From a virus: a stretch of DNA of 64,000 bases. Positions within the stretch are counted from its first letter, which is position 1, and each line of letters begins with the position of its first letter. The notes below the pieces were generated by a model. The model searched no databases, was not told where the DNA came from, and saw only the letters and a list, made by a program, of their open reading frames with translations. This document shows, in pieces, positions 1 to 64,000 of this stretch. The DNA lies in IMG/VR virus record IMGVR_UViG_3300045391_002681, positions 34,412-98,411 of that record; one strand, written 5' to 3'. The position numbers and the translations under genes are program-made.

Positions 1-987
1 CGCCGAGTAGAACATCTGCTGGCTCATGTACCACTTGGCGCCAGGCAGGGCGTATTGCGGCAGCTTGCCCATGGTGCCGGTGAAGTCCGCCACAGTGAGC
101 GCCGTCAGGGTCGCGGACGAGGTCTGGTATTGGCCGGCGGTGTGGTTGCCGTCCGCGAAGATGGTGGAGACGCCGCGGATGCCGCCGTACGAGGAAGTGC
201 CGTCGCCGTTGAAGCCAGCGTCGTCTTCCTTGGCCGCGAAGGCGTAGGCGATTTCACCCACCAGCCAGTCGGCGATGGACACCACGGCGTCCTCGGCGAT
301 CTCGTTGGACATGCGGGTGAGCGCGCCGAGCTTCTTGGCGGTCAGGTTCACCGCGTCCCAGGAAGCCTGGGACTCGCTCACCGCCTGGTTTTCGCCGGTG
401 AAGAATGCGGTCAGACCGCCGGTGCGGCGCGGCCAGTTCAGGGTGTCGGAGCCCATCGGGACGACCTGGCACTCGCGGCGGAACACGCCGAACTGCTCGC
501 GCAGGACGATGATGTTGGCCAGCAGCTCTTCCGGAACCAGGAAGCCGCCGGCGCTGTCCACGCCCTCGCCCTGGGCCTTGGTCACGGGGATGCCGCGCGA
601 CTTGCACCAGTCGATTGCCTCGGCGTTGCCGAAGATCGTGGCCTTGAACCACATGCCGGCGGTGTAGGCCTGGTCGACGGCGCGGACGGTCTGGCCGGCC
701 ACTTCGCGGTCCTTGAAGTGCTTCAGGCTGCCATAGACCTTATGGGCGCTGGGCGGCGCCGAGGGCGTCAGGCGGTCCTGGCCAGGAACGGGGGTGGCGA
801 GGCTGCGGGCGATCGCCTGGGCGTCCTCCAGCTGCTTGATGCGCTTCTGCAGTTCGGGGATCGTGCCGTCCTTCAGGGCGTCATAGACGTCCTGCTTGAA
901 GCCGTCGGCTTCGGACTTGCCGGCCATCGCTTCGAGTTCGTCGACAGCCTTGCTCAGCTGCTGACGCAGTTCATGGATCTTCGCCAT
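1..987 (-). CDS. Major capsid protein, HK97 fold with N-terminal delta (coiled-coil) domain; runs off the window
   Basis: Not in the ORF track; manual translation from ATG 987: MAKIHELRQQLSKAVDELEAM...TKAQGEGVDSAGGFLVPEELLANIIVLREQFGVFRR...LTAKKLGALTRMSNEIAEDA...AAKEDDAGFNGDG. Confidence 0.93.
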   Translation of the reverse strand, partial: MAKIHELRQQLSKAVDELEAMAGKSEADGFKQDVYDALKDGTIPELQKRIKQLEDAQAIARSLATPVPGQDRLTPSAPPSAHKVYGSLKHFKDREVAGQTVRAVDQAYTAGMWFKATIFGNAEAIDWCKSRGIPVTKAQGEGVDSAGGFLVPEELLANIIVLREQFGVFRRECQVVPMGSDTLNWPRRTGGLTAFFTGENQAVSESQASWDAVNLTAKKLGALTRMSNEIAEDAVVSIADWLVGEIAYAFAAKEDDAGFNGDGTSSYGGIRGVSTIFADGNHTAGQYQTSSATLTALTVADFTGTMGKLPQYALPGAKWYMSQQMFYSA

Positions 988-1011
988 GGGGTGGGCTCCA
1001 TCTAGGGGAAA

Positions 1012-1032
1012 GCGGCGTCGTCGCGACGCTGC
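1012..1032 (-). promoter_or_regulatory. Conserved hairpin in the capsid leader (GCAGCGTC-GCGAC-GACGCCGC)
   Basis: 19/21 identical to 50954-50974, upstream of the P22-type coat gene. Confidence 0.6.
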
Positions 1033-1115
1033 GGTTCGCCTTGCCGAAGGGCGTGTTGAGGCGGAGCTAGACGCTTGGCGTCAGCCCGATTCCGGGGTGT
1101 CGGTGACCCGAGATT

Positions 1116-2600
1116 TCAGTTGTTGGTGGGCAGGGACGCCTTCAGGCGCGCGACCTCTGCGAGCCGCTTTTCTTCAGGAGTCATGTCGACGGGGTCATCG
1201 GGCCCGACCGCGCTCGGCTCCGGCGTGCCACCGCCGTCGTCGAGGTCGGTTCCCTCCTCCACTTCGTCGTCCGGCTCATCGTCGAGGACGGACTTGATGC
1301 AGTCGGTGGCCATGGCGTGGTAGCTCATGGCCCGCTCCAGCATCGCCTTCGTCGCGGCCGAGACACGGCGCCCGGCCTTCAGGGCAACTTCGACGGCCTC
1401 CCTGATTTCGGTCGAGTCGATCTTGAGCAACAGCGTCTGGACGCTCTTGTCCGGCTTCATCATCGCCTCGTAGTGGTCGAGCACCGCCCTGCCCGTCTCC
1501 TTGACGCTGTCTGGGATGTCGGATTGCGGCAGGCGGGAAGCGGCGGCGCGGATGCCCGACGCCATCGCCGTTAGCTTGCCGTCGGCCACTCGGGCGAACG
1601 GGAGCTTGTAAGAGCCGCGCAGCTTGGGGGCCGAGGCGTCGTAGGCCAGGAAGCCCTTGCGCGCTTCGGCCGGGTCGAAGTCATCGCCGCCGGCATGTTC
1701 GAAGATCGAGGCCTCGGCGGTGCCCCCGTCCCAGGCGCCCTCTTCGTCCAGCGGCAGATCGCGGGCGGCGCCGCATTTCCAGTCCTCGCCGGCTTTGGTC
1801 TCCTCGATGGCGCGCAGCGTGTAGCCCGGCTCCAGGATGAGCAGTTCGTTGTGGTCCTGGCTCCACCGCTTGAAGGACTCGCGCATCCGCTCTAGCCCCT
1901 TGGCGGAAACGTCGCGGTCGCCCTGGATGTAGTATTGAACGCCTGCGCCGGTCCGGGCCTGGAGGCGAAGGGCCTCGATGTCCTTGCGGGGCATGAAGAT
2001 CGTGTCGCCGCTGTCGAGCACCTTTTCGGCCCATTCCTGGAGCGGCCGAGTGTCGACGCCCATGCTGCGGGCCTCACCGAGGGCATTGGGATTGCACGGC
2101 ACCGGGCAGACGGAGATTTCGAGGAGGGTCTGCTTCTTGAAGTCGATGCCGTACGGCCGGTTCTTGTCGGACGTGAACGCCCACTCCTTCGGCAGGAAGC
2201 CGACCGAAACGGCGTTGAGGAACTTGCCCTTGACCAGGCGATAGATGGTGTCGGCGAACTCGTAGATGTCAGGCGTGGCGAACTCGATGTCGCCGACCAG
2301 CTCGCCGCCTTGCACGCTCACGTTGGACGCACGCCCGATCGGCGGCTCCCAACTCATGTGGCTGAATAGCGCGACCGGGTTGCGCTTGAAGATGCCGAGG
2401 TCCCAGCCCTTCGGGTCTATGCTATCGCCCGAATGGTCGACCGTCGCATCGGAGAACACGAAGCGCTGCGTGCGCGATGCTTCGTCGCCGACTTGCTGCG
2501 GCTCGGCCGTGGCGAACTTGAACAGCGTGGCCTCAGGCTGCTGGCCACCGTCCTTCACCGCAGCGCGGAAGGCGTCTGCGTCCAAGAGCTTCATGGTCAT
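1116..2600 (-). CDS. HK97-family prohead protease with long C-terminal extension
   Basis: SDATVDHSGD, NPVALFSH, AVSVGF and LLEISVCPVPCNPNA motifs; lies between portal and capsid. Confidence 0.92.
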   Translation of the reverse strand: MTMKLLDADAFRAAVKDGGQQPEATLFKFATAEPQQVGDEASRTQRFVFSDATVDHSGDSIDPKGWDLGIFKRNPVALFSHMSWEPPIGRASNVSVQGGELVGDIEFATPDIYEFADTIYRLVKGKFLNAVSVGFLPKEWAFTSDKNRPYGIDFKKQTLLEISVCPVPCNPNALGEARSMGVDTRPLQEWAEKVLDSGDTIFMPRKDIEALRLQARTGAGVQYYIQGDRDVSAKGLERMRESFKRWSQDHNELLILEPGYTLRAIEETKAGEDWKCGAARDLPLDEEGAWDGGTAEASIFEHAGGDDFDPAEARKGFLAYDASAPKLRGSYKLPFARVADGKLTAMASGIRAAASRLPQSDIPDSVKETGRAVLDHYEAMMKPDKSVQTLLLKIDSTEIREAVEVALKAGRRVSAATKAMLERAMSYHAMATDCIKSVLDDEPDDEVEEGTDLDDGGGTPEPSAVGPDDPVDMTPEEKRLAEVARLKASLPTNN

Positions 2601-2609
2601 GGCGGTCCC

Positions 2610-3668
2610 TTACGGCGCGACCAGCACGGCGAGGCTGCCGGCGTTGGTCGAGTCGCCCATGTCGTGGATCACGGCGTCGAAGCGCTCCGTGGCGAGGATG
2701 GCGATCTGGTCGGTGTCGAGATAGCGATGGTCGCTGCGGGCAATGGTGAGGCCGCGGCGCTGGCCGAGGACGGCGGCGGCGTACATGTCGCCGAACGCCA
2801 TCATCGCCTTGCCCGAGGTGACGCTGGAGCCGAGCGGCAGTTTCTGGCTCATGACAACCGGGAAGCCGAGGTACATCGGCGTCGGGATGCCGTCGGCCTC
2901 GCCTTCATGCAGGCCGCCACCCCCAGCGGAGGCCAGGCGCACCATCGTCTGGCCAAAGCCGGTGACGCTCACGAACCACGCCGCACGCGGGAGCGCCGAG
3001 GCTCGCACCGCGCCGACCAGCTTTCCGAGGTCCGCGCCGGTCAGCGAGGCGAAAGCGTCATTGCTGGCGGCGACGTTGGCGGTCCCGTGGCTGCCGTCGG
3101 TCGCGAGCGGGCCGATGCCGCGCATCCCGCCATAGGTCGAAGACCCATCGCCGTTGAACGCGCAGTCGTCTTCCTTCGCGGCCAGCGCCCAGGCCATCTC
3201 GTTGGCGACGTAGTCGACTAGGTCGACGATGGAGTCCTCGTCCAGTTCGCTGGACAGGGTGACGAGCGCGGCCAACTTCTTGGCGGTGAGTTGGACCCCG
3301 TCCATGTTGGTCGAGGTCGCGGCACCGGTCGCCGCCGAGCCGCCCTCGCTCAGGAAGAAGGCGGCGGCCGTGCCGGTGCGGCGCGGAAAGAGAGAACTGT
3401 CCGAGCCCATCGGCCAGACACAGGCCCGGCGCCGGAAGGCGCCGAAGCTGTCGCGCAGGTCGAGGATGGCGTTTTCAAGCTCAGTTGGGACGAGGAAGCC
3501 GCCGCCGGAGCCGATGCCCTCGCCTTGGGCCTTGCGGATCGCCACGCCCTTCTTGTCGCACCAGGTCCGCGCTTCGGCGTTGCCGTAGATTGTGGCCAGA
3601 AGCCACTTGCCGGCGCGCTCATAGCGGGCGTCGATCTCCGGGCCGGAGCCGGGAAATGCTCGTTTCAT
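2610..3668 (-). CDS. Second HK97-fold capsid protein paralogue (no coiled-coil delta domain)
   Basis: KAQGEGIGSGGGFLVP, LTAKKLAALVTLSSELDED and AAKEDDCAFNGDG align with 1-987. Confidence 0.9.
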   Translation of the reverse strand: MKRAFPGSGPEIDARYERAGKWLLATIYGNAEARTWCDKKGVAIRKAQGEGIGSGGGFLVPTELENAILDLRDSFGAFRRRACVWPMGSDSSLFPRRTGTAAAFFLSEGGSAATGAATSTNMDGVQLTAKKLAALVTLSSELDEDSIVDLVDYVANEMAWALAAKEDDCAFNGDGSSTYGGMRGIGPLATDGSHGTANVAASNDAFASLTGADLGKLVGAVRASALPRAAWFVSVTGFGQTMVRLASAGGGGLHEGEADGIPTPMYLGFPVVMSQKLPLGSSVTSGKAMMAFGDMYAAAVLGQRRGLTIARSDHRYLDTDQIAILATERFDAVIHDMGDSTNAGSLAVLVAP

Positions 3669-3683
3669 TCGGCTCGTCCTTGC

Positions 3684-5015
3684 TCAGTCTTGTGGCGCGG
3701 AGGGGTCTTCAGTCGCCGCCGGGTCGCCACGGCCGCCCGCTGCGGGCGCTCCGGTCACGTCGCTTCCCGGACCGGTTTCCTTGCCGGCCGGTTCGAACCC
3801 GATCGGCGCGACATTGGTCGGCTGGTAGAGGTCGTCGCCGCCATCCATGTCTTCCCAGCCGTCGGCCCATTCCGCTTCGGCGCGGCGGGCCTGGTTGGGC
3901 TTCATGAACATCCCGACGATGCCGGTGCGGTAGGCGTTGTAGCGGGCCGTCATGTTGGCCCGCATGAGGATCGAGGTATCGAACTGAACGATCAGCCCCT
4001 GCTCGGCCAGGCCGAAGTCGTGAGCCAGCTTTGCTTCCCAGCGCCCAAGGTCGCCGGAAACCGGACCGTTCATGTATTCCTGGTCCATCTGCTCGACGGT
4101 GGCGCCGTTGGCGCCCGGAACACCGAGCTTGTGCAGAGGCATTCGGTAGAGGCGTGCGATCTCCGGGACTTGGAAATCACGCGAGGCGACCAGCTCGGCG
4201 TCCTTGGCCGACATGCCGAGCGGCTGCCACTTCAGGCCCTGCTCGAGCACGGCGGTCTCGCCGGCGTTCTGCAAGCCCTGGCGGCGCTTCTTCCAGTCCT
4301 CGCCGATGCGCTTGGCGGCTTCTGGGGTCAGCTTCCCGTCGGTCGTGAGCACGCCGCCGAGGTTGGTGCTATTGGCGCTCAGGCGCCCGGCCAGTTCCTG
4401 TTGAGATAGGGCCAGGCCGATAGCTTCACGCGCCAGGGCGATCCGAGAGGCGCCGTAAAGCGAGTTGTCGAGCGCCATCCAGCGCAGATGCAGCATGTCC
4501 TCTGACGGGATCATCAGAGGCATGTCTTCGAGCACGGCGGTCTCGTGCAGGCCGCGACGCGCGACCTGGTAGAAGTACTGACCGCCAGGGGCCTCGTAGA
4601 TCCAAACCCGGTCTGGGTTGACCGGGATCAGGGCCGTGACGTTCCCGCGCCAGTCCCGCAGCTTCACCGCATAGGCGTTGCCGCGGAGCAGGATAGAGAC
4701 CTGCATCTGCTCCTTGAACTCGAAGGCGCTCTGGTAGTCGTTCGGGCGCTGAAGCACCTTCTCCAGCGGGTGGTCGGCCACGATCTGCCGGCCGCCATTG
4801 GGCAGGCACCGATAGACGTGAACCGGAAGCTTGGCGATGTCCTCGGCGCGGATCGAAACACAGGCCTGGACGGTCGACACCTGTAGCGCGGTCAATTGGG
4901 TGACCGCCATGCCGCCGGCGCTGACGGACGTGGGGCCGTACTCCGACCACCACTCGTCGATCGTCATCGACTTCTTGCCGCGGATGGCGTCGACGACGCG
5001 CGACCAGTAGCTCAT
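3684..5015 (-). CDS. HK97-family portal protein
   Basis: VQACVSIRAEDIAKLPVHVY, LLRGNAY, VLEQGLKWQPL, EIARLYRMP. Confidence 0.95.
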   Translation of the reverse strand: MSYWSRVVDAIRGKKSMTIDEWWSEYGPTSVSAGGMAVTQLTALQVSTVQACVSIRAEDIAKLPVHVYRCLPNGGRQIVADHPLEKVLQRPNDYQSAFEFKEQMQVSILLRGNAYAVKLRDWRGNVTALIPVNPDRVWIYEAPGGQYFYQVARRGLHETAVLEDMPLMIPSEDMLHLRWMALDNSLYGASRIALAREAIGLALSQQELAGRLSANSTNLGGVLTTDGKLTPEAAKRIGEDWKKRRQGLQNAGETAVLEQGLKWQPLGMSAKDAELVASRDFQVPEIARLYRMPLHKLGVPGANGATVEQMDQEYMNGPVSGDLGRWEAKLAHDFGLAEQGLIVQFDTSILMRANMTARYNAYRTGIVGMFMKPNQARRAEAEWADGWEDMDGGDDLYQPTNVAPIGFEPAGKETGPGSDVTGAPAAGGRGDPAATEDPSAPQD

Positions 5016-5032
5016 CGTTCGCGCCTCTGGGG

Positions 5033-6907
5033 TTAGAAGAACAGCAGGCCACGCTCCTCGTAGACGAGCCGGGTTTGTCCGACCGTCCGGGTCGCGGCCC
5101 CGACCGCCATGGCCAGCGCCACGAGCGGGTCGATGCGTTGCGTCGCCTTCCGCTTGGAGAACCAGCGGTTGTCGAATGGGTCGTGTTCGATCGCCGCCGA
5201 CGCGCAGGCCGAGACGAGCACGGGATTTCGCAGTAGCCGGATACGCCGCTCAAGGATCAGCTCCTCGAGCGTGTTCAGCGACCCCGGCATCCACAGTCCT
5301 TCCGGCGGTTCCTCACCGGCCAGCTTCGCCGCCTCGATCTCTGCATCCGTCGGCCTGGCCCGGCGCTTGCCACCCTGGGGATGCTCGACCTCGTTCAAGG
5401 TCAGGCCAAGGGCGTCCAGCTCGTCCGAGAGCTTGCGGTAGGCGTAGCGGTCGTAGGCCACGGACCGGATGATGAAGTCGCTGTCGTCCTCGGCGATCGC
5501 GGAGGCGACGAAGTCCATGCGGACGGTCGGCCCCGGCGTGGCCCTTAGGTGGCCCTCGGCGACCCAGACATCGTATGGCGCCCGGTCGGCAAGCGCCCGC
5601 TCAGCCAAGGTCTGGGCCGGCGTCCAGGCCTCGATCCAGGCGTCATAGGTCGGCTTGAGGATGGTCGTTCCATCCTCGCGCTCGACCTCGATTTCTCCGG
5701 TCTGCACGACGCAGGCCTTCGCCGTGAGATCCTTGGTTCCCGACAGGTCGAGGCCGAGGTCGATTTCCTTGCCGCGGTGCTCCTCCGGATCGAAGTCCGC
5801 AAGAACCGCCTCCAGCGCCTCCCGGCCGATCCAGGCGTCCTCGGCATCGGTCCAGACGCAGAAGTGAAGGCGCATCACGCCGTTCAATTTGCCCGGCATG
5901 GCCTTGGCCTGACTGACGACCCCGGCGAGGTATTCCGGCGTGATCGTCACGCCCAGGAGTGGGTTGGCCTTGGCCCAGCAGCTCGGATCGGTGAGCGGGT
6001 CGTCCCCGTCATCCAGGGAACAAACAAAAGCGAAGGTGCTGTCGTCCTCGATTTCGCGCCGAGCGACTCGGATCGCGTGGTCGTGCTCTTCCCAGCAGAT
6101 CGAGTTCCGGTCTGAGCCGGAGTTGGTGATCATCAGCAGGAGCGGCTGGCGGCGGAACTTGAAGCCGCGCTCCAGCATCTCCATCGTCGAGCGGTCAGGG
6201 TGCTCGTGAACCTCGTCGCAGAGCGCGACGTGGGGCCGCGGGCCGGAGCCGGTCTTGCCCGCCTCTTTCGAGATTGGCCGGAAGAACGAGCCCGACGGAT
6301 GGTGGGCGATGTTGTATTCCCGTCCGGGGCCACCGCTGAACTGAAGCCGCTTGGCCAGGGCCGGCGACTTGCGCACCATCTTGACCGCGTCGCGGAACAG
6401 GATTCCGGCCTGCTCCTTGCGGGCGCCGGCGGCGTAAATCTCCGCGCCGGCCTCGTCGTCCGCTGTCTGGCAGTAGAGACCTATTCCGCCCGCAAGCGGT
6501 GACTTGCCATTGCCCTTGCCCTGCTCGACGTAGGCGCGGCGGAACCGACGGTTGCCGTCCGGCCGCTTCCAGCCGAAGATCGAGCCCAGGATGAACGCCT
6601 GGGACGGATGCAGCCGGAACGGCTGACCCTCAAACTGGCCCTCGCTGAGCTGCAGGACCGTTTCGAAGAACCCGAAGATGCGGTCGGCCGCCTCGGTGTC
6701 GAATCTCAGGCCGCGCTCATGGCCGCGCTCGAGGTCGTCCAGGTGTCGCCTGGCGGCGTCGCGGACATGCGGGCCGGCAACGATACGCCCTTCCGCTACA
6801 TCCAGCGCGTACTGCGTCGTGCGGTCAGTTGAAGAAGCGATCGGCCGGGTCTTCGTCCTCGTCATCCGTCTGGCCGACCTTCGTTTCATCGACCGGCGTC
6901 GCCGCAA
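5033..6907 (-). CDS. terL: Terminase large subunit (start may be about 6865)
   Basis: Walker A GKGNGKS, Walker B LCDEVH, ITNSG, nuclease motifs GLDLS and RIDPLVA. Confidence 0.95.
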   Translation of the reverse strand: MRRRRSMKRRSARRMTRTKTRPIASSTDRTTQYALDVAEGRIVAGPHVRDAARRHLDDLERGHERGLRFDTEAADRIFGFFETVLQLSEGQFEGQPFRLHPSQAFILGSIFGWKRPDGNRRFRRAYVEQGKGNGKSPLAGGIGLYCQTADDEAGAEIYAAGARKEQAGILFRDAVKMVRKSPALAKRLQFSGGPGREYNIAHHPSGSFFRPISKEAGKTGSGPRPHVALCDEVHEHPDRSTMEMLERGFKFRRQPLLLMITNSGSDRNSICWEEHDHAIRVARREIEDDSTFAFVCSLDDGDDPLTDPSCWAKANPLLGVTITPEYLAGVVSQAKAMPGKLNGVMRLHFCVWTDAEDAWIGREALEAVLADFDPEEHRGKEIDLGLDLSGTKDLTAKACVVQTGEIEVEREDGTTILKPTYDAWIEAWTPAQTLAERALADRAPYDVWVAEGHLRATPGPTVRMDFVASAIAEDDSDFIIRSVAYDRYAYRKLSDELDALGLTLNEVEHPQGGKRRARPTDAEIEAAKLAGEEPPEGLWMPGSLNTLEELILERRIRLLRNPVLVSACASAAIEHDPFDNRWFSKRKATQRIDPLVALAMAVGAATRTVGQTRLVYEERGLLFF

Positions 6908-7202
6908 GCTTGGACAGGATCGCGCTTAAGGTCTGGATCTGGTTCACGCCAACGTCCGGCTCTTCCATCCTGACCTGGAGGATGCAGGCCAGCCGAAGCA
7001 GCGCCCGGTGCGAGTTGTTCAGCCACGGCAGATCGGTGCGGAACTCTTCCCACGCCGCGCACTGCGGCTCGGTCATGCTGGCGTACGGCTTGCCCAACGG
7101 CCTGGTGCGCTTCGGCGCCTGTCGGCCTCTGAACCGGTCAGGGTTTTTTACGGCTGCGCCGCTCGTTTCTGCCTTAGCTGCCGGCAATCTTGGCCGAGCC
7201 AT
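6825..7202 (-). CDS. terS: Terminase small subunit
   Basis: MARPRLP start, KLAATPVD motif, directly upstream of terL. Confidence 0.8.
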   Translation of the reverse strand: MARPRLPAAKAETSGAAVKNPDRFRGRQAPKRTRPLGKPYASMTEPQCAAWEEFRTDLPWLNNSHRALLRLACILQVRMEEPDVGVNQIQTLSAILSKLAATPVDETKVGQTDDEDEDPADRFFN

Positions 7203-7645
7203 GTGAACTCATGTTCTGAATTGTGGATGCGTGCGTTTTGGGTCGGCCCGGTTTCGGCACTCGCGCCCATTGGCCTTCGATACCCCCATCCATGCCATCG
7301 GTTGAAGGGATGGCGCGGGTCAGTGGGAAAGCCGTCGTTGCTGACGGCGGACGAGAAGCCATGGCGGTCGTTCTCTTGGCCGCTCGCCTCCTCGGCCTGG
7401 ATGGGGCCGTCGTGGCAAGGCTGGCAGACCGACTGGAGGTTCGTCGGATCACGGAACAGGTTGGCGTCGCCCTTGTGGGGCTTACGGTGGTTGACGACGG
7501 TGGCGCTGACGACGAAGCCCTTGGCCCGGCAGCGCTCGCAGATCGGTTGGCATTGAAGCTGGGCCTTGCGGAGCGCTCGCCACTCGGCTGTCTGGTAGAG
7601 CTTCCTGTATGCCGCAGCTTCTGGGCTGCGCTGGTCGGGACGCAC
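7148..7645 (-). CDS. Terminase-associated HNH endonuclease
   Basis: CERC...VVNHRKPHKGD...NLQSVCQPCHD; upstream of terS, typical of cos phages. Confidence 0.88.
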   Translation of the reverse strand: MRPDQRSPEAAAYRKLYQTAEWRALRKAQLQCQPICERCRAKGFVVSATVVNHRKPHKGDANLFRDPTNLQSVCQPCHDGPIQAEEASGQENDRHGFSSAVSNDGFPTDPRHPFNRWHGWGYRRPMGASAETGPTQNARIHNSEHEFTWLGQDCRQLRQKRAAQP

Positions 7646-7648
7646 GGC

Positions 7649-7780
7649 CTAGTGGTGGTGCATCGCGGCGTAGAGCTGCGTCGCGGCAAAGATGGCGATG
7701 GCCAGTTCAGCGAGCGCACCAAGGCGGATCAGGGATGCGCCCACGACCAGAATGGCGCGCTCGATGTCGAACGATCGCAT
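7649..7780 (-). CDS. Small hydrophobic protein
   Basis: MRSFDIERAILVVGASLIRLGALAELAIAIFAA...; TGATG-coupled to 7780-8046. Confidence 0.45.
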   Translation of the reverse strand: MRSFDIERAILVVGASLIRLGALAELAIAIFAATQLYAAMHHH

Positions 7781-8046
7781 CAGTTCGGCACCGCGAGCGG
7801 ATGACCCTCGGTAGCGCAGTCCGGGATGCGCTGAACCTTGACGTTGATGGCGCCGAGTTTCGCGCCGCCGTCCAGGACTAGCAGTTTGACGCCGTCGCCA
7901 GCGAACTTCTCCCACTCGGCTTTGATGCGCTTGACCGTTTCGGGCGACAGGCGCTGTTCGCAGGTCAGGACGAAGCGGTCGTCCGGGCCGATGGTCAGGT
8001 GCTGAAGATCGCCGATGAACCTGATCTTGGGTTCTTTGCCGAACAT
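7780..8046 (-). CDS. Small protein resembling the portal clip segment
   Basis: FVLTCEQRLSPETVKRIKAEWEKFAGDGVKLLVLDGGAKL vs portal GVLTTDGKLTPEAAKRIGEDWKKRRQG...TAVLEQGLKW. Confidence 0.65.
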   Translation of the reverse strand: MFGKEPKIRFIGDLQHLTIGPDDRFVLTCEQRLSPETVKRIKAEWEKFAGDGVKLLVLDGGAKLGAINVKVQRIPDCATEGHPLAVPN

Positions 8047-8065
8047 GATCGGGTCCGTTCGTTGT

Positions 8066-8100
8066 TGATATCGCCTACGCGTAGATGATATCGTCTACGC
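8066..8100 (+). promoter_or_regulatory. Putative operator/promoter of the RHH gene
   Basis: TGATATCG(C/T)CTACGC twice with 20-bp period, also an imperfect palindrome, immediately before ATG 8102. Confidence 0.55.
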
Positions 8101-8101
8101 C

Positions 8102-8413
8102 ATGCCCAGACCGAAGCCCGCCGAAGAGCCTGTCCAGATCGCCGTGCGCATCGCGCCTTCGCTGCTCAAGCGGTTGGACGCTGAGGCCGAGGCATCCGAG
8201 CGCAGCCGGAATGCCGTGATCGCCGAAGCGCTGGCAGCGCACATCGACGAGAGCGGAAGTCGGAGGGCGACGCAGAAACTGGCGAAGGGCCTGGCGGCTC
8301 AAAAGGCCCGCGTAGAAGCGGCCAAGCCGGCAGCGACGCCGGGACGGATGACGTTCGACGACGTGCGGCCGAAGTTCGTGCCGCGCCTCAAGCCCGACAA
8401 GGTGAAGCGATGA
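8102..8413 (+). CDS. Ribbon-helix-helix (CopG/Arc-like) protein
   Basis: VQIAVRIAPSLLKRLDAEAEASERSRNAVIAEAL. Confidence 0.8.
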   Translation: MPRPKPAEEPVQIAVRIAPSLLKRLDAEAEASERSRNAVIAEALAAHIDESGSRRATQKLAKGLAAQKARVEAAKPAATPGRMTFDDVRPKFVPRLKPDKVKR

Positions 8414-8619
8414 GCGAAAATCCACCCTTCCTAAAGGGCGAACTGGTCACCCGAGACGGGACCGATGTCCACGAGGTTGTTGACGTGGACGACGGGCTAG
8501 GCGGGATAGTCGTTCGGTGCGTGACGGCCCCCAAGTCCCGCTGGACCGAGGTCGGCGACATCGAGAACAATCTCGCCAGCCGCTATCTTCGGGTTTCCCA
8601 GAAGGGGCAGAAGCGATGA
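8410..8619 (+). CDS. Hypothetical protein
   Basis: ATGA-coupled to the RHH gene. Confidence 0.55.
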   Translation: MSENPPFLKGELVTRDGTDVHEVVDVDDGLGGIVVRCVTAPKSRWTEVGDIENNLASRYLRVSQKGQKR

Positions 8620-9020
8620 GTGAGATCAGGGCTATATCGGCCGAGGGGGTGACTAGTCAGTCGGTGAACGACGGTGCTTTCGCGATCCTGCAGTTTCAAC
8701 GCACCAATCCGGACCCAAATGGCGGCACGATGGTCAATGTCGCGCTGCCCATGCAGATGATGTTTTACGTGGCCGTAGCTGCTCTCAATGCCATTCCAAA
8801 GCCCGACCCCGGACTGACCGGGCACCATCCCTTCGTGCTGGCCGCCCAACAAGTCCAACTCGGGCGCGGCCCCAACGGGCAGATCATCTTCACGGTTGAG
8901 CTCGAACAAGGCGCTCGGCTGAGCTTCGAACTCGACCAAGGTCAAGCCGACAGCTTGGCCGCCGGCTTCGCTACCGTTGCAAGCCCAGTTGTGGGCAAGC
9001 CGTCGGGACCGGTGAACTGA
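8616..9020 (+). CDS. Hypothetical protein (MSEIRAIS...)
   Basis: ATGA-coupled start at 8616, protein-like composition. Confidence 0.6.
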   Translation: MSEIRAISAEGVTSQSVNDGAFAILQFQRTNPDPNGGTMVNVALPMQMMFYVAVAALNAIPKPDPGLTGHHPFVLAAQQVQLGRGPNGQIIFTVELEQGARLSFELDQGQADSLAAGFATVASPVVGKPSGPVN

Positions 9021-9023
9021 TCG

Positions 9024-9163
9024 CCCTCGCCTCCCCCTAGCGCTGACAGACAGCGCGGAGGCAGGTCATCTCCAGTCCCGCCCTTTCGGGGTTGGCGAGG
9101 GTCTTTGCTCTGGCGTTCACGCCAGAAGGTCTCCGGTCGTCCTGTACTGGGCAGGGTCGGAGA
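9024..9163 (-). ncRNA. Candidate structured RNA downstream of the tRNA cluster
   Basis: Stems CCCTCGCC/GGCGAGGG, CCC-GAAA-GGG, GCGCTG/CAGCGC, TCTGGCG/CGCCAGA, TCTCCG/CGGAGA. Confidence 0.4.
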
Positions 9164-9244
9164 TGGTGGAGCAGGTTAGGGGATCGAACCCCACCCTTCG
9201 CTGCCGGCGATCAACCCGGCCGGGGCCGCGACCAGCGGACCTGC
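9164..9244 (-). ncRNA. Non-canonical tRNA-like RNA
   Basis: GCAGGT/ACCTGC acceptor stem, TCCACCA end, T-arm TGGGG-TTCGATC-CCCTA, hairpins CCGC-TGGTC-GCGG and GCCGG-GTTGATCG-CCGGC. Confidence 0.65.
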
Positions 9245-9250
9245 ATGAAG

Positions 9251-9324
9251 TGGAGCGGCGACGGGGATTCGAACCCCGATCCTCAGCTTGGAAGGCTGCG
9301 GCTCTACCCTTGAGCTATGGCCGC
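9251..9324 (-). tRNA. tRNA-Gly(TCC)
   Basis: GCGGCCATAGCTCAAGGGTAGAGCCGCAGCCTTCCAAGCTGAGGATCGGGGTTCGAATCCCCGTCGCCGCTCCA; cloverleaf with C6:C67 mismatch. Confidence 0.92.
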
Positions 9325-9328
9325 AGTT

Positions 9329-9372
9329 TGGTCGCCGGTGGCTGTCTCAAGCCGCGCCTAAGCGCTCCGGCG
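9329..9372 (-). ncRNA. 44-nt mini tRNA-like element ending ACCA
   Basis: CGCCGG A GCGC-TTAG-GCGC GGCT-TGAGAC-AGCC A CCGGCG ACCA, 4 nt upstream of tRNA-Gly. Confidence 0.55.
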
Positions 9373-9383
9373 GTGAACTTGGT

Positions 9384-9740
9384 TTAGGCGGCGATCAGCC
9401 CGGCGCCGATGGAGCCGGAACTGGCGGCCTGGCGGCGCTGGTGAACGCGGCGCTCGCGCTGGGCCTGGAAGTGGATCACCTGCGAGCGATGCACCATGCC
9501 AACGGCGTCGACCTCGCCGCGCACCAGCCAGCGCGGGAACATGCGGTCGGGGGCGAAGGCGGCGGCGATGGCCGGCACGATCAGGTCGCACCAGACGTAG
9601 CGGCTCTGGCGGATGACCGCCCGGAGCGGCGCGGCGACGATGCTGTACGAAACGGACACGATCAGCGCGCACGCGAGCGCGCCCAACAGATAGGAGCTGA
9701 GAGCCATGGCGATGTCCTTGGAATCGAAACGGCCCCGCAA
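9384..9740 (-). CDS. Hypothetical membrane-anchored protein
   Basis: N-terminal hydrophobic segment LLGALACALIVSVSYSIV. Confidence 0.55.
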   Translation of the reverse strand: MRGRFDSKDIAMALSSYLLGALACALIVSVSYSIVAAPLRAVIRQSRYVWCDLIVPAIAAAFAPDRMFPRWLVRGEVDAVGMVHRSQVIHFQAQRERRVHQRRQAASSGSIGAGLIAA

Positions 9741-9808
9741 TGAAGCTGGGGCCGATCTGGTCGCACTAAGCGACGGTGCCTAAAGATACAGCTTAGCTGC
9801 CGATTTCG

Positions 9809-10270
9809 TCAAGCCCGCTTGTAACGGTGAGCCGCCAGTGGGTCGTATGGCTCTCGCTTGCTCTTCCGCTTCGGTGCTCGCGGTTGTTGTAAAGCCTCTT
9901 TGGCCGCGCGGTCCTGCTCCTCAACCCGAAACCAAAGGGCGCTATGTCCTTGCTCCACCAGTTGGGCGGCTCGCACAACAACGCGCTCGCAAGACGCGGC
10001 ATCGACACTGAACCACTCGCCCATCATTCTCCTGTTTCGGATGAGCCAATGGGCCATTTGCTCGACCTGACATGCCGCACCGAAGGTCGTTGTGAGCTTG
10101 AACCTTATGTGCAGCCGAAATGGGTTCCCGTTCTGCAACTGCCCCAGCCGGTTTTCCACGTCCTTCGCGATGCCGATCTTGTGGGGGCCGTTGTCGATGC
10201 CGATGACGTAGACGAAGTGCTCGGCGTCAAGCGCGGGATCGCGTTGGTAGACCATCAGTGCAAGCCCCAA
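9809..10270 (-). CDS. GIY-YIG superfamily (T5orf172/MUG113-like) protein
   Basis: FVYVIG...HKIGIAKDVENRLGQLQNGNP...GEWF. Confidence 0.82.
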   Translation of the reverse strand: MGLALMVYQRDPALDAEHFVYVIGIDNGPHKIGIAKDVENRLGQLQNGNPFRLHIRFKLTTTFGAACQVEQMAHWLIRNRRMMGEWFSVDAASCERVVVRAAQLVEQGHSALWFRVEEQDRAAKEALQQPRAPKRKSKREPYDPLAAHRYKRA

Positions 10271-10938
10271 TGGTCAGCGCACACGTCGAGGGCTATCCGC
10301 AGGGCATCGCCGTTGAGCTTGCGATCTTGGCTCTTCGCCGTTGAGATGTTGCTGATCGTGCGCCCTTCTCCCGCGATGCGGCGGAGGGTGTTCAGCAACC
10401 GACCGTTTCCGGCCGCCTGCACCTTCGCCTCGAGCCGGTTCCTGGCCTGGATCTTCTGGCCCACGTCCTCCAGCTTGCGCTTATCCTCTGAGCCTGAAAT
10501 CGAGCGGTCGAGGTTCGACTTGATCGAGCGTTCGGTGGCCTCGTAGAGGTCGCGGTAGCGGAGCCCGGCGACGTACTGCAGCGGCGTGATGGCGTTGGCC
10601 TGCAGCAGCGATTCCAGCCCATCTCGGGTCAGGATGCGTCGGCGCCCGGACTTGGCGGTTTCCACCACTTCCTTGGCCTCGGGATCGCGGGCCCGTTCCA
10701 GCACCTCCAACTCGGCGAAGCGCAGCGCCAGGGCGTCATGCTCCTCGCCCAACCGCCTACCCTCCTCCATCGCCCGCAGTTCGTCCCTGGCCGCTTCCTT
10801 CCGATGCTTGGACACGGTCGGGTCCGCCACGCGCCGCAACAGCTTCTCGACGCGCTGGAGCTGATGCGCCGGCCATCCTCGTTCTCCTTCCGGCAACTGG
10901 ATGAGCACCGATACCCTCGGCTTGGTCTCGGCGTTCAT
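10255..10938 (-). CDS. Hypothetical protein at the late-regulator position
   Basis: Near the end of the early operon, C-terminal helical ALRIALDVCADHWG; role inferred from position. Confidence 0.6.
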   Translation of the reverse strand: MNAETKPRVSVLIQLPEGERGWPAHQLQRVEKLLRRVADPTVSKHRKEAARDELRAMEEGRRLGEEHDALALRFAELEVLERARDPEAKEVVETAKSGRRRILTRDGLESLLQANAITPLQYVAGLRYRDLYEATERSIKSNLDRSISGSEDKRKLEDVGQKIQARNRLEAKVQAAGNGRLLNTLRRIAGEGRTISNISTAKSQDRKLNGDALRIALDVCADHWGLH

Positions 10939-10975
10939 GCGGCGCTCCTCGACTTGGTGGTTGGATCGGCGATGG

Positions 10976-11635
10976 TCACGGCCACCTCTTGTCGGTCTCG
11001 CCGAACTCGAAGCGCGCCGAGCGCGAGGCGTCGTAAGCCTTCTGGAAGGCTTGGCTGATCACCGGTCGCCAATGGCCGTCTGTGCTGGGATAGGAGTCGG
11101 CTTCGTGGATGTGGCCAAGCCAGCCCTGCCGGTTTGGCGGAAACTGCTCGCCGGTCTCCGGGTCCACCACAGGCTTGGCAGACGGAAACGAGAGGCAAAG
11201 GCCGCCGCGCTGGGAACAGCTCGAGAAATAACCGAGGCCGTCTTCGCGCTGCCGGAACTGATGGTACGGGTAGTCCTCAGTATCTCTGAAAAGCAGCAGT
11301 TGCGGAGTAGAGTCCGGCGCGCCGACGGCAAGGAAGACCAACTCGTGAGAGGCACACGCAAGCTCCCAGCACTTTCTCTTTTCGTCATCGGTAGGCGACT
11401 GACCTTTAACCTCAAGCCAATAGTTGCGATTGAAGTCGGGATTGTCATCTTCCCACAGTTTGATCTGGTCGAAAGTAGAGAACCTGAAGTCTGGAAGATA
11501 TGGTCCGGACGGAAGAACAATCCCCTCCGGTTCATACTCGAACTTGAGTTCGAGGGCGTCGAAGAACACCGCCCAGCGCGCCTCGGTGCGTGACCGAAAG
11601 CGATAGCCCTTCCACTTAGTCTCGATGGGCTTCAC
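10976..11635 (-). CDS. PD-(D/E)XK-type nuclease-like protein
   Basis: FRSRTEARWAVFFD...EYEPEG...YLPDF...WLEVKG; paralogue at 57735-58409. Confidence 0.75.
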   Translation of the reverse strand: MKPIETKWKGYRFRSRTEARWAVFFDALELKFEYEPEGIVLPSGPYLPDFRFSTFDQIKLWEDDNPDFNRNYWLEVKGQSPTDDEKRKCWELACASHELVFLAVGAPDSTPQLLLFRDTEDYPYHQFRQREDGLGYFSSCSQRGGLCLSFPSAKPVVDPETGEQFPPNRQGWLGHIHEADSYPSTDGHWRPVISQAFQKAYDASRSARFEFGETDKRWP

Positions 11636-12660
11636 GCGCTTTTCCTCTCTGGCTGATCATTGACGACAATGTGCACGCCGACGGCGCGCAACGCTGCGCC
11701 GACTTTGGCCTCCAGCGTTTTGGCCATGAAGGAATTCGGCGCGATTACCTGCCGCCGACCAGCGTCCCACCCGCAGGGGTCGAGATAGCCCAGGGCAACG
11801 CGCTCGCCATCAGCACCTGAGGCGACAACCGCGCGCCTTATCTCAGCAGGTCCAGTGAACTCTGGAACGGCCGCTGCGGCCTGCACGGGAGCGCCTCCGT
11901 AGAAGCCCTCCAATAGCCTGCGCCATGACTTCGGCTGGCAGACGAAGTCGATGTCAGCTTTCCAGCCGCGGTCGTTTTGACCACGGCAGTGATCGCTGCG
12001 TTCGACAGCGGCCAGGGCCTGGCGCCAGGCATCCATTCCGCCTTCCGAGAGGCGGGCATGTATCGCGGCCTTCCGTGACCTGTCGATGGTCCTGGCCTGA
12101 GGGAGGCCAAGCCTAGCAGCCAACGCGTTCCACTCGTCTACGGCGATGCGGACTGCGTCGTTCGGCTTGCCGGCGACAAAGGATGCGTCAGCATCCTTAT
12201 CTTCTGGTGTAGGTGAAGGTCGCGCGACCAACGCGGGTGTTTCACTCTGGGTACCCCGCTGGGTATCCTGGAGAAAACCTGCTGGGTTATTTGGGGGATT
12301 GCCGTCGGGTTTGTTTCCGCTTGGCTCTTGGCTGCGTGGGCGCCCTCCCTTTCGACCGTTGGCGCGGCTTGTCTCGGCCATGCGCGCGGCCTTCTCATAC
12401 TCCTCAAGCACCCGCCCATGCACTAGCCACTCACCCTCGACCGAGAAGAACGGAAGTAGCTTCGGGGCAAGCTTACGCCACTCGGACGTGCTTGCTTTCA
12501 CGATGGCGGCGAGTTCAGACTCGTCATTCGGGAGCCGCCCTCCGCCATCCCAGCAGGCTAGCAGAAGCAGGAAATATCCGCCGTGCTGGTCCCGCGTCAG
12601 ACGCATGGTCTTACGCAGGTAGTCCGCAGGGTAAAACGGCATCCAGGCGTCGGCTTTCAC
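11632..12660 (-). CDS. YdaU/DUF1376-family replication initiator
   Basis: WMPFYPADYLRKTMRLTRDQHGGYFLLL; downstream of dnaB; internal repeats. Confidence 0.85.
   Translation of the reverse strand: MKADAWMPFYPADYLRKTMRLTRDQHGGYFLLLLACWDGGGRLPNDESELAAIVKASTSEWRKLAPKLLPFFSVEGEWLVHGRVLEEYEKAARMAETSRANGRKGGRPRSQEPSGNKPDGNPPNNPAGFLQDTQRGTQSETPALVARPSPTPEDKDADASFVAGKPNDAVRIAVDEWNALAARLGLPQARTIDRSRKAAIHARLSEGGMDAWRQALAAVERSDHCRGQNDRGWKADIDFVCQPKSWRRLLEGFYGGAPVQAAAAVPEFTGPAEIRRAVVASGADGERVALGYLDPCGWDAGRRQVIAPNSFMAKTLEAKVGAALRAVGVHIVVNDQPERKSA
12233..12320. repeat. Iteron-like repeats (putative ori of prophage 1)
   Basis: (C/T)GGGT cores at 12234, 12248, 12260, 12283 and 12306, inside the initiator gene. 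Confidence 0.45.
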
Positions 12661-14102
12661 TCGCGCCCTCCCCGCGGTTCGCTGAAGTCCACGACCTGGC
12701 CGCCGAACCGGTTCTCGCGGGCGAGGTTGCCGAACTTGGTCAGGTCGGAGTTGAAGGCCAGCTTCACGGTGCCGATCGGGCCGTGGCGCTGCTTGCCGAT
12801 GATCACCTCGGCAAGGCCCTGGACCTTGGACATGTCATCGCACCACTTCAGGTGCTCGGCGGTGCCCTCGCGGGGCTCCGACCGGCCGAGGTAGTATTCC
12901 TCCCGGTAGACGAACCACACCATGTCGGCGTCCTGCTCGATCGAGCCGGATTCGCGCAGGTCGCTGAGCTGCGGACGCTTGTCCTCGCGGCTCTCGACCT
13001 GGCGGCTGAGCTGCGACAGGGCCAGGACCGGAACGCCGAGTTCCTTCGCCAGGGCCTTGAGCCCCTGGGTGATCATCGACACCTCTTGCACGCGGTTGTC
13101 GAAGTGGCCGCCCCCGGTGACCAGCTGCAGGTAGTCGACCACCACCAGGCCGAGGCCGAGCTTGCGGTGCAGGCGTCGGGCGCGGGCGCAGAGCTTGGCT
13201 AGCGGAAGGCCGCCGGTGGCGTCGATGTGCAGGGGCGTCCGGCGGATTTCGTCGCGCGCCTCTCGGAGCCGGCCGAACTCCATGGCGTCGATCTGGCCTT
13301 TTCGGGTGCGGTCCGAAGGCACGCCCGAGACTTCGGCTAGGATGCGCCCCGCCAGTTGCTCCTCGGACATCTCCAGCGAGTAGAGGGCGACGTGCTCGCC
13401 TTTCCTAGCGGCGTGGAAGGCAATGTTCGTGGCGAGGGCCGATTTGCCCATTGAGGGCCTGCCGGCCAGGATAATCAGGTCGGACGGGTGTAGGCCCCCC
13501 AGCATAGCGTCCAGGTCGATAAGGCCGGTGGATAGGCCCGCGACCTCCCCTCGCCTGTCATAGGCCGCCGCAGCCATGTCCATGGCCTTATCCAGCGCTT
13601 CGCCGAACTCGACGAAACCGCCGCCGGCCGGGCCGCGCTCGGAGAGGGCGAACAGTTGTTGCTCAGCGGCGCCAAGGTGGTCCCACCCGGGAATGGTGCG
13701 GTCCCGCGCGGACGCAGCGATCTCGCCGGCCGCTGCGATCAACTGTCGGCGCACATAGTGGTCGATGATGGTCTCGGCGTGGGCCTTGGCCATGAACACG
13801 GGCGGGGCATTCTGGATCAGGTCGGCGAGGTAGACCTTGCCGCCGAGCTCGGTCAGTGCGGCATCGTCCTTGAGACGGTCGTGCAGCCAGATCGGGTCAA
13901 CCGCTATGCCGATCGACATCCGCTCGGCGAACACCTGCCAGATGCGGCCATGGATCGGCTCGGCGAAGTGTTTCGGCTCCAGGGCCCCGACTTCGTGGAA
14001 CGCGTCGTTCGTGTAGAGGGCGCAGCCGATCAGCGCCTGCTCGGCCTCCAGGCTGCTCGGCAGTTGGTCCAGCTTGTCGGCGACGAGGGTCAGCAGGCTC
14101 AC
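12657..14102 (-). CDS. dnaB: Replicative DNA helicase
   Basis: AGRPSMGKS, VVDYLQL, LSQLSRQVE, DLRESGSIEQDAD, KQRHGP. Confidence 0.97.
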   Translation of the reverse strand: MSLLTLVADKLDQLPSSLEAEQALIGCALYTNDAFHEVGALEPKHFAEPIHGRIWQVFAERMSIGIAVDPIWLHDRLKDDAALTELGGKVYLADLIQNAPPVFMAKAHAETIIDHYVRRQLIAAAGEIAASARDRTIPGWDHLGAAEQQLFALSERGPAGGGFVEFGEALDKAMDMAAAAYDRRGEVAGLSTGLIDLDAMLGGLHPSDLIILAGRPSMGKSALATNIAFHAARKGEHVALYSLEMSEEQLAGRILAEVSGVPSDRTRKGQIDAMEFGRLREARDEIRRTPLHIDATGGLPLAKLCARARRLHRKLGLGLVVVDYLQLVTGGGHFDNRVQEVSMITQGLKALAKELGVPVLALSQLSRQVESREDKRPQLSDLRESGSIEQDADMVWFVYREEYYLGRSEPREGTAEHLKWCDDMSKVQGLAEVIIGKQRHGPIGTVKLAFNSDLTKFGNLARENRFGGQVVDFSEPRGGRE

Positions 14103-14344
14103 CGATTGCCCTCCCTGCGCTCGCTGGCGGCCAGATCGGCGATCGCCTCCGCAGCCATCAGCGCCGCTTCTCCCGGGCTCGTATGGCCGGCGTAGAGGTT
14201 GATGGCGGCGATCAGCAGATGACGGGAGGACGTCGTGCGCGTGGCCGGATCGCGGCTGTACCGTCGCGCCATCGAGGAGACGATGCGGAACATCCCCTCC
14301 CCCGCCTTCTCTTCATTGGAGGGGTTTAAGTTTAGGGAGGTCAT
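14099..14344 (-). CDS. Hypothetical protein
   Basis: Coupled at both ends within the operon. Confidence 0.5.
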   Translation of the reverse strand: MTSLNLNPSNEEKAGEGMFRIVSSMARRYSRDPATRTTSSRHLLIAAINLYAGHTSPGEAALMAAEAIADLAASERREGNR

Positions 14345-15111
14345 GCGGCATCGCCTCCGAACATCTTGGTCTGGATGGGCTTGGGCATGGGCTCGTCGAA
14401 TAGGCGGGGCTGCTTGTTGGCGGCCTCGATGCGACGGCAGGCGAGGTCAAACCAACGCTCGTTCTGCTCAATGCCGATGAACTTCCGGCCGAGGTTGACG
14501 GCGGCCACTCCGGTCGTGCCCGAGCCCATGAACGGGTCGCAGATGGTTTCGCCCGGGCGCGTGAAGTCGCCCAGGATCTCCATCATCAGCGGGACCGGCT
14601 TCTCGGTAGGGTGCTCGCCCTGGCGACCAGTATTTACGCAGTGGACGTAGACGCCGCGCTTGCCGCCGGCGTTCCAGCGGCGGTATCCGGGCCCGCACCA
14701 TGCCGTAACGAAGCACTCAGCGCCGCGCGCGGGGCCTTGGCCGTTGAATCGCGGGCTAGCGTCTGGCTTGACCCAAAAACAGGTCGTGTCCCACTTCGCG
14801 CCAACTGTTTGCAGGTCGTCACGCCACGCGCGGACGCCTTCAGCGAGGGTGAAAAGGATAGCCCAGCCGGACGAAATTTGGCGCACTCTCGCCGCGATTT
14901 CTGCGCGCTGCGCGTTGATCCCCGCGAACCCAAGATCCCCGTGCATCGCGCGACCATCTGCGCGAGTGATCCGCTGCTCTTTAGCCCCCGCGTGTAATTC
15001 GTCCTCATAGGGCGGATCGCTGATGACGTGGTCGACCTCGAGCGAGCCCATTAGCTCGCGGCAGTCGCCATGTAGGAGGCGGCATTCCCCGATGATTTCC
15101 TCTCGCGCCAT
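14341..15111 (-). CDS. DNA N4-C/N6-A methyltransferase, beta class
   Basis: SDPPY precedes HPTEKP and DPFMGSGTTG. Confidence 0.92.
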   Translation of the reverse strand: MAREEIIGECRLLHGDCRELMGSLEVDHVISDPPYEDELHAGAKEQRITRADGRAMHGDLGFAGINAQRAEIAARVRQISSGWAILFTLAEGVRAWRDDLQTVGAKWDTTCFWVKPDASPRFNGQGPARGAECFVTAWCGPGYRRWNAGGKRGVYVHCVNTGRQGEHPTEKPVPLMMEILGDFTRPGETICDPFMGSGTTGVAAVNLGRKFIGIEQNERWFDLACRRIEAANKQPRLFDEPMPKPIQTKMFGGDAA

Positions 15112-16437
15112 CTACGCCACCCTCACATCGGTGGAGAGGAGGGAGTCGACCGCTTCGATCCGGCGTCCGATCCAGGCCATCACGGGGACGGCCATCGAGT
15201 TGCCGAGCGCCCTGTAGCGAGGGCCGTCAGGGGCCATGCCGTTGCGCCAGGAGATCAGGGTGTAGTCGTCGGGGAATCCTTGGAGGCGTTCGCACTCGCG
15301 GGGCGTCAGGCGACGGACGGCGCTCGTTTGGACAATGCTGCCCACCTCGTTAGAGCCTGGCCGAGTGTGGCTACGAACCGTACCGGCAATGTAATCACGG
15401 CTCGAGCCACCGGAGGCGCTGCGGAGCGCGCCGATCTGGTCACCACCCACTTCCGGAATGGCGCCGCCATCACGGCCGCGAAGGGCGAAGGCGATGGCTG
15501 GGGGAGCCCCCGCGTTGGCGTGCGAACCGTCATGACCTCCTGCCCGAAGCGTGGGGGCAAGATCAGCCTCGGCATCGGCGCCGTGGTCCTTGGAGGAGAA
15601 GCAGATTGCCGGCGCATGGGCCCCTCGCGCCAGCGGGTGGCACGGGTCGCCTGGCCTCGGGTCACTCCTGTTTAGGGCGCTCGTCACCTGAGTGGTATCG
15701 AACGCGATCAGTAGCCCACTCTCGGCGTCTTGTTGTGTCGCCGAGCCGGCAGCCTTTCCGTTGGCGCCCAGCGTTCCGGCGACTAGGGGCGTGCCTCTGC
15801 CCGTTCCGTCTTCGGACGCATCGAAGCCGCCAGCTCTAAGGCTGTGCGCAACGTCTGCGGGAGTTCCTTCCCCCGCTTCGCGGCGCGGCGAAGGATACCC
15901 CGACAGGCCGTGGCGCTCAAAAAGAACCGCTGCGGCACGTCGCCAGTCTCCAGCGTGTCCGACAACGAACACACGGCGGCGACGCTGGGCCACTCCGAAG
16001 AACTGAGCGTCAAGCACTCGGTACGCGAACCCATACCCGAGTTCGACCATGCCCCCGAGAATGGCTCCAAAGTCCCGTCCTCCGTTCGACGACAGGACGC
16101 CGGGGACGTTCTCCCAAACCAGCCATCGGGGCCGCAGGCGGTCAGCCAGCCTAAGATATTCGAGGGCCAGGTTACCGCGCTCATCGTCCAGTCCGCCTCG
16201 GAGACCCGCGACGCTGAAAGACTGGCAAGGTGTTCCTCCGACCAGAAGGTCGATTGTGTCGTATTCGCCGGCTTGGATCGTCGTGAAATCGCCATGCAGC
16301 GGCGTCTCCGGGTAGTGGTGCTTGAGCACCGCGCGGGGGAAGGGTTCGATCTCGGCGAGGAACGACGCGCGCCAGCCGAGCGGATGCCAGGCGCAGGAGG
16401 CGGCCTCGATGCCGGAACAGACGGAGCCGTACTTCAC
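15112..16437 (-). CDS. DNA cytosine-C5 methyltransferase
   Basis: CSGIEA, GGTPCQ, WENVPG, QRRRRVF, RRLTPRECERLQGFPD, GNSMAVP. Confidence 0.95.
   Translation of the reverse strand: MKYGSVCSGIEAASCAWHPLGWRASFLAEIEPFPRAVLKHHYPETPLHGDFTTIQAGEYDTIDLLVGGTPCQSFSVAGLRGGLDDERGNLALEYLRLADRLRPRWLVWENVPGVLSSNGGRDFGAILGGMVELGYGFAYRVLDAQFFGVAQRRRRVFVVGHAGDWRRAAAVLFERHGLSGYPSPRREAGEGTPADVAHSLRAGGFDASEDGTGRGTPLVAGTLGANGKAAGSATQQDAESGLLIAFDTTQVTSALNRSDPRPGDPCHPLARGAHAPAICFSSKDHGADAEADLAPTLRAGGHDGSHANAGAPPAIAFALRGRDGGAIPEVGGDQIGALRSASGGSSRDYIAGTVRSHTRPGSNEVGSIVQTSAVRRLTPRECERLQGFPDDYTLISWRNGMAPDGPRYRALGNSMAVPVMAWIGRRIEAVDSLLSTDVRVA
15783..16295 (-). CDS. Out-of-frame ORF nested in the C5 MTase (possible beta-type subunit)
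   Basis: 170 open codons in an alternative same-strand frame; protein-like C-terminus CSLSDTLETGDVPQRFFLSATACRGILRRAAKRGKELP. Confidence 0.5.
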   Translation of the reverse strand: MAISRRSKPANTTQSTFWSEEHLASLSASRVSEADWTMSAVTWPSNILGWLTACGPDGWFGRTSPASCRRTEDGTLEPFSGAWSNSGMGSRTECLTLSSSEWPSVAAVCSLSDTLETGDVPQRFFLSATACRGILRRAAKRGKELPQTLRTALELAASMRPKTERAEARP

Positions 16438-16715
16438 GCCGCATCCCTCCCGCCGAACACCGCTTCCGCCCGCTCCCGAGGGGTCAGGAGGGCGACTGCA
16501 GGCATTGCCTTTTCTTGGTGGCCGAGGGCTTCGCAGACCCGCTGGCGGAGCTTCTGCAGCGCCTTCATGCGCAGATCGGCTGGAATGCCTTCCACCACGT
16601 TCATGGCGTCGGAGACGGCGTCGTCGATCACTTCGGCGCGGACGGAGTCGAGGGCGCTCTGCATGTGCTGCTCGAGCGACGTGCGCCGGGTGAGGGAGCG
16701 CTTTTCGACGATCAC
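16434..16715 (-). CDS. Hypothetical protein
   Basis: Coupled ORF in the operon. Confidence 0.55.
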   Translation of the reverse strand: MIVEKRSLTRRTSLEQHMQSALDSVRAEVIDDAVSDAMNVVEGIPADLRMKALQKLRQRVCEALGHQEKAMPAVALLTPRERAEAVFGGRDAA

Positions 16716-17389
16716 GCCGCTCTCCCGAAATCTAGCGGCTTGGGCTCGCCCTCGTCTTCGCGCGGCTCACGCCGGGCGCTGTCCTTCACAGCCGATGGCG
16801 GACGGGGCGGTGCGGGCCGGTATGCGGCCTGAGCGTGGGGCCGGCAGTACGGGAAGCCCGGAAGCTTCTTGGCGGCGCAGAACAGGAAACCGCCCGCATC
16901 CTCGCCCGTCGCCCAGGCGCAGCAGTTGCCCTTGAACGCGGGGTCCCACATGCGGACGTTGAGGGAGTCCGCCGTCGGGCCTGTGGTGATGGGGCTGCGC
17001 GGCGGGGTGGGCTTGCCGCTGTTCACGCATCCGGCGCCATGCTGGAACGCGCGGGCGTGGTTGGACGGTGACCGTGTGGGTCCCGACCGCTTCACCGCGA
17101 TCTTGACGCCGAGGTGATAGGCCTTGTCGTAGACCGCGCCGCGCTTGCATTCGAGCTCGATGGCGATCTCGTCGGCGTACCGCCCATCGGCGATCAGGGC
17201 CAGCAAGCGCTCGACTTTCTCGGGCCGCCAGAAGTTGCTCTCCAGCCTGAGGCCGATCTTGTTGGCTTTGCCAGACACAGCGTTGCGGGTGCAGCCGATC
17301 ACCGCCGCGATCTGGGATGCGGTCTTCTTCTCGGCGACCAAGCGGCGCAACAGGGCGAGGCGTTCTTCGGTCCAGTTGATCCTAGGCAT
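16712..17389 (-). CDS. gcrA: GcrA-family transcription regulator with duplicated N-terminal domain
   Basis: WTEERLALL...TASQIA...TRNAVSGKANKIGL and C-terminal CAW...FC...PYCRPHAQAAY. Confidence 0.85.
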   Translation of the reverse strand: MPRINWTEERLALLRRLVAEKKTASQIAAVIGCTRNAVSGKANKIGLRLESNFWRPEKVERLLALIADGRYADEIAIELECKRGAVYDKAYHLGVKIAVKRSGPTRSPSNHARAFQHGAGCVNSGKPTPPRSPITTGPTADSLNVRMWDPAFKGNCCAWATGEDAGGFLFCAAKKLPGFPYCRPHAQAAYRPAPPRPPSAVKDSARREPREDEGEPKPLDFGRAA

Positions 17390-17762
17390 TGTGGCCTCCG
17401 TTGAGGGGACGGATTGTGCAGGTGACGCCGGCGCCCTCGGCCTTGATCCAGGCCATGTGCAGGACGCAGCAGTTGCAGTCGTCGGAGACGATGCCGACGT
17501 GCTGGAGGAAATCGGAGGTGGCCTTTTCGAGGTTGGCCAGGTCGCGCCGACGCTTGTCCGGCGCGGTCGCCAGGATGGTCAATTCGTAAGGACCCTCGAC
17601 CTGACGGCAGGCGCCGCCGGCGGCTTGCGCGAGATAGCCTGCGCGGTTCAGGTCGATCCATTCCCGGTATTCGCGGGACTTGATCGGACGGGCGCCGACG
17701 TAGCGCCAGAGCCGATTGTTGGACGGCGGATAGGTCAAGGTGATGGTGAGAGGACCCTTCAT
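17382..17762 (-). CDS. rusA: RusA-like Holliday junction resolvase
   Basis: YPPSNNRLWR...PDKRRRDLANLEKATSDFL...DDC. Confidence 0.85.
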   Translation of the reverse strand: MKGPLTITLTYPPSNNRLWRYVGARPIKSREYREWIDLNRAGYLAQAAGGACRQVEGPYELTILATAPDKRRRDLANLEKATSDFLQHVGIVSDDCNCCVLHMAWIKAEGAGVTCTIRPLNGGHNA

Positions 17763-17929
17763 GCGCGAGCCCTCAGCCGGGCCGTCATCGCATCCCTGAG
17801 CGCAGGCCACGCTTCGTGCTGGGCGCGGGTATCGCCGCGGCGGCAGGCGCTCTGGTAGCGTTCGTAGGCGGCCGGGAAATCTCCGTGGCTACGCTCAGGT
17901 TTTGCGCGCTGAAACAGCCAAGCGAACAT
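17759..17929 (-). CDS. Small hypothetical protein (homologue at 59738-59911)
   Basis: AYERYQSACRRGDTRAQH vs AYAAYHDAKSRRDSRAKH. Confidence 0.6.
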   Translation of the reverse strand: MFAWLFQRAKPERSHGDFPAAYERYQSACRRGDTRAQHEAWPALRDAMTARLRARA

Positions 17930-17957
17930 GGCTCTTGCCCCCTGCTGATGTTGATGG

Positions 17958-18548
17958 CTACGCGGCGTCGGCCAGCGCTTTGGGAAGGTCGTCCTTCTCA
18001 AGCGTCTTCTTGAAACCGACGTTGGCGGCTACGTGGAAGACGATCACGCCCTCGGGCTTCATGAAGCCGGGCGCGGCGGCCGAACCGCTGACGCGAAGGA
18101 CGTCGAGCACCTCGTCCACGGCGACGGTGTCCATCGGGCCGCGGTAGAGTGTCGGGACGACGTGACAGCAGGCGGGACGCTCATCGCCCCAGCGCGAGAC
18201 GTTGAAGAGGCTGAAACGCTTCTCGGAGAGCCCATAGCGGCGCTGGATGCCGGCGCCCCACCACTCGCCGAAATGCTGGCCTTCGCCGAGCCTCGCGAGC
18301 GCGTCGGCGTGATCGTGAACCCAGGCGGCGAAGCCGAAGTTGTCGTCAGCGGGCGTGATCCACCGCGACCGCGATCCGGCATAGATCAGGAGGTCGCCAC
18401 GCACGGCCACGATAGGCGAGCGCGTCGGCATTTCCTCATCGTCCAGCAAGCGGCGGATGAAGACCTGTGCGTTTGTACCGTCGATCTTCTCGGTGACGAT
18501 GACTTCGCGTGACAGGCGCGCGATCTTCGGAAAGGACAAGAAGTCCAT
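17958..18548 (-). CDS. RNA ligase family nucleotidyltransferase
   Basis: TEKIDGTNA (motif I KxDG), FGEW, FSLFNV, PEGVIV, FKK. Confidence 0.85.
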   Translation of the reverse strand: MDFLSFPKIARLSREVIVTEKIDGTNAQVFIRRLLDDEEMPTRSPIVAVRGDLLIYAGSRSRWITPADDNFGFAAWVHDHADALARLGEGQHFGEWWGAGIQRRYGLSEKRFSLFNVSRWGDERPACCHVVPTLYRGPMDTVAVDEVLDVLRVSGSAAAPGFMKPEGVIVFHVAANVGFKKTLEKDDLPKALADAA

Positions 18549-18599
18549 CTCAGCCCCCAGAAATACCCCGACCGGCCCACGGCGCCGGACTGCCGTAGG

Positions 18600-19118
18600 T
18601 CAGCCGCCGGTCTTCCGGAGGCGTTTGTCTCGATGAAGCTCTAGAGTTTCGCCCGGCGCTCCAGCGCCCAGACTTGAAGTTTCTGTCCCGACCGGCCCCA
18701 GCGCTCCAGCACCGATCCGAGCCACTCCACTGCCGTCAGGAACGCAAGCACGCAAAGTCGCCAGACGGCGTTCGGCGGCTTCCCATTCGGCTTTTGCACG
18801 CGCGGCCTCCCTGGCTCTGTGGTCGAGATATTCCTCCAGCTTGAGGCCGGTGACGATAGCGGCCACTTCAAGCGAGAGCTCGAAGCCCTCGACAGGGTTC
18901 CGCTTCAGGATGTGGTCAATGGTCGGTTGGGTGATCGAGGCATAGACGAGTCCCCTCGCCTGCCCCTCGGTCAGGTCAAAATAGGCCTGCGCCGCCTTGA
19001 CGATGTTCTGCCCATAGAACTTGCGCCGGGCGATCTGCGCCCACGCGTTCTTGGTGGTCAGGTCCGGTGAAGATTTCCGGATGAATTCGGATGAGATTTT
19101 CAAAGCCGCGGCCCTCAT
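18600..19118 (-). CDS. Conserved phage protein (homologue at 60594-61010), possibly regulatory
   Basis: SSPDLTTKNAWAQ...DLTEGQARGLVYA shared with prophage 2. Confidence 0.7.
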   Translation of the reverse strand: MRAAALKISSEFIRKSSPDLTTKNAWAQIARRKFYGQNIVKAAQAYFDLTEGQARGLVYASITQPTIDHILKRNPVEGFELSLEVAAIVTGLKLEEYLDHRAREAARAKAEWEAAERRLATLRACVPDGSGVARIGAGALGPVGTETSSLGAGAPGETLELHRDKRLRKTGG

Positions 19119-19435
19119 GGTTTGACCCACGAGGTGACCAGCGGAGCGGGAGCGCGGAGGTGGACGACCGGATAGCCGACCCTTGGTTCTGTCAGATGAT
19201 GCAGCACGCGACCGTCGCCGGCGCGTGCACACTGTGGGCTCGGCGAGAGCCCCGGGCCGCTGCGGGTCTGAACCGCATGCGGGAACGGCAAAGCGCTTTG
19301 GCGAGCGCGATGCTGATGGAGAGAATGTTGGACGCCCACGGCCCCAGGAAGGGAAAGACCGTGGGCGCCCACACGTCCGCGCTGGGGCTGGGAGGGCTGG
19401 CTGGCGGGGACGTGAAGGGGTGAGGCCTGGATCAC
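19115..19435 (-). other. Antisense bridge ORF over an inverted gene
   Basis: GTGA overlap with the upstream stop and ATGA overlap with the downstream start; shadow-like composition. Confidence 0.4.
19160..19423 (+). CDS. Inverted hypothetical gene
   Basis: GTG preceded by GGAG-rich sequence; protein-like DDRIADPWFCQMMQHATVAG... Confidence 0.45.
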   Translation: MDDRIADPWFCQMMQHATVAGACTLWARREPRAAAGLNRMRERQSALASAMLMERMLDAHGPRKGKTVGAHTSALGLGGLAGGDVKG

Positions 19436-19791
19436 GCGATCGCCCCTTCAAGCAGGTCTACCAAGTCGGCCTGGGGGAGCTTCAGGCGCCGCGTCCGAGC
19501 GGCGTTTTTCGCGTGATGCGGGGCGTCGTAGACGAGATGGCAGCGCTGGCACCAAGCCTTGAGGTTCGGCCTATTGCCCGGCTCGCCGCAGTTCTCCGGT
19601 GTGTGGTCGAGATGGGCGACCGTCAGCACCACCTTGGACCCGGTGACCGGATGGGGCGCCGCATTCTCGGCTCGGCAATCAGGAAAGCGGGGCGATCCCT
19701 CGCAGCGCCACCCGGCGCGCTCGCGCACTTCCAGGCTGATAGCCTTCCAGTCCTTCGGGTAGCGCGCCTTCTCTTCCGGACGGATAGGCAT
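19432..19791 (-). CDS. HNH-like Zn-binding protein
   Basis: MPIRPEEKARYPKDW...VVLTVAHLDH...NLKAWCQRCH. Confidence 0.75.
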   Translation of the reverse strand: MPIRPEEKARYPKDWKAISLEVRERAGWRCEGSPRFPDCRAENAAPHPVTGSKVVLTVAHLDHTPENCGEPGNRPNLKAWCQRCHLVYDAPHHAKNAARTRRLKLPQADLVDLLEGAIA

Positions 19792-19794
19792 GAC

Positions 19795-19947
19795 CTAAAA
19801 CGCCCTTCTCTTGCGCAGGGCGCCGGTGCGTTGGCGGGTCCGTTCCTCATGGCGGGTTTGGAACCATTCATCCGCCGTCCGGCAGGCCCAGGTCAGGGAC
19901 GGCCAGAGGATGGCGAGGAACAGGAGGGCGTAGAGGATGCGGGACAT
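19795..19947 (-). CDS. Small membrane protein
   Basis: MSRILYALLFLAILWPSLTWAC..., TGATG-coupled. Confidence 0.45.
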   Translation of the reverse strand: MSRILYALLFLAILWPSLTWACRTADEWFQTRHEERTRQRTGALRKRRAF

Positions 19948-20447
19948 CAGGCGGCGCTCCGTTCGGAGTGCGCGAGAACGAATTGCTCAACGATGGCGCG
20001 GCGCCGGGCGGTCTCGTCAGGCGTGCAGCGATAAGTGTGGGACGCCTTTTCGACCTCAGGCGGGATCGGAATGCCGCCCTTGCGCAACCGCCCCAGTCGT
20101 CGGCACATCAGGCCGGCCCTCGTTGCGGCGGCGGGCATCCGGCGTCCTCGCCAGTGTGCGCGAGGTTCGGGCAGACCATCCGCGCAGAACGTCCCGTTCC
20201 GCGCCGTCTCGATGATCGCGAGAAGGGCGCCGGTCGCGTGAAACCATTCGTGATGGCTGCGATCGGCGGCGAAGCGGTGATGAAGGCGCCGCTCAAGCGT
20301 ATGGTTGCCGGGGATCGTGGCCACAATCTCCAGCGGGACCGGAGACCACGTCGCGTAGGTTTTCAGACGGTCGTGCGGCCAGCGCGAGAAACCGATCTTG
20401 ATCGGTCCGAGCTGCCCGACAGGCCGAATGAAATAGATCGCGCTCAT
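19947..20447 (-). CDS. GIY-YIG superfamily (T5orf172-like) protein
   Basis: IYFIR...IKIGFS...ERRLHHRF...HEWF. Confidence 0.8.
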   Translation of the reverse strand: MSAIYFIRPVGQLGPIKIGFSRWPHDRLKTYATWSPVPLEIVATIPGNHTLERRLHHRFAADRSHHEWFHATGALLAIIETARNGTFCADGLPEPRAHWRGRRMPAAATRAGLMCRRLGRLRKGGIPIPPEVEKASHTYRCTPDETARRRAIVEQFVLAHSERSAA

Positions 20448-20674
20448 GCGGCGGCCCCGGGGTGCGGCTCGCGGCCAGCGTCGCGCTCGGTTTCCAGAGC
20501 CCGCAGGTCCGCCATGGCGCGCTCGAGGCGCTTGACGCCGATGTCGACCTTGCCGACCGCCAGCTTTTCAAGGCGATCCGTGTTGGCCAGCAGGCGCTTT
20601 GACAGCCAGACCCGGCTGACCTCGTGGGTCGCGCAGAAGGCGTCACAGCGCTGGATGAACTCGGCAATCGTCAT
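20444..20674 (-). CDS. cro: Cro-like repressor
   Basis: Small helical protein divergent from cI, behind operator palindromes. Confidence 0.7.
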   Translation of the reverse strand: MTIAEFIQRCDAFCATHEVSRVWLSKRLLANTDRLEKLAVGKVDIGVKRLERAMADLRALETERDAGREPHPGAAA

Positions 20675-20687
20675 GGTTCACTATACT

Positions 20688-20728
20688 GGGGTATGTTTAC
20701 CCCGCCGTCAATGGGGTACAGTTACCCC
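20688..20728. promoter_or_regulatory. Operator pair GGGGTA-N4-TACCCC and leftward promoter
   Basis: Palindromes at 20688-20703 and 20713-20728; TTGACG on the minus strand at 20711-20706. Confidence 0.85.
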
Positions 20729-20752
20729 TGCGCGATCAGCCGGGGGCAAACC

Positions 20753-21472
20753 ATGATCCCCGCCATGGCTGGGATAGACCGCGAGGCGCTCCGCGCCCTC
20801 ATTCAGGCGAAGGGAAAGACGCCGCGGCAGGTCTCCTTGGAGATCACGGACGGGCGCAATGGCTATCTCGTGCGCGAGATACTGAGCGGGAAGAGCCAGA
20901 ACCCGAGGCGGGACACGCTCGCCAAGATCGCTAAGAGCCTGGCGGTCAGCGTCGATCAGATCGCGTCTGGAGCCGATGATGAGGAGGGCTTCGCCGGCGG
21001 CGACCCAGAGCAAGCGCGGTCTCGTTTCCTCCCCGTGCGCTACCAGGTGGCGGCCGGGGTCTGGTTTGAGAACGAGATCGAAGAGCCGCCCGTCGAGGGG
21101 ATTTTCCCCGTCGCCCCAGATCCCCGATATGCCGCCATCCCCCAATGGCTGGAGGTCGTGCGCGGGAACTCAGCCAACCTAAAGATTCCTGACGGCCACT
21201 TCGCCCACGTCATCGACGCGGAAGCGATGGGTTACGTCCCCCAGGATAAGCACTGGGTCGTCCTTGAACGCACCAGGGTTGGCGGCCGTTTGCGCGAGCG
21301 GACTATCAAGCAGGTGGAAGTGACCGACGACGGCCAAGTGCTGTTCTGGGGGCGGTCGACGGAAGAGCGGTGGAACAAGCCCATCACCCTGAACGGCGGG
21401 ACCGAGGGTGAAGAGGATGTCGAGGTACGCGTGGCCGGCTTGGTGCGCGGCGCTTACGACCCCGATTTCTGA
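20753..21472 (+). CDS. cI: CI repressor (HTH plus S24 peptidase)
   Basis: N-terminal HTH, VAAG cleavage site, RGNS serine, TIK lysine. Confidence 0.88.
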   Translation: MIPAMAGIDREALRALIQAKGKTPRQVSLEITDGRNGYLVREILSGKSQNPRRDTLAKIAKSLAVSVDQIASGADDEEGFAGGDPEQARSRFLPVRYQVAAGVWFENEIEEPPVEGIFPVAPDPRYAAIPQWLEVVRGNSANLKIPDGHFAHVIDAEAMGYVPQDKHWVVLERTRVGGRLRERTIKQVEVTDDGQVLFWGRSTEERWNKPITLNGGTEGEEDVEVRVAGLVRGAYDPDF

Positions 21473-21476
21473 AAAC

Positions 21477-21528
21477 GGGGTACAAATACCCCTTTCCTGT
21501 TGACGGGGTAAAAATACCCCGGTAGTGT
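21477..21528 (+). promoter_or_regulatory. Operator pair and rightward early promoter
   Basis: GGGGTA-N4-TACCCC at 21477-21492 and 21505-21520; TTGACG-17-TAGTGT. Confidence 0.85.
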
Positions 21529-21550
21529 GTCTCCATCAACGGAGACACCG

Positions 21551-21967
21551 ATGCACACCGCATCCCCCGACATCACCCGCACCCGCGAGGCCTTCCTCGA
21601 CGCCCTCTTCGGCTATGCGGAGCCGGATGTGGTCCTGGCCGCGGGCAGGGCTTACGGCGCGGCGAAGGAAGCCACGGAGAGCACGGACGAACGGTGCTTC
21701 CGCCTGGGGCTCATGGCCGCCGACAAGGACGCCGAGGCCGAGCGCCACATGGCCGCCGCAGCCGATGCTGCAGGGCTCGCCGCCGGGCGCCGGTTGCGCT
21801 GGGGCGAGGACGCCGTGACCCGCAGCTACGACCGCGAGGAACTCGCCTGCACGAAGCTCGCCGCCGACGCCATGGCCGAAGCCGAAAGGCTCCGCTCCCA
21901 AGCTTCCTCCTTACGTAGGGCTCAGGAAGTGGTGGGGGTGATCAATTCTGGAACGAGGGCTGCGTAG
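21551..21967 (+). CDS. First early gene (homologue at 63657->64000)
   Basis: GGAGA RBS; ATESTDERCFRLGL shared with prophage 2. Confidence 0.75.
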   Translation: MHTASPDITRTREAFLDALFGYAEPDVVLAAGRAYGAAKEATESTDERCFRLGLMAADKDAEAERHMAAAADAAGLAAGRRLRWGEDAVTRSYDREELACTKLAADAMAEAERLRSQASSLRRAQEVVGVINSGTRAA

Positions 21968-21969
21968 CC

Positions 21970-24855
21970 ATGGGCACGATGGACGAAAGTGCGGCCGACC
22001 TCCGCAAATTCCTGAACCGAATTCGCATCCTGCACTGCATCGACGGATACGAGATCGAGGCCGCCATGCAATCGACGGGCCTGCAGATGGATGCCGAGCG
22101 CTGGCGCCGGTTCCGCACCTCGCCGGCCGATTTCCTGGTCCAGGCCGACGACGCCACGCAACGCGCGCTCTGGTCGATCATTGAGCGGCGCGAGGCTCCC
22201 AAAGAGCCGGTCAAGGCGGTGCTGATATGAGCCGCCGTTACACCTACGCCACCACGCTCTCCTGGGGCGGCGACGTGACGACCGCCGAGGTCGAAGTTGA
22301 AGTCTCCTACGCCGTGACCTGGGGCGCGCCCGCGCGGGGACCGTCCTACGCCAGCGGCGGCCAGCCTGCCGACCCGGACGAGATTGACGACATTCGCCTG
22401 GAGAAGGTCGAGGGCAAGCCGCGCCCGTGGGGCATGGGCTATGGCTTCATCTCGGACGACGACTTCGCGGACGAGTGCGTCCAGATGATCGAGGGCAGCG
22501 AACGCCTGATGGCGGACCTGCTGACCCACGCCGCCGAGGAAGCTGCCGCTGACTACCACGAAGCGATGGAATACCGCGCCGAGATGCGGGCCGAGCGCCT
22601 GCGGGTGGGCTTCTGATGAGCGACCTCTGCAATAATCCAGCCTGCCAGCACCAGTTCCCGCACCGGCACTACGAGACAACTAACAGTTTCGGTCAGCCGG
22701 TTCAGGTCATTGAGAGCATCGCGCCACCTAGCGACGGCAAGGTCATTCGAGACAGCGAGACCGGCGAAATCATTTTTGAAGCGCCGAAAGACCGCATGCG
22801 CGTCGTCATTTCCGGGGACCACACCCCCTCTTCTTCCAGGGCGGAATAGATGTCGGGGAAAGAAAGCATTGGAGTGCCTTCGGGCGAGCAAGTCGCCCGT
22901 CCGCAGCCTGAGGTTGCTTGCGCCGCGAGCCTGCTGGAGGAAATCCGTGGGCGCATCTGGTTCAACACCGGATGCTCGGATGGCGCGGCCGAGAATGCCG
23001 CCGCCGCTGTCTATGACCTCTTTCTCGACAGGGAGGCAATCGTCTCCGCATTGCAGGAGGCGCTAGCCGATCTCCTGAGCTACCACGACGTTCCCGGCCC
23101 CGTTGACGCGCCGCTCAAGCCGCTGATGCAGGCCGCGTTCGCCGCCCTAGCCCAAGCTCGCGGTGAACAGCCATGAGCCGCAGCGAGAAGCCTTCGGGGC
23201 ATACGCCGGGGCCTTGGCATCGCCTGCCCGGCTTCGCCGAGTCGGGACATCCGATCTACAAGCCCGGCAAATACATCATCCGAATCGTACAGAAGCGCGC
23301 GCCCGATCAGACCGCGTTCGTCAGGGTCGCGCTGGTCGATAGCGACGCCGTCGCCGCCGATGCTGCCGTGATCGCCGCCGCCCCCGACATGCTGGCGGCG
23401 CTCAAAGACCTCAACGAAAGCATCCTCGGCCGCGCCGAGAGCAACGCCAGCGGTAACCCCGAGTGGGAATGCGTGTCCTCGCGGATCAACGCCGCCCGCG
23501 CCGCCATCGCCAAAGCCGAGGGCCGGTCATGAGCCGCGCCCACTTCATCCAAGTGCTCGGCGACACCCGCCGCCCCTCCCGCATCCTCTCCGTATTCATG
23601 ACTGGGGTTTGGTTCCTGGTGGGGATGGTTGTGCCTTTGGGAATAATCGCGACGACAGTTGCAATATTGGGAGGGTTTCATGCCCGATAATAGTTCGGTC
23701 GTTCCCTTGGCTTTGCCAAGTGTCACTTCCCCGTCCATTGACGCCGGGTCTGCGATGCCTTCGATGGCAGCAATCGAGGCGCTGGCGCCGGAAGAGTGTA
23801 TTTGCTTCGGCCCCACCGGTCCCAGCTGCGTTTGCCCGGACGCTGAACGTGCCCTGCGCGCCATCGCTCGCGGCGACTACGAACTGACCGACGACGCTCG
23901 TGAATGGTGTCTCACCGAGATCGACCGCGTCGAGGGCCACAGCCGAGTCGACCATGACGGCGACGCTGACCGCCACGTTGCCAATGGCGTCCTATCCGCC
24001 TGGACCGACTACTGCCGCGACAAGGGGCTTCTGTGATGGGGCCGCTGGTTGTGCCTTTGGCGGGGATCGTTGGGGTGATCCTATCGGGGAGGGGGTTCTG
24101 ATGCAGCCCGACCGCCGTATCCACTGGCGCTGCTTTCATTGCGGCGAGGCCTTCACCAAGGCGCAGGAGCGTTGGGCGCGAGACCACTTCGGCGCGTCGA
24201 TGGACGCCCTGCCCGTCTGTCAGATGCGCATCCCCGGCGAGCACCACCTACTGGTCATGCTGCGCAAGGCCGAGGATGAGCTTGCGAGTTATCGGGCCGA
24301 GGACACCGGCCTTTGGCGGGCGATCCACTCAATGGCGGCCGATCACGCGCAAGCCCTGATCCGCGAGGAGGAGCGGGGTTACGCGAAGGGTCTGGCCGAC
24401 GGGCGAGCCGAGAGCGCGCGCGTCTACATTGTCGAAGACGGTTCACAGTCCCCGTTTATGCCAGCCGAACCCAATAACGGGGAAGCCTAGATGCGCCCCC
24501 AAAAGCCCATCTCCCATCCCTACGCCGAAGGTCTCGCTTACCTGATCATCGGACTACTAGCCGCTCTCCTCCTCATTCATCCATCCAACACTCAAGGAGA
24601 CCGGGTCTCTACGGATAGAGGTTTGGTGGTGGGGGTGGGGCGATGATGCTGAACTCGCACGACGATCCGCAGGCGGCGGCCGATTTCCTGCTCTGCGATC
24701 TGGAGCACGACCTGAGCTTGCTAGGCGATCTGCTGGTCGAGAACCCGCACGTCGCCGACCACTACCGCGCCAGGCTGGCGGATGCCGCCGAGGACATCGC
24801 CCGCATCTCGAAAATCAACACGCCGAGGAGGCAACACCGTGGCGACCAATACTAG
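21970..24855 (+). other. Cluster of small coupled early hypothetical genes (21970-22230, 22227-22616, 22616-22849, 22850-23176, 23173-23532, 23529-23690, 23680-24036, 24101-24490, 24643-24855)
   Basis: Contiguous, mostly ATGA/TGATG-coupled ORFs. Confidence 0.6.
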
Positions 24856-25525
24856 CACACCCAAGGTCTACGCCGCCATTGCTGGCGTCATGGCCGATCT
24901 GGCGAAGGAGGGTATCGCCAAGGACCGCGCCAACCAGGCGCAGGGCTACAAGTTCCGGGGCATTGACGACGTGTACAACGCCCTCGCCCCGGTCCTTTCG
25001 GCGCATGGCCTGCTGATGCTTCCGCGCGTCATCGGCCGGGAGGTGGTGGAGCGCACCAACAACAAGGGAACGGCCCTCTTCTACGTCACCGTGGATGTGG
25101 AGTTCTCCTTGGTCTGCGCCGAGGACGGCTCGGCCCACGTCATCCGCACCTGTGGCGAGGCCATGGATAGCGGCGACAAGGCCAGCAACAAGGCCATGAG
25201 CGCCGCCTACAAGTACGCCGCGATGCAGGCCTTCTGCATCCCGACCGAAGGCGACAACGACGCCGACGCGACCACGCACGAAGTGGCGCCCACGCGCCAG
25301 CACGTCGAGCCGCCGACCCAGACGCTCGCCCAGCGCGCCGACGCCTTCGAAGCCAAGCTTCGCGCCGCCGCGACCCGGCCCGTGCTGGAGAAGACCTTCA
25401 AGCTCGGATCGGGCCTGATGGCCGATCTCGACGCCAAGGACCCCGAGCGGTTCGAGTTGCTCAAGCAGCTTCACGCCGATCTCGACACCCATCTCGCCAA
25501 CCCCGTCAAGGAAGCCGCCGAATGA
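24839..25525 (+). CDS. erf: ERF-family single-strand annealing protein
   Basis: YKFRGIDDVYNAL...GEAMDSGDKASNKAMSAAYKY. Confidence 0.88.
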   Translation: MATNTSTPKVYAAIAGVMADLAKEGIAKDRANQAQGYKFRGIDDVYNALAPVLSAHGLLMLPRVIGREVVERTNNKGTALFYVTVDVEFSLVCAEDGSAHVIRTCGEAMDSGDKASNKAMSAAYKYAAMQAFCIPTEGDNDADATTHEVAPTRQHVEPPTQTLAQRADAFEAKLRAAATRPVLEKTFKLGSGLMADLDAKDPERFELLKQLHADLDTHLANPVKEAAE

Positions 25526-26148
25526 TCATTCAAGGAACTAGCGACTGGCACGCCCAGCGCCTCGGCAAGGTCACTGCATCCCGCGTCGCCGATGTGGTCG
25601 CCAAGACCAAGAGCGGCCCCGCCGCCAGCCGCGCCAACTATGCCGCCGAACTGCTGGTCGAGCGGCTGACCAACACGCCGACGCCCAGCTTCACCAATGC
25701 GGCGATGCAGTGGGGCACGGACAACGAGCCTCTGGCCCGCGCCGCCTACGCCCAGACGATGGGCGTGGACGTGTACGAGACCAGCTTCGTGGATCACCCG
25801 GAAATCGCCATGAGCGGCGCCAGCCCCGATGGCCTGGTGCTCACCAATGGGCTGGTCGAAATCAAGTGCCCGAACACCGCCACGCATCTGGACACGTTGG
25901 AAAGCGGCGTCATCCCGGCCCGCTACGTGATCCAGATGCAATGGCAGATGGCCTGCACCGGCCGGGACTGGTGCGACTTCGCGTCGTTCGATCCGCGACT
26001 GCCGCCCGCCCTGTGCCTGTTCATCAAGCGCGCCCCCCGCGACGTGTCGATGATCGTGGATCTGGAAACCGAGGTGACGGCCTTCCTCGCCGAACTGGAC
26101 GCGCGGATCGCCGGCCTGACGGCGCGCTACATCAAGGAAGCCGCCTGA
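25522..26148 (+). CDS. YqaJ/lambda-exonuclease family protein
   Basis: WHAQRLGKVTAS, GASPDGLV, EIKCP, QMQWQM. Confidence 0.92.
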   Translation: MIIQGTSDWHAQRLGKVTASRVADVVAKTKSGPAASRANYAAELLVERLTNTPTPSFTNAAMQWGTDNEPLARAAYAQTMGVDVYETSFVDHPEIAMSGASPDGLVLTNGLVEIKCPNTATHLDTLESGVIPARYVIQMQWQMACTGRDWCDFASFDPRLPPALCLFIKRAPRDVSMIVDLETEVTAFLAELDARIAGLTARYIKEAA

Positions 26149-26417
26149 TGGCCTACGAACTCAAACCCGGGCAGGGAACCCTGTTCCGCAACGACAAGGA
26201 CGGCAACGACAAGCGCCCGGACTACCGGGGCGAACTGTGCCTGCCCGATGGCTCTACGCTCAAGCTCGCCGGCTGGGTCAAGGAGGGCAAGAAGGGCAAG
26301 TTCCTGTCGCTCTCCATCGACCGGCCGCGCGACCAGGGAGCCGACGACAGCTTTCGCGGATCGTCTGATCGCGGCCTTTCCGGGCGCGACGGTGATCTGG
26401 AAGACGCGCCGTTCTGA
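26148..26417 (+). CDS. Putative single-stranded DNA-binding protein
   Basis: GTLFRNDK...RPDYRG...AGW...KFLSLSI, with acidic C-terminus EDAPF. Confidence 0.7.
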   Translation: MAYELKPGQGTLFRNDKDGNDKRPDYRGELCLPDGSTLKLAGWVKEGKKGKFLSLSIDRPRDQGADDSFRGSSDRGLSGRDGDLEDAPF

Positions 26418-26420
26418 CCC

Positions 26421-26753
26421 ATGACCCAGATCGTCACCGACGACATGATGCACTCGGCCATGCAGGTTCTCGCCAGCGACCAGCACGCCGAGCTGCGCGC
26501 CCGTTACGAGAGCCTGGACCGGCGCCGCAAGGTGCTCCTGGCGAGGCTGGAGCGCGAGAGCAACGCCAAGACCCAGCGGGAGCGGGAAACCTACGCGCTG
26601 ACCCATCCGCACTATCAGGACTTCCTCGACGGCCTGGACGACGTGGAGAAGGACTATTTCCTGGCCAAGGACCGGCGGGACAATGCCGAGGCGACAACGC
26701 GCGCCTGGCAGACGATGCGCTCGGACATCCGGGCGGCGGAGCGGGTTCGGTGA
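26421..26753 (+). CDS. Hypothetical helical protein
   Basis: ORF in the recombination module. Confidence 0.65.
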   Translation: MTQIVTDDMMHSAMQVLASDQHAELRARYESLDRRRKVLLARLERESNAKTQRERETYALTHPHYQDFLDGLDDVEKDYFLAKDRRDNAEATTRAWQTMRSDIRAAERVR

Positions 26754-27277
26754 GCCAGGTCGCCCCCGTCATGCACCGCGCGCCTGTGGTTCCGGAGCCG
26801 CGCAAGACATTCTCGCCGAAGGTCCGCGCCGAAGTGTTGCTCAAGACCGGCGGCTATTGCGCCTGGTGCAAGGCGAAAATCCACAACGGCCGGTTCGAGG
26901 TCGATCACATCGCCGAGCTGTGGGAGGGCGGCTCGAACGAGATCGGCAACCTTCAGCCGCTCTGCCCGGATTGCCATAAGGAGAAGTCGGCCAAGGGCCG
27001 CACCCGCAACGCCAAGGCTTTCCGCCAGGCCGATGCGTGTTTGCCGCGCGATCCCGACGAGATCGAGCCGTCACGCCTTCGCGGGCGCGCGTTCGACAAG
27101 ACCCTGTCCAAGGGCGTCAACGGCAAGGTCAAGCGCCGCCGAAACGCGACGCCCCTTCAGACCGCAATCAAGGTCGAGATGGCACGGGAAGGCAGTAAGC
27201 GCGAAGCGCACGGCCGACCGCACACAAGTATTCCCAAGTCCCCCTCCCCCCAGAACAAGCACCGGAGGAAGCCTTGA
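26750..27277 (+). CDS. HNH endonuclease
   Basis: CAWC...EVDHI...GGSNEIGNLQPLCPDCHKEKS. Confidence 0.88.
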   Translation: MSQVAPVMHRAPVVPEPRKTFSPKVRAEVLLKTGGYCAWCKAKIHNGRFEVDHIAELWEGGSNEIGNLQPLCPDCHKEKSAKGRTRNAKAFRQADACLPRDPDEIEPSRLRGRAFDKTLSKGVNGKVKRRRNATPLQTAIKVEMAREGSKREAHGRPHTSIPKSPSPQNKHRRKP

Positions 27278-27801
27278 TGGTGGATCTAGCTGAACAAGAG
27301 GCGCTTGACCGAGCGCTGATCGACAAGATGCCCACGCTCGACATGGCGTGGCCCGAAGAGATGCGCGAGCAGTGGATGGGCTGGGCCCTCGAACTCCTTC
27401 GCCGCGCCCGCGAACGTGAGGACGCCGTTCTAACCGCCTACCGCCGAGAGAGCGGGGACGGCGATGGACACGCGCTCGCTCGGCGCTTCCACGAGACCTA
27501 TGAGCGCCTAGCGCCATCATTCGGCTACGAGACCCGTGCAGACACGCGCCAGTTCGATCCGGCGTCGTCCAATGGACGGCTGATGGTCGCGGTGTGTTCG
27601 GAGATCGCCCGCACTACGTCGGCCTCCCCCGACCTAGCGAGGCTGATCATCGCGGCTCGCAACGTGGCGTTTGGCGACCAGGGCGCCGAGGCCATCCGCG
27701 AGCTAGACGAAGCATCCGAGGCATTTGCTGATTGCCTGCCGTGGGATGACGAGCCTGCCACTCCCATCCACCTCCAAGGGGAAGACCATGACGGACAATA
27801 G
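27274..27801 (+). CDS. Hypothetical protein
   Basis: Coupled ORF. Confidence 0.55.
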   Translation: MMVDLAEQEALDRALIDKMPTLDMAWPEEMREQWMGWALELLRRAREREDAVLTAYRRESGDGDGHALARRFHETYERLAPSFGYETRADTRQFDPASSNGRLMVAVCSEIARTTSASPDLARLIIAARNVAFGDQGAEAIRELDEASEAFADCLPWDDEPATPIHLQGEDHDGQ

Positions 27802-28174
27802 TTCGGACATCGCGGGGGCTATTGAGCGGCTGGAGCCGTGTCCGCTCTGCGGGTCGGATGCGGTGTTTGCCGCCGAACAAAAGCACTGCACGCCGCCGTT
27901 TCCTGAATTGCGCTGCGTATCTTGCGCTGAGTGCGAATCCTACGGCCCAGAGAAATGGACCGACGCCGAAGCCATCGCCGCCTGGAACACCCGCCCCACA
28001 CCATCAGGGGAAGGTCTGGTGGAGGCGGCTAAGACCGCGCTGTGCGTCCTTTGCGCCGTTCCGCAGGACAGCCTGCATGTCAACGCCCGCAAGGACGTGA
28101 ACATCGCGTGTGAAGGCCTCCGCCACGCCCTCGCCGCCCACCAACCCCCTAGCGGGGAAGGGGGCGGGTCGTGA
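27788..28174 (+). CDS. Lar-family (restriction alleviation) Zn-finger protein
   Basis: LEPCPLCG...VSCAECESYGP...AIAAWNTR. Confidence 0.72.
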   Translation: MTDNSSDIAGAIERLEPCPLCGSDAVFAAEQKHCTPPFPELRCVSCAECESYGPEKWTDAEAIAAWNTRPTPSGEGLVEAAKTALCVLCAVPQDSLHVNARKDVNIACEGLRHALAAHQPPSGEGGGS

Positions 28175-30050
28175 GCAAACTGACTGCGCCGCAATTAGCC
28201 GCGCTGCAACTCGTTTCGGTGTGGTCCAAGCCCGGCGGGACGTACATGCCTAGGGCGCGCCACGCCCGAACATTCGAGGTCTGTGTTCGGAAGGGCGTTC
28301 TTGAGTACCGCTCCGTCGATCACGGTTCGCCGTACAACGGATACGCCCTCACCGATGCCGGTCGCCAAGCTCTTCAGGGGACCACCCCATGACCCCATCC
28401 GAAGAGAAGGACGTGCGGGAGATTCGCATGTCCTGCAACTGCGACCCGACGTGGCGACAGTGCTTCTCAAGCGACTGTCCGCGAGCAGCGGTCATGGTCC
28501 CAAGGGGCCGACTAGCGCTGCTTGAATCCGCCCTCCAATCCGCTGAGCGGCTGAGCAAGTCACCCTGGATCACGGAAGAGGGCTTCCGCGATGTGGAAGA
28601 CCTGCTCGACATGGGGCGCATTGGCCGGTCCTTGATGGACGACATCGCCTCATGCGTCCACTCGACAGCGGGCTACGAGCACTGGTCGCCTGCCGACGAT
28701 CCGGCCGAAATCGTGGTTGATCTCATCAACGATCTCACCGACACGCGCGCCGCCCTCCAATCCGCCGAACAGCGCGCAACCAAGCTGGCAGAAGAGGTGG
28801 AGCGGCTGAAGCCGTTCGAGGAAGCCGCGAGCACATGGGCTATCGCGTGCGGTGTCGCCAGGGGCGAGCGAGATATCGCCGAGGGCAGACTTGCTCTCCT
28901 GGAACGCCGCTCCGGTGATGTGGTGGTGCTGCCGCGTGAACCGACGCGCGAAATGTGGGCGGCCATGGGAAACGCCCTGGTCGGAAGCACTACTGTTCAT
29001 CACGACGCTGTAGCGGCGAAAGTCTGGTCCGCGCTCGTCGCCCTAGCCCCACTCCAGGGGGAAGAGGCGCCATGAGCCTGAGCCCCGAGAACAAGGCGCT
29101 CTTGGAGCAGCTATACGACTTCGGCCCCCCGCTCCCAGCGCAGTTCGTGTTCAGCCGGGAATCCCTGGACGAACTGATGAACGCAGTCCGCGCCCAACCC
29201 CACCCCGACGTGGCCCGGCTGGTGGAGGCGCTGAAGCGGATCGCGGAAATGAACCCCCGCGAGACCATACCCGAATTGCGTCCAGCTTGGCGGCGTGCCC
29301 TTGGGATCGCCCGCGCAGCCATCGCCCCCTTCAGCTCCACAGAGGAGAAAGGGTGATGCCGTACGAGGTCGTGCGCTACCACTGCAACGTCTGCCGTCAG
29401 CCCTACAAGAAGTACGCCGAAGCGGAGAGGTGCGAACGGCAGAACCACCACGCGCGCACAGTCTGGCCTTCGCACCGCCCCACCCCCGCAGAGGAGCCTT
29501 AAGCCATGGCCGAGCAAGACCTACGGGAGCAAGTGGCGCGGATTCTGCTGCCAGCCGCTTTCGAGCGCTTGGACGACGGATGTGCCGACCGTGAGGACCG
29601 CGAGGAAATCGCGGGCGCATTGGAAATCGCAAGCGATGTCCTCTCTCTGGTCTCCTCCACCAAGGAGGGATGGCGGCTTGTTCCGGTTGAGCCGACAGAG
29701 GAGATGATCGAGGCCTATTGCACAACGCTTGAACGCCTCGGCTTCACGTCATGGGTCACGGCCAGCACAGTCTGGGCCGCCATGCTCGCCGCTTCTCCAT
29801 CCCCAAAGCTAGACCACAAGACGCCTTCGGAGGGGGAACGTTGAGCGGGCGGGTGCGAGCAACGCTCGGCGAGATGCGCCGGTTACGCGCGGAGGTCGAG
29901 GCGTTGCGCGGCGCCATTAGCTGGGTATCCCCCGAACTGATCGCCGGCCGAAGTGACGCGGAGATCGTGAAGCGCGTCGGCTTCCTGAACCAGGACGTGC
30001 AGCGCTTCGACAAACGCCGCGCCCCCTCCCCATCCGGGGGCCAGCCATGA
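28171..30050 (+). other. Cluster of modular ea/ead-like early genes
   Basis: Coupled ORFs (28171-28392, 28389-29075, 29072-29356, 29506-29844) with recurring PxEPTxEM and PDxARL modules. Confidence 0.55.
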
Positions 30051-30259
30051 GCGCTCCGATCACCCGGGCCCTGATCGAGCGAGCTATCACGGCCATGGAA
30101 TCCACCGGCCATCCCGTGAAAGGCGTTCGCCTGTCCCCAGATGGGTGCGTTAGCCTATTGACCGAGACGCCCGCTGGCGCCCTAGCGTCCAATGACGACC
30201 AGGGAGATTGGCTGAGTCTTGCCGGCGAGACGGACGTACCTCGTGCCCAAGGGGCTTAA
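30047..30259 (+). CDS. Putative excisionase
   Basis: 70-aa ORF overlapping the integrase start. Confidence 0.5.
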   Translation: MSAPITRALIERAITAMESTGHPVKGVRLSPDGCVSLLTETPAGALASNDDQGDWLSLAGETDVPRAQGA

Positions 30260-31370
30260 ACCCGTCAAGCGCAAGCTGGCGAACGGCGATGTGCGGACCT
30301 ATTGGTATCACCGCGCCACCGGAAAGGCCCTGACGCACGATCCCGAGACCGCTGAGGGCCTTCTAGAGGTCGCCGCGCTGGACAGGCGCAGCGGCGTCAC
30401 ATCGGCCGCCAGCGGCCATCCTGGCGGCTCCTACGCGGAATTGTGGGCTGAGTACCGCAAGAGCCCCGAGTGGAAGAACCTGCGGCCCCGCACCCGATCC
30501 GATTACCAGGCCGTCCGTGACTGGCTGGGCGACAAGGCCGCCGAGCGCATGATGCTGAAGCAGCTCACGTCAGGCGACCTATTCAAGCTCCGCGACAAGG
30601 CGTTCAAGGCCAAAGGGCGCCGGTTCGCCAACTACGTCGTCCAGGTCATGCGCCTCACGCTGAAGTGGGGCAAGAAGCGCGACATGCTGGCGGTCAACCC
30701 GGCCGAGGAAGTCGATCAGATCCGAAAGCCGACCGGAGAGGCTAAGGTCAACCGGGCCTGGACCATGGCCGAGGTCGAAGCCTTCGCCAACGCCGCGCCG
30801 CCGCACCTGATCCTGCCGTTCATGCTCGGCCTCTTCGCGGGGATGCGCCAGGGCGACGCCCTGCACGTCACCTGGAGCGCCTATGACGGCCTCGCCCTAC
30901 GGTGGATCGCCAGCAAGAACGGCGAGCCCTGCATGGCCCCGGTGAGCGGCGATTTCAAACGCCTGCTGGACGCGGCCAAGGAGCGCCGGGGTAAAGCCGT
31001 CCAGATCGCCGTCACGTCCACCGGCACGCCCTGGACACAGAGCGGGTTCCGCGCCTCGTTCTTCAAGCTGCTGCGGACGCTCCGCGCCGCCGGCGCCGTG
31101 CAGCCGGGCTGCACCTTCCACGGCCTGCGCCACACCATCGGCTCAACAGCGCGTGATGACGGCCAGAGCGAATCGCGGGTGGCCGCCGCCATCGGCGACC
31201 GGAGCCCCGCCATGGCCCAAATTTACGGCCGCGACGCCGACAAGGCCGAGGCGCAGACCACGGTTCTGGAGGGCGTGCAGAAACGCTTTGCGAACATCGA
31301 TTGGAAAATATCGGCAGCTGATTGGAAAACGGCTCGCTCCCCGAAGGGTGCGAAATCGCCGAAAACCTGA
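30219..31370 (+). CDS. int: Tyrosine integrase
   Basis: GMRQGD (R), SKNG (K), FHGLRH, QIYG (Y); adjacent to the tRNA att core. Confidence 0.93.
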   Translation: MPARRTYLVPKGLKPVKRKLANGDVRTYWYHRATGKALTHDPETAEGLLEVAALDRRSGVTSAASGHPGGSYAELWAEYRKSPEWKNLRPRTRSDYQAVRDWLGDKAAERMMLKQLTSGDLFKLRDKAFKAKGRRFANYVVQVMRLTLKWGKKRDMLAVNPAEEVDQIRKPTGEAKVNRAWTMAEVEAFANAAPPHLILPFMLGLFAGMRQGDALHVTWSAYDGLALRWIASKNGEPCMAPVSGDFKRLLDAAKERRGKAVQIAVTSTGTPWTQSGFRASFFKLLRTLRAAGAVQPGCTFHGLRHTIGSTARDDGQSESRVAAAIGDRSPAMAQIYGRDADKAEAQTTVLEGVQKRFANIDWKISAADWKTARSPKGAKSPKT

Positions 31371-31484
31371 ATGAAAAGAAAGTGGTGCCTGGGGGCGGAA
31401 TCGAACCACCGACACGCGGATTTTCAAGCGGAGCGTTTCCCTAGTCTTTATAATGGGGAGCGGTCGGGCTGATTGGAAAACGGC
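31299..31484. repeat. Integrase arm-type sites flanking the att core
   Basis: GCTGATTGGAAAACGGC at 31317-31333 and 31468-31484; partial copy GATTGGAAAA at 31299. Confidence 0.75.
31383..31426 (-). other. att core = 3' half of tRNA-Phe(GAA)
   Basis: TGAAAATCCGCGTGTCGGTGGTTCGATTCCGCCCCCAGGCACCA; no 5' half. Confidence 0.88.
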
Positions 31485-31513
31485 GGCCGAACGCCGAAGG
31501 GGGAGCGGGCCAG

Positions 31514-32035
31514 ATGGAAAACGAAATTGGCGTCTATCTCCTCTTTCGAAAGAGGAGGCTCGTCTATGTCGGGCGCAGCAAAAACCCTCCGAAACGCGTC
31601 GACGCTCATAGGCGAAACGGTCGGGCCTTTGACTACTCCCTGACCGTGAATTGCCCCGCTGAAGATGTGGCCTGGATCGAGCGCGCACTGATTGCAGCGC
31701 TGAACCCGCCTCAGAACTCCTTGGGCGTGACGGCCAAGACGGAAGAGGCGCTGGAGGCCCAAGTCGTCAAGATCATCTACCGGGACCGCCCCGTCAGGGT
31801 CGATCCGCCGCCACCGGTCTATTCGCTGACCGACGCCGAGCGCGTCGCGGACAAGAGCGGCCTACGCGTGCCCTTCCTGAAAGACGTGAGGTCAGGCGCC
31901 CTACCCTCCGCACCAAAGAACCCTGCGTTCACCGGCCCTCGGTGCCGGCGCGTCATCACGCACGAAGACTTGACCAGATGGCTATCGCGGATGGACGAGG
32001 CGCGGCGCGCGTCGGGGTGGTCCGTGCCCGCTTGA
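31514..32035 (+). CDS. GIY-YIG nuclease with possible C-terminal excisionase-like HTH
   Basis: IGVYLLF...VYVGRSKN...RVDAH; C-terminus YSLTDAERV...RRVITHEDLTRWL. Confidence 0.7.
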   Translation: MENEIGVYLLFRKRRLVYVGRSKNPPKRVDAHRRNGRAFDYSLTVNCPAEDVAWIERALIAALNPPQNSLGVTAKTEEALEAQVVKIIYRDRPVRVDPPPPVYSLTDAERVADKSGLRVPFLKDVRSGALPSAPKNPAFTGPRCRRVITHEDLTRWLSRMDEARRASGWSVPA

Positions 32036-32067
32036 CTCCCCGCCGCCAGTTGCCGTTTCGTTCCGGC

Positions 32068-32301
32068 ATGGCCCAACTGACCCTCGGCTACCTCCTCTCC
32101 GAGGACCCCAACCGCTCCCTCCGGTTCGTCTGCGATTCCTGCCCTCATTGGACGGACAAGCCTCTACCAGCCCTGTGCGTAGCCCTTGGAGAGAACAAGC
32201 TCCTGAAGGATGTGAAGCCCAAGTGCTCCCGGTGTGGGGCTAAGGGATCGAAGGTCAGGGTCGAGGTCTGGAAGGATACGTGGAGCGGGCCGAGGGGGTA
32301 G
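32068..32301 (+). CDS. Small Zn-ribbon protein
   Basis: CDSC...CSRC. Confidence 0.65.
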   Translation: MAQLTLGYLLSEDPNRSLRFVCDSCPHWTDKPLPALCVALGENKLLKDVKPKCSRCGAKGSKVRVEVWKDTWSGPRG

Positions 32302-32302
32302 A

Positions 32303-32440
32303 TGCTGCGGCCAGCGGTTTTCAGGCTTGAGCAACCGTTAGCGTCGGAACCGCATGTAGGTCGCTAAATGGGCCTGACGGAGGGTTCCGCGCCCTCCCGC
32401 AACTACCTTATGGACGCCCGCGAGTGACGCCGCCGCAGCA
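32303..32440. ncRNA. Candidate structured RNA
   Basis: 9-bp closing stem TGCTGCGGC/GCCGCAGCA enclosing several hairpins. Confidence 0.4.
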
Positions 32441-32518
32441 CAAATAATCTAACCGAATCCGATTGGAATCGCTATGCTTTTTCTCGCCACGGCAAAGGCT
32501 CTTTGGTAACATGACCAA

Positions 32519-32803
32519 ATGAGCCGGGACCTGGAATTTCTCGCGCAGCAGATGGTCAGCCCGCGCCGCCGGGACCCGAACGACCGGGAGCGCCTAGCGG
32601 AGGCCGCTCATCGAAAGCGCTGCGCCAAGCACAAAGGCCGCAACCACTGGGCAAACTGGGAGCGCCGGCAAATGGCGGCCGAGAAGCGCGCCGCCGCCGA
32701 GGCCAAGACAGAGAAGCGACAGCGGGCCTGGGCGGCCTACGTCGAGCAGGTCCGGGCGTACTGGTCGGGCGACCGACGCGATCTGCCGAGGCGGCCGGCA
32801 TGA
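32519..32803 (+). CDS. Basic hypothetical protein
   Basis: ORF ATGA-coupled to the next gene. Confidence 0.55.
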   Translation: MSRDLEFLAQQMVSPRRRDPNDRERLAEAAHRKRCAKHKGRNHWANWERRQMAAEKRAAAEAKTEKRQRAWAAYVEQVRAYWSGDRRDLPRRPA

Positions 32804-33081
32804 AGGCGCCCTATGAACTAGTCCTCGTCAAATGGGAGGACAGCGCTCAGCCGCGGGCGGCATGGGAGTGGCTTGACGAATATGAGCTTGAAGGCCCCAT
32901 CATCTGTGTTTCGGTGGGCTACCTCGTTGCGGAAACCGATTTCGCCATTGCCGTCGCGCCGAACCTCGGGGACATCGACCTTTCACGCGCCCAGGCCAGC
33001 GGGATTATGAGAATCCCTCGCTCGGCCGTGCGATCCATGGAAAAGCTGACGGTTGTCGCCTCCGCAGATAAGGCCGCCTAA
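32800..33081 (+). CDS. Hypothetical protein
   Basis: VLVKWEDSA...CVSVGYLV...IPRSAV, compact beta-rich phage protein. Confidence 0.65.
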   Translation: MKAPYELVLVKWEDSAQPRAAWEWLDEYELEGPIICVSVGYLVAETDFAIAVAPNLGDIDLSRAQASGIMRIPRSAVRSMEKLTVVASADKAA

Positions 33082-33090
33082 GCGCCACCG

Positions 33091-33327
33091 CTATCCATAC
33101 TCCCTCAACACCTTCGCCACGTCCTTCCTCAACTCCGGCTTGATCCTCCACCCCTCTCCCACCTGTTCGAAGTAGCCCAGTTTCGCCAGATGCGTTGCGC
33201 AGGCCATGCGGTGAAGCCGGGCCTGGATGTCGCCTGAGGGGTCTGCTCGGATCACACCGCCCTTCGCTGAGCACGCTTCGCGCAACAGCTCTATTTCCGT
33301 GTCCGTTAGGAGGATGTCCTTGGGCAT
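33091..33327 (-). CDS. Small winged-helix-like hypothetical protein
   Basis: LTDTEIELL...HLAKLGYFEQVGEGWRIK. Confidence 0.55.
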   Translation of the reverse strand: MPKDILLTDTEIELLREACSAKGGVIRADPSGDIQARLHRMACATHLAKLGYFEQVGEGWRIKPELRKDVAKVLREYG

Positions 33328-33487
33328 GACAGACGCCGAACTGCTCGACGCCATCTACTGGAAGGTGATGGCGTGGCTGAAGCCGATGCCGGGCGTTCCC
33401 GCTGACGAGACCCTGTTGCAGATCATCGAGCTATTCGAGGCCAACGGTCGGGAGTTCGTGAAGGTGGACTATCCGGCGAACGACTAG
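33326..33487 (+). CDS. Small hypothetical protein
   Basis: AGGAGGA upstream; MTDAELLDAIYWKVMAWL... Confidence 0.5.
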   Translation: MTDAELLDAIYWKVMAWLKPMPGVPADETLLQIIELFEANGREFVKVDYPAND

Positions 33488-33825
33488 AACGCCCACCAAT
33501 GCCGCTTGGGCGTGAGCGCCGCCTGGATTTCCGCCGTCCGCCGGTCACAGGCTTCCGTGATGGCGATCACGTCGGCCGTGCGGCGATTGGCCAGGTCAAG
33601 CTGGCCCGTTTGCTGGTCGATGGCCGCTGCTAAAGCCCCAGTCGTTGCCGCTGGTATCGCTGCTGGGGGAACTGGCTGGCGGTAGCTGTCCGGGATCAGC
33701 GGGGCGCACTTGAGCGCAGGCAGGATCGCTGCGATAGGCGTCGTAGCGGCACAGGCCCCCAACAAGGGCAGACATAAGGCCAGGATCAACGGCGTCAGAC
33801 GCCCCCGGCGCTGAGAGGATCGCAC
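33484..33825 (-). CDS. o-spanin (Rz1-like lipoprotein)
   Basis: Lipobox LLGAC, Pro-rich, overlaps the i-spanin gene out of frame. Confidence 0.8.
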   Translation of the reverse strand: MRSSQRRGRLTPLILALCLPLLGACAATTPIAAILPALKCAPLIPDSYRQPVPPAAIPAATTGALAAAIDQQTGQLDLANRRTADVIAITEACDRRTAEIQAALTPKRHWWAF

Positions 33826-34126
33826 GTTGGTTCTCCTGCTGGGTATGGACCGTCACGTCGGCCTTCGCGCGGCCTAGATCCACGATCTTTGCGGCGTCGG
33901 TTTGGGCGCCGGACTGGCCTTGGGCTCCGGTGGCCGTGGCCTGAGAGACGGCCGCTTTCGTCTCTGCGGCCTGCTTGGCGTGCTGGAGGTGCTGGACGTA
34001 GAGCCACGCCGCGCCCACGGCCCCAGCGCCGCCCACCGCCGCCACGACAGGCCAGACGACCTTGGCGATGGCAAAGGCTTCCTTAGCCTCCGCAACGCCG
34101 GGGATGGCGTCTTCAATGAGGCTCAT
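33596..34126 (-). CDS. i-spanin (Rz-like)
   Basis: N-terminal TM followed by a helical periplasmic region; overlaps Rz1. Confidence 0.75.
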   Translation of the reverse strand: MSLIEDAIPGVAEAKEAFAIAKVVWPVVAAVGGAGAVGAAWLYVQHLQHAKQAAETKAAVSQATATGAQGQSGAQTDAAKIVDLGRAKADVTVHTQQENQRAILSAPGASDAVDPGLMSALVGGLCRYDAYRSDPACAQVRPADPGQLPPASSPSSDTSGNDWGFSSGHRPANGPA

Positions 34127-34511
34127 TGGCCGCCCCCCCATGCTGGATGTGAAAGGCCTTCGAACAGCGGTAGCCTTCACCGTGGACGGTTTCGACTACG
34201 CCCCGGCCGAGCTTCTTGCGGAGATTGCTCAGGTGAACCTCGACGCTCTTGGAGCTGCGGTGCTCGGCGGCATGGTCGCGGCGCAGGATGGAGTCTTCCA
34301 GCACCCCTCGCGTGACGACTCGTGGATAGGCGCGCAGCAGCGTTTCCATCAGCGCGCCTTGGGTCGGCGTGAGGCTCCAGCCCCAATCCGGCCTTGTGCG
34401 CGGCATGTCGGCGTCGAGGACTTTGAGCCGGGCTTCTAGCGCAGTGGCATACCGACGCTCGGCGGCAAGACGATGTTCCAAGGCCTCGATGTATGCGGCT
34501 TCGGGAGTCAC
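34113..34511 (-). CDS. Orphan OmpR/PhoB-type winged-helix protein with no receiver domain
   Basis: GTG coupled to the holin stop; LTPTQGALMETLL...VVTRGVL...SVEVHLSNLRKKLG...VETVHGEGY. Confidence 0.82.
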   Translation of the reverse strand: MTPEAAYIEALEHRLAAERRYATALEARLKVLDADMPRTRPDWGWSLTPTQGALMETLLRAYPRVVTRGVLEDSILRRDHAAEHRSSKSVEVHLSNLRKKLGRGVVETVHGEGYRCSKAFHIQHGGAANEPH

Positions 34512-34738
34512 TGGCCGTTCTCCCCCTTGGCGAGGGAGTGGGCGCCGAGCATGGCGGCGATGGCGGCGACGACGACGGCCAGACCCTCGCAGAAGTCTTT
34601 CACCGCGAAGGCTTGGCCATGCAGGACGGCCATGACTTGGAGGGCTACGGGGGACGTGATGCTCGCCGGGATCACCAGCACACGCTTTATGTCGAGCGTG
34701 GCATTGTCTTTCTCGGTCCAGAGGTCGCGGAATTTCAT
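34508..34738 (-). CDS. Putative holin
   Basis: 76 aa with two hydrophobic segments, directly after the endolysin. Confidence 0.6.
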   Translation of the reverse strand: MKFRDLWTEKDNATLDIKRVLVIPASITSPVALQVMAVLHGQAFAVKDFCEGLAVVVAAIAAMLGAHSLAKGENGQ

Positions 34739-34741
34739 CGG

Positions 34742-35197
34742 TCAGGCTCGGTAGAAGGTGTGCGCCCCTATGGCGCAGAGCTGCTTGTCGGGAGAAGCCC
34801 AAGCCGGCAGCCGGGGCAGGATCGCGGGATTGAGGTAGAGGAGCGCCTTGTCCAGGCTCGGTTGGTCGGGCAAGGAGCCGTTCAGCGCCTCTTCCGCCAC
34901 GTCCATGCAAATGTCCCAGATGGCTTGATGCTGGGCGCGCAGGAGCATCCCTTGGGCGTGTTGCTCGGCGTCCTCGCGAGTCCAGCAGACGCGGGTGTAT
35001 CGGCCGTCGCGCATCTCGAACCAGAAACCGGAGAATTGGTTGGGCCATAGGATCGTGCCAGCCACGGTGCCGTCAGATTGATAGCGGCCATGCATCCGGT
35101 TGAGGATCACCTGAGCCACGGCCCGTTTGCCGGCGACCGGCTCACCAGCGGCTTCGGACCAGATGCAGACGGCGAGAAGGGTTGCGTCGTCCATCAC
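34742..35197 (-). CDS. Endolysin, SleB/cell wall hydrolase_2 family
   Basis: IWSEAAGEP...AVAQVILNR...NQFS...IGAHTFY. Confidence 0.88.
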   Translation of the reverse strand: MMDDATLLAVCIWSEAAGEPVAGKRAVAQVILNRMHGRYQSDGTVAGTILWPNQFSGFWFEMRDGRYTRVCWTREDAEQHAQGMLLRAQHQAIWDICMDVAEEALNGSLPDQPSLDKALLYLNPAILPRLPAWASPDKQLCAIGAHTFYRA

Positions 35198-36273
35198 GCG
35201 GCTCTCACATCGCCGCCGTCATCGGAATAGCGGTTCCGAAGCGTCAGCATGCTCACCCAGTTCTCGTCTGTTATGACGCCGCCCTGGATGGTCAGGACGA
35301 CGACGCCCCACCACCAGCCCGTGGGGTTCAACGCGGCGTAGTCTTCGATTTCGCCCCACGGCAAAGCACAGCCGCATTGCAGGACGCTCACGGCGTCGGC
35401 CGTATCGATCTTCTTGGCGTCGTAGTGGCCGCGCTGGTGGGTGTGTCCATGAACCAGGGAGCGCGTCAGGAGGGCGCCGGCGCGGTTGCCGAGCGTTACG
35501 CCGCCCATCGGCTTACCCATGCCGTTGAAGGGCGCGTGCGTGAAGCCTACGCCGTCTATCGAGATGATTTCGCCGTAGGGCCGTTCCTGCCACCCGAACT
35601 GCAAAAGATGCTGTTCATAGGCCAGGGTATGGGTTCCCTGTGCGGCGGGGTTCTCGTCCTCGTAGGCCCAAAGACGGTGTTCATGATTGCCGCGCGTCTT
35701 CTTCTTTCGCGGCTTCCAGTCCGGATCGCGCCCGCGTTCGAAGGCCTGTAGGCTGGCCAGGTGGTTTTCCAAATCGTCCCGGATCGGCGGTTTGTGTCGG
35801 CCCTTGAGCGTGTCGTCCTTGGCGTGCTTCGACACGCTGTCGAACGTCGCCGCATCGCCGAGGCACATCACGTCAGGGGCGCGAATCTCGGAACCGAAGC
35901 GCGCGATCCAGGTCGTGGCCGCGAGCCGATGCGGATAGCGCGGGTCATTGTGCCGGTCGGGGATGACGAGAACCTGCCGGGCGTCCCCATGGGGAGTCGA
36001 TATGGCGGGGTCAGGCTGCGCGGCGGGGAGTAACCGCAGGCTGGGCGATGGCTGTTGGTAGCGCTGTGGGCGGTAAAGCGTCTCGTCCGGCTCAAGGCCG
36101 AATTTCTCTTTCGCCCGCATTAGGCGGTCATAGACCCCCTGCCGGGTTGGGAGGCCCATGACCCGGATGACGTAGCGAACCGCTTCCCCGCCGAGGAGAC
36201 CCAACGCGAAGGCCTCCTCCATCCGGGCGACCGTTTCGCGAATCTCGTCGTCAGGGATGCGGCGACCCATCAT
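35194..36273 (-). CDS. Calcineurin-like metallophosphoesterase with N-terminal HTH
   Basis: IPDRH, LGD, RGNHE, FTH and HGHTH motifs. Confidence 0.85.
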   Translation of the reverse strand: MMGRRIPDDEIRETVARMEEAFALGLLGGEAVRYVIRVMGLPTRQGVYDRLMRAKEKFGLEPDETLYRPQRYQQPSPSLRLLPAAQPDPAISTPHGDARQVLVIPDRHNDPRYPHRLAATTWIARFGSEIRAPDVMCLGDAATFDSVSKHAKDDTLKGRHKPPIRDDLENHLASLQAFERGRDPDWKPRKKKTRGNHEHRLWAYEDENPAAQGTHTLAYEQHLLQFGWQERPYGEIISIDGVGFTHAPFNGMGKPMGGVTLGNRAGALLTRSLVHGHTHQRGHYDAKKIDTADAVSVLQCGCALPWGEIEDYAALNPTGWWWGVVVLTIQGGVITDENWVSMLTLRNRYSDDGGDVRAA

Positions 36274-36549
36274 TCAGTCACCCGTTCCGCTGTTGCGCCG
36301 CGCCCGTCCGGTCATGAGCGATTTCACGTCGCCCCTGACCTCTTCCAAAAGACTGAGAGCCTGCGACCATGCCGCGATGGACGTGGCGTGCTCGTCCTGC
36401 TTGGTCTTCAGGTCGCGGATGTCCGACGCGGCGTTGTCGAGCTTCTGCGCCTGGCGTCCGCCATGCCAGGTGAGCGAGCCCAGCCAGCCGAGGCCGCCAA
36501 GAGCCGTGATGGCGAGGCCGGCGAGTGATGCGCCCTCAGCGATGGTCAT
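36274..36549 (-). CDS. Single-TM coiled-coil protein (holin/antiholin-like)
   Basis: TM ASLAGLAITALGGLGWLG followed by a coiled coil. Confidence 0.6.
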   Translation of the reverse strand: MTIAEGASLAGLAITALGGLGWLGSLTWHGGRQAQKLDNAASDIRDLKTKQDEHATSIAAWSQALSLLEEVRGDVKSLMTGRARRNSGTGD

Positions 36550-36734
36550 TGCCCGCTGCTCCTTGTGCGGCCGACGACGGCGGCGACACGCATCCGGCGC
36601 CGCGCGGTCGGCGGCGGCGCTGGCGCGCTCCCGTTGACGATGGCGTAAGCCACAAGCTTGGAGACGCTGACGGTCCCCTGCGGCGCGCCGACGACTGCGA
36701 ACGGGATCAGCTTGGAGACGTTCTCAGTGGCCAT
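36546..36734 (-). CDS. Small hypothetical virion protein
   Basis: Internal repeat NVSKLIPFAVV / SVSKLVAYAIV. Confidence 0.5.
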   Translation of the reverse strand: MATENVSKLIPFAVVGAPQGTVSVSKLVAYAIVNGSAPAPPPTARRRMRVAAVVGRTRSSGQ

Positions 36735-37705
36735 CAGGCGATACTCTTCATGCCGGATTCGACCGCAGCGGCGGTGACCGGGTCCCAGGCGGCGGCGGTG
36801 AAGGGATTCTGCGTCCAGGAGGCGCAGACGGCGGCAAAGCCGAAGTCGAGCCCGGTCGTGGGACCGAAGTAGTTGGTCCCGTTGGTGCGCAGGGCGATCT
36901 GGAGGTTCGTCGGCGAGCCGGACGTGAGCTGCGCACGGGCTCCGATGCAGACCGCCACCACGTTCCAGGTCCCGAGGGACGCGCCGGCCTTGTAGTAGGT
37001 CGAGACCTGGCCGGCCGCGCTCGACGTGACCGAATGGCTATCGTCCAACTGGATTTCGTTGATGTCGCTGACGACGCCCGTCCAGCCGGTGTTGATCGCG
37101 CTGGCGGTGTCTTCTGGGATAGTGACCAGCTTGTCCCCAACGTGGGGCAGGTTGTCGTGGATGATCTGCGACCAGTAATTGCCGTGATACCAAGCTTGGG
37201 TCACGCCGCTGAAGCCCGAGTGGTCGAGCCCCGTGACGTTGAAAATCTGGCTCCCCGCGAGATACCCCGTCAGGCTTCCCGACGCGCCCGCCACCAAGTG
37301 AAGGTCGAAGACGCTAAGCAGCGCCAGGCCGAGGTTTGGGAAGAACAAGGTTCCGACCGTGGTCAGCACGCCGCCTTGGAGCGTCTTGAAGGTCGTGATT
37401 CCCCCCGCATCCATGTCGCCTTGCAGGACAACCGTGGCGCCGTTGTAGAACTTGACGATTGTCGTCGCGGGGCTGGCCTGTTGATAAAAGAACGCCGCGT
37501 GCTGCCAGAAATTCGGCTCCGCTGGCCAGGTCGGCGAGATGAACCCCGCGCCCCCCGCAGGCGCACCTATCGCGCAGCGGGAGACCGTGGCGTCGAACGG
37601 CGTTCCAGTGACGCCCGAGGTCGTTGCCTCGATCACGCTGTTGTCGAGCGGGTCGAAGCTGGAAAGCTCGCCGCCGGCATGAGGAAGGGTCGTGGCCGTG
37701 CTCAT
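36734..37705 (-). CDS. Putative tail/receptor-binding structural protein
   Basis: Beta-rich G/T/S composition, late operon. Confidence 0.6.
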   Translation of the reverse strand: MSTATTLPHAGGELSSFDPLDNSVIEATTSGVTGTPFDATVSRCAIGAPAGGAGFISPTWPAEPNFWQHAAFFYQQASPATTIVKFYNGATVVLQGDMDAGGITTFKTLQGGVLTTVGTLFFPNLGLALLSVFDLHLVAGASGSLTGYLAGSQIFNVTGLDHSGFSGVTQAWYHGNYWSQIIHDNLPHVGDKLVTIPEDTASAINTGWTGVVSDINEIQLDDSHSVTSSAAGQVSTYYKAGASLGTWNVVAVCIGARAQLTSGSPTNLQIALRTNGTNYFGPTTGLDFGFAAVCASWTQNPFTAAAWDPVTAAAVESGMKSIA

Positions 37706-38379
37706 GCCGTCACCTGCGCGGTGATCGTCCAGGCGACGTTGAGGAACGCGCTATCAACCGAGGTCTGCGCCACGAACTCCAGGTAGTCGCCGGCCGCCAT
37801 GGTGAAGCTGAGCCCATCCGTGGTCGCGAAGGTCGCCACGCCCGTGGTCTGCGCGACCGTGATCGTTCCGACCTGGGAGCCGTTCTTGTTGACCGTGATG
37901 ACGAAGGGGCCGGCGGCGGGTTTGCCGAGGCAGACCAAGCCGGGCGATGCGAAGCCTTGGGCCGAGCCATCGAAGTTGGCGAAGAAGGTCAGGGATTGGC
38001 GCGCCTCGTAGAGGCCCATCACCTCGTTGGAGGCCGGCGCCACGCCGCCTAGGAACTCGAAGGACAACTGGAGGTAGGTCGCGAGCGTGTCGGCCGCGAC
38101 GTTGCCGATGAACACCTGAACGTCATTCTTGTCGTAGACGCCCACGGTGCAGGCGGTCGAGGTATAGGCCTGGGTCGGCGTTCCCGAGCGCATGGTATAG
38201 CCGCCCAGAACGTCGATGGGCTGGGATGCCGGGATGGTCAGCGCCGCGTCCCAATAGCAGGCGATGGGGTTGGTGATCGGGTCCTCGCCGAGCACGCCCA
38301 CGTAGAGCTTGCCCTCGTTGAGACCCGCGCCCGCCAGGTTCAGGATCGGGACGAAGGGTGAGACAACCTCGGTGCTCAT
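37702..38379 (-). CDS. Tailspike head-binding-domain protein
   Basis: GKLYVGVLGEDPITNPIACYWDAALTIPASQPI resembles the P22-like head-binding domain. Confidence 0.65.
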   Translation of the reverse strand: MSTEVVSPFVPILNLAGAGLNEGKLYVGVLGEDPITNPIACYWDAALTIPASQPIDVLGGYTMRSGTPTQAYTSTACTVGVYDKNDVQVFIGNVAADTLATYLQLSFEFLGGVAPASNEVMGLYEARQSLTFFANFDGSAQGFASPGLVCLGKPAAGPFVITVNKNGSQVGTITVAQTTGVATFATTDGLSFTMAAGDYLEFVAQTSVDSAFLNVAWTITAQVTA

Positions 38380-40847
38380 TGACCGGCGTCCTTTGTCGAT
38401 TGGGTGGCAGACGCGGCCAGGATCGGCGCGACAATGGCGGGATCACGGGTCGCCTGGATGAACCGCGAGACGAATTCGGCGGCATTCACCTTCGGGGCCT
38501 TGGCGTCCTCGTTGGCGGCTTGGGTCAGGTCGTATTCGCGGATGCCCTTGAGGGTCTTGGCGGCCTTGATGTCTTGCAGGCCGCCCTTAACGCCGTGCGC
38601 GACAACGCCCACGGCCGCCCGCGCTATCGGCCCGGCGACGGGGACGAAATGCGACAGGGCCTCAAGTTTCATGCCCTGCTTGCCGAGGAAGCTGATCAGC
38701 GTGTAGGCCGAGCCGGACGGATTGGTGGTCCCTTTGATCGGGACCGTGGCGTTCCGCATGATGCGGTTCAGCTTCATGAGCTGATTGAAGTCTTCTTCGC
38801 CGAGGATGATCTTGAGCTTGGCGGGGCCGAACGCCTGAATAGCGCTGTGCAGTTTGGCGCCGCTGAACACCGGGCCATCGGCGCTTGCGTTGAGCACTTG
38901 GGCCTTATCGAAAATCTTGCCGATGGCGTGCGCTTGGACAGCCGTCCAGGCCGCCGGGCTTTTGTCGGTCGGCTTGTTCAGTAGAACGGCCTTGATCCGC
39001 TTTGTGCTGGTAATGCTGTCGGGATCGTTGCCGAGGATTTTGTTCAGCACCTTGTCGGGCGAGACCTGAGGCGTCTTGGTTCCAGACTTCCAGTCCACCA
39101 GGGATTGGACGATGTCCTTGGCCTTGAAGGTCTGCGCATACTCTCGGTAGGCTTCACGTCCAGCCTTGGCGTTTCGGGCGACTTCGGCCGGCCCCTCGCT
39201 CGCCGCGCGGGCAAGCGCCTTCTGCACCGCGTCGTCAATGAGCGGCTTGATCTGCTGCGATAGGCTAGAGTCATCGGCCTTGAACTGGCTGTTGATCTTC
39301 TGGCGGAAGGCTTCCGCGTTGTTGATCGTCAGCGGCTCGACGGGGCCGATGAAGCGTGGGCCGGCAACCAGATTTCCAGCGTCATCCCTCAGCTTGACGG
39401 TCGTTTCGCCCTCAACCGTCGTCGGGTCTTCGCCGATCAGCCCGTACTTCGCGGCATATTGCTTGAGGGCCTTGCGGACCTGATCGGGCACGCCCTCGTC
39501 AATGAACAGCTCGCGCAGCTTGCCGAGGATGCCGCCGGTGTCGAGCTTCAGGAGATTTGACGCCTCCGGACCGATCTTCTCGGCGGCTTCGCGTGCGGCC
39601 TCGTAGAACGCCGTCGCGCCCTTCTTCCCGCTGTCCCGCAGGGTTTGCAGCGCCTCCTGGATTTGCGCGCCCCGATCCTCAGCCGTCGCCTCGGGATTGC
39701 CGAAAGCGTTCCTGAACCGATCAACGGCCTCGCCGATTTGCGCTTGCTGCTTCTGCTTGAAGATGCGGGCTTCGGCGCTTTCGGGTGTCCCGTGGGTGTT
39801 CAGGAGGGTATTTTCCGCCTCCTGGGCGGCGAAGTCCTGCATCGCCTCCCCTCGGGTCAGGTCGATACCTTCGGACTTGGCCTCCGCGAGCCGCTGGGCT
39901 GCGCTGGACGGCGCTTCTGGGATCGGCTGGGCCGTAGAGGCCTCCGCAGCGGGAATGGCCTCCTGCGCCGTCGTATTGGTCGGCGGCTCCTCCGCTGTCG
40001 GGCGCGTCAGGCCATCGCCAACCGCCATGGCCGGCGCCTCGACCGGCGGCAGGTCGGGATTGTCGTTCGCGGTATTGGCCTTGACCTCATCAAAGTGGTC
40101 GTAGGCCGCCTTCACCTGATCGGGATGAAGGCCGTTCTGCGCGGCGATTTCCTTGCCGTCTTCGGTCAGCTTGCCTTCGGGGGTCAGGACGACATCGCGG
40201 GGCGCTTCGGCGACCACGTCGGCGACCTTCGGGCCGAACTTCGCGGCGACGGACTGATGCGCCAGGCCATAGCCCGCAACACCGCCGACCAGAGCGGCGA
40301 CCGGCTTCAGGTTCTCCGGAACCATCTCGCTCGCCACGCCCGCGCCGAGGCCCCCAGCCGCCCCGGAGAGCATTTGCGCCACCGTGCCCTCTGGGTTGAG
40401 CACAGCGCCCGTTGCGCCCGCTCCAGCAGACCGCACGATGCGTTCGGCGGGTGTGGCGGCTACAACGGCGTTGGAGGCCTTCCGAGCGGCCATGTCGGCA
40501 GGGATCGAGGCGATAGCGCCGAGGCCGGGCGCGCTGGGCGCCGGCTTGTCGCCCATGACCTGGCCGACCATTCCAACGATCCGGTCAGTGATGGCGCGCG
40601 GGTTGATCAGGGCGTCGCGGATCAGGCCGCCGTTGAACTGGACGCCTTCGGACGCGCCCTGAGCGAGATTGGCGAGGAGACCGCTCCCCTGCTTGGCCCC
40701 GGCAGGCACGAACTCCGGCGGTGGTGCGGGTGCCTGGTCGTTGGCCGGGACGAAGCCGGGAGGCGGCGCGGGGCCGCTGTCCGATGCGGTCGGGCCGCTC
40801 GGGGTGGTCGTGGCCGCCGGGTTGAGGAGTTCGGCGACCGTGGGCAT
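38376..40847 (-). CDS. DNA ejection protein (gp16-like position)
   Basis: Large Ala-rich helical protein, third in the ejection cluster. Confidence 0.7.
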   Translation of the reverse strand: MPTVAELLNPAATTTPSGPTASDSGPAPPPGFVPANDQAPAPPPEFVPAGAKQGSGLLANLAQGASEGVQFNGGLIRDALINPRAITDRIVGMVGQVMGDKPAPSAPGLGAIASIPADMAARKASNAVVAATPAERIVRSAGAGATGAVLNPEGTVAQMLSGAAGGLGAGVASEMVPENLKPVAALVGGVAGYGLAHQSVAAKFGPKVADVVAEAPRDVVLTPEGKLTEDGKEIAAQNGLHPDQVKAAYDHFDEVKANTANDNPDLPPVEAPAMAVGDGLTRPTAEEPPTNTTAQEAIPAAEASTAQPIPEAPSSAAQRLAEAKSEGIDLTRGEAMQDFAAQEAENTLLNTHGTPESAEARIFKQKQQAQIGEAVDRFRNAFGNPEATAEDRGAQIQEALQTLRDSGKKGATAFYEAAREAAEKIGPEASNLLKLDTGGILGKLRELFIDEGVPDQVRKALKQYAAKYGLIGEDPTTVEGETTVKLRDDAGNLVAGPRFIGPVEPLTINNAEAFRQKINSQFKADDSSLSQQIKPLIDDAVQKALARAASEGPAEVARNAKAGREAYREYAQTFKAKDIVQSLVDWKSGTKTPQVSPDKVLNKILGNDPDSITSTKRIKAVLLNKPTDKSPAAWTAVQAHAIGKIFDKAQVLNASADGPVFSGAKLHSAIQAFGPAKLKIILGEEDFNQLMKLNRIMRNATVPIKGTTNPSGSAYTLISFLGKQGMKLEALSHFVPVAGPIARAAVGVVAHGVKGGLQDIKAAKTLKGIREYDLTQAANEDAKAPKVNAAEFVSRFIQATRDPAIVAPILAASATQSTKDAGQ

Positions 40848-42817
40848 TACAGCGTCTTCCAGCCGCCCGCGCCGTCCGAGACGATGCGCTGGCCGGTTTT
40901 CGGGTTGACATAGACCTGTGGGGCGCTGGCGGTCTGCTGCGATCCGCCGCCGCCGAGGCTGCTATCGCCGGCCAACCGCTGAAGTTGGGCGATGGCGTTG
41001 TGATTGATGTTCGGCAGGTTCAGGCCATCAGAGACCTTGCCCATGCCCGCGCTATAGCTGTCGTTCAGCGCGCCGATCTTCGACAGGACCGCGCCCGCCA
41101 TTTCCTTGATCGCCGTGTGGATCTGATCGGGCGAGGACGATGAACTGAGTTGCGAGCGGAACTCCTTCACGTCCGCCTCAGAGCCCCCGTTGTTGCGATA
41201 GAACTTGGTCAGCTCGGACGCGAGGGTGTTGGACAGAGTGTTGAAGGCCGTGACAGTCTTTTGCTTGTCGCCGATGTGAAGGTTGACCTGGGCCGGATTG
41301 GCGACCGCATTCACCAAGGGAAACGGGCCGTTGTTCAGCGTGTCGGCAAGCGCATCGAGCGCCGCCAGGTGGCCGCCCACGGTGTTGGCCTGGATGATGG
41401 ATTGACCCTGCGTACCCGAGGTGAACGCCTTGCGCGTGGCTTGGCGGGTCTGAAGGTTGATCGAACTCGCGGTCGGGTCGTACTGCTGCACTTGCTGCAT
41501 CAGAAACGCCCCCGGCCCTGACGCCGCAGAGCGACCGGTCGGGCCCGGCTGAAGTCCTTCGGCGATAGCCTTGACCAGCGCCGCCCTCGGTGGAGCAAGG
41601 GTACGCAAGAAGTCATCGCCGGACGCGTTGGGATCGCCCGGATTCGTGTCGATATTGGTCGTTCCGAACTGGCGCGCGAGCTGCGTCCCGAGTTGCCCCG
41701 CCGTCATCTTGGCGTACTGCGGGTTGGCCTTGATCACGTCGGCCGAGAGCACTTGGCTCAATGGGGCGTTGGCCTGCGCGCCGAGCACCGCTTGCGCGCC
41801 CTGCGCTCCGAGCCGGTGGGCCATGGCGATGGTCGCGCCGTTGACCGGGAGGCCCGCCTGTCCCAACGTCTGCGCGTTCTGCTGGGCATAGGCCGCCGTC
41901 ATTTCGGCCGCGAGCTGCGGATTATTCCGGAGATCGAGGATTTGCTGGGGCGTCTTGCCCTGCACCAACTCGGGGTGCGTCTGCGCGAGAAGTTGGCTCC
42001 AGGTCGCCTTGAGGAATTGGCCGTCGCCTTGGGCGGTGGAATTGGGGTTCTTCGCGTCGGGCGTCGCTCCCTTTTCCGACGCGACGATCTGGCCGACGAC
42101 GTTGTCGAGCGCGCCGTTGTTGGACGTGAGCGCGGCGGCGGGAGGCGGCGGGGCCTTCTTGTTGTAGTAGGCGCCCGTCACCGGATTGACTTCGGTATCG
42201 GTTCCCGCCGCGCTCGCCTGAGCGGTCTTGAGGGCGATGTCGGCTTGCTTCTCTTGGACATCGAGCGGGAACGACGCCTGCGCCCTGCCCTCTTGGCCCA
42301 TCGTGGAATAGGCGGACGCCATCTTGTCCGCGCCGCCGATGGTGGAGAGCATCATCCCAGCCATGACTTGGGCTTGGCGGGGCTGGGTCTGCGCCAGGTT
42401 CTTCAGCGACTCGTAAGCCGTGGTGTCCTGGCCGGCGCGATGGGCCGCATCGATGTGGTTTTGCAGGACCGCGACCGCATCATCAGGCCGGTTCGCGTCA
42501 AGCAGGTTGTGGAACGCCGTGATGTCCTGAAGGCTCTGGCGCTGGGTCTGTTCGTCAAGGCTGTCGTAGGCCCCCTTGATCGCCTGCGACGCCTGGGGGT
42601 TGACCAGCATCAGGTTGCGGTAGGTCTGCGGCGACGGGTTGCTCAGGGCGTCATGCAGCGCGGCCTGCGAAAGGGCCTGCTGCTGCAATTGCATGTGGAT
42701 CTGATTGGCCGCCAACTGGCGTTGAGCGCTCAGCCCTTGCTCTTGTTGCAGGGCGTCGAGCGGGGCGGTGGGCGACGCGGGCGGCGCGAGCGCGGCGGAA
42801 TAGTTGATCGGGTCCAT
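40847..42817 (-). CDS. DNA ejection protein with lytic-transglycosylase-like domain
   Basis: MDPINY start; IVASEKG...AKNPNSTAQGDGQFLKATW...MAHRLGAQGA. Confidence 0.75.
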   Translation of the reverse strand: MDPINYSAALAPPASPTAPLDALQQEQGLSAQRQLAANQIHMQLQQQALSQAALHDALSNPSPQTYRNLMLVNPQASQAIKGAYDSLDEQTQRQSLQDITAFHNLLDANRPDDAVAVLQNHIDAAHRAGQDTTAYESLKNLAQTQPRQAQVMAGMMLSTIGGADKMASAYSTMGQEGRAQASFPLDVQEKQADIALKTAQASAAGTDTEVNPVTGAYYNKKAPPPPAAALTSNNGALDNVVGQIVASEKGATPDAKNPNSTAQGDGQFLKATWSQLLAQTHPELVQGKTPQQILDLRNNPQLAAEMTAAYAQQNAQTLGQAGLPVNGATIAMAHRLGAQGAQAVLGAQANAPLSQVLSADVIKANPQYAKMTAGQLGTQLARQFGTTNIDTNPGDPNASGDDFLRTLAPPRAALVKAIAEGLQPGPTGRSAASGPGAFLMQQVQQYDPTASSINLQTRQATRKAFTSGTQGQSIIQANTVGGHLAALDALADTLNNGPFPLVNAVANPAQVNLHIGDKQKTVTAFNTLSNTLASELTKFYRNNGGSEADVKEFRSQLSSSSSPDQIHTAIKEMAGAVLSKIGALNDSYSAGMGKVSDGLNLPNINHNAIAQLQRLAGDSSLGGGGSQQTASAPQVYVNPKTGQRIVSDGAGGWKTL

Positions 42818-43734
42818 CAGAACAGCCCGTCAAAGGCTTGCTGGACGCCGGCCGGGGCGTTGGCGAGCGTCCCGAGGCCGCTGATGCCGCCCGAATTGCC
42901 GAGGCCGAGCGAGCTCAGGACCGAGGAATTGCCGAGCACGGATGGCAGGCCCGCGATGCTGCTGGCGAGGCTGTTGTTGGCGTTGGCCGAGCCGAGGATT
43001 CCCCCCGCCTGCGCCGCCGCCGCGCCAGTCAGGCCATTGCCCACGCCAGCCGCAGCGTTCTCGCCGAGTCCGGACAGACTGCCCAACTGGTTGAACATCT
43101 GCTGCTGCGTCTGCGCCAGGGTGTTGACGCCGAGGTTGTAGAGCGAGGCTTGCGTATTGCCGCCGCGAAGGCCTCCGGTCGCCGCGCCGTTGGCCAGGAC
43201 CGCTTGTTCCCCGTTGTGATAGAGCGCCTGATAGAGTGGGCTGTTCTTCAGCGCGTCGATGGCCGAGGAACCGCCTGGACCGCCCGTCGAAGCGCCGTTG
43301 GCGCCGGCTGGGCCGAAGGGCGTATAGGCCCGGTTCGGGTCGCCGCTATTGACCTCATTCTGGCCGAACGTGTTCCAGTGCCACTGGCCGAATTGGTCCA
43401 TCGTGGCGCCGTTGCCGTTGCCGGCGTTGTAGGCGGCCAGGATGTCCGGGTTGTTCTGGACATAGGCCGCATAGTTCGGGGTCGCGGCAGGATTGGAGCC
43501 GCCGGTCCCCGAGCCGCCAAGGCCGAGAAGCGCAAGTTGCTGTTGCAGCGCCGCCTGACCAGCTCCGAGGTACGGCTGATAGTTGGCCGCCGACTGCTGA
43601 TAGGCCTGTTGCTGGGCCTTGGACGCGCTGCCAACGGCGTTGGCGTTGTTCACCGCGCCGTAGATGGACGCGCCCGCGCCAGCAATGCCGGCGATGGCGG
43701 GGAGAGCGGCGATTATTGGCAAGCGCGTCTCCAT
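42817..43734 (-). CDS. DNA transfer/ejection protein (gp7-like)
   Basis: QPYLGAGQAAL...SPLYQAL...ATGGLRGGNTQASL. Confidence 0.8.
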   Translation of the reverse strand: METRLPIIAALPAIAGIAGAGASIYGAVNNANAVGSASKAQQQAYQQSAANYQPYLGAGQAALQQQLALLGLGGSGTGGSNPAATPNYAAYVQNNPDILAAYNAGNGNGATMDQFGQWHWNTFGQNEVNSGDPNRAYTPFGPAGANGASTGGPGGSSAIDALKNSPLYQALYHNGEQAVLANGAATGGLRGGNTQASLYNLGVNTLAQTQQQMFNQLGSLSGLGENAAAGVGNGLTGAAAAQAGGILGSANANNSLASSIAGLPSVLGNSSVLSSLGLGNSGGISGLGTLANAPAGVQQAFDGLF

Positions 43735-44180
43735 GCGGGAGAGGCGAACCAAGCCTTTGACGTGAGCCAGCAAGGCGTCACGTCGCCGATGTTGGTTCGG
43801 ATGATGGCGGGGCCGCGCTCGAACCCGAACGACCTCGGAACGCGCGATTGCAGGTGTTCCGTCTCGTAGGTGAAGATCAGCGCGGCGTGACGAACGCCGA
43901 ACATCTCCGCGAAGGCCGCGACCGCCGCGTCATGAGCCTCCCGACGCCACCCCTCGGGGGTGAACATCGTGTGCAGCTCGTAGACGGTCGCGAACGGGTC
44001 GCGTTGGGTGAAGATGAAGCCGCCGTGCGCGCTGGCCAGAGGCACAACCGCGTCCTGTTCGACAATGGCGCCCATGTCGATGCTGTGGCCGTGGGTGACG
44101 TGGCGCACCTGGGGATGATCGGCGACCGCCTGCCAGAAGACAGGATCGCGTTCTTCCCTGATCGTGACAGCCGCCCGCAT
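43713..44180 (-). CDS. GNAT-like protein (P22 gp14 position)
   Basis: YELHTMFTPEGW...RSFGFERG; directly before the ejection genes. Confidence 0.6.
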   Translation of the reverse strand: MRAAVTIREERDPVFWQAVADHPQVRHVTHGHSIDMGAIVEQDAVVPLASAHGGFIFTQRDPFATVYELHTMFTPEGWRREAHDAAVAAFAEMFGVRHAALIFTYETEHLQSRVPRSFGFERGPAIIRTNIGDVTPCWLTSKAWFASPAWRRACQ

Positions 44181-44193
44181 AGCCCCTCGTTGA

Positions 44194-44214
44194 GCGGCGA
44201 ATACGTCGGGTCAA
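44194..44214 (-). promoter_or_regulatory. Late-gene motif, copy 1 (TTGACCCGACGTATTCGCCGC)
   Basis: Repeated at 51883-51903 and 54338-54358. Confidence 0.65.
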
Positions 44215-44259
44215 ATGGTGGGGATGCAGTAACGAGACGGGCGCGATACGCTCGGCCTC

Positions 44260-44391
44260 ATGATCGGGCCGATCCTGACTTTACTGGGTCACGTCATCGT
44301 CGCGGCGATAGCTGTCGCGGGAGCATTCCTGCCCGGCCTTGGCGTGGTGCTGATCAGGCGCGGCGCAAGAGAGTCCGACCGGCGGCAGTGA
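44260..44391 (+). CDS. Small membrane protein (inverted moron)
   Basis: MIGPILTLLGHVIVAAIAVAGAFLPGLGVVLIRRG... Confidence 0.5.
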   Translation: MIGPILTLLGHVIVAAIAVAGAFLPGLGVVLIRRGARESDRRQ

Positions 44392-44458
44392 CGGGCGCTT
44401 AACTATCGCTGGTTGCAGAGCGTGTTACGGTGGCGCTGAAGCGGCGAGCGAGGGGCGA

Positions 44459-45292
44459 ATGGATATCGTTACTCAAATCTTACATGGAGCGGCCGCTGCC
44501 GTCGGACTCTATGCCCTGTCCTTCATGGCCCTTACGTGCTTCGAATACGCCTTTCCGCACCCGAAGCGCCCACAACCCTCATTGGCGTCCAGGCTCCGCG
44601 GCTTCCGCTGGTGGCTGATCTACAGCGTCGTCGTCTCTGCCGTCGGTGTGGCGACGGGTGCGCTATGGGCTCACCTGCACGTTCACCCGCTGCTGAGCAG
44701 CTTCACGCCGCCCGGACTGCCGCGATGGCTTGCGACAATTGTTGCCTTCATCGCGGCCATCTTCGCGGGCGATTTCTTCTACTATTGGTGTCACCGTTTC
44801 CAGCACCGGTTCCTTTGGCGCTGGCACGCCACCCACCACGCCGTGCGAGAACTGAGCGGGGCGATGGCCTATCACCATCCGACCGAGCAATTGATGCGGT
44901 TGGCGCTCTACATTATCCCGGTCGCCCTGGTGCTGCCTTACGACGGCCTCGCCCTCCCCATCGTCGGCGGGGTCCTGGCCCTGCAAGGCCACTACCTACA
45001 TTCCCCGATGCGGCTCAACTTCGGCCAGCTCTGGGTGGTCTTCCAGGACAACCGCTTTCATCGCATCCATCACTCGATCCATCCGAAGCACTACGACAAG
45101 AACTTCGGGGTGATCGTGCCGCTTTGGGATGTGCTGTTCGGGACGGCCTATTGGCCCAGGCCCGATGAGTGGCCAGAGACGGGCGTGGAAGGCATGCCCC
45201 AGCCCGAGGCGCTGGACGAATACCTGTTGGGACCGATCAGATACAATCCGGTCGCGCGGCGCGAAACCGGGCCAGCCCCCGCGCGCCGCTAG
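44459..45292 (+). CDS. Sterol desaturase / fatty acid hydroxylase family protein (moron)
   Basis: His boxes HRFQH, HATHH and HRIHH; KNFG...WDVLFGT; multiple TM segments. Confidence 0.92.
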   Translation: MDIVTQILHGAAAAVGLYALSFMALTCFEYAFPHPKRPQPSLASRLRGFRWWLIYSVVVSAVGVATGALWAHLHVHPLLSSFTPPGLPRWLATIVAFIAAIFAGDFFYYWCHRFQHRFLWRWHATHHAVRELSGAMAYHHPTEQLMRLALYIIPVALVLPYDGLALPIVGGVLALQGHYLHSPMRLNFGQLWVVFQDNRFHRIHHSIHPKHYDKNFGVIVPLWDVLFGTAYWPRPDEWPETGVEGMPQPEALDEYLLGPIRYNPVARRETGPAPARR

Positions 45293-45310
45293 GCCGATCA
45301 GGTTAGCGCA

Positions 45311-46870
45311 TCACGCGGAAAATTTCATTCCTATGGCGTATATCCCGGTATTGGTGTGACTCACCGCCGATACACTAGTGGGCGCATTCGAGGTCTGCAA
45401 AAACCATGCGATCACTGTTGTTGCGCCAAACACGCCAAACATTTTGGCCATGTCTATGGGTAGGTTTGGGTACATAGACACCGCCGATGCATTGGACATT
45501 GTCCGAAGCGACGTCCCGGTTGTTCGGTTGGTTATCACCAGGCATATCGCGTAGTTAACGCCCGCTGATAGTACCGTCGGCCCAATAGTAAACTCTATTT
45601 GCTGGTTGCCCGTGGCCACGGTAGTAAAACTTGAGCCAGAGGCGACAGTTCCAGTTATATTGCACGATGCGTCTACAGTCGCAATGAAGGCGGAATACAC
45701 ATCGCCAATGTTAGCTACATTGAACGGCGCATATATGGCGCTGACGGTAATCGTCTTTGCCAGTATAAGAACATTTCCGTAGGTGGCGAAACCGCCCGTA
45801 TCAGTGGCCGCGAACCGTGTGGCGGGAAACGCGTAGGATAATGCGCCCCCGCCCCCTGGCGAAACCCCAATGGCCGTAAGCACCCCGCCCGAGGCAATAA
45901 TGGTCGTGTTATCGACCTTCACGCCCCCAAGCTGAGAAGCTGAGCCAACCGGCAAATCAGCGCTCGCCAGAGCCCGGAATGCCGGCGCAGCGGCCCCTCC
46001 GCTGGATGGTCCCGCGAATACCAGATTGGCACTTTGTGTATTGAGCGAGAACGTCAGGGTTCCTGACGCAGTGACCGGAGAGCCCGAGACGGTGAAGATC
46101 GAAGGGGCGGCGAGTCCTACGGAGGTGACCGAGCCCGAGCCGCCCGACGACGCAATGGTGATCGAGCCGCCCGCGTTGGTGATCGTGACGCCCGACCCCG
46201 CCGTCAGCGTCGCCTTGCTAAGCCCCCCCGTCGAGGTGTTGCCGATCAGCAGTTGGCCATCCGTATAGGAGGATTGCCCGGTGCCCCCATTGCCGAACGG
46301 TAGCGTTCCGGCCACATCCGCCGCTAGGTCCACAGCGGCCCACGTCGGGTTGCCCGAGGCGTTGCCATGCAGGACGGTATGCACGGTCCCCTGATTGGCG
46401 AAATCTGCCGAGGCGAGAACGGCTGTCGCCCCGGTGATCAGGCGTCCCTTAACGTCGTAGGTCCCCTTGGTATAGGTTCCGGCCGTCGCCACCGTCGCCA
46501 GCGTCAGGACGCCCGTCGTGGTGTTGAGCGTCGCGTCTCCTGAGACGGTGAACGCACCGAAGGACCCACCGTTGTTGTACTGGATTTGACCCGACGCCCC
46601 CGAAGGCGTGGCCGTGATCGTCACCAGCCCCGCCGCAGACGCAACGTCGATGTTCGCGCCCTCGGTGATGACGTGGGCGTTGGGGATAGACGGATCGGCC
46701 GCCGTCACCACGAAATCCAGGTTCTGGAACGCGGTGAAGGTGTCGGGGATGATCTGCGCGACCTGAAGCTGGATACGCTCGAAGGCCAGCAGGGTCCGGG
46801 GGTCCTTGAACACCTCGCCGAGCTGCTGGCGGTTCAGGGTCGTCAGAGTTTGAAGCGGGAGCGTGCTCAT
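45311..46870 (-). CDS. Tail needle/fibre protein
   Basis: Follows gp10; G/T/S-rich fibre repeats; AT-richer C-terminal tip. Confidence 0.7.
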   Translation of the reverse strand: MSTLPLQTLTTLNRQQLGEVFKDPRTLLAFERIQLQVAQIIPDTFTAFQNLDFVVTAADPSIPNAHVITEGANIDVASAAGLVTITATPSGASGQIQYNNGGSFGAFTVSGDATLNTTTGVLTLATVATAGTYTKGTYDVKGRLITGATAVLASADFANQGTVHTVLHGNASGNPTWAAVDLAADVAGTLPFGNGGTGQSSYTDGQLLIGNTSTGGLSKATLTAGSGVTITNAGGSITIASSGGSGSVTSVGLAAPSIFTVSGSPVTASGTLTFSLNTQSANLVFAGPSSGGAAAPAFRALASADLPVGSASQLGGVKVDNTTIIASGGVLTAIGVSPGGGGALSYAFPATRFAATDTGGFATYGNVLILAKTITVSAIYAPFNVANIGDVYSAFIATVDASCNITGTVASGSSFTTVATGNQQIEFTIGPTVLSAGVNYAICLVITNRTTGTSLRTMSNASAVSMYPNLPIDMAKMFGVFGATTVIAWFLQTSNAPTSVSAVSHTNTGIYAIGMKFSA

Positions 46871-48276
46871 CAGACGCTCAGGGGCTCGACTTGCACTTCA
46901 AGCGCCGCCCACGTGGCAATCGAGGCGTTGGCGCTGCGGAACCTGAGTCCGACATAGTTGCGGAAGCGCACCTTCGGCCGCCACTGCACGCGCTTGCGGC
47001 GCTCGCCGAAGCCGCCCATGGAGATGAAGCGTTCCTGGCTCCAGGTCTGCCCGTCGAGCGTCCAGGAGAGGGCGCAGGTGGGGTTGACGCCGAACGGCGC
47101 GCGACCCGGAAGGCCCGCAAGCTCGACAACCTGGATGATGCCGCCCTTCCCCCCGTTGTAGAGGAACTGCGTATCGAACTGCCAACCGACGATGGCGCCC
47201 CAGCGCAGCGAAGACGAGTCGTCCAGGTAGCCGATGCGGCCGGTCGAATCCCCGACCATCCACCGGCCATAGACCTGGGTCATGAACCGGGGCGAATAGG
47301 GCTGATCCATCAGCGCCCCGTCCGCCAGGATGTGCCAGACGGGCTCCTTGTTCAGCAAGGACGCTTGGTGCATGTAGACCAGCGTCTTGTCCGGGCCGTG
47401 GATGTAGAAGCGCTGTTCGTCCTTCTCCACGCGCTGTTCGCATTGGATCAGGGCTTGCTGGGCCACGGTCCAACCCGCGATGATCCCGTCGATCTCGGAG
47501 GTGGAGATGCCGATGGATTGGCCGGCGCCGGCCAGATAGACGCTCAACGCCTCGCCCCGGCCCGATCCGACGAAGGCGAAGGTTTCGAGGAAATAGGCCC
47601 ACGCATGGGTGCCGACCACGCCGCGCGGGATCAGGCCGCCCGGATTGTTGGTGAACGGAAACCCCGTCCCGCCCAAGTCCTGGAAGTTCTGGATGGTGTT
47701 GGTCCCGAGCGCATAGACCTCGCCCCGCACCTTGGCCAAGGCGACAACCGGGTCAGGATCAGCCTCGGCAGACCCGTACTTGAGCGGATCGACGCTATAG
47801 GGGTCGTTCAGTTCGGTGACGACGAGGTTTTCCCCGTCCGTGGACATGAAGTAGCTGTCGATCCAAAGGCCGGCGATGGGCGAGCCCAAATCCGGGTCGG
47901 TAACTTGGGTCACCAGGCCCGTGGTCGTCTGGTAGTAGAACTGGTTGAGGTTTGACCAGATCACCAGCCGGTCGAAGCTGTAGTCCAGGCTCACCGGCAG
48001 GCCGTTGTTGCCCACGTCGCCGAGCACCACGACGGTTCCGTCAGCGGCCACGGAGACCAGCTTGGAGCCCATCACGCGGTAGCAGACGCCATTCCAGTTG
48101 ATGCCGCCGCGATCCGCGCCGGGTCCGGTCCCGATCTGCGTCACGCCGGGAACGTCGGAGATGTAGCCTTCCGAAAGCCCGCTCTGGACTAGGGTCGGCT
48201 CCAAATTCACCGGGTATGACGTATGGAAGGCGGCGCTACTATCGGCGTAAGCGCCCTGGAGCAGCGGCACCCTCAT
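46870..48276 (-). CDS. Packaged-DNA stabilisation protein (P22 gp10-like)
   Basis: YPVNL, YRVMGSKL, SAEADPDP, WTLDGQTWS. Confidence 0.88.
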   Translation of the reverse strand: MRVPLLQGAYADSSAAFHTSYPVNLEPTLVQSGLSEGYISDVPGVTQIGTGPGADRGGINWNGVCYRVMGSKLVSVAADGTVVVLGDVGNNGLPVSLDYSFDRLVIWSNLNQFYYQTTTGLVTQVTDPDLGSPIAGLWIDSYFMSTDGENLVVTELNDPYSVDPLKYGSAEADPDPVVALAKVRGEVYALGTNTIQNFQDLGGTGFPFTNNPGGLIPRGVVGTHAWAYFLETFAFVGSGRGEALSVYLAGAGQSIGISTSEIDGIIAGWTVAQQALIQCEQRVEKDEQRFYIHGPDKTLVYMHQASLLNKEPVWHILADGALMDQPYSPRFMTQVYGRWMVGDSTGRIGYLDDSSSLRWGAIVGWQFDTQFLYNGGKGGIIQVVELAGLPGRAPFGVNPTCALSWTLDGQTWSQERFISMGGFGERRKRVQWRPKVRFRNYVGLRFRSANASIATWAALEVQVEPLSV

Positions 48277-49037
48277 CGGCAGCGGCTCGGGTCAAGCACC
48301 CCGCTAAAGCCGAAGGGTTGCCAGATGCCGTAAGGCTTCTGTCCGGCCCCTCGGGGCGTTCCGCCTTGCAGGACGCGTTCCGGGGTGACGCTATAGCGGG
48401 CGCGAAGGGCGTTCATCGCCAGCCCGGCGGTGACCTTGGCTTCCACGCTCAGGGTCTTGCCGATGGCCGGGGCGACCACGAACGCCAATGCCGAGGCCGC
48501 CGGCAACACCGCGTCGTCCGGAATGCCGCTCGGGTCATCCAGGTCGCTTCCGCCAATCACGGTCGGCGCGTTGTAGTTCAGGTCGAGATTGTTGGTCCGC
48601 CACATCGCCATCTGGGCGTCCGTGGCGAACAGGGCCGATGACCACTCTTCCGGCGTGACGTTGAACTCGTAGTCCGCGAGGCCCATCGTCTGGAACGTCA
48701 GGTTCAGGATTTGCCGCTTGGTATTGGTCGCCGGAGTCACCGCAACGGCGGTGTCGAGCACCTGCAGTTGGATTTCGCGGGTGAGCACCTGGCCGCCGAC
48801 CGTATCGACGGTGTTGCTCAGGATCGCGGTTTCACCATTGGCCCCGCCAGCCACAACGAAGCGGATGAAGGTCCCGAAGTTGAGCGGGGGTTCCGGATCG
48901 CTGCTGATCGTCACCGTTCCCGACGTAACCGTCAGGGTGAAGGTCTTGATCAGGTCGCCGGCCTGGAGCTGCTTGGACCAGTCGGCGAAGTAGGTGACGG
49001 TATCGCCGGACGGCTTGGGGACGAGGTATTCCATCAC
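48273..49037 (-). CDS. Head-tail adaptor (P22 gp4-like) with extra N-terminal beta domain
   Basis: C-terminal TPEEWSSAL..TDAQMAMW...DDPSGIPDDA...APAIGK...PRGAG. Confidence 0.75.
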   Translation of the reverse strand: MMEYLVPKPSGDTVTYFADWSKQLQAGDLIKTFTLTVTSGTVTISSDPEPPLNFGTFIRFVVAGGANGETAILSNTVDTVGGQVLTREIQLQVLDTAVAVTPATNTKRQILNLTFQTMGLADYEFNVTPEEWSSALFATDAQMAMWRTNNLDLNYNAPTVIGGSDLDDPSGIPDDAVLPAASALAFVVAPAIGKTLSVEAKVTAGLAMNALRARYSVTPERVLQGGTPRGAGQKPYGIWQPFGFSGVLDPSRCR

Positions 49038-49246
49038 GCCCCCTTCGGCGGTCTGCCTCTGCGCTTGAATTGGACGATCTCGGCTTCCGCCTCCGGGTCG
49101 TTCAGCGGAACGTCGGACGGGTGACGCACCCAGCCTTCGGCTAAAGCGCCCTCAACCTCAGCCTCGGCGAACACACGATGCTCGACGCACCAATCCCACA
49201 CGTGCGGGTTCGGCTCGTCGGCTTGGCGGTACAGCATCACGGTCAC
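49034..49246 (-). CDS. Small conserved head-region protein
   Basis: MLYR...EVEGALAEGWVRHP. Confidence 0.65.
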   Translation of the reverse strand: MTVMLYRQADEPNPHVWDWCVEHRVFAEAEVEGALAEGWVRHPSDVPLNDPEAEAEIVQFKRRGRPPKGA

Positions 49247-49575
49247 GACAGGCCTACTCCCGTGGTGAAGCAGATGTTGGCGGTCCCGGACGCCATGATC
49301 GCGGCCGCGTAGAGGCCGGTCGTGAGGGTGTCGGGGACGGTGACGCTCAGGACGCTGGTCGAGCCCGGCATCAGCGGGATATCCGAGGTCGTGGCGGCGA
49401 CGCTGCTGTTGCCGAAGCGGATGTAGGCGACCGTGGTCCCGTCGTTGGTGACGCGGAATTGGATGCGCTGGCCGCCCGGAGACGGCTGGCCGCCGAGGAT
49501 GTGATTGCCGGTCGTGGTGGTCGCGGCGATTTTGACCGTTGCGCCGTCTGTCGGCTGGAAAGCGATGGGCAGCAC
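49243..49575 (-). CDS. Putative virion/decoration protein
   Basis: Beta-rich ORF directly after the coat terminator. Confidence 0.6.
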   Translation of the reverse strand: MLPIAFQPTDGATVKIAATTTTGNHILGGQPSPGGQRIQFRVTNDGTTVAYIRFGNSSVAATTSDIPLMPGSTSVLSVTVPDTLTTGLYAAAIMASGTANICFTTGVGLS

Positions 49576-49592
49576 TGGCGGGCCTCCTTGTG

Positions 49593-49625
49593 GAAAAGGA
49601 GGGCGGGACCGAAGCCCCGCCCCTC
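49593..49625 (-). terminator. Hairpin terminator after the coat gene
   Basis: GAGGGCGGGGC-TTCG-GTCCCGCCCTC followed by CTTTT. Confidence 0.65.
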
Positions 49626-49642
49626 AGTCGGGGGGAAGCGCG

Positions 49643-50914
49643 TCAGGTCTGTCCGAACAACTCGATGCCGGCCATCTCGGGGTTCAGGCACACCGTCCCC
49701 CAGAGCGCATCGAAGCGGTACTTGGTCGAGAGGTCGTTGATGGAGCCCTGGCGGGTCATCACCAGTTCCAGGCCGTCGTCCGTGGTTCCGCGCATCACGG
49801 CCAGGCCGCTGTCGGGAGCCGGCATCAGGCGGCCGGGCAGGATTTCCATCACGTCGCCGGCCCAGAACACGTTGGCGGGGGCCGCCACTGTGTTCAGGAA
49901 GGTGATCGCGGCGGTGTCAGCCGGAGTCGCGGTGACGTTCTGGTATTGGGCCTCGGCGTTGGTCGAGCCGCCGTTGGAGATGATCGGCGGGGTGATGGTG
50001 ATCACGCCCGAGCCGCCGGCGCCCGACACGATGGCCGTCACGCGGAAGGTCTTGGCGAGGCCGGTGTCCTGCTTGGTGATGTGGTGCACCGCGTTGACGC
50101 CGGCGATCTGGAACGCGTCGCCGACCGCGATGGTCCCCGAGGTCACTGCGACCGTGAGGTTCTGGAAGCGGTTGTCCACGTTGGTGTAAACGCCGTCCGC
50201 TTGCAGGACCGTGGCGGCCGGGGTGTAGAACTGATTGGCGCCGTTCACGGTGACGGTGACGGCGGTCTTGGCGGCCAGTCGCTTGGCGTAGTTGAGCTTG
50301 TAGGTCTGGAAGCCGGCCACTTCGCCGAGATAGGCGCGCTCGTAGGCTTGCAGCGACTTGGAGTTGTCGAGCACGCGCGAGGCCAGGTTGGCGGCCATGT
50401 TGTTGTAGTCCACCGGGCTCAGGCCGAAGACGCGGCTGTCTTCCTGGATGCCCAGCTGGGTCATGGTCGAGTCGGCCAACGCGATGTCGGTGAAGCCGGT
50501 CGCCGCCGCCGTGTTCTTGATCACGATGGAGCCATAGGCCGCCGCGGTGTTGGTCAGGGACACGTTGATGTCGGAGGCCAGCTTCTGGCGCGCGCCCGAG
50601 CCGAGCCGGCCTTCCTGAAGCGCGTCGCGGAGCTGCTTGGCGGTCAGGGCAAACGGAACGGTCTGCTGGTTGTTGATCGACGCCGGGACGGAGAGCTGGG
50701 TCACGTCCTTGAAGTTGGACGACATGTCGCCGCCGCCCGAATAGGAGGTCATGATGTAGGGTTGCGGGCGCCAGATGATGTCGCCCGACCGTTCCATGGT
50801 CTCCTGGTTGGTCTTGTAGACCTTCGCCATCTTGGTGGCGACGACGGCGTCATTGAAGCCTTCAAGCAGTTGGTCGAAGGCGACGGTTTCTTCTTTGGTG
50901 AAGGCGTTGGCCAC
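49643..50914 (-). CDS. Major capsid protein, P22 gp5 family
   Basis: MANAFTKEETVAFDQLLEGFND...MERSGDIIWRPQPY...KYRFDALWGTVCLNPEMAG. Confidence 0.93.
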   Translation of the reverse strand: MANAFTKEETVAFDQLLEGFNDAVVATKMAKVYKTNQETMERSGDIIWRPQPYIMTSYSGGGDMSSNFKDVTQLSVPASINNQQTVPFALTAKQLRDALQEGRLGSGARQKLASDINVSLTNTAAAYGSIVIKNTAAATGFTDIALADSTMTQLGIQEDSRVFGLSPVDYNNMAANLASRVLDNSKSLQAYERAYLGEVAGFQTYKLNYAKRLAAKTAVTVTVNGANQFYTPAATVLQADGVYTNVDNRFQNLTVAVTSGTIAVGDAFQIAGVNAVHHITKQDTGLAKTFRVTAIVSGAGGSGVITITPPIISNGGSTNAEAQYQNVTATPADTAAITFLNTVAAPANVFWAGDVMEILPGRLMPAPDSGLAVMRGTTDDGLELVMTRQGSINDLSTKYRFDALWGTVCLNPEMAGIELFGQT

Positions 50915-50953
50915 TTGCGTAGTTCCTTCTGGCCCCTCGGGGCTCTGGGACGG

Positions 50954-50974
50954 GCGGCGTCATCTCGACGCTGC
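50954..50974 (-). promoter_or_regulatory. Conserved hairpin in the coat leader (GCAGCGTC-GAGAT-GACGCCGC)
   Basis: Matches 1012-1032. Confidence 0.6.
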
Positions 50975-50984
50975 TGTCAGGTTG

Positions 50985-51833
50985 CTACCGGGCCTTGGCC
51001 TTCAGCTGGCGCTTGTATTGGACGACCTTGGTGCGGTCCCCCGAGCGCGCGGCTTCGGCTTCCAGCCGTTCGAGATGCTTGTCCACCGGGGCAGAGAGCG
51101 GGGCCGAACCCCTGACGATCTGTTCCGGCGGCGGCGGTGCGTTGCGCTTGTTGGTCACGGTCAGTTTCCCTTCCAGCCTTCCAAGCTCACCGGCCAGTGC
51201 GATGGGGTTCGAAATCTTGGCGAGTTCGGCGGCTTTGGCGGGGTTTCGGCCGAGATAGAGCGTCACGGCGGCGCTGTTCTTCGGCGCCCACGTAAGCACG
51301 GCCTGCTGCGTCTCGTTGAAGGCCGACTGAACTTCCTCAAGTGCTCGGGGAAGGTCTTTGGCCTTCAGGTCGGTGAATTGCTTCCCGACCTCGGCGACGC
51401 GGGTGTTCCACGCTTCCTGCTGCTGCTGCTGGGCTTTCAGCGCCTCGGCGTTCTGCCTGTCGGCTTGGGCCTTTCGCGCCTGCCACGCCTCGTATTCCTG
51501 CTCGAACTTGTCCGTGTCGAATTCGCAGGTTTCGAGGGTTGGCTTGTCGCCTACCTCGATCCTCGGCGGTTCCTGCTGGCGGTTTTTGGCCTCCAGCTCG
51601 CGGGTCAGTTCGCGGTTACGGGCGCGCAGTTCGCGGAGGACGCTGTTGTCCGGCTGCTCGCTTGGGGGTGGCGCTCCCCCTTCGCCCTCGAAGATGACCA
51701 GGACCTCGTCGTCTTCGTCGCCCTCAGGCGGCTCGGCCTCGACTTCGGTCCGTTCCTCCGGAAGCTCAACGTCCCCGGCGGGGATGTCGATTTCCGGCTC
51801 TTCGATGGCGTCGTCTGCCATTGAGTGCCCCAT
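50985..51833 (-). CDS. Scaffolding protein
   Basis: Acidic N-terminus, KPTLE..DTDKFE, C-terminal ARSGDRTKVVQYKRQLK. Confidence 0.85.
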   Translation of the reverse strand: MGHSMADDAIEEPEIDIPAGDVELPEERTEVEAEPPEGDEDDEVLVIFEGEGGAPPPSEQPDNSVLRELRARNRELTRELEAKNRQQEPPRIEVGDKPTLETCEFDTDKFEQEYEAWQARKAQADRQNAEALKAQQQQQEAWNTRVAEVGKQFTDLKAKDLPRALEEVQSAFNETQQAVLTWAPKNSAAVTLYLGRNPAKAAELAKISNPIALAGELGRLEGKLTVTNKRNAPPPPEQIVRGSAPLSAPVDKHLERLEAEAARSGDRTKVVQYKRQLKAKAR

Positions 51834-51882
51834 CTCGCTCAGCCTTTGGCGGTAGGCCGGATACCGATGGGACTTGGGTCGC

Positions 51883-51903
51883 GCCGCGAATACGTCTGCG
51901 CAA
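51883..51903 (-). promoter_or_regulatory. Late-gene motif, copy 2
   Basis: TTGCGCAGACGTATTCGCGGC upstream of scaffold/coat. Confidence 0.6.
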
Positions 51904-51910
51904 GCGGGGA

Positions 51911-52177
51911 TTAATCGTCGGGCTGCATGACCTCGAAGGAGAGCGCGCAGCCGGCTCGGGCGATCACCGCCGCAGCCGCGCCTTGGGAGCGGTCGCGCAT
52001 CGTCCAGCCGCGCGATGTGGCCTGATGGGCGCCGCCGAGCACATAGACGATGGCCTCGGGCTCTTCGCCGCTCTGGGCGACGTAGTCGTCATACGCGCCC
52101 CCGATCTGTGCGAGGAATTCCGCCTTGCGATCACGCTGGATCGGTCCCGAGGACAGGGAGACGACGTTGTCGCTCAC
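51911..52177 (-). CDS. Hypothetical protein
   Basis: GTGA-coupled to the portal stop. Confidence 0.55.
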   Translation of the reverse strand: MSDNVVSLSSGPIQRDRKAEFLAQIGGAYDDYVAQSGEEPEAIVYVLGGAHQATSRGWTMRDRSQGAAAAVIARAGCALSFEVMQPDD

Positions 52178-54306
52178 CCGGCGCCCTGCGCGTTGCCCGT
52201 GAAGAACTTCGCCACCTTCTGCAGCATGGACACGCGGTGCGCCTGGTCCTTCTGCTGGGCTTCCAGATCGGCCTTCGCGGCGTCGCTGGCGGTCTGCGCC
52301 ACCGCCACGTGAGCATCAACCTGTTTCGCGTGCGCCTCGGCGAGCGCTTTGACGGTTCCGGCCTTCGCCTGTTCGGTTTGGGCCTCGGCCTTCTTCGTCT
52401 GGGCCATTTCCTTCTCTACGGTCGCCTGTAGGACTTGGGCGTGAGGGTCAGGCTGCTGCTGTTGCTGCGCCTGCGCCTCCTGCATCGCCTCTTTTTCCTG
52501 TTCGGTCGGCTTGACGATGCCCTGTTGCACCAGGCGCCCGCGATACCAGTCCTTCAGGTCGCCGATGCCCTCGCCGTCCATGTTGAGGAAGGCGACGCCC
52601 ATCGCCGCAGCCGCGCCCTGCGGATCAAATGGAGCCATGGCTTCGGCCGACGCCAGCAGCGTCTTGACCGTCTTGTCCCGGCGCGTGGTGGTGGCCTCGG
52701 TCACGTCGGAGATGACGTTGAATTTCATCCCCGCGAAGTCGTTGGCGACATAATAGCCGCCCTTTTGTGTCGTGGTCGGCTGCTGGAGGACCGCGCTCCC
52801 CTGCTGGCCTTCCTCGTCCATCGTCGGGACCTTGCGGCCTTCCTCGATGTAGACCGCCTTGGCCATGGACAGGTAGATCTCGCCGCACCGCTGCATCGAC
52901 TGGCGCATGTTGTCCATGTAGGTGAACGACTTGGCGTCGGTGCGCGTGGCGGCAATGTCCATCGCCTCGGCCGAGACGTTGGATTTCGTCTCGTCGGAAT
53001 TGTCCTGGTTGGTGGTCAGCTGATCGATGTCGTTGGCGGTGATCTGGATCAGCGCGGCGAGGACGGGCGGGAGTTGCGGCGCGTTGAGCGTCGTCACCGC
53101 CTGGACCGGGATCGGCTGGCCGGTCGTCGGGTCGATGCGGTCGTTTATCAGGCGGTACGGCGAGCGGTTGATGTTCGCCTCGGCCCACGACTGTTCGTGC
53201 CCCGCCACCTGTTCCGGCGTGAACACCGGCGTCTCGATGGGCGAGAGCGAGGCGGTTTCCGTGAGCTTGGAAATCTGGGCGTTGTAGATGCGCTGCGGGT
53301 CCTTCGCGAGGCGCACATGGCCCCGTACCCGCTCCATGTTGTCGATGAACCAACGCTTGCCGTAGACCGGGACGATGGGGATTTGATCCCCAGCAATCAC
53401 CTGCATCGGCGCGATGATGCCCGAGGCGCTGAACGTGTGCTTTTCCACGATGCAGCGCTTGACGCGCTTGCGCCCGCTGATTTTCCAGCCCTGGACCTGT
53501 AGGTCTTTCAACTCGCCCGGTTCGAGGTCTTTGCTCCACTCCTTGCGCACGTCGCCGGTCATGGAATGGGTGAGCGTCACGCGCTCCTGCGTCACGTCCA
53601 CCTTGCGGTAATATTCCGCGATCCTGACGACGCTCGGCGTGTACCAATCGTAGTAGGTCTTGAGGATGTCCTGCGGCCAGGACGCCGGATCGTCGTTGTA
53701 GGTCGCCTCGTAGTCCTCGGGCGACATGGCCGTGACCACGAACGCGAACTTGGCGTCGGACTTGTCGTACAGCCGCGCGTCCATGTCCCAGAACACGGAC
53801 TGATCGGCGTCGGGCACGATCTCGAAGCTGATGCGTTGGGTGTCGTCGTCAGGGTCGTATTCGTCGCTGTAGACGTTGCACAGCCGCCAGGCGCCCATAC
53901 CGCCCTGTACGGCTTCCTCAAAGGCGCAATCGAACGCCTGTTGCCCCTTGGAGGCGTACACATCGGCCAGGAACAGGCCATTGAGGGTTTCCGCCGCTTC
54001 CTCGTCGGCCGGCGAGTCATCGACCGGCCGGAAATCCACGGTCATGCGGTTGGCGCGATAGTCGGCGATGATCTTCTCGACGCCCTGCGCGGTCTTGTTC
54101 ACCTCCACCATCAGGGAGTTGGCGAACTGCTGCGCCCAATCGCCTTCCCACTGCGCCCCGGCTATCGAGACGAAGCGGCGATCTTGCAGGCATTGCGCCC
54201 GCTCTTCCTGCTGCGCCATGCAGATGGCGTGGAACTGCGCCAGCGCCTTTTCGTGGAGGTCGTCGGGCAAACCCTCGGTAGCGATTTCGCCGCTCGGCTC
54301 GGCCAT
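52174..54306 (-). CDS. Portal protein, P22 gp1 family
   Basis: GAQWEG, EVNK, GGMGAWRL, IPIVPVYGKRWFIDNMERVRGHVRLAKDPQR. Confidence 0.93.
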   Translation of the reverse strand: MAEPSGEIATEGLPDDLHEKALAQFHAICMAQQEERAQCLQDRRFVSIAGAQWEGDWAQQFANSLMVEVNKTAQGVEKIIADYRANRMTVDFRPVDDSPADEEAAETLNGLFLADVYASKGQQAFDCAFEEAVQGGMGAWRLCNVYSDEYDPDDDTQRISFEIVPDADQSVFWDMDARLYDKSDAKFAFVVTAMSPEDYEATYNDDPASWPQDILKTYYDWYTPSVVRIAEYYRKVDVTQERVTLTHSMTGDVRKEWSKDLEPGELKDLQVQGWKISGRKRVKRCIVEKHTFSASGIIAPMQVIAGDQIPIVPVYGKRWFIDNMERVRGHVRLAKDPQRIYNAQISKLTETASLSPIETPVFTPEQVAGHEQSWAEANINRSPYRLINDRIDPTTGQPIPVQAVTTLNAPQLPPVLAALIQITANDIDQLTTNQDNSDETKSNVSAEAMDIAATRTDAKSFTYMDNMRQSMQRCGEIYLSMAKAVYIEEGRKVPTMDEEGQQGSAVLQQPTTTQKGGYYVANDFAGMKFNVISDVTEATTTRRDKTVKTLLASAEAMAPFDPQGAAAAMGVAFLNMDGEGIGDLKDWYRGRLVQQGIVKPTEQEKEAMQEAQAQQQQQPDPHAQVLQATVEKEMAQTKKAEAQTEQAKAGTVKALAEAHAKQVDAHVAVAQTASDAAKADLEAQQKDQAHRVSMLQKVAKFFTGNAQGAG

Positions 54307-54337
54307 CTAACGTCCCTGCGCTCTGGCAGGGGGTCAG

Positions 54338-54358
54338 GCCGCGAATACGTCGGGTCAA
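54338..54358 (-). promoter_or_regulatory. Late-gene motif, copy 3
   Basis: TTGACCCGACGTATTCGCGGC upstream of the portal gene. Confidence 0.65.
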
Positions 54359-54525
54359 CGGCTGCGGCAATCCAGCGGTGTGAGGGTCTCAACGATCCGG
54401 GCGCGCGTATCGTCATCGATGTCGGACGACTTGAGGATGCACAGCAGGAACTCACCCGCCAGACTTTCGGGATCAACCCACATGTCGACCGGTCCCTTAG
54501 GCTCAAGGCGCGGCTTTAGTTCCAT
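54355..54525 (-). CDS. 56-aa hypothetical protein between terL and portal
   Basis: MELKPRLEPKGPVDMWVDPESLAGEFLLCIL...; manual translation. Confidence 0.45.
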   Translation of the reverse strand: MELKPRLEPKGPVDMWVDPESLAGEFLLCILKSSDIDDDTRARIVETLTPLDCRSR

Positions 54526-54527
54526 GA

Positions 54528-56063
54528 CTAACCCCTACCACGATTGAAGGCCGTCCGCATCGGCGGGATGGCAACTGGAGTCGGCGCGGGCTTGATTATG
54601 GCCGCCGGCCGGATCGCCGCGCTTTCGAACGACTTGTACCCATGGCTGAACTCGTCGTGGACGGCACTGTCCTTCCACACGCTCAACTTTTCATCCCAGG
54701 CCTTGCGATAGCCATCAAGGCAGGCGATCAGGCGCGCGCACCGGCTCTCATCGAACCACACGGACGGCAACAGCGCCCGGCTGGCCTCGATGCCGTCACG
54801 CTCCTCGGCGATGCGTTTCAGCACGATCACCGGCTTGATGCCCGACTCCTCGGCGTGCTGCTTGGCGGACTTGGCGTCCTTGCCTAGCCGGCGGTGCTCG
54901 GCGTCGTGCGGCATGTGGTGGGCGCTGTAGTTGTAGCCCTTATCGGTCAGCACCTTGGCGTAGTGGGCGAAGCCTTCGCCGCTGTTCTCGTAGTAGTCGA
55001 TGGCCCGACGCTCCGGCCCGACATCCTGCCAGAAGGTGATGGTCATGGAGTCATTCACGCCGAGGTCCCACGTCGTGTAGACGGGGATGTCGAGGATGGG
55101 CACGCGGCAGATGCGGCCCTCCGTGCGCACCTTGCGCATCTGTGTCGCGAAGTATGCGCCTTCGATGGCGGCCTCGAAAGCTTCGTCAGGCGTTGAGGGG
55201 AACTCCTGCTGCATCTTGTCGCCCTGTTGCTCTGCCTTCTTCTGGTACCAAGCGCGCTGCGGCTTGCTCAGGCGAACGCCCTGCTCTTCCAGCTTGGCGA
55301 AGTAGGCCGTCATCTCGGCGCTTTCGGTCACCTCATCGGCCAGCACATAGCCATCGTCTGTCCACCACGGGTAGAAGTGGAACTTGAAATCGAGCTGTGT
55401 CAGCGGAATGCCGCGGTCAGCCAGATCGCGGGCCTTCTTGACCATATCGTAATAGCCGCCGGCGCGGCCCTCGGCCGTGCTTTCGACCGTGATCACCTGG
55501 CCGACGTGGATGGTGTTGAACGCGCCCGTCTTCACCTCCTCGGCGCGATCCGGGGCCTTGGCGCAGAGCTTGCCGTACTCGGAGACATGGAGACGTTGGA
55601 GCGTGCCCGAGCGCAGAGACGTGCCCACGCGGATGGACGATCCGTTGTTGAATTTGAGGCTGTCCGCGCTGTCCTGCTCGGCCGCCCGGAGCCTCCTGAA
55701 CGGCTCAGGAAGATTGTCGTAGGCGAACTTGATCTTGTCCGAGAAGAACGCCTTCGCATCGCGCAGGTTATGGGCGATCACGCCTGCCGACATGTTGGAG
55801 CCAAATAGGCAGTCGTCCAGCATGTCGAGCTGAATGACCGTCGTGAACCCGCGCTGGCGGGCCTTGAGGATCACGTCCAGGCCATGGCGGTTGGCGATGA
55901 AGTCCCACTGATCCCCGTTCATGCGGAATGGGACCTGGGCGCCGGTCTTGTCCTTGATGTCGTAGAAGCCGCCGGTCAGCCGCGCCAGCTTGTTCGGGAA
56001 GCGCTTGCTCAGCTCGCCAAGGAACGCCTCTTCGCCTCGGGTCAGCCCCGACGATCCAGCCAT
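54528..56063 (-). CDS. terL: Terminase large subunit
   Basis: ILKARQRGFTT, LHVSEYG, ESTAEG, TWDLG, HDEFSH. Confidence 0.93.
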   Translation of the reverse strand: MAGSSGLTRGEEAFLGELSKRFPNKLARLTGGFYDIKDKTGAQVPFRMNGDQWDFIANRHGLDVILKARQRGFTTVIQLDMLDDCLFGSNMSAGVIAHNLRDAKAFFSDKIKFAYDNLPEPFRRLRAAEQDSADSLKFNNGSSIRVGTSLRSGTLQRLHVSEYGKLCAKAPDRAEEVKTGAFNTIHVGQVITVESTAEGRAGGYYDMVKKARDLADRGIPLTQLDFKFHFYPWWTDDGYVLADEVTESAEMTAYFAKLEEQGVRLSKPQRAWYQKKAEQQGDKMQQEFPSTPDEAFEAAIEGAYFATQMRKVRTEGRICRVPILDIPVYTTWDLGVNDSMTITFWQDVGPERRAIDYYENSGEGFAHYAKVLTDKGYNYSAHHMPHDAEHRRLGKDAKSAKQHAEESGIKPVIVLKRIAEERDGIEASRALLPSVWFDESRCARLIACLDGYRKAWDEKLSVWKDSAVHDEFSHGYKSFESAAIRPAAIIKPAPTPVAIPPMRTAFNRGRG

Positions 56064-56476
56064 TCGGCCAACTCCTCGGGGACGGCAACCGAGTGTTCCA
56101 CCTGCTGGCGGTCGCCGTAGCGCTTCGGGTCCCATTTCGCCAGGAGCTTCAGCCGGGTTTCAATCTTCAGCTTGCGATGGCCGAGCATGTCGCCCGTGCG
56201 CTTCTCAATCGCACCGTCGGCCTTGACCGTTGTTTCCTCGCCCTCCTCGGGCGTGTCGGCGATGCTCAAGCACTCGGCCGCGATGGCGTCGAACCCATCC
56301 ACGCGCGCGCTCGCGATGCTTGCCGAAAACTCCGCGTTCTCGTCCATCCAGCGATACACCGTCCGATAAGCCGGCATGTGCTCATCACGGCAGATCACTG
56401 CCAACGGCTCGCCCTTGCTCAGGCGCTCCACGATCTCCGCTGCGTCCTTGGCGTTGTATGTGGACTTACGGCCCAT
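56042..56476 (-). CDS. terS: Terminase small subunit
   Basis: GRKSTY...ICRDEHMP..RTVYRW...KLKIETRLKLLAKWDPKRYGD. Confidence 0.9.
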   Translation of the reverse strand: MGRKSTYNAKDAAEIVERLSKGEPLAVICRDEHMPAYRTVYRWMDENAEFSASIASARVDGFDAIAAECLSIADTPEEGEETTVKADGAIEKRTGDMLGHRKLKIETRLKLLAKWDPKRYGDRQQVEHSVAVPEELAEWLDRRG

Positions 56477-56627
56477 CAGGCGTCCTTGCGACCAGCGGGC
56501 CGAGGGTGTTCGCGTCGATAGGTGCGAAGAATGGCCTCAACGCCTTCCAGTGACCGCCGGATGTCCGCGGGCGCCTGGCGCTGGTCGCGGATTGCGGTCA
56601 TTTCCTTGTCCGTCCATTGGTGAGCGC

Positions 56628-56852
56628 TCATGCCGCCTCCGGTTCCTTGAGCTTCCATGTCCTCGGCCTGCGTCCGTCGTGTTCCACAAGGCCCAACTTC
56701 TTGAGCCGGTGGAGTTGGCAGGCGACGGACTGGTGGCTCGATCCTGTCCAGCCCATCAAGGCCTCGTAGCCTAGCGTTCCGCGCTGGAGCTTTTCCACGA
56801 TGCGCTTGGACAGCTGCGGCAGATCCCTGTCGTTCACGATCAGACGCGCCAC
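56628..56852 (-). CDS. Small winged-helix DNA-binding protein (LexA-N-like)
   Basis: SSHQSVACQLHRLKKLGLVEHDGRRPRT. Confidence 0.65.
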   Translation of the reverse strand: MARLIVNDRDLPQLSKRIVEKLQRGTLGYEALMGWTGSSHQSVACQLHRLKKLGLVEHDGRRPRTWKLKEPEAA

Positions 56853-56884
56853 GGTCTTGCTCCGTGAGGGCAGGATTGCCCCGG

Positions 56885-57157
56885 CTAAGCCATGTCTGCG
56901 TCGTCTCCTTCGATGGGCCGTCTGGCACGCTTCGGCGAAGCGTGAACTGATTTGGCCTTGGTTCCAATATGGAACATGGAGCAGTGAGGGCAGTGATAGA
57001 CTTGGGCGTTGCCGTGGTAGACTTTGCGGGTTCTAGCCCTGCCCTTGGGCTTCGCGGCCCGACGGCGCATCACCTTCGCGGCGAGCTGCGGCGTGGCGAA
57101 CGGCTCCTTGCCCACGCAATCGGCCAGGCGGCGGAAGTAGGGCGTGGAATCCTTCAC
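56885..57157 (-). CDS. Small Zn-binding hypothetical protein
   Basis: C.GK..F...VYHCPHCSMFHIG. Confidence 0.6.
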   Translation of the reverse strand: MKDSTPYFRRLADCVGKEPFATPQLAAKVMRRRAAKPKGRARTRKVYHGNAQVYHCPHCSMFHIGTKAKSVHASPKRARRPIEGDDADMA

Positions 57158-57734
57158 GGTTCAGCCCTCCCCCGGTCTATGAGCTGTTGGATGAGGTTGG
57201 GGTCGGGGTCGGCGGCGAGCATCTGGCGCATCCGGCAAAGCTCCCCGATCTCGGCGCCGCAATGGCCGCAAGCGAGCCAGGGCTTGGGACAGGCGTCGGC
57301 CATCACTCACCATCCAGGATGTGGTTGAGAGCGGCGGGCAGCGAGAACGTGACGCGCTGTCGGTATTGGGCCCTGATCTCGTCGGTCTCGTCGGCCCACT
57401 TCACGACGCCGTTCCAGTCATAGGCGTGAAGCTTGGTCGCCATCGCCTCTACCGTTCCCTCGTCTGGTTGGAGGAGGGATTGAAGGGCGGCGCGGGCTGC
57501 TGCTGTGGCCGGATCAAAGCTTGCCCCGAGCATTTGGCGGCGCGCCCACGCGTCGTTGTATGCCAGCGCCAAGGCCTCAGCCATCTTCTCCAGCATGGGG
57601 GATGTGGGGCTAGTCATGGCGAAAGACGAACCAGAGGAGCGCGACAATCAGCGCGACACCGACGACATCGGAAATCGCCTGGCTTAGATGCGGACCGATC
57701 TCGATCATCTACCCTTCCTCCTCTATGAGGGTGG

Positions 57735-58409
57735 TCATGCATCCCATCGCTTGTCGGTCTGTCCGAACTCGAAACGGGCGCCCCTGGCCGCGTCATAGGC
57801 GCGGCGCAAACGGTGCGATGCGCTCGTTTCAGCGCTTGCGCCAAAGCGGTTGCCTTTCCGTACTCCGAGCAACCGGCAAAACCGTTGACGATAGTGTCCT
57901 GTATCTTCGTAGAACTTGCGCAGGCGCTCGTTTTGAGTGCTGTCGGCCGCGTCAAACTGATCGTCGGTCAACGCCTCTCGACCCAACGCCAACATGCCGT
58001 CCGGCGTCTCGCAAAAGGCCAAAAGGTGGATGCGGTATGGAACCATGATATCGAGCCGCTCATCAGACGCCGGCTCGTAAAGCATGACCTGGCACAGGTA
58101 GTCGGGTGCGCCTATCGCCACCAAGACTGGCAACCCTGATGCCCGCGCCAATTGGGCGGCGCGATCTTGCTCGTCTGGCGTGGGGATTTCGGGCTTGACC
58201 TCAAGGAACATCCGCTGCGTGACGGAGCCGGCTGGAAGGTCGGGTACGGCCGTAATCAGGAAATCCGGAAGATATGCGCCGCTGGGCAGACAATAGCCCT
58301 CGGCCTCGTATTCGAAGCCGATCCCGAGTTCTTCGAGAAACACCGCCCAGCGCGCCTCTGTGCGCGAGCGGAAACGCCAGCCCTTCCAACGGGTCTCGAT
58401 TGCCTTCAT
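57735..58409 (-). CDS. PD-(D/E)XK-type nuclease-like protein
   Basis: Homologue of 10976-11635. Confidence 0.75.
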   Translation of the reverse strand: MKAIETRWKGWRFRSRTEARWAVFLEELGIGFEYEAEGYCLPSGAYLPDFLITAVPDLPAGSVTQRMFLEVKPEIPTPDEQDRAAQLARASGLPVLVAIGAPDYLCQVMLYEPASDERLDIMVPYRIHLLAFCETPDGMLALGREALTDDQFDAADSTQNERLRKFYEDTGHYRQRFCRLLGVRKGNRFGASAETSASHRLRRAYDAARGARFEFGQTDKRWDA

Positions 58410-59128
58410 GCTGCCTTCTCCAAAAGTTGCAGGCCCAGCTTAGCCAGCAGCGGCCGACAGTCCTTCAGCATCTTCGCGCCAATCGTTGGGTGCGGCGGGA
58501 TCAGGGCGCGGTCGGGCACGTCTTGCCAGCGACAACCACGAAGGTATTTCTCGCACCAGGGCTCGCCGAGCGCTTCGCTGAAGGCGGCCCACACGTTCTC
58601 AGGACCCGACCAGGCGACAGGCGCCGGCGCGCCATCGGCGAGCGCGGCGGCGTCCTGACGCCCACTGAGGGTAGAAGCCTCTTTATTGGCTTCTACCTCA
58701 GTGGATGCGGGTTGCGGAGCAGCCTGTAAGCAGGGGTCTAAGCACGCCGTAAGCACTGCTTGTGTGGTGCTTGAAGCACTGCTTTTAGCAGCCTTGGCGC
58801 GGCCACCAGCGGACGCCCTGGCCACGTATTTTTCCTTCTTTGCCGCCCAGCGCTCCAGTTCTTCTTCCACCCGCTTGTGGCGCCAGACGCTATCCTCGAT
58901 GCGGAAAAATTTGGCCAGCTTGTCGCGGTGACGGCGCCAGGTCTTCAGGTCCAAGCCCGTGATCGACGCAAGTTCGGCGTCATCATCGGCCGGCGGCCCG
59001 TTGACCCAATAGTCCATAATCATCAGCAGATAGGCGCCGTGCTGTTCGGTGGTCAGGCGGCCGGTGTCCTTGAGGTAGTCCCCAATGACCAGCGGCATCC
59101 ACGTGTCAGGCTTGGCGCTGGTGCTCAC
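58406..59128 (-). CDS. YdaU/DUF1376-family replication initiator
   Basis: WMPLVIGDYLKDTGRLTTEQHGAYLLMIMDYW. Confidence 0.85.
   Translation of the reverse strand: MSTSAKPDTWMPLVIGDYLKDTGRLTTEQHGAYLLMIMDYWVNGPPADDDAELASITGLDLKTWRRHRDKLAKFFRIEDSVWRHKRVEEELERWAAKKEKYVARASAGGRAKAAKSSASSTTQAVLTACLDPCLQAAPQPASTEVEANKEASTLSGRQDAAALADGAPAPVAWSGPENVWAAFSEALGEPWCEKYLRGCRWQDVPDRALIPPHPTIGAKMLKDCRPLLAKLGLQLLEKAA
58727..58790. repeat. Iteron-like repeats (putative ori of prophage 2)
   Basis: TAAGCA three times at 11-12 bp spacing and AAGCACTGCTT twice, inside the initiator gene. Confidence 0.5.
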
Positions 59129-59406
59129 GCCGCCTCCTGCTGGGCTATCGCGCGCGCCCGGTGGCGTTGAACACCGGTGACGATGGTCGTGTGATCGCGG
59201 CCGAAGAACTTGCCTATCGCGGGGTAGGAGAAGCGCCCGGTGGATTGGATGTGGTGGTAGGCTTCCAGGCGAGCAGCGGCGATGCGATCACGCTTGTCGC
59301 GCGCCATGATGTCCTCAGGACGGAGGCCATGCGTCTCGGCGACCTCGCGCACGATGGCGCGCATCAGGGAGTGACCGGTCAGGCCTAGGTAAATCCAGTC
59401 GCGCAT
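59125..59406 (-). CDS. DnaA C-terminal-like HTH protein
   Basis: FSYPAIGKFFGRDHTTIV. Confidence 0.8.
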   Translation of the reverse strand: MRDWIYLGLTGHSLMRAIVREVAETHGLRPEDIMARDKRDRIAAARLEAYHHIQSTGRFSYPAIGKFFGRDHTTIVTGVQRHRARAIAQQEAA

Positions 59407-59408
59407 GG

Positions 59409-59741
59409 TCAGACCTCCACGATCTGGATTTGATGGACGGCCTTCATGAGCTTGGCCTTGAGTTTGTATTCGGGGGTTCGGACGCCCTTGGAGTCCTCCA
59501 CGACCAATTCGCCATTGCGGCGATACTGGAAGTCGCAGACGTAGTGGCAGATGGGCTGGCCGTTCACGTCGAGGGGGAAGCGGACCTGGCGCTGAAGCTC
59601 GGTGATGTAGCCGGCGCGCTCCATCAGGCGCAGCTCGGACCATCTGCGGGCCTCGCGCTTCGACGCGAACAGGATGCCGTCAACCTCAGTGGGGACGTTG
59701 CGGTATTTGCGGCCGGCGAGAGCGGGGCGGAAGGCGTTCAT
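59409..59741 (-). CDS. DUF1064-like nuclease/resolvase
   Basis: KYRNVPTEVDGILFASKREARRW...YVCDFQY...VEDSKG. Confidence 0.82.
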   Translation of the reverse strand: MNAFRPALAGRKYRNVPTEVDGILFASKREARRWSELRLMERAGYITELQRQVRFPLDVNGQPICHYVCDFQYRRNGELVVEDSKGVRTPEYKLKAKLMKAVHQIQIVEV

Positions 59742-59910
59742 CGGCGGCCCAACTCCGCGCGCAACTGGGCCGTCCGCGCCGCCTTGAGAGGCATCAAGCG
59801 CTCATGCTTGGCCCGGCTGTCCCTGCGGCTTTTGGCGTCGTGATAGGCCGCATAGGCCGTGGCGAACGCCTCGCGGGCGCGGCCCTTCCGGAAGAGGATG
59901 GGCCAGCGCA

Positions 59911-60102
59911 TCACCCTTCCCCGAAGGTGTGGTGAGTGACCTGTCCGCCCTTCCTGCCGGCGGATACCGCAAGCTCCCGGTTGACCGAGAAGCTGCGCCG
60001 ATGATGCGGGACGCTGGCCCCACCCTTGCGGGCCAACAAGCGTTGCTTCTCGGGGTCCATCGCGGCGAATCCACACCGCGCCTTTGCGCGTTCTTCCGTC
60101 AT
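59911..60102 (-). CDS. KGG-repeat (YciG/Con-10-like) stress protein
   Basis: GFAAMDPEKQRLLARKGG...SFSVNRELAVSAGRKGG. Confidence 0.8.
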   Translation of the reverse strand: MTEERAKARCGFAAMDPEKQRLLARKGGASVPHHRRSFSVNRELAVSAGRKGGQVTHHTFGEG

Positions 60103-60371
60103 TTTCGCCCCCTGGCGTTGTATCCCCTCCTGCGCTTGAGGCGGCAGGAATGCCTTAAGCGGTAGTCAGGCGGCGGACGGCGCACGCCAGGCGTTGTGTT
60201 CGTCGCCGAACAGGTCGGAGGCGATGGGCTCGGCCCAACCCTTCTTGATGCACGTCTTGATGGCGCGACGGCTGACGCGCTCGTTGGTCGAGGTGATGAG
60301 GACCCAAGGCCCGATGACCTGGGCGACTTGCCCGGCGGCGAGGCGGTCCTTCAGGGCGGAAGCGGACATGA

Positions 60372-60593
60372 TCATGCGGCAACGCTCCTCTGCTGCGGCA
60401 GGAAGCCCGCAGGAACGTGCGGGCGGCAGAACCATTGATCGGGAGTGACGAGCGGCCAGCCGAGGCCGTAACAGGCGTCGGCGCCACAGGTGGCGCAGCG
60501 GTAAATGCGCGGTTGGAACGCCTCGGCTACAGGCCCAAAGAGGCTTGCTTGTCCAGCGCCCACGCCCTTAGCCGTTGTCCCGCGAGGCCGCAT
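60372..60593 (-). CDS. Small Zn-finger protein
   Basis: CATCGADACYG...WFCRPH. Confidence 0.6.
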   Translation of the reverse strand: MRPRGTTAKGVGAGQASLFGPVAEAFQPRIYRCATCGADACYGLGWPLVTPDQWFCRPHVPAGFLPQQRSVAA

Positions 60594-61010
60594 TTACTCA
60601 GCGCCTCCCCGAGCAAAACGGCGCTGCTCAGCAACGCGAGCAGACATAGCCGCGAGACGCTGTTCGGCGGCCTCCCACTCGATGCGTTCACGCGCGGCCT
60701 CCCTGGCTTTGTGAGCGATGAAGTCTTCTAGTTTGATCCCGGTGACGATAGCCGCGATTTCCAACGAGAGCCCAAAGCCTTCGAAGGGATCGCGCCTCAA
60801 TACGGCGTCGATGGTGTTCTGTGTGGCCTGGGCATAGACGAGTCCCCTCGCCTGCCCCTCCGTCAGGTCCCATTCGGCCTGACAGGCCTTCACCAGGTTG
60901 CGGCCATAGAACCGCCGTCTGACGAGCTGCGCCCATGCGTTCTTGGTGGTCAGGTCCGGTGAAGAATACCGGATGGATTTGGATGAGATTTCCGCCACAG
61001 CCGTCCTCAT
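60594..61010 (-). CDS. Homologue of 18600-19118
   Basis: Shared motifs and 30-bp DNA identity. Confidence 0.7.
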   Translation of the reverse strand: MRTAVAEISSKSIRYSSPDLTTKNAWAQLVRRRFYGRNLVKACQAEWDLTEGQARGLVYAQATQNTIDAVLRRDPFEGFGLSLEIAAIVTGIKLEDFIAHKAREAARERIEWEAAEQRLAAMSARVAEQRRFARGGAE

Positions 61011-61048
61011 TGTTGCCCTCGTTGAGCAACCGACGACGGAGACGAGCC

Positions 61049-61231
61049 GTGGAACGCAGACTTGATGTTGTCGGGCAGTTGGAAAGCAGCGCTGGCCTTA
61101 TGGCCTTCGCCGCGACGGTGACGAGTGAAGACGTGCGGCGCGAGATGGAGACTCGATCCGCTCGGATATTCTGGCAAACGATCACACAGGCGGTCGGCAA
61201 ACCGCTTGTGGATCGGCCGGAATGGGAGTGA
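61049..61231 (+). CDS. Inverted hypothetical gene (spanned by bridge ORF 61007-61246)
   Basis: GGAG upstream of GTG; protein-like sequence. Confidence 0.45.
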   Translation: MERRLDVVGQLESSAGLMAFAATVTSEDVRREMETRSARIFWQTITQAVGKPLVDRPEWE

Positions 61232-61242
61232 GGCCGGGAGGG

Positions 61243-61965
61243 TCATGCGGCCTCGCGGTGTTGCAGCGCGGCCTTAACGGCGCGGGCGATAGCGCGACCC
61301 ATTGGAAGCGGAACGCCGTTGCCGACCACGCGATACTTGCCCTCGTTGGTCAGGGGCGCATCGGCGAGGTAGTCGGGCGGCAGGCCCTGGAGTTCGCAGA
61401 AGCGCGACCACGGCCGCTTAGGATTGTAGACGGCAGTTCCTTCGCGGGATCGAGTAATGCGACCGGCGCGGCCTTCGGATGCCAAGCAAGTGGTCTCAAT
61501 ATTGGCGTGCTCAAGCGGCGAGTGCTGGACGTGGAGCGCGGCGCCCCAAGCGGTGCCAAATTGAAAGGCGCGGCGCCGAGCCTGTTCCTCTCCCAGCCAG
61601 CGGTTGTCGAGCACAATCCGCCGCGTGGTGTAGCCCGGTACATTGGCGTCGGGGACCGCGACAGCGTTCTCCATGATCCACCAAAGCGGCCTGGCCTCGG
61701 CCACGCACCTGGTGAAGTCAGGCGTCATGTCGAGCGCAATTTCCGCGCCGCGTGCCCGGTTGATGTGGACATAGGAGGAATGGGCTTGGCACGGTGGGCC
61801 ACCGATCACGCCGTCAAAACGACCAGCCGGCGGATGAAACGATCGAATGTCACCGCCCCAAAGCGGATCGGGGCCGCGCACGACGCAAAACCCTTCTTCC
61901 TCGAAGGCTTTGTCAAGCAGCCCAATGCCCGGGAACAGCGAGAGAACCAGACCGTTCGCCCCCAT
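61243..61965 (-). CDS. Compact DNA cytosine-C5 methyltransferase
   Basis: LFPGIG, GGPPCQ, MENA, RRRAF, ELQGLP, GNGVP. Confidence 0.88.
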   Translation of the reverse strand: MGANGLVLSLFPGIGLLDKAFEEEGFCVVRGPDPLWGGDIRSFHPPAGRFDGVIGGPPCQAHSSYVHINRARGAEIALDMTPDFTRCVAEARPLWWIMENAVAVPDANVPGYTTRRIVLDNRWLGEEQARRRAFQFGTAWGAALHVQHSPLEHANIETTCLASEGRAGRITRSREGTAVYNPKRPWSRFCELQGLPPDYLADAPLTNEGKYRVVGNGVPLPMGRAIARAVKAALQHREAA

Positions 61966-62205
61966 CTCTCAGCGCCCCATCGCAGCGTGGAACACGCCGA
62001 CGATCAGCGGGAACCAAGCGGGCGCGGTCGCGATGACGGTGATGATCCCCCGCACCTCGTTGAGCAGCAGAAGCGTCACACCCGCTCGGGCGATGAAGCG
62101 CCGGGGTTTCAGTAGAGCGAAGAGAAGGGCGGCAATGCTCATGTCGTTCGCTCGACATAAACTTGCGAAGGCTGTGGATGAGCAGCGTTAACCCGCAAAT
62201 TAAGT

Positions 62206-62529
62206 ATGCCCGTACATGGGCTGTTCATCTTTGGGTTGCGACGCTGGGCCGTGCCAGAGCCAGCGCCCAATGTTCCCGAGTTGCCCGAGCCGTCAGCCGA
62301 GTTGATCCTGCTGCTGGCGCTGGTGCAGGCGCATATGCGCTCGCTGAGCCGCAAGGAACGCTCCCGGTTCATGGCCGACGTGTCCAATGCGCTGGGCTTG
62401 CAGGAATCGGCGTACAACATCCTGCGCTTCCGGCCACGCGCCGAGGATCGGGCGGTGTACCGGGCGATGAAGCAGGCCGCCGCGTGGTGGCGGCAGTCGG
62501 TGTCCGTGGTGTTGAGGCTGGAGGAGTAG
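62206..62529 (+). CDS. Inverted hypothetical gene (spanned by bridge ORF 62139-62534)
   Basis: Helical protein-like composition. Confidence 0.6.
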   Translation: MPVHGLFIFGLRRWAVPEPAPNVPELPEPSAELILLLALVQAHMRSLSRKERSRFMADVSNALGLQESAYNILRFRPRAEDRAVYRAMKQAAAWWRQSVSVVLRLEE

Positions 62530-62530
62530 G

Positions 62531-62734
62531 TCATTCGGGCCGCGCCTTCTCGGCGGCGACCCTGGCCACCAGATCGCGGCGCTTGGTCAGGTCTTCCAGC
62601 CTAGCGGCCATCGTCAGCGAGACCTTCCGGCGCCCGCTTTTCAGGTCCGCGATATGACCATCCGAAACCTTGAGCGCGCGGGAGAGGTCGGCGCTGGTCA
62701 GGTCGAGACCGGATATGATCTGGTTGAAGTCCAT
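62531..62734 (-). CDS. cro: Cro-like HTH
   Basis: LTSADLSRALKVSDGHIADLKSGRR. Confidence 0.78.
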   Translation of the reverse strand: MDFNQIISGLDLTSADLSRALKVSDGHIADLKSGRRKVSLTMAARLEDLTKRRDLVARVAAEKARPE

Positions 62735-62740
62735 GCTGTA

Positions 62741-62759
62741 TCCTCGCATATCGCGAGGA
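62741..62759. promoter_or_regulatory. Operator TCCTCGC-N5-GCGAGGA
   Basis: Palindrome repeated at 63575-63593 and 63610-63628. Confidence 0.8.
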
Positions 62760-62827
62760 AAACGCAAGCGCCGTTTCCTCGCACCTTCGGGAAGGACGGA
62801 GGCGCGGCATCGTCGCAAAATGTGCGG

Positions 62828-63154
62828 ATGGGAAAGAAGCCGAGCCGAGAGGCCGCCAACAACATCAGGGCATGGCGCGACTATCGCCGGATGAGTCAGG
62901 CGAAGCTCGCGGAGTTGTGCGACACCAAGGACAACGTCATCAGCAACCTGGAGTCCGGCGAGCGCCAGCTAACCGAGAAGTGGCTCGTGCGGCTCGCCAA
63001 GGCGCTGGAGACGACGCCTGGCTATCTGCTCGACCACGATCCGCACGATCTTGATACCGAGCTGATCCGCGCCGCGCAGGACGCCGCCAAGGGCGGCCAC
63101 CGCGACCAGGTGCTCACCATCCTCAAGACCTTCAAGACGGGGACTAACGGCTAA
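62828..63154 (+). CDS. XRE-family repressor without peptidase domain
   Basis: IRAWRDYRRMSQAKLAELCDT...ISNLESGERQLT. Confidence 0.85.
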   Translation: MGKKPSREAANNIRAWRDYRRMSQAKLAELCDTKDNVISNLESGERQLTEKWLVRLAKALETTPGYLLDHDPHDLDTELIRAAQDAAKGGHRDQVLTILKTFKTGTNG

Positions 63155-63166
63155 CGGGGGCTAGCA

Positions 63167-63514
63167 ATGCGTAGGTTGGTGATCGCGCTCGGGCTGAGCG
63201 CGTGTGTGGCGTTGGGTGGTTGCGTCTCACAGCAGGAACTAGCCGCGCGAGACGACGCCACCTGTAACTCCTATGGACTTCAGTACGGGTCGCCGGGCTA
63301 CGCCGATTGCCGGATGCGGATCGCCGAGAACCGCCAGCAGGCTTTGCAGGCCGCCCTAGCGCAGATCAATGAGAACAACCGACGCCAGCAAGAGGCCAAC
63401 GCGCAGGCGCTGCGGGACCAGCAGGCGTTGCTTCAGGCGAGCAGGCCGCCACCGGCCACGACAACGACCTGTACGCGCACGTCGAACGTCACTGTGAGCT
63501 GCAACAGCTACTAG
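63167..63514 (+). CDS. Lipoprotein co-oriented with the repressor
   Basis: Lipobox LGGC. Confidence 0.75.
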   Translation: MRRLVIALGLSACVALGGCVSQQELAARDDATCNSYGLQYGSPGYADCRMRIAENRQQALQAALAQINENNRRQQEANAQALRDQQALLQASRPPPATTTTCTRTSNVTVSCNSY

Positions 63515-63537
63515 GCTCAGACGCCGCCTGACGAACA

Positions 63538-63560
63538 GCCCCGCTTCGGCGGGGTTTTTT
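63538..63560 (+). terminator. Rho-independent terminator
   Basis: GCCCCGC-TTCG-GCGGGGT followed by a T-run. Confidence 0.88.
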
Positions 63561-63574
63561 GTGCTCGCAAATCA

Positions 63575-63628
63575 TCCTCGCATTTTGTGAGAAATAGTCC
63601 TTGCCATCATCCTCGCGTTTTGCGAGGA
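63575..63628 (+). promoter_or_regulatory. Operator pair and early promoter
   Basis: Two TCCTCGC-N5-G(C/T)GAG(G/A)A sites around TTGCCA. Confidence 0.75.
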
Positions 63629-63656
63629 TACTCCCTACGAACCGGGGAGCATCCCA

Positions 63657-64000
63657 ATGGCCACCGCCGCCGAAATCCAACAGCTCGAACAAGAGTGGGC
63701 CTGCATCCACTACGACGGTGGATCGGCTGAGGCTGAGCGCGATGTCCTGCGCCGGCTGTCTGAAGCCCGCCAAGCCACGGAGAGCACGGACGAACGGTGC
63801 TTCCGTCTGGGCCTCCGAGCGGCCGAGAAAGACATGGAGGCCGAGCGCCACATGGCCGCGGAGGCTGAAGCCGCCGGCCGCGCCGCCCATCGCAGGAACC
63901 GAGGCGAAACCGCCCTGGCCGACAGCTTCGACCGCGAAGCCCGCGCCTGCCTCGCCTGCGCTCAAGACGCCATGGCCGAAGCTGAACGTCTCCGCTCCCA
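63657..64000 (+). CDS. First early gene, partial (homologue of 21551-21967)
   Basis: MATAAEIQQLEQEW...ATESTDERCFRLGL. Confidence 0.75.
   Translation, partial: MATAAEIQQLEQEWACIHYDGGSAEAERDVLRRLSEARQATESTDERCFRLGLRAAEKDMEAERHMAAEAEAAGRAAHRRNRGETALADSFDREARACLACAQDAMAEAERLRS

Follow-up and report, generated by a model that had tools for sequence, protein, structure and literature searches.

A conserved RNA hairpin joined to the ribosome-binding site of unrelated late genes in alphaproteobacterial prophages: a candidate portable translation element

Why would the same 21-nt hairpin stand shortly before two major capsid genes of different types within one stretch of viral DNA? The 64-kb window analyzed here, by which we mean that whole stretch, is part of a 98.4-kb IMG/VR record that comprises two different prophage-like genomes, and its minus strand carries the motif at 1012-1032 and again at 50954-50974. 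The first-pass annotation had placed both hairpins at exactly these coordinates and at the correct distances from the start codons, and the sequence also agrees with it that the two are identical at 19 of 21 positions, differ only in the loop and share an A.C mismatch (stem position 3/19). Copy 1 (1012..1032, minus strand; GCAGCGTC-GCGAC-GACGCCGC, or GCAGCGUC-GCGAC-GACGCCGC as RNA) is built from a lower stem GC/GC, the A.C 1x1 mismatch, an upper stem GCGUC/GACGC and the loop GCGAC; it is present in the minimum-energy fold, has a delta-G of -10.3 kcal/mol and is the window's top match to a covariance model, at 59.7 bits. Copy 2 (50954..50974, minus strand; GCAGCGTC-GAGAT-GACGCCGC, or GCAGCGUC-GAGAU-GACGCCGC as RNA) has the same stems and mismatch around the loop GAGAU, scores 41.3 bits against the covariance model and is likewise present in the minimum-energy fold, at -9.1 kcal/mol. 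The first copy lies 83 nt from the stop codon of a prohead protease gene and 24 nt from the ATG of capsid A; the second lies 10 nt from a scaffold stop codon (50985-50987) and 39 nt from the GTG (50914) of a P22-type coat gene.

On the minus strand, copy 1 thus separates the protease (494 aa, Peptidase_S78; 1116..2600) from major capsid gene A, an HK97-type gene (PF05065; 1..987, ATG 985-987) that extends past the window and encodes a full protein of 439 aa, and copy 2 separates the scaffolding protein gene (50985..51833) from the P22-type coat gene (PF11651, 423 aa, GTG start; 49643..50914). BLASTP detected no similarity between capsid A and the P22-type coat, which, together with Pfam, bears out the earlier statement that the genes are dissimilar. 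Its companion, that the flanks are dissimilar too, holds only in part, because all copies have a CCC block immediately 3' of the hairpin and an (A/U)GA(U/A)GGA block that includes the Shine-Dalgarno sequence. For copy 1, alignments delimit a conserved single-stranded block, CCCC-UAGAU-GGAG (996..1008, minus strand), in which GGAG (996-999) is the Shine-Dalgarno sequence, and an accessory hairpin, P1 (1037..1053, minus strand; stem CGCC/GGCG, 9-nt loop CUUCGGCAA), precedes the main hairpin, P2. For copy 2, the CCC block 3' of P2 is UCCCA (50946..50950), followed first by an extra small hairpin, GCCCC-GA-GGGGC (50932..50943), and then by AAGGAA (50923..50928), the coat gene's Shine-Dalgarno sequence, all on the minus strand. 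Leaders of the P22-coat subtype typically contain such an inserted hairpin, and the same layout recurs in loci L264, L265 and L100.

A second capsid-family gene lies nearby. Capsid B (352 aa, PF05065 capsid-family; 2610-3668, minus strand) follows the portal gene after a 15-nt gap, and the window scan returned zero covariance-model matches upstream of it, in keeping with the earlier remark that this gene lacks the hairpin. The minus-strand head operon (window 1-5015) runs portal (3684-5015), capsid B, Peptidase_S78 protein and capsid A; two capsid-family genes therefore sit in one head module, and capsid A has a long N-terminal extension.

The same record holds a third copy beyond the window (G000:C1:28901-28920, minus strand; L263:1402-1421), with the same stems around a 4-nt loop, GGAC. 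It follows a tail-completion gene by 3 nt and precedes the major tail gene by 25 nt, so that in this record the element stands before the genes for capsid A, the P22-type coat and the major tail protein. All that these three copies have in common is the hairpin, the 3' CCC block and a (C/U)(A/U)GA(U/A)GGA block holding the Shine-Dalgarno sequence. Two further features of the record concern its composition. Near-identical ORF pieces (95-100% over 32-90 aa) occur on the plus strand at G000:C1 ~67-5641 and ~62800-67898, the second set corresponding to window ~28400-33500; they lie ~62 kb apart, bracket the HK97-type genome and may be an assembly repeat, or else derive from tandem prophages whose attachment-site or host flanks were duplicated. 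An early gene pair common to both prophage-like genomes (window 10976-12660 and 57735-59128, minus strand), consisting of an unnamed ~220-aa protein (37% identity) and a DUF1376 protein, is probably a common replication module. A search of public sequencing runs listed no RNA run with this DNA, and one DNA run that matched a small share of its words.

Could the resemblance between the hairpins be accidental? Within the window alone, two or more matches at <=3 mismatches arose in 5 of 100 shuffles; the window-only match is weakly significant, and what decides the matter lies outside. IMG/VR was scanned for both stem arms, matched exactly, around any 5-nt loop, which yielded at least 120 matches, counting 118 listed stretches and the two copies of this record. 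The loop is GNGAY, which covers 8 of the 1024 possible pentaloops, in 41 of the 120 exact-stem matches listed, where ~1 is expected, an enrichment of about 40-fold among these matches; those listed with other loops are ordinary coding sequence. A sense-strand start codon and a long ORF follow shortly downstream in 38 of the 41 GNGAY matches listed, and the other three comprise two chance occurrences in coding sequence and one at a contig end.

Genome scans place these copies in a restricted set of hosts. When one genome per prokaryotic species was scanned for exact matches, most were chance matches in the coding DNA of high-G+C genomes, chiefly Actinobacteria, and about eight were true elements. 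Copies with CCC..AGAUGGAG and a start codon were found in Phenylobacterium, Caulobacter, Afifella, Bauldia and uncultured Alphaproteobacteria, the Caulobacter and Phenylobacterium carriers (L155, L123) being metagenome-assembled; the named hosts are all Alphaproteobacteria, except for a single doubtful copy from a Nitrospinota MAG. MAGs of Gaiellaceae and other Actinomycetota (L151, L152, L206, L207, L216, L225, L232) contain the exact 21-mer as well, with the loop GCGAC, GCGAT or GAGAC, at one conserved spot in what is apparently a coding region, followed by ..TACCAGGGAGG and conserved across several MAGs; this 21-mer has no relation to the phage element. Built from 48 elements, a covariance model of the core (R1) found matches in 1-2 contig regions of each of five alphaproteobacterial genomes (3-5 Mb), on one strand per region, and none elsewhere in these five genomes. 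Across 401 genomes of the order, 18 matches were obtained at <=1 mismatch against 4 for the control; most of the 18 break the hairpin, and canonical copies amount to a handful. A model scan of 150 genomes across the class gave a match in the centre genome only, a result of little weight with just 39 candidates scored per genome, and blastn of two leaders against 50,697 GenBank phage records returned zero copies, its matches being chance partials, mostly in mycobacteriophage coding sequence.

This evidence served to test, and to reject, the reading that the hairpins resemble each other by chance or are dispersed REP-like repeats of the host that play no part in phage gene expression; we consider it very improbable. 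It can draw on the shuffles and on the exact 21-mers that arise by accident in coding sequence of many high-G+C Actinobacteria, but it does not fit the loop enrichment among the matches listed, the near-universal placement before start codons, the covariation described below or the confinement of matches to prophage regions in five host genomes. That confinement, with the few true copies in the 401 genomes, argues that the element is not a host REP. The first-pass annotation had named random positions or a dispersed host repeat as what would count against its idea, and the idea survived this comparison: the element is phage-specific and not a host repeat. It appears from the sequences to be widespread in alphaproteobacterial prophages, as an apparently undescribed RNA leader motif.

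Does the hairpin act as RNA or as a DNA site? Because loci were gathered by capsid protein similarity, their variation was not selected on the hairpin. Relatives of the P22-type coat carry the element in only the two closest cases, and among relatives of the HK97-type capsid at >=70% identity many form a hairpin from different stems at this position, with upper stems such as ACGCC/GGCGU, CGCU/AGCG, CCGUC/GACG(C)G and UCGCU/AGCGA; read by hand, loci L321, L324, L328-L330, L337, L339 and L340 have wholly different stems in the same architecture. We counted pairs over the model hits from capsid-anchored loci and host-genome scans, together with the three copies of this record. Pairing is kept in 98.7% of cells, and five of the seven pairs show double, compensatory changes, a result that none of 500 shuffles reached. 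The mismatch, by comparison, is never Watson-Crick (A.C, C.C, A.G, A.A, C.A, C.U): in 29 distinct elements, with these two positions left free, it is A.C in 22, C.C in 3, A.G in 2, A.A in 1 and C.A in 1, and C.U is found in relatives. It costs ~6 kcal/mol, lowering stability from -15.3 to -9.1 kcal/mol. The loop is GNRA-type on the sense strand only; read antisense, the commonest mismatch becomes a G.U pair, the other variants stay mismatched and the loop is no longer GNRA-type. Compensatory stem changes, an unpaired 1x1 mismatch and GNGA(Y) loops indicate an RNA structure, and this structure, the loop type and the constant sense orientation together indicate a hairpin in mRNA. P2 is absent from most relatives of the P22-type coat (<=62% identity) and from one whole branch of HK97-type capsids, so the element must be dispensable. 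In two loci (L339:2857-2904 and L351:2856-2903), a second, weaker copy lies right after the capsid gene and before the next head gene.

These results bear directly on a role in transcription. The hairpin might be a weak intra-operon terminator or pause site read through by a late antiterminator, as happens in lambdoid late operons, or part of a late promoter or activator site in which TAGAT serves as a -10-like element. The many same-orientation copies before late genes are reminiscent of phage late promoters, and CCC(A/T)TAGAT may loosely resemble the -10 of heat-shock-sigma promoters, with a CTTG in the P1 loop. Compensatory stems and a GNRA-type loop on the sense strand, however, are properties of RNA and not of a duplex DNA site. 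A U-tract is absent (the 3' flanks are UUUCCCCU or CCGUCCCA), no intrinsic terminator was called at either site, and neither was a sigma-70-like promoter in a scan confined to sigma-70 -35/-10 pairs at 16-18 bp spacing. With TAGAT as a -10, moreover, the transcript would start downstream of the conserved GGAG; CTTG lies ~39 bp from CCC..TAGAT, and the TAG of the block varies among elements (TAG, CAG, TTG, CTG, TGG, AAG). We regard a transcription signal as improbable.

What the element is tied to can be read from its anatomy and spacing. The leader is ordered, 5' to 3', as an optional P1, P2, 1-5 nt, CCC, 2-4 nt, (A/U)GA(U/A/C)GGAG with the Shine-Dalgarno sequence, 5-10 nt and the start codon. 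P2 comprises a lower stem of 2-4 bp, an obligatory 1x1 mismatch, an upper stem of 4-5 bp and a GNRA-type loop (GNGA/GNGAY; the loops observed are GNGAY, GNGA or GGAY, rarely other), is present in the minimum-energy fold of every example tried and is joined to CCC..AGAUGGAG, the conserved block in which the Shine-Dalgarno sequence lies. CCC is conserved at >=90% in the leader alignments, and the distance from hairpin to Shine-Dalgarno sequence is mostly 10-13 nt. Of 48 distinct elements, 45 have 19-27 nt between the 3' end of P2 and the start codon; the remaining three, copy 2 among them, carry one extra small hairpin, and their start distance is 39-42 nt. The upstream stop codon, by comparison, lies anywhere from -12 to 88 nt from the element. 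P1 stands 5-7 nt upstream of P2 in about half of the leaders (copy 1 has it, copy 2 does not), and 33 of 70 related leaders present its 9-nt loop consensus CYUNGGCAA on at least 10 different complementary stems. A distant capsid branch keeps P1 in the absence of P2, and P1 may therefore be a separate RNA motif. P1 also occurs in loci L015, L019, L087 and L321-L359, and the branch that lacks P2 has a further conserved upstream stretch, GCCGCGCAUCGCGUCGCUGGCA. The whole is a compact, sequence-defined RNA module of ~45 nt.

One copy shows the same register inside a gene. Five long viral records have 1-3 copies each, and a Caulobacter prophage (MAG contig G001:C87, L417) has at least 10 within 20 kb, placed before portal, head protease, virion structural protein, major head, major tail, a fibre-like gene and others. 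At L417:10430-10480, a complete copy lies inside the ORF of the head-maturation protease, 20 nt before an in-frame ATG (codon 200). Every feature is kept in this copy: the upper stem is fully compensated, the mismatch is C.C, the loop is GAGAC, and both CCC and GAAGGA are present. By analogy with lambda C/Nu3, this internal ATG suggests a nested, scaffold-type start.

The element might instead serve intercistronic processing or stability, with RNase E cutting in the A/U-rich linker, or with the hairpin blocking exonucleases or RNase E scanning, such that segments of the late transcript would have different half-lives; the hairpins of the Rhodobacter puf operon, intra-operon REP elements and T7 RNase III sites are models for such a role. 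A stable hairpin that lacks a U-tract, in the intergenic gaps of long late operons and next to an A/U-rich linker (UUAGAU) in a genome of ~65% G+C, would suit it. Yet its register is fixed to the downstream start and not to the end of the upstream gene, one copy is intragenic before an internal start, a classical RNase III site needs a longer stem than 7-8 bp, and protection from decay requires neither a sequence-specific stem nor a conserved mismatch. We judge this reading unlikely. The hairpin keeps a fixed register to Shine-Dalgarno sequence and start, the conserved block takes in the Shine-Dalgarno sequence, the upstream distance varies, one copy is intragenic and there is a bias toward abundant virion proteins; all of this connects the hairpin with the beginning of the cistron downstream and not with the end of the one upstream, and the link to Shine-Dalgarno sequence and start, with the nested intragenic start, favors translation initiation over mRNA processing.

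That bias appears in the genes that follow. Among the matches listed, 26 distinct canonical elements include seven before PF05065 capsids, six before PF11651 P22-type coats, five before tail tubes, two before scaffolds and two before Gp80-type fibres, and several of the 26 precede other major-head PHROG families. From these associations the element seems to mark heavily expressed virion genes. The first-pass annotation had proposed a portable cis-element that might boost or stabilize capsid mRNA by way of a host factor or processing nuclease, and a covariance-model scan for enrichment before capsid genes. Portability is strongly supported, the same hairpin recurring in the same orientation and at the same start distance before at least four capsid sequence families in many unrelated phages and prophages. 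The scan found the element before capsid genes as predicted, though not before these alone: tail-tube, scaffold and fibre genes, and also portal and protease genes, are preceded by it, so it is not capsid-specific. Since the low-copy portal and protease genes belong to this set, in the multi-copy Caulobacter prophage, a formula in which the element boosts abundant proteins may be too narrow.

Our best reading, which we put forward with moderate confidence, is that the element is a portable, ribosome-binding-site-linked translation element, a structured leader of late phage mRNA. We propose that the hairpin forms the core of a sense-strand module in late mRNA, a "start-associated hairpin" with which the ribosome-binding site is fused, and that it would act in cis to give high translation initiation at cistrons lacking translational coupling to the preceding gene, with the most abundant virion proteins (capsid, tail tube, scaffold) as its main targets. 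General knowledge of 30S footprints, applied to a hairpin that ends 19-27 nt before the start and about 11-13 nt before the Shine-Dalgarno sequence, would place it at the mRNA exit of the 30S channel, beside the SD/anti-SD helix of the platform. In that position it could shield the ribosome-binding site from the coding sequence upstream, and its GNRA-type loop and mismatch could offer a docking surface for the 30S subunit or a host protein, the CCC tract being recognized along with loop and mismatch by the ribosome or that protein; a block to 5'-end-dependent decay might be a side benefit. An effect on translation, its positive sign and a partner among host components are all three what we infer from sequence and position. 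In many unrelated phages the stem sequence is conserved more strongly than a pure insulator would require, which implies a sequence-specific partner. All-against-all BLASTP found no shared phage-encoded trans-factor: three tail genes encode the only proteins that the Caulobacter prophage contig has in common with this record, and the phage parts of the record's two prophages share only early-region genes, of which the DUF1376 pair is the sole Pfam-named one. That no other protein is shared favors a host partner, or none.

A phage- or host-encoded RNA-binding protein acting in trans is another way in which the conserved sequence could be put to use, the hairpin being its operator: bound to the GNGA(Y) loop, the mismatch and CCC, the protein would either free or block the adjacent Shine-Dalgarno sequence and so gate or time late translation. 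Mu Com on mom mRNA and the coat-protein hairpin operators of RNA phages are precedents. Stem, loop and mismatch are conserved far beyond structural need, and many same-orientation copies occur within one phage, as such an operator would have it; folding also allows a weak UCC/GGA pairing of the CCC block with the Shine-Dalgarno sequence, and this pairing, if it forms, would make the element a repressive or switchable operator and not an enhancer. The layout further resembles that of the SAS elements of mycobacteriophages, whose authors left open a host- or phage-encoded binding product (PMC3203893). The pairing, however, is of 3 bp only and, both sides being invariant, lies beyond the reach of covariation, and there is no candidate protein common to the carrier phages; we think an operator rather unlikely. 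Returning to a translation element, its boldest form is a horizontally portable "super ribosome-binding site" whose loop, mismatch and CCC would dock on the 30S platform or on an alphaproteobacterial ribosome-associated protein, which we offer as a tentative possibility.

Several other identities were tried for the leader and rejected. Pairing of the loop with the 16S 3' end was dropped as loop position 2 varies freely, and an upstream start at the AUG in AGAUGG was dropped as this triplet is also ACG or AAG. Alignments vary in position or spacing for a hammerhead-like CUGAUGA core, for sigma-54 and heat-shock-sigma promoters split by the hairpin, for a CsrA site and for a tRNA-like CCA end. 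A frameshift or read-through stimulator of the upstream gene was rejected on the distance to the stop codon, which is not constant.

From one late transcript, a phage must obtain hundreds of capsid and tail-tube subunits and few copies of neighboring products, and to our knowledge how these virion ratios are set is understood for only a few model phages. Unrelated phages of Alphaproteobacteria have each placed this module before capsid and tail genes, and once before an internal start. If it raises translation, it would explain part of virion stoichiometry in this host group, point to a new recognition surface on the ribosome or on a host protein and provide a ready-made expression part for Caulobacter, Rhizobiales and relatives. 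Were the super ribosome-binding site real, late structural messages would be preferentially translated, and the element would be a bacterial-virus counterpart of the internal ribosome entry element that unrelated phages of a single host group pass among themselves. The element is also of practical use for marking structural genes with high expression in uncultured prophages of Alphaproteobacteria, and it makes a clean candidate for a new family of RNAs.

How does it compare with described systems? Comparison with Rfam 15, which the first-pass annotation had suggested, matched no family at seven element loci (no relevant match up to E = 10). In the literature, the sequence was not found except as unrelated primers, and word searches turned up the SAS papers as the sole analogues. 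REP and BIME sequences are scattered in many copies over the host chromosome, whereas the element is confined to 1-2 regions per genome in the five genomes scanned. The lambdoid boxB, to which the first-pass annotation had likened the loop, is similar in its 5-bp stem (here the upper stem), its GNRA-like loop of 4-5 nt and its occurrence in phage RNA, and the GNRA-like description holds for GNGA/GNGAY; identity with boxB or a nut site does not. BoxB is a single site behind an early promoter, whereas the element occurs in 1 to at least 10 copies that abut the ribosome-binding sites of late genes (this record has three and a Caulobacter prophage at least 10, each before a late-gene start), with an extra lower stem and an obligatory mismatch, and an N-like gene was not identified. 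The conserved neighbor is CCC-N2-4-(A/U)GA(U/A)GGAG, with the UUA positions free, and not a boxA (CGCUCUUA-like), which is absent, so the element is not a nut site.

The intra-late-operon terminators annotated in GenBank for lambda- and HK97-like phages are likewise G+C-rich and intergenic and often lie just before the capsid gene, but the element has no U-tract, has a conserved sequence, loop and mismatch, keeps a fixed distance to the start and also occurs within an ORF. The PeSL cassettes of T4-type phages, reportedly described by Arbiol, Comeau and Krisch in 2010 as mobile regulatory cassettes with an early promoter in hyperplastic early regions, share with the element a short conserved stem-loop before unrelated genes that apparently moves between genomes. 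They differ in that PeSLs carry an early promoter and lie in early regions, whereas the element has no promoter consensus and belongs to late structural modules.

By analogy, the closest described counterpart is SAS/ESAS of Cluster K mycobacteriophages (PMC3203893). As described by Pope et al. (2011, PMC3203893), Cluster K genomes carry SAS with the 13-bp consensus GGGATAGGAGCCC; it is absent from the host chromosome, stands before genes of unrelated families and is often preceded by an inverted repeat, and a role in translation initiation is suspected (PMC3203893). Both SAS and our element are short, conserved, asymmetric sequences with a Shine-Dalgarno core a few nucleotides before start codons, occur in many copies per phage in one orientation, serve unrelated gene families and are not host-chromosomal, and the cores are alike (GGGATAGGAGCCC in SAS, CCC-TAGATGGAGCC in the element). 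Host phylum and sequence differ, however; SAS belongs to the non-structural half of the genome and the element to the structural, late half, and SAS is found in one phage cluster, whereas the element crosses unrelated phage types. The ESAS repeats show no compensatory changes, and the authors favored DNA binding for them (PMC3203893); the element, in contrast, has compensatory changes, a conserved mismatch and a GNRA-type loop, the marks of an RNA structure.

Follow-up and report, generated by a model that had tools for sequence, protein, structure and literature searches.

The first gene of a phage late operon encodes an 88-aa protein with a segment that recurs in the portal and in the prohead protease of the same operon. 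We show that this protein belongs to a large family of small, acidic phage proteins, about 70-100 aa long, which has no name so far and is called the SMALL family here. As judged by profile comparison, its core is a homologue of the clip domain found in HK97-type portals. The gene is late and accessory, and is inserted at junctions between genes of head and packaging operons.

The window, i.e. the whole stretch of 64,000 nucleotides that was analysed, covers bases 34412-98411 within a 98.4-kb virus record. An HK97-type phage module, whose late genes are on the minus strand, occupies its first 31 kb (Table 1). By codon position, the GC content of the 88-aa gene (0.65/0.39/0.82) resembles that of other genes of the window. 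The 43-aa ORF behind it is 66% hydrophobic. It starts on an ATG that overlaps the stop codon of the 88-aa gene (TGATG), and 3 nt separate its end from the HNH start. This ORF may be translationally coupled and may tie a small membrane peptide into the packaging operon. On the other side of the 88-aa gene, the 55-nt spacer towards the adjoining ribbon-helix-helix gene has the CGATATCA motif twice and a promoter-like site, and may serve as an operator for the late operon.

Two further features of the record are noted here. The head operon has two paralogous HK97-fold capsid genes, of which the one between portal and protease is without the coiled-coil N-terminal (delta) region present in the other. 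The same virus record also contains a second head module of P22 type and looks like two phage genomes in tandem.

Table 1. Coordinates of the features discussed, with domain assignments and search results
Feature	Position	Strand	Remarks
Major capsid gene	1-987	-	cut by window edge; Pfam Phage_capsid
S78 prohead protease, 494 aa	1116-2600	-	S78 domain, residues 55-174
Protease insert, six-frame match 2	1791-1928		E 1.6e-6
Protease insert, aligned segment	1803-1946		protease residues 219-266
Capsid paralogue without delta domain	2610-3668	-	between portal and protease; Pfam Phage_capsid
HK97-family portal gene	3684-5015	-	Pfam PF04860, E 7e-89
Portal, six-frame match 3	4209-4352		E 8.6e-5
Portal, aligned segment	4218-4355		portal residues 221-266
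Large terminase	5033-6907	-	Pfam TerL_ATPase and TerL_nuclease
Candidate small terminase	6825-7202	-	after HNH in transcription order
HNH endonuclease	7148-7645	-	Pfam HNH and PHROG HNH families; same operon, next annotated gene downstream of the 88-aa gene
43-aa hydrophobic ORF	7649-7780	-	second in transcription order
88-aa gene, free clip-like protein (SMALL family)	7780-8046	-	ATG start; first in transcription order; six-frame match 1, E 1e-32
Core of the 88-aa protein homologous to portal clip	7846-7974		aligned segment, residues 25-67
Spacer between 88-aa and ribbon-helix-helix genes	8047-8101		candidate operator
Promoter-like site in this spacer	8065-8094	+	
Ribbon-helix-helix (CopG/Arc-like) gene	8102-8413	+	adjoins 88-aa gene, transcribed divergently
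Integrase-like gene	30219-31370		
P22-type second head module	46870-56135	-	
P22-type module, stabilisation protein	46870-48276	-	
P22-type module, coat	49643-50914	-	
P22-type module, portal	52174-54306	-	

The small protein family and the portal clip

Close relatives of the 88-aa protein number only five, with 66-86% identity, 86-92 aa and 33 invariant columns. A profile of these five relatives, run against 1.84 billion representative proteins, returned 503 clusters at E<=1e-3 and 88 at E<=1e-10. The best 150 members listed are mostly of 68-120 aa; the longest has 276 aa, and none is of portal length. From the profile search we obtained the family alignment A2 with 99 sequences. Weak matches to Pfam Phage_portal were found for 29 of the 99, every other Pfam family being matched by at most one member, and PHROG matches likewise go mostly to portal families. 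Among these 99 members no Pfam or PHROG model of the family's own was found, and the head-completion and gpW-like families of both collections are matched neither by them nor by the window protein. From the ESM Atlas came only unnamed viral clusters, and in 50,697 records of cultured phages tblastn found no match for two members. The family is acidic, with a median pI of 5.1.

The core of the 88-aa protein is preceded by a conserved N-terminal extension (residues 8-24; consensus I-R-F-L-G-D-L-Q-R-L ... P-G-D-R-F), which has no counterpart in the portal. This N-terminal motif is the most conserved part of the family. Some members also have C-terminal extensions, namely P0051 and P0065 (about 200 aa) and P0140 (276 aa); two of the three have a conserved second domain in common, with the motif E-G-W-S-x-E-H-D-D-x-H. 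These extended members may be fusions or read-through gene calls.

The core, the portal segment and the protease segment have in common the pattern V/I-L-T-x-D-x2-L-S/T-x-E-x3-R-I/L-x3-W, a glycine and V/I-L-E/D-x-G-M/L-K-L/W, with about 13 key positions. In pairwise comparison, BLASTP of the small protein against the portal finds 11 of 22 residues identical (50%; E 1e-5 for this single comparison), and finds nothing for the small protein against the protease or for the portal against the protease. Pfam Phage_portal (PF04860) matches the 88-aa protein over profile positions 161-209 of 321 with 16.6 bits (E 0.0045) and so falls short of the gathering cut-off of 39.1 bits; the protein is without the full portal architecture (wing, stem, clip and crown, about 400 aa).

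Run against single window sequences, the A2 profile matches residues 221-272 of the portal (P 1.2e-5) and 219-274 of the protease (P 1.8e-5). With hhalign, A2 matches an alignment of 116 portals with a probability of 96% (P 2e-9, 52 columns), registering small-protein residues 26-77 against portal 221-275. The profile of the six proteases sharing the insert is matched with a probability of 94% (P 1.2e-7). Portal and insert compared directly give only a weak match in the same register (P 0.0015-0.004), so that their link is transitive, via the small-protein family. The relatedness of the three segments, proposed in the earlier note from a manual alignment, is borne out in this form. Their positions are confirmed as well: the A2 model, searched in six frames against the whole 98-kb record, returns exactly three places, which are the ones that the note had pointed out.

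Controls agree with these matches. Among 75 window proteins scored with A2, the portal (38.3) and the protease (37.7) stand out, the next best reaching 20.8. In other loci all of 20 complete portals were matched in the clip region with scores of 28-46 (19 of them at 36-46), and 50 TerL, protease-capsid fusions and other proteins scored <=20. We consider it very improbable that the resemblance is due to chance or convergence, or that the ORF is a decaying portal fragment. Such an origin would fit a segment of only about 45 residues, single HMM matches to Pfam Phage_portal under the family cut-off, and structure searches without a portal match. It is at odds with the profile-profile P value and the clean controls, with the exactly three matches in 98 kb and the agreement of reciprocal HMM searches, and with the hundreds of conserved full-length family members. 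As to the 88-aa ORF itself, which the earlier note allowed might be a non-conserved decayed piece of a portal, the 33 invariant columns and 503 clusters rule this out and establish a conserved gene.

In the portal of RcGTA, residues 220-273 make up the clip, and the stem helices on either side of it are residues 191-219 and 274-299 (supplement of PMC7296036). Aligned with phmmer to the RcGTA chain, the window portal has its clip at residues 218-266. Mapped in this way onto a solved structure, the window portal segment is the clip domain, a placement that had been a surmise. The alternative contemplated at that time, profiles without similarity to portal clips, is contradicted by the 96% match and by the clip-region matches in all 20 further portals.

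The AlphaFold2 model of the small protein from the 99-sequence alignment (pLDDT 74, core 85-92) has a predicted strand 24-29, helix 35-49 and strands 54-59 and 63-67; a model from five sequences had pLDDT 49 and was too poor for use. The modelled order of elements is as would be expected if the helix of the small protein corresponds to the single clip helix contacted by the adaptor tail in RcGTA. Small alpha/beta folds of this arrangement are common. Fold searches in the PDB (Foldseek, VIA-align wide) and in BFVD gave no significant match, and the few portals returned from BFVD are among the non-significant rows only. A sequence-profile search of the PDB reached residues 232-277 of the HK97 portal at E 0.3. 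Its top row, a designed repeat protein with eight sub-threshold stretches, was treated as an artefact. We found no support for reading the N-terminal hairpin as an internal duplicate of the C-terminal one, or as a match to a segment of the portal or the protease (P 0.0055 or worse).

The insert of the prohead protease

In the window protease a SMALL-type domain sits after the S78 domain. The insert belongs to the SMALL family, as the matches between the insert and free-protein profiles are reciprocal: an HMM built from eight protease inserts alone, run over several thousand ORFs, retrieves 21 free small proteins at E 1.5e-8 to 2.5e-3, and no portal and no unrelated protein. One further protease (locus L046) has a copy that matches model positions 9-71 and spans nearly the entire domain; the P-x-D-R-Y motif, which precedes the clip-like core, is part of it. 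Since this motif is included, the insert is a copy of the domain of the free family and was not derived separately from a portal.

The insert is patchily distributed. Among loci fetched by their portals it was found in three of 15 recognisable S78 proteases (L036, L037 and L046). All 59 S78 proteases of the L001-type clade are without it, and so are all 20 protease/capsid ORFs in SMALL-bearing loci. Behind the insert, at about residues 280-385, the window protease has a further conserved domain with the motifs G-x-W-D-G and Y-K-L-P-F, which is absent from two shorter homologues (P0157 and P0158) and has no Pfam match.

The domain might be an old clip offshoot that shares ancestry and no partners with the portal and has another role, e.g. 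as an internal head protein, its entry into the head being provided either by the protease or by an N-terminal motif of its own. Proheads package the protease to which the domain is fused, which would suit such a role, as would the acidity of the family, the commonness of its fold and the fact that conservation is highest in the N-terminal motif, which portals lack. The gene's tight coupling to the portal in many loci, described below, speaks against it, and we regard this explanation as quite unlikely.

Genomic context and distribution of the small gene

Locus searches with the five closest homologues as queries returned no loci in any collection; with a consensus-like sub-alignment 35 loci were fetched and annotated by HMMs and Pfam. 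An Acetobacteraceae genome and a Cellvibrionaceae MAG account for two of them. In the fetched loci the small gene is always on the late-gene strand. In nine of 28 non-redundant loci the portal is the next gene recognised within 400 nt, and in seven of these nine the gap is -4 to +6 nt, which suggests that the small gene is translationally coupled to the portal gene. In three of the 28 the next gene is HNH, with an 8-nt overlap in two; the remaining non-redundant copies are on short contigs or at other late positions. Three loci (L010, L016, L027) have the small gene between HNH and TerS/TerL, and L021 has it directly before the head-completion gene. In L013 (7902-8216) it has the tail-tube gene on one side and the tape-measure gene on the other, the usual place of tail chaperone genes, and in L017 it adjoins a methylase and a DUF559 nuclease. 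L016 has two copies (3185-3415 and 7962-8222), one near HNH/TerL and one upstream of the portal. This survey of neighbourhoods, which the earlier note had proposed, ties the 88-aa gene to head and packaging modules.

Such neighbours could be read as signs of a packaging regulator, i.e. a soluble stand-in for the clip that would bind the putative clip partners (the nuclease domain of the terminase together with HNH, or else the tail of the adaptor) and time cos cleavage, motor docking or head completion. Terminase and adaptor do contact the clip (PMC10359639, PMC7296036), and HNH genes adjoining terminase genes are a known packaging feature (PMC3592412). The small gene adjoins HNH, TerS and TerL in the window and at least five other loci, and its place before the head-completion gene in L021 also fits. 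Nevertheless, the commonest position is at the portal gene and not at the terminase genes, most relatives dispense with the gene, and the protease fusion puts the domain inside the prohead, away from the terminase. We find a role of this kind rather improbable.

The free copy is absent from all 80 loci fetched by window-type portals (30-77% identical to that of the window). It is present in four of 79 loci whose portals are 55-77% identical to those of the small-gene-bearing clade, and in three of the 73 clade loci having at least 400 nt upstream of the portal (about 4%). The usual order in this clade is TerL, protease-capsid fusion, DUF7210-like gene and portal, the last two being 20-30 nt apart; in L154 the small gene lies exactly in the junction of the DUF7210-like gene and the portal. 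These counts, together with the L154 junction, identify the small gene as a presence/absence polymorphism at gene boundaries. It is dispensable for this kind of head.

The expression "head-module system" in the earlier note is thus too strong, as we deal with one accessory domain, free or fused, in about 4% of cases with closely related portals. The remainder of that interpretation fared better: relatedness, clip identity, a conserved gene and its head and packaging neighbourhood stand, and the functions suggested there keep the status of proposals.

We compared the small proteins with the clips of their own portals in 14 non-redundant pairs by permutation in a fixed alignment register. Scores against the own clip are slightly above those against other portals (mean 43.2 vs 39.4; p 0.04 overall, p 0.03 for the first strand and helix), and the signal is absent from the hairpin. 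Locus L028 contributes much of it. A match of the small protein to its cognate portal is suggestive only. In L028 the small protein (322-567) and the adjacent portal (567-1955) have in common a clip-helix stretch P-G-E-I-S ... E-E-Q-R-I, which occurs also in L031 and is lineage-specific, other portals being without it. This stretch hints at recent exchange or co-variation between the small gene and the portal gene.

A patchy accessory gene is what one usually sees in counter-defence, and the earlier note had proposed an immune decoy acting together with capsid B. Nothing in this analysis links the small protein to capsid B. As a decoy or shield, the free clip would bind or block portal sensors such as Avs4 and Avs11, or hide unassembled portal subunits. 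Avs4 and Avs11 are reported to sense portal proteins (PMC12803255), part of which the small protein copies; coupling to the portal gene would supply the small protein whenever the portal is made, and the slight cognate-specific likeness is in line with this. The same domain inside a prohead protease is hard to explain in such terms, and no defence-related neighbours were seen in the fetched loci. The portal part bound by Avs4 or Avs11 was not found in the accessible literature. A decoy is on balance unlikely.

Proposed function and comparison with known systems

The portal is the ring through which DNA enters the phage head. Its clip domains contact neighbouring subunits, adaptor tails and the terminase (PMC7296036, PMC11445458, PMC10359639), and portals produced alone often give rings of wrong size (PMC10541612). 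Tentatively, we favour a clip-type contact at the portal vertex, by which the free form would cap and the protease form recruit, because this possibility accounts for most of the facts. The domain would make a clip-type protein contact with portal subunits at the vertex. On unassembled portal subunits the free protein would stand in for the clip of the neighbouring subunit, and capping of the clip interface could control ring formation or the incorporation of the portal. The copy embedded in the protease might use the same contact, bringing the protease to the portal as prohead assembly starts.

The homology, the placement in the clip, the coupling to the portal gene, the protease fusion and the weak cognate likeness count for a clip-type contact. 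Counting against it, the gene is dispensable in most relatives and its position varies, and the protease acts inside the prohead, while the clip lies either in the shell or outside it. Moreover, the cognate signal is weak, and fold searches gave no significant portal match. A complex prediction for portal and small protein scored 0.01, which speaks neither for nor against binding. It is also conceivable, though unlikely, that both activities are combined, with a portable clip, free and coupled to the portal gene or built into the prohead protease, that caps unassembled portal subunits and thereby steers assembly and at the same time hides the portal from, or acts as its decoy for, Avs4 and Avs11.

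Both the packaging motor and the neck dock at the clip, and bacterial innate immunity targets the portal. If the small protein binds the portal or the partners of the clip, it would offer a handle on the formation and incorporation of right-size portal rings and on phage escape from portal sensing. As the family is large (about 500 clusters) and its members are short, this is easily tested.

Small portal-vertex proteins encoded beside portal genes include lambda gpW, head-completion and adaptor proteins, and SPP1 gp7. Like these, the 88-aa protein belongs to a family of small late proteins that are often encoded directly upstream of the portal. It differs in having no sequence match to their Pfam families, in a predicted fold unlike that of the helical adaptors, and in being present in no more than a few per cent of the related phages.

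Proteins that evade sensing by mimicry, the decoy strategy, are likewise accessory and small and copy a piece of the sensed protein. Unlike them, the small protein is encoded in a late structural operon, and a decoy role would be putative, by analogy. As regards the protease, C-terminal extensions of S78 prohead proteases and protease-capsid fusions also place a region after the S78 domain, which elsewhere serves targeting or scaffolding. The insert described here is distinct from other such extensions in being a separate domain that has a family of free proteins as homologues.

The closest known counterpart is the clip of HK97-family portals (PF04860; RcGTA Rcc01684 220-273, HK97 gp3; PDB 6TBA, 8CEZ). 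The strand-helix-strand-strand order, predicted in the small protein, is common to both, and the profile-profile match to the small protein covers essentially the entire clip. Unlike these portals, the small protein is free-standing, without wing, stem and crown, has a conserved N-terminal extension, and is accessory and not universal. For a free-standing clip homologue or a clip-like domain of a prohead protease we found no family model in Pfam or PHROG and no paper. As far as sequence comparison goes, the fold unit is known as a part of the portal, and its occurrence as an independent accessory family and as an insert of the prohead protease appears to be new.

What the first reader, a model, noticed from the sequence alone, without database searches (positions are those of the whole stretch)
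9164..9372. Array of three CCA-ended tRNA-shaped RNAs, only one canonical
Seen on the minus strand, in order: a 44-nt mini-tRNA (6-bp acceptor, small hairpin, T-loop-like arm, ACCA); a 4-nt spacer; tRNA-Gly(TCC); a 6-nt spacer; and a 78-nt tRNA-like RNA. The last has a 6-bp acceptor, a 5-bp TTCGATC T-arm, a D-like hairpin, an 8-nt-loop hairpin and a TCCACCA end. Stems are intact while the geometry is non-canonical, which argues against simple decay. Known: RNase P and CCA enzymes recognise acceptor plus T-arm; phage tRNAs counter anticodon nucleases; P1 C4 and P4 CI are RNase P-processed regulatory RNAs. Inference: tRNA mimics acting as decoys, processing signals or small regulators at the head of the late region.
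Basis: partly seen in the sequence, partly recalled or inferred. Interest (0 to 1): 0.8.

Follow-up and report, generated by a model that had tools for sequence, protein, structure and literature searches.

The report
Phage tRNA-Gly flanked by two tRNA-like relics
A prophage-like virus carries one working glycine tRNA gene squeezed between two small tRNA-shaped sequences that cannot read codons; they are real and tRNA-related, found in no other sequence searched, and most likely leftover gene slots that still act as cutting marks for tRNA-trimming enzymes.

Summary
The anatomy is real. On the minus strand, 12 nt after the stop of an orphan 118-aa membrane ORF, lie in order:
- a 44-nt three-way-junction hairpin ending ACCA (9329-9372);
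- a 4-nt spacer;
- a true tRNA-Gly(UCC) (9251-9324, Rfam 59 bits);
- a 6-nt spacer;
- a 78/81-nt element (9164-9244) with a 6-bp acceptor-like stem, a perfect T-arm and UCCACCA.

The acceptor closures, the T-arm and the tight adjacency exceed chance. The interior hairpins do not.

Neither flank is a tRNA by Rfam or default ARAGORN. Element 3 most resembles tRNA-Gly genes (G1-C72, C2-G71, U73). It has an 8-nt loop and no Gly anticodon.

No homologue of either flank turned up in any collection searched. Related phages carry the same tRNA-Gly lineage with other neighbours (solo, tRNA-Thr, aberrant tRNAs). Covariation therefore cannot be tested, and the flanks look lineage-specific.

A 16-nt direct repeat links element 3's loop hairpin to the end of the ORF, which hints at rearrangement.

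Best reading: these are non-decoding, tRNA-derived slots of a small phage tRNA operon. RNase P probably still excises them, so they act as processing punctuation. Decoy or regulator roles have no support.

This scan has noted comparable mini-tRNAs in other phages. Interest is low to moderate.

The parts
9384..9740 (-). Upstream ORF of 118 aa, a predicted small membrane protein. It is an orphan and its stop codon lies 12 nt before element 1.
   Evidence: GC3 is 0.92. The only match among 5.8e9 proteins is the protein itself. No Pfam, PHROG or PADLOC hit. Translation.
9783..9812 (-). Sigma-70-like promoter match (TTGACG-18-TATCTT) upstream of the ORF. It is a candidate start for an ORF + array transcript.
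   Evidence: Consensus scan. This is a pattern match only.
9329..9372 (-). Element 1, a 44-nt acceptor-stem-like three-way junction. Parts: 6-bp stem (9372-9367 / 9338-9333), hairpin 1 (9365-9354), hairpin 2 (9353-9340), 3' ACCA (9332-9329).
   Evidence: MFE -22.5, z -2.8. Not a tRNA by Rfam at E<=10 or by ARAGORN. No homologue.
9251..9324 (-). Canonical tRNA-Gly(UCC) with encoded CCA, U73 and one acceptor mismatch (C6.C67).
   Evidence: ARAGORN. Rfam RF00005 at 59 bits. The same lineage occurs in L031/L163, L033, L161 and L162.
9164..9244 (-). Element 3, a tRNA-Gly-like non-decoding element. Parts: acceptor 9244-9239 / 9176-9171, D-like hairpin 9238-9226, linker 9225-9221, 8-nt-loop hairpin 9220-9203, 9-nt variable stretch 9202-9194, T-arm 9193-9177, UCCA 9170-9167, second CCA 9166-9164.
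   Evidence: ARAGORN calls it only at -ps80, as tRNA-?(tgat). No RF00005 hit even when scanned alone; the best match is mascRNA at 12 bits. The R2 model's best tRNA matches are all tRNA-Gly.
9389..9404 (-). Copy A of a 16-nt direct repeat (15/16 identical to copy B at 9205-9220, inside element 3's loop hairpin). It forms the last codons of the ORF.
   Evidence: It is the only such repeat in 8400-9800. Only 3% of random 1.4-kb regions hold any such repeat.
8940..9163 (-). Structured, apparently non-coding stretch directly behind element 3. It holds several GC hairpins, including a multi-hairpin domain closed by an 8-bp helix.
   Evidence: z -3.6 on the minus strand and -4.1 on the plus strand. 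No Rfam family. Inverted repeat I1 at 9024-9037 / 9088-9101.

Best explanation
This is a small phage tRNA operon with three slots, and only the middle one, tRNA-Gly(UCC), is a decoder.

Element 3 is a tRNA-derived unit. It has a Gly-type acceptor end, a perfect T-arm and an encoded CCA. It has lost decoding geometry: no linker at positions 8-9, a 5-nt linker before the anticodon-like stem, an 8-nt loop and no NCC anticodon.

Element 1 is an acceptor-stem-like junction ending in RCCA.

Both are lineage-specific products of tRNA-slot turnover or rearrangement, not conserved devices. They still keep the determinants that host enzymes read: an acceptor helix, a T-arm in element 3, and a 3' NCCA. 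So they are most likely excised from the ORF-array transcript like tRNAs.

Proposed processing:
- RNase P cuts at the 5' end of element 3, 6 nt behind the CCA of tRNA-Gly. That leaves a short trailer for exonucleases.
- RNase P cuts at tRNA-Gly, and possibly at element 1. That releases the upstream mRNA with, or just before, a stable 3' hairpin.

In effect the flanks work as processing punctuation.

Shown: the anatomy, the tRNA relatedness of element 3, the non-tRNA status of both flanks, and their uniqueness. Inferred: co-transcription, cleavage, and any benefit.
For: Anatomy and array-like spacing of 4 and 6 nt.

Element 3:
- It has a consensus T-arm, which is rare in this record.
- It has a closed 6-bp acceptor with UCCA at tRNA length (78 nt).
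- The top seven tRNA matches of its single-sequence CM are all tRNA-Gly or Gly-like genes: L026, L088, L090, L087, L091, L027 and the window's own tRNA-Gly. The loci hold about 13 isotypes.
- Rfam tRNA does not match either flank, even when each is scanned alone.

Turnover in relatives:
- The same tRNA-Gly lineage stands solo between genes in L161/L162.
- It follows tRNA-Thr in L031, where ARAGORN does not call it.
- It follows an odd tRNA and lacks CCA in L033.
- A Gly-like gene that ARAGORN does not call lies in L027.

Rearrangement hint: a 16-nt direct repeat joins the ORF end to element 3's loop hairpin.

Known enzymology:
- Bacterial RNase P reads the acceptor/T-stem stack and the 3' RCCA. 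It also cleaves non-tRNA substrates such as 4.5S RNA, C4 RNA and tRNA-like structures (PMC11143913).
- RNase P alone can separate polycistronic tRNA precursors (PMC2190699).
- Non-canonical tRNA-like t-elements with a conserved GGTTCRANYCC arm, and plain acceptor-like stem-loops, mark mRNA ends in plant mitochondria (PMC1920247).
Against: - There are no RNA data, so expression, cleavage and CCA status are untested.
- The predicted ensemble of element 3 does not form the T-arm. A rod-like fold is 3.4 kcal/mol better.
- The array as a whole folds no better than shuffles (z +0.25).
- Element 3's acceptor/T stack is 11 bp, not the canonical 12.
- The tRNA ancestry of element 1 is not demonstrable. 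It has no tRNA-like sequence match.
- CM scores in the 20s also arise by chance inside coding DNA (L146). The Gly affinity therefore rests on rank enrichment and shared identity positions, not on a significant score.
- With no homologues, selection for a punctuation role cannot be shown.
Confidence: 0.5

Rival explanations
1. The flanks are inert debris. Element 3 is a dead tRNA pseudogene. Element 1 is an ordinary GC-rich hairpin, or the 3' stabiliser of the upstream mRNA, that merely happens to end in ACCA. Neither is recognised as tRNA-like by any enzyme.
For: - Interior hairpins are no better than shuffles.
- 6-bp stem + NCCA closures are as common in the real genome as in shuffles (108 against 75-102).
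- The T-arm of element 3 is not predicted to form.
- There is no conservation anywhere.
- Decaying tRNAs are common in related phages.
Against: - Adjacency of such a closure to a tRNA within 10 nt has P of about 0.006 per side, and it occurs on both sides.
- It is seen for no other of 42 tRNAs except one aberrant tRNA-Ser.
- The acceptor stems (6/6 WC pairs each) and the T-arm (5/5) are undamaged, whereas the working tRNA-Gly itself carries a mismatch.
- RNase P tolerates minimal acceptor + RCCA substrates.
Confidence: 0.2
2. The flanks are dedicated tRNA mimics: decoys for tRNA-targeting host nucleases or for GlyRS/CCA enzymes, or small regulators made by RNase P processing.
For: - Element 3 keeps Gly-type acceptor identity positions (G1-C72, C2-G71, U73) while lacking the anticodon.
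- All three units end in NCCA.
- Phage tRNAs are known to counter anticodon nucleases (PMC10264068, listed; abstract only read).
- C4 RNA of P1/P7 is an RNase P-made regulator.
Against: - No homologue exists in phage, viral-contig, genome or metagenome collections, so there is no sign of selection.
- The loops resemble no known nuclease target.
- The record holds no linked tRNA-repair, CCA-enzyme or Ro60 gene. The four adjacent ORFs scanned against PADLOC gave no hit, and the T5orf172 gene gave only a marginal one (PDC-S57, 16 bits).
- Thermodynamics do not favour a tRNA shape for element 3.
Confidence: 0.15
3. The array is a rearrangement scar of a mobile cassette, for example homing by the nearby T5orf172/GIY-YIG-clan gene. 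That event would have inserted or duplicated about 184 bp (the tail of the ORF, element 1, tRNA-Gly and the 5' third of element 3) between two copies of a 16-nt hairpin sequence, leaving a disabled tRNA copy.
For: - The 15/16 direct repeat brackets exactly this block.
- A T5orf172/MUG113 protein is encoded 440 nt upstream.
- Free-standing GIY-YIG endonucleases sit in T-even tRNA clusters (own knowledge: SegB).
- The scan's earlier notes describe hairpin-disabled tRNA copies next to small GIY-YIG genes (leads only).
Against: - The nuclease-like gene is separated from the array by another ORF.
- Element 3 is not a near copy of the adjacent tRNA-Gly (3' acceptor strand 3-4 of 8 identical).
- In Sinorhizobium phage NV1.1.1 a T5orf172 relative lies 2.2 kb from a different tRNA with three genes between. 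The gene therefore looks like a resident of this region, not a nested cassette.
- Association of relatives with tRNAs could not be tested.
Confidence: 0.08
4. Element 3 is a working non-canonical tRNA, for example a four-base (UGAU) decoder or frameshift suppressor with an 8-nt anticodon loop.
For: - ARAGORN at a lowered threshold draws a cloverleaf with a 4-nt anticodon.
- Related phages have tRNA calls with 8-nt loops (L020, L023).
Against: - The same threshold gives four other spurious calls in 1.4 kb.
- There is no 8-9 linker, there is a 5-nt stretch at position 26, and the acceptor/T stack is 11 bp.
- RF00005 does not match.
- It lacks anticodon identity for GlyRS.
Confidence: 0.03
5. Element 3 is an attachment-site remnant, that is, a displaced 3' tRNA fragment left by an integrase.
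For: The record has two integrases, each with a typical 3' tRNA fragment beside it.
Against: - Those fragments lack a 5' acceptor strand, whereas element 3 is closed by 6 WC pairs at tRNA length.
- No integrase is nearby.
- Its 3' half is absent from 185,579 species genomes.
Confidence: 0.03

Closest known systems
t-elements and acceptor-stem-like stem-loops of plant mitochondria (Forner et al. 2007, PMC1920247)
   Same: - Non-canonical cloverleaf with a conserved GGTTCRANYCC T-arm (element 3 has GGTTCGATCC).
- Plain acceptor-like stem-loops (compare element 1).
- Location at mRNA/tRNA boundaries.
- Proposed role as RNase P/Z cleavage marks.
   Different: - Organellar, not phage.
- Their ends were mapped experimentally, whereas here nothing is mapped.
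- Here the CCA is encoded, and bacterial 3' maturation is exonucleolytic or by RNase E.
Phage T4 stable RNAs species 1 and 2 (rnaC, rnaD) in the T4 tRNA gene cluster (own knowledge)
   Same: Small non-decoding RNAs encoded inside a phage tRNA cluster, co-transcribed and matured by the tRNA-processing machinery. Their function is still unknown.
   Different: - No sequence similarity: blastn of elements 1 and 3 against 50,697 phage records gave no such hit.
- The T4 RNAs are longer (about 120-140 nt) and conserved among T-even phages, whereas these are singletons.
Non-tRNA RNase P substrates: pre-4.5S RNA, P1/P7 C4 antisense RNA, tmRNA, viral tRNA-like structures (review PMC11143913)
   Same: A helix followed by 3' RCCA suffices for recognition. 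Element 1 offers a 6-bp helix + ACCA, and element 3 offers a helix + T-arm + UCCA.
   Different: No sequence or structural homology to any of them. Rfam gives nothing beyond a 4.6-bit truncated tmRNA 3'-end match.
mascRNA / MEN-beta tRNA-like small RNAs (Rfam RF01684)
   Same: tRNA-like RNA without a decoding anticodon arm, made by tRNA-processing enzymes. The tandem CCACCA end is reminiscent of the CCACCA degradation tag (own knowledge, Wilusz et al. 2011).
   Different: - Eukaryotic family.
- The match is only 12 bits against a 42.5-bit threshold.
- Here CCACCA is encoded, not added.
Integrase att-site tRNA 3' fragments
   Same: T-arm + 3' acceptor strand + CCA outside a complete tRNA. Two genuine examples lie in the same record.
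   Different: Element 3 has its own pairing 5' strand, tRNA length and no adjacent integrase.

Membership tests
Canonical tRNA (Rfam RF00005 / ARAGORN) | Score at or above the gathering threshold (29 bits), or a default ARAGORN call | tested here: not met
   The middle unit scores 59 bits and is called tRNA-Gly(UCC). Elements 1 and 3 give no RF00005 match at E<=10, even when element 3 is scanned alone. They get no default ARAGORN call.
Canonical tRNA (Rfam RF00005 / ARAGORN) | 7-nt anticodon loop with U33, a 2-nt 8-9 linker and a 12-bp acceptor/T stack | tested here: not met
   Element 3 has an 8-nt loop GUUGAUCG, no 8-9 linker, a 5-nt linker before the anticodon-like stem, and a 6+5 bp stack. 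Element 1 has no anticodon arm.
t-element-like processing signal | Conserved T-arm motif GGTTCRANYCC within a non-canonical tRNA-like fold closed by an acceptor-like stem | tested here: met
   Element 3 has GGTTCGATCC with a 5-bp stem and a 6-bp closing stem. Element 1 has only the acceptor-like stem.
t-element-like processing signal | RNA ends coincide with the element's borders (RNase P / 3' processing) | not testable with these tools
   No sequencing run could be listed.
Phage/tRNA-cluster stable RNA under selection (T4 rnaC/rnaD type) | Conservation among related phages | tested here: not met
   No homologue in the viral, genome, metagenome or phage collections, nor in 150 TerL-related loci.
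att-site tRNA fragment | 3' tRNA part only, next to an integrase, identical to a host tRNA | tested here: not met
   Element 3 has a closed acceptor. The integrases lie at G000:3593-4069 and window 30219-31370, each with its own fragment. The exact 3' half is absent from genome contigs.
tRNA-nested GIY-YIG nuclease cassette (SegB-like / the scan's earlier notes) | Small GIY-YIG gene wedged directly between an intact tRNA and a near-identical hairpin-disabled copy | tested here: inconclusive
   A T5orf172/MUG113 gene lies 440 nt away with an ORF between. Element 3 is not a near copy of tRNA-Gly. A 16-nt hairpin repeat is present. Contexts of relatives could not be fetched.
Y RNA / YrlA tRNA-like module; tmRNA | Rfam match, a linked Ro60 (TROVE) gene, or an ARAGORN tmRNA call | tested here: not met
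   No Rfam hit. No TROVE domain in the record. No tmRNA call.

The most novel reading that the evidence does not exclude
Elements 1 and 3 are purpose-kept, non-decoding mini/pseudo-tRNAs. The phage would use them as RNase P/CCA-recognised punctuation, fixing the 3' end of the upstream membrane-protein mRNA and the trailer of tRNA-Gly. Alternatively, a GlyRS/CCA-enzyme-binding tRNA-Gly top-half mimic acts as a decoy. Either way this would be one more instance of a largely undescribed class of phage mini-tRNAs.
Probability: 0.2. Interest if true: 0.55.

Novelty: new member of a known kind. Interest (0 to 1): 0.3.

Why it matters
If the flanks are processed, this is a compact bacterial-virus example of tRNA-like punctuation. 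That principle is known from organelles (t-elements, the mitochondrial tRNA punctuation model) and hinted at by the T4 stable RNAs. It would also show how dying tRNA genes can be kept as cutting marks.

As it stands, the locus is a singleton with no evidence of selection. Its main value is as a documented case of tRNA-slot turnover in temperate alphaproteobacterial-type phages, and as a caution: acceptor-like stems and tidy hairpins in 65-72% GC DNA are not evidence of function.

Tried and rejected
Homologue searches, all empty for the flanks:
- TerL-anchored loci in viral contigs (80 loci, at most 69% identity) and genome contigs (67 loci, at most 73% over partial matches), scanned by blastn, ARAGORN and single-sequence CMs R1/R2.
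- The neighbouring ORF as query.
- Exact and degenerate DNA patterns in viral, genome and metagenome collections.
- blastn against phage records.

CM matches that looked promising were chance hits inside coding ORFs: L016 2279-2322 and L146 9245-9314.

A tRNA-Ser(UGA) origin of element 3 (shared UUGA loop and CCGG stem with L090 tRNA-Ser) was not borne out by alignment ranking.

Other readings rejected or left untested:
- tmRNA, Y RNA and other Rfam families: nothing.
- No CCA-enzyme, RtcB or Ro60 gene in the record.
- Host identification through the integrase-side tRNA fragment: no exact match in 401 sampled alphaproteobacterial genomes and a 2-mismatch match in a Brevundimonas MAG.
- Sequencing runs: none was listed, so no read laying was possible.
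- The T5orf172-cassette lead could not be tested.
- The interior-shuffle folding test has little power. The real tRNA-Gly also scores within the shuffles.

Full report
**Context.** The window is part of a 98,411-bp IMG/VR virus record (linear, CheckV 94%) with 65% GC. It carries two integrases, each with a 3' tRNA fragment beside it, so it probably holds two tandem integrative elements.

Genes around the finding run on the minus strand. They are early-type genes, then a T5orf172/MUG113 protein (9809-10270), an orphan 118-aa membrane ORF (9384-9740, GC3 0.92), and the array. About 700 nt of structured non-coding DNA follows. Further on come a ribbon-helix-helix (RHH) gene on the opposite strand, an 88-aa ORF, then HNH, TerS, TerL, portal and capsid. 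TerL is at most 63% identical to Rhizobium/Sinorhizobium/Paracoccus phage proteins, and at most 69% (73% over partial matches) to prophage-like loci (viral contigs and, mostly, alphaproteobacterial genomes).

**Observation.**
- Element 1 (9372->9329, 44 nt) folds as a 6-bp stem enclosing two 4-bp hairpins and ends in ACCA (MFE -22.5 kcal/mol, z -2.8).
- After AACU comes tRNA-Gly(UCC), 9324-9251 (ARAGORN; Rfam 59 bits).
- After CUUCAU comes element 3 (9244->9164). It has a 6-bp acceptor-like stem, a hairpin with a 5-nt UGGUC loop, a hairpin with an 8-nt loop, a 9-nt stretch, a consensus T-arm (UGGGG/UUCGAUC/CCCUA) and UCCACCA.

**Is it more than chance?** Partly.
- A 6-bp stem + NCCA closure spanning 30-95 nt is as frequent in the real record (108 ends) as in shuffles (75-102). 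Its density is 5.5e-4 per nt and strand, so an end within 10 nt of a tRNA has P of about 0.006 per side.
- In a real-data control of 42 distinct tRNAs in about 1.7 Mb of related loci, only this tRNA-Gly has uncalled closures on both sides. The one other case (L119) is an aberrant tRNA-Ser.
- The T-arm motif occurs four times in the record, against a mean of about 0.8 in shuffles: tRNA-Gly, element 3 and the two integrase-side fragments.
- The interior hairpins carry no signal. With the outer stems fixed, 78% (element 3) and 15% (element 1) of shuffled interiors fold as well. The test is weak, because the real tRNA-Gly gives 38%.
- Element 3's MFE is a rod in which the D-like region pairs with the T-arm (-36.1 against -32.7 kcal/mol for the best T-arm-containing fold; T-arm probability about 0).
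- The whole array folds no better than shuffles.

**What the flanks are not.**
- They are not tRNAs by RF00005 at E<=10, even when scanned alone, nor by default ARAGORN. ARAGORN at -ps80 draws element 3 as tRNA-?(tgat), but the same setting makes four other spurious calls in 1.4 kb.
- They match no other Rfam family. The best scores are mascRNA at 12 bits and a truncated tmRNA 3' end at 4.6 bits.
- Element 3 is not an att fragment. The genuine fragments by the integrases lack a 5' strand, and the 3' half of element 3 is absent from 185,579 species genomes.

**What element 3 resembles.** A single-sequence covariance model of element 3 ranks tRNA-Gly genes first among all tRNAs in the fetched loci:
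- L026 Gly(CCC), 27.7 bits;
- L088, 24.7 bits;
- L090, L087 and L091, about 20 bits;
- the uncalled Gly-like gene of L027, 18.8 bits;
- the window's own tRNA-Gly, 18.5 bits.

The shared columns are G1-C72, C2-G71, U73-CCA, the T-loop and a short UGGU-type D-loop. Scores of this size also occur by chance in coding DNA (L146). The Gly affinity is therefore a ranked resemblance, not a significant match. Element 3 is not a recent copy of the adjacent gene, and it lacks the C35/C36 anticodon determinants. No tRNA ancestry can be shown for element 1.

**Comparative evidence.** No homologue of either flank was found. The tRNA-Gly itself belongs to a recognisable phage lineage (5' GCGGCCA...). In relatives it has other neighbours:
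- solo between genes in L161/L162;
- 50 nt after tRNA-Thr in L031, where its variable loop is so short that ARAGORN misses it;
- after an odd tRNA and without CCA in L033.

A Gly-like gene that ARAGORN does not call lies at a comparable place in L027.

Other phages place a tRNA-Ser 2-5 nt behind tRNA-Gly(UCC). tRNA slots at this locus therefore turn over, and several are visibly decaying.

**An unexpected detail.** A 15/16 direct repeat, GCCGGG[C/T]TGATCGCCG, forms both the last codons of the ORF (9389-9404) and element 3's loop hairpin (9205-9220). The copies are 184 nt apart and bracket element 1, tRNA-Gly and the first 24 nt of element 3. Only 3% of random 1.4-kb regions hold any such repeat. 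This suggests a rearrangement or insertion history and favours a 'product of turnover' reading over a designed mimic.

The scan's earlier notes on GIY-YIG cassettes at tRNA genes prompted a test of the nearby T5orf172 gene. The gene is separated from the array by an ORF. Element 3 is not a near copy of tRNA-Gly. In Sinorhizobium phage NV1.1.1 a relative sits 2.2 kb from a different tRNA. The lead stays open but weak, and contexts of further relatives could not be fetched.

**Mechanism.** I take the locus to be a three-slot tRNA operon in which only tRNA-Gly decodes. A promoter-like site at 9812-9783 would transcribe the ORF and the array together (pattern only).

Bacterial RNase P recognises the acceptor/T-stem stack and the 3' RCCA. 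It cleaves minimal and non-tRNA substrates (PMC11143913), and it can by itself separate polycistronic tRNA precursors (PMC2190699). Element 3 (helix + T-arm + UCCA) and element 1 (helix + ACCA) keep exactly these determinants.

Cleavage at 9244 would leave tRNA-Gly a 6-nt trailer for exonucleases. Cleavage at 9324 or 9372 would free the upstream mRNA with, or just before, a stable 3' hairpin. This is how plant-mitochondrial t-elements and acceptor-like stem-loops are thought to work (PMC1920247). All of these steps are inferred; no RNA data exist.

**Verdict.** The locus is a new member of a known kind (tRNA-like relics or punctuation in a phage tRNA operon) and a singleton without evidence of selection. 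This scan has noted comparable CCA-ended mini-tRNAs in other phage genomes, but on unrelated DNA.

Noticed in passing
window 9389-9404 and 9205-9220 (minus strand): A 16-nt direct repeat, 15/16 identical and 184 nt apart. One copy ends the 118-aa ORF and the other is element 3's 8-nt-loop hairpin. Deleting between the copies would extend the ORF through element 3's T-arm to the TAA in CCCCTAA. It may be a rearrangement scar.
   Followed up: partly
window 8940-9163: About 220 nt directly behind element 3 is strongly structured on both strands (z -3.6 and -4.1), with a multi-hairpin domain closed by an 8-bp helix (9024-9101). It matches no Rfam family and has no convincing ORF. It could be a cos/pac-proximal or regulatory region upstream of HNH-TerS.
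   Followed up: partly
window 31380-31440 (minus) and G000:4190-4230 (minus; L092 about 2100-2140): Each of the two integrase genes (window 30219-31370; G000:3593-4069) has a typical 3' tRNA fragment beside it: T-arm + acceptor strand + CCA with no 5' strand. The 98-kb record probably holds two tandem integrative elements or prophages.
   Followed up: partly
L020:4940-5013, L023:4838-4911, L087:14018-14099, L091:2060-2141: TerL-related or tRNA-Gly-sharing phage contigs carry odd tRNAs. Two ARAGORN calls have 4-nt anticodons (tcga, tcaa). The L023 one can be read instead as a UCA (opal-reading) anticodon with a bulged stem. Two class-II tRNAs have a CUA (amber-reading) anticodon and are labelled tRNA-Pyl.
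   Followed up: no
L031:5128-5197, L027:4238-4315, L033:4492-4564, L119:1585-1669: Aberrant tRNAs in related prophages: Gly-like genes missed by ARAGORN (2-nt variable loop in L031; L027); a tRNA-Gly with a 3:70 mismatch and CGA instead of CCA (L033); and a tRNA-Ser(CGA)-like unit with C33, 4 nt behind tRNA-Ser(GCU) (L119).
   Followed up: partly
window 9251-9324: The working tRNA-Gly(UCC) has a C6.C67 acceptor mismatch. Its relative in L031 also mispairs at 6:67, whereas L161/L162 pair perfectly.
   Followed up: partly
window 8102-8413 (+) and 9083-9101 (+): An RHH/HicB-like gene lies on the opposite strand, with its own promoter-like site (8065-8094). A terminator-like hairpin points toward the array. 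Transcription therefore converges on the structured region.
   Followed up: no
window 9329-9405 (minus strand): Element 1's 3' strand CCGGCG can also pair with a second CGCCGG inside the ORF's last codons. That gives an alternative 77-nt, tRNA-length closure overlapping the stop codon.
   Followed up: no
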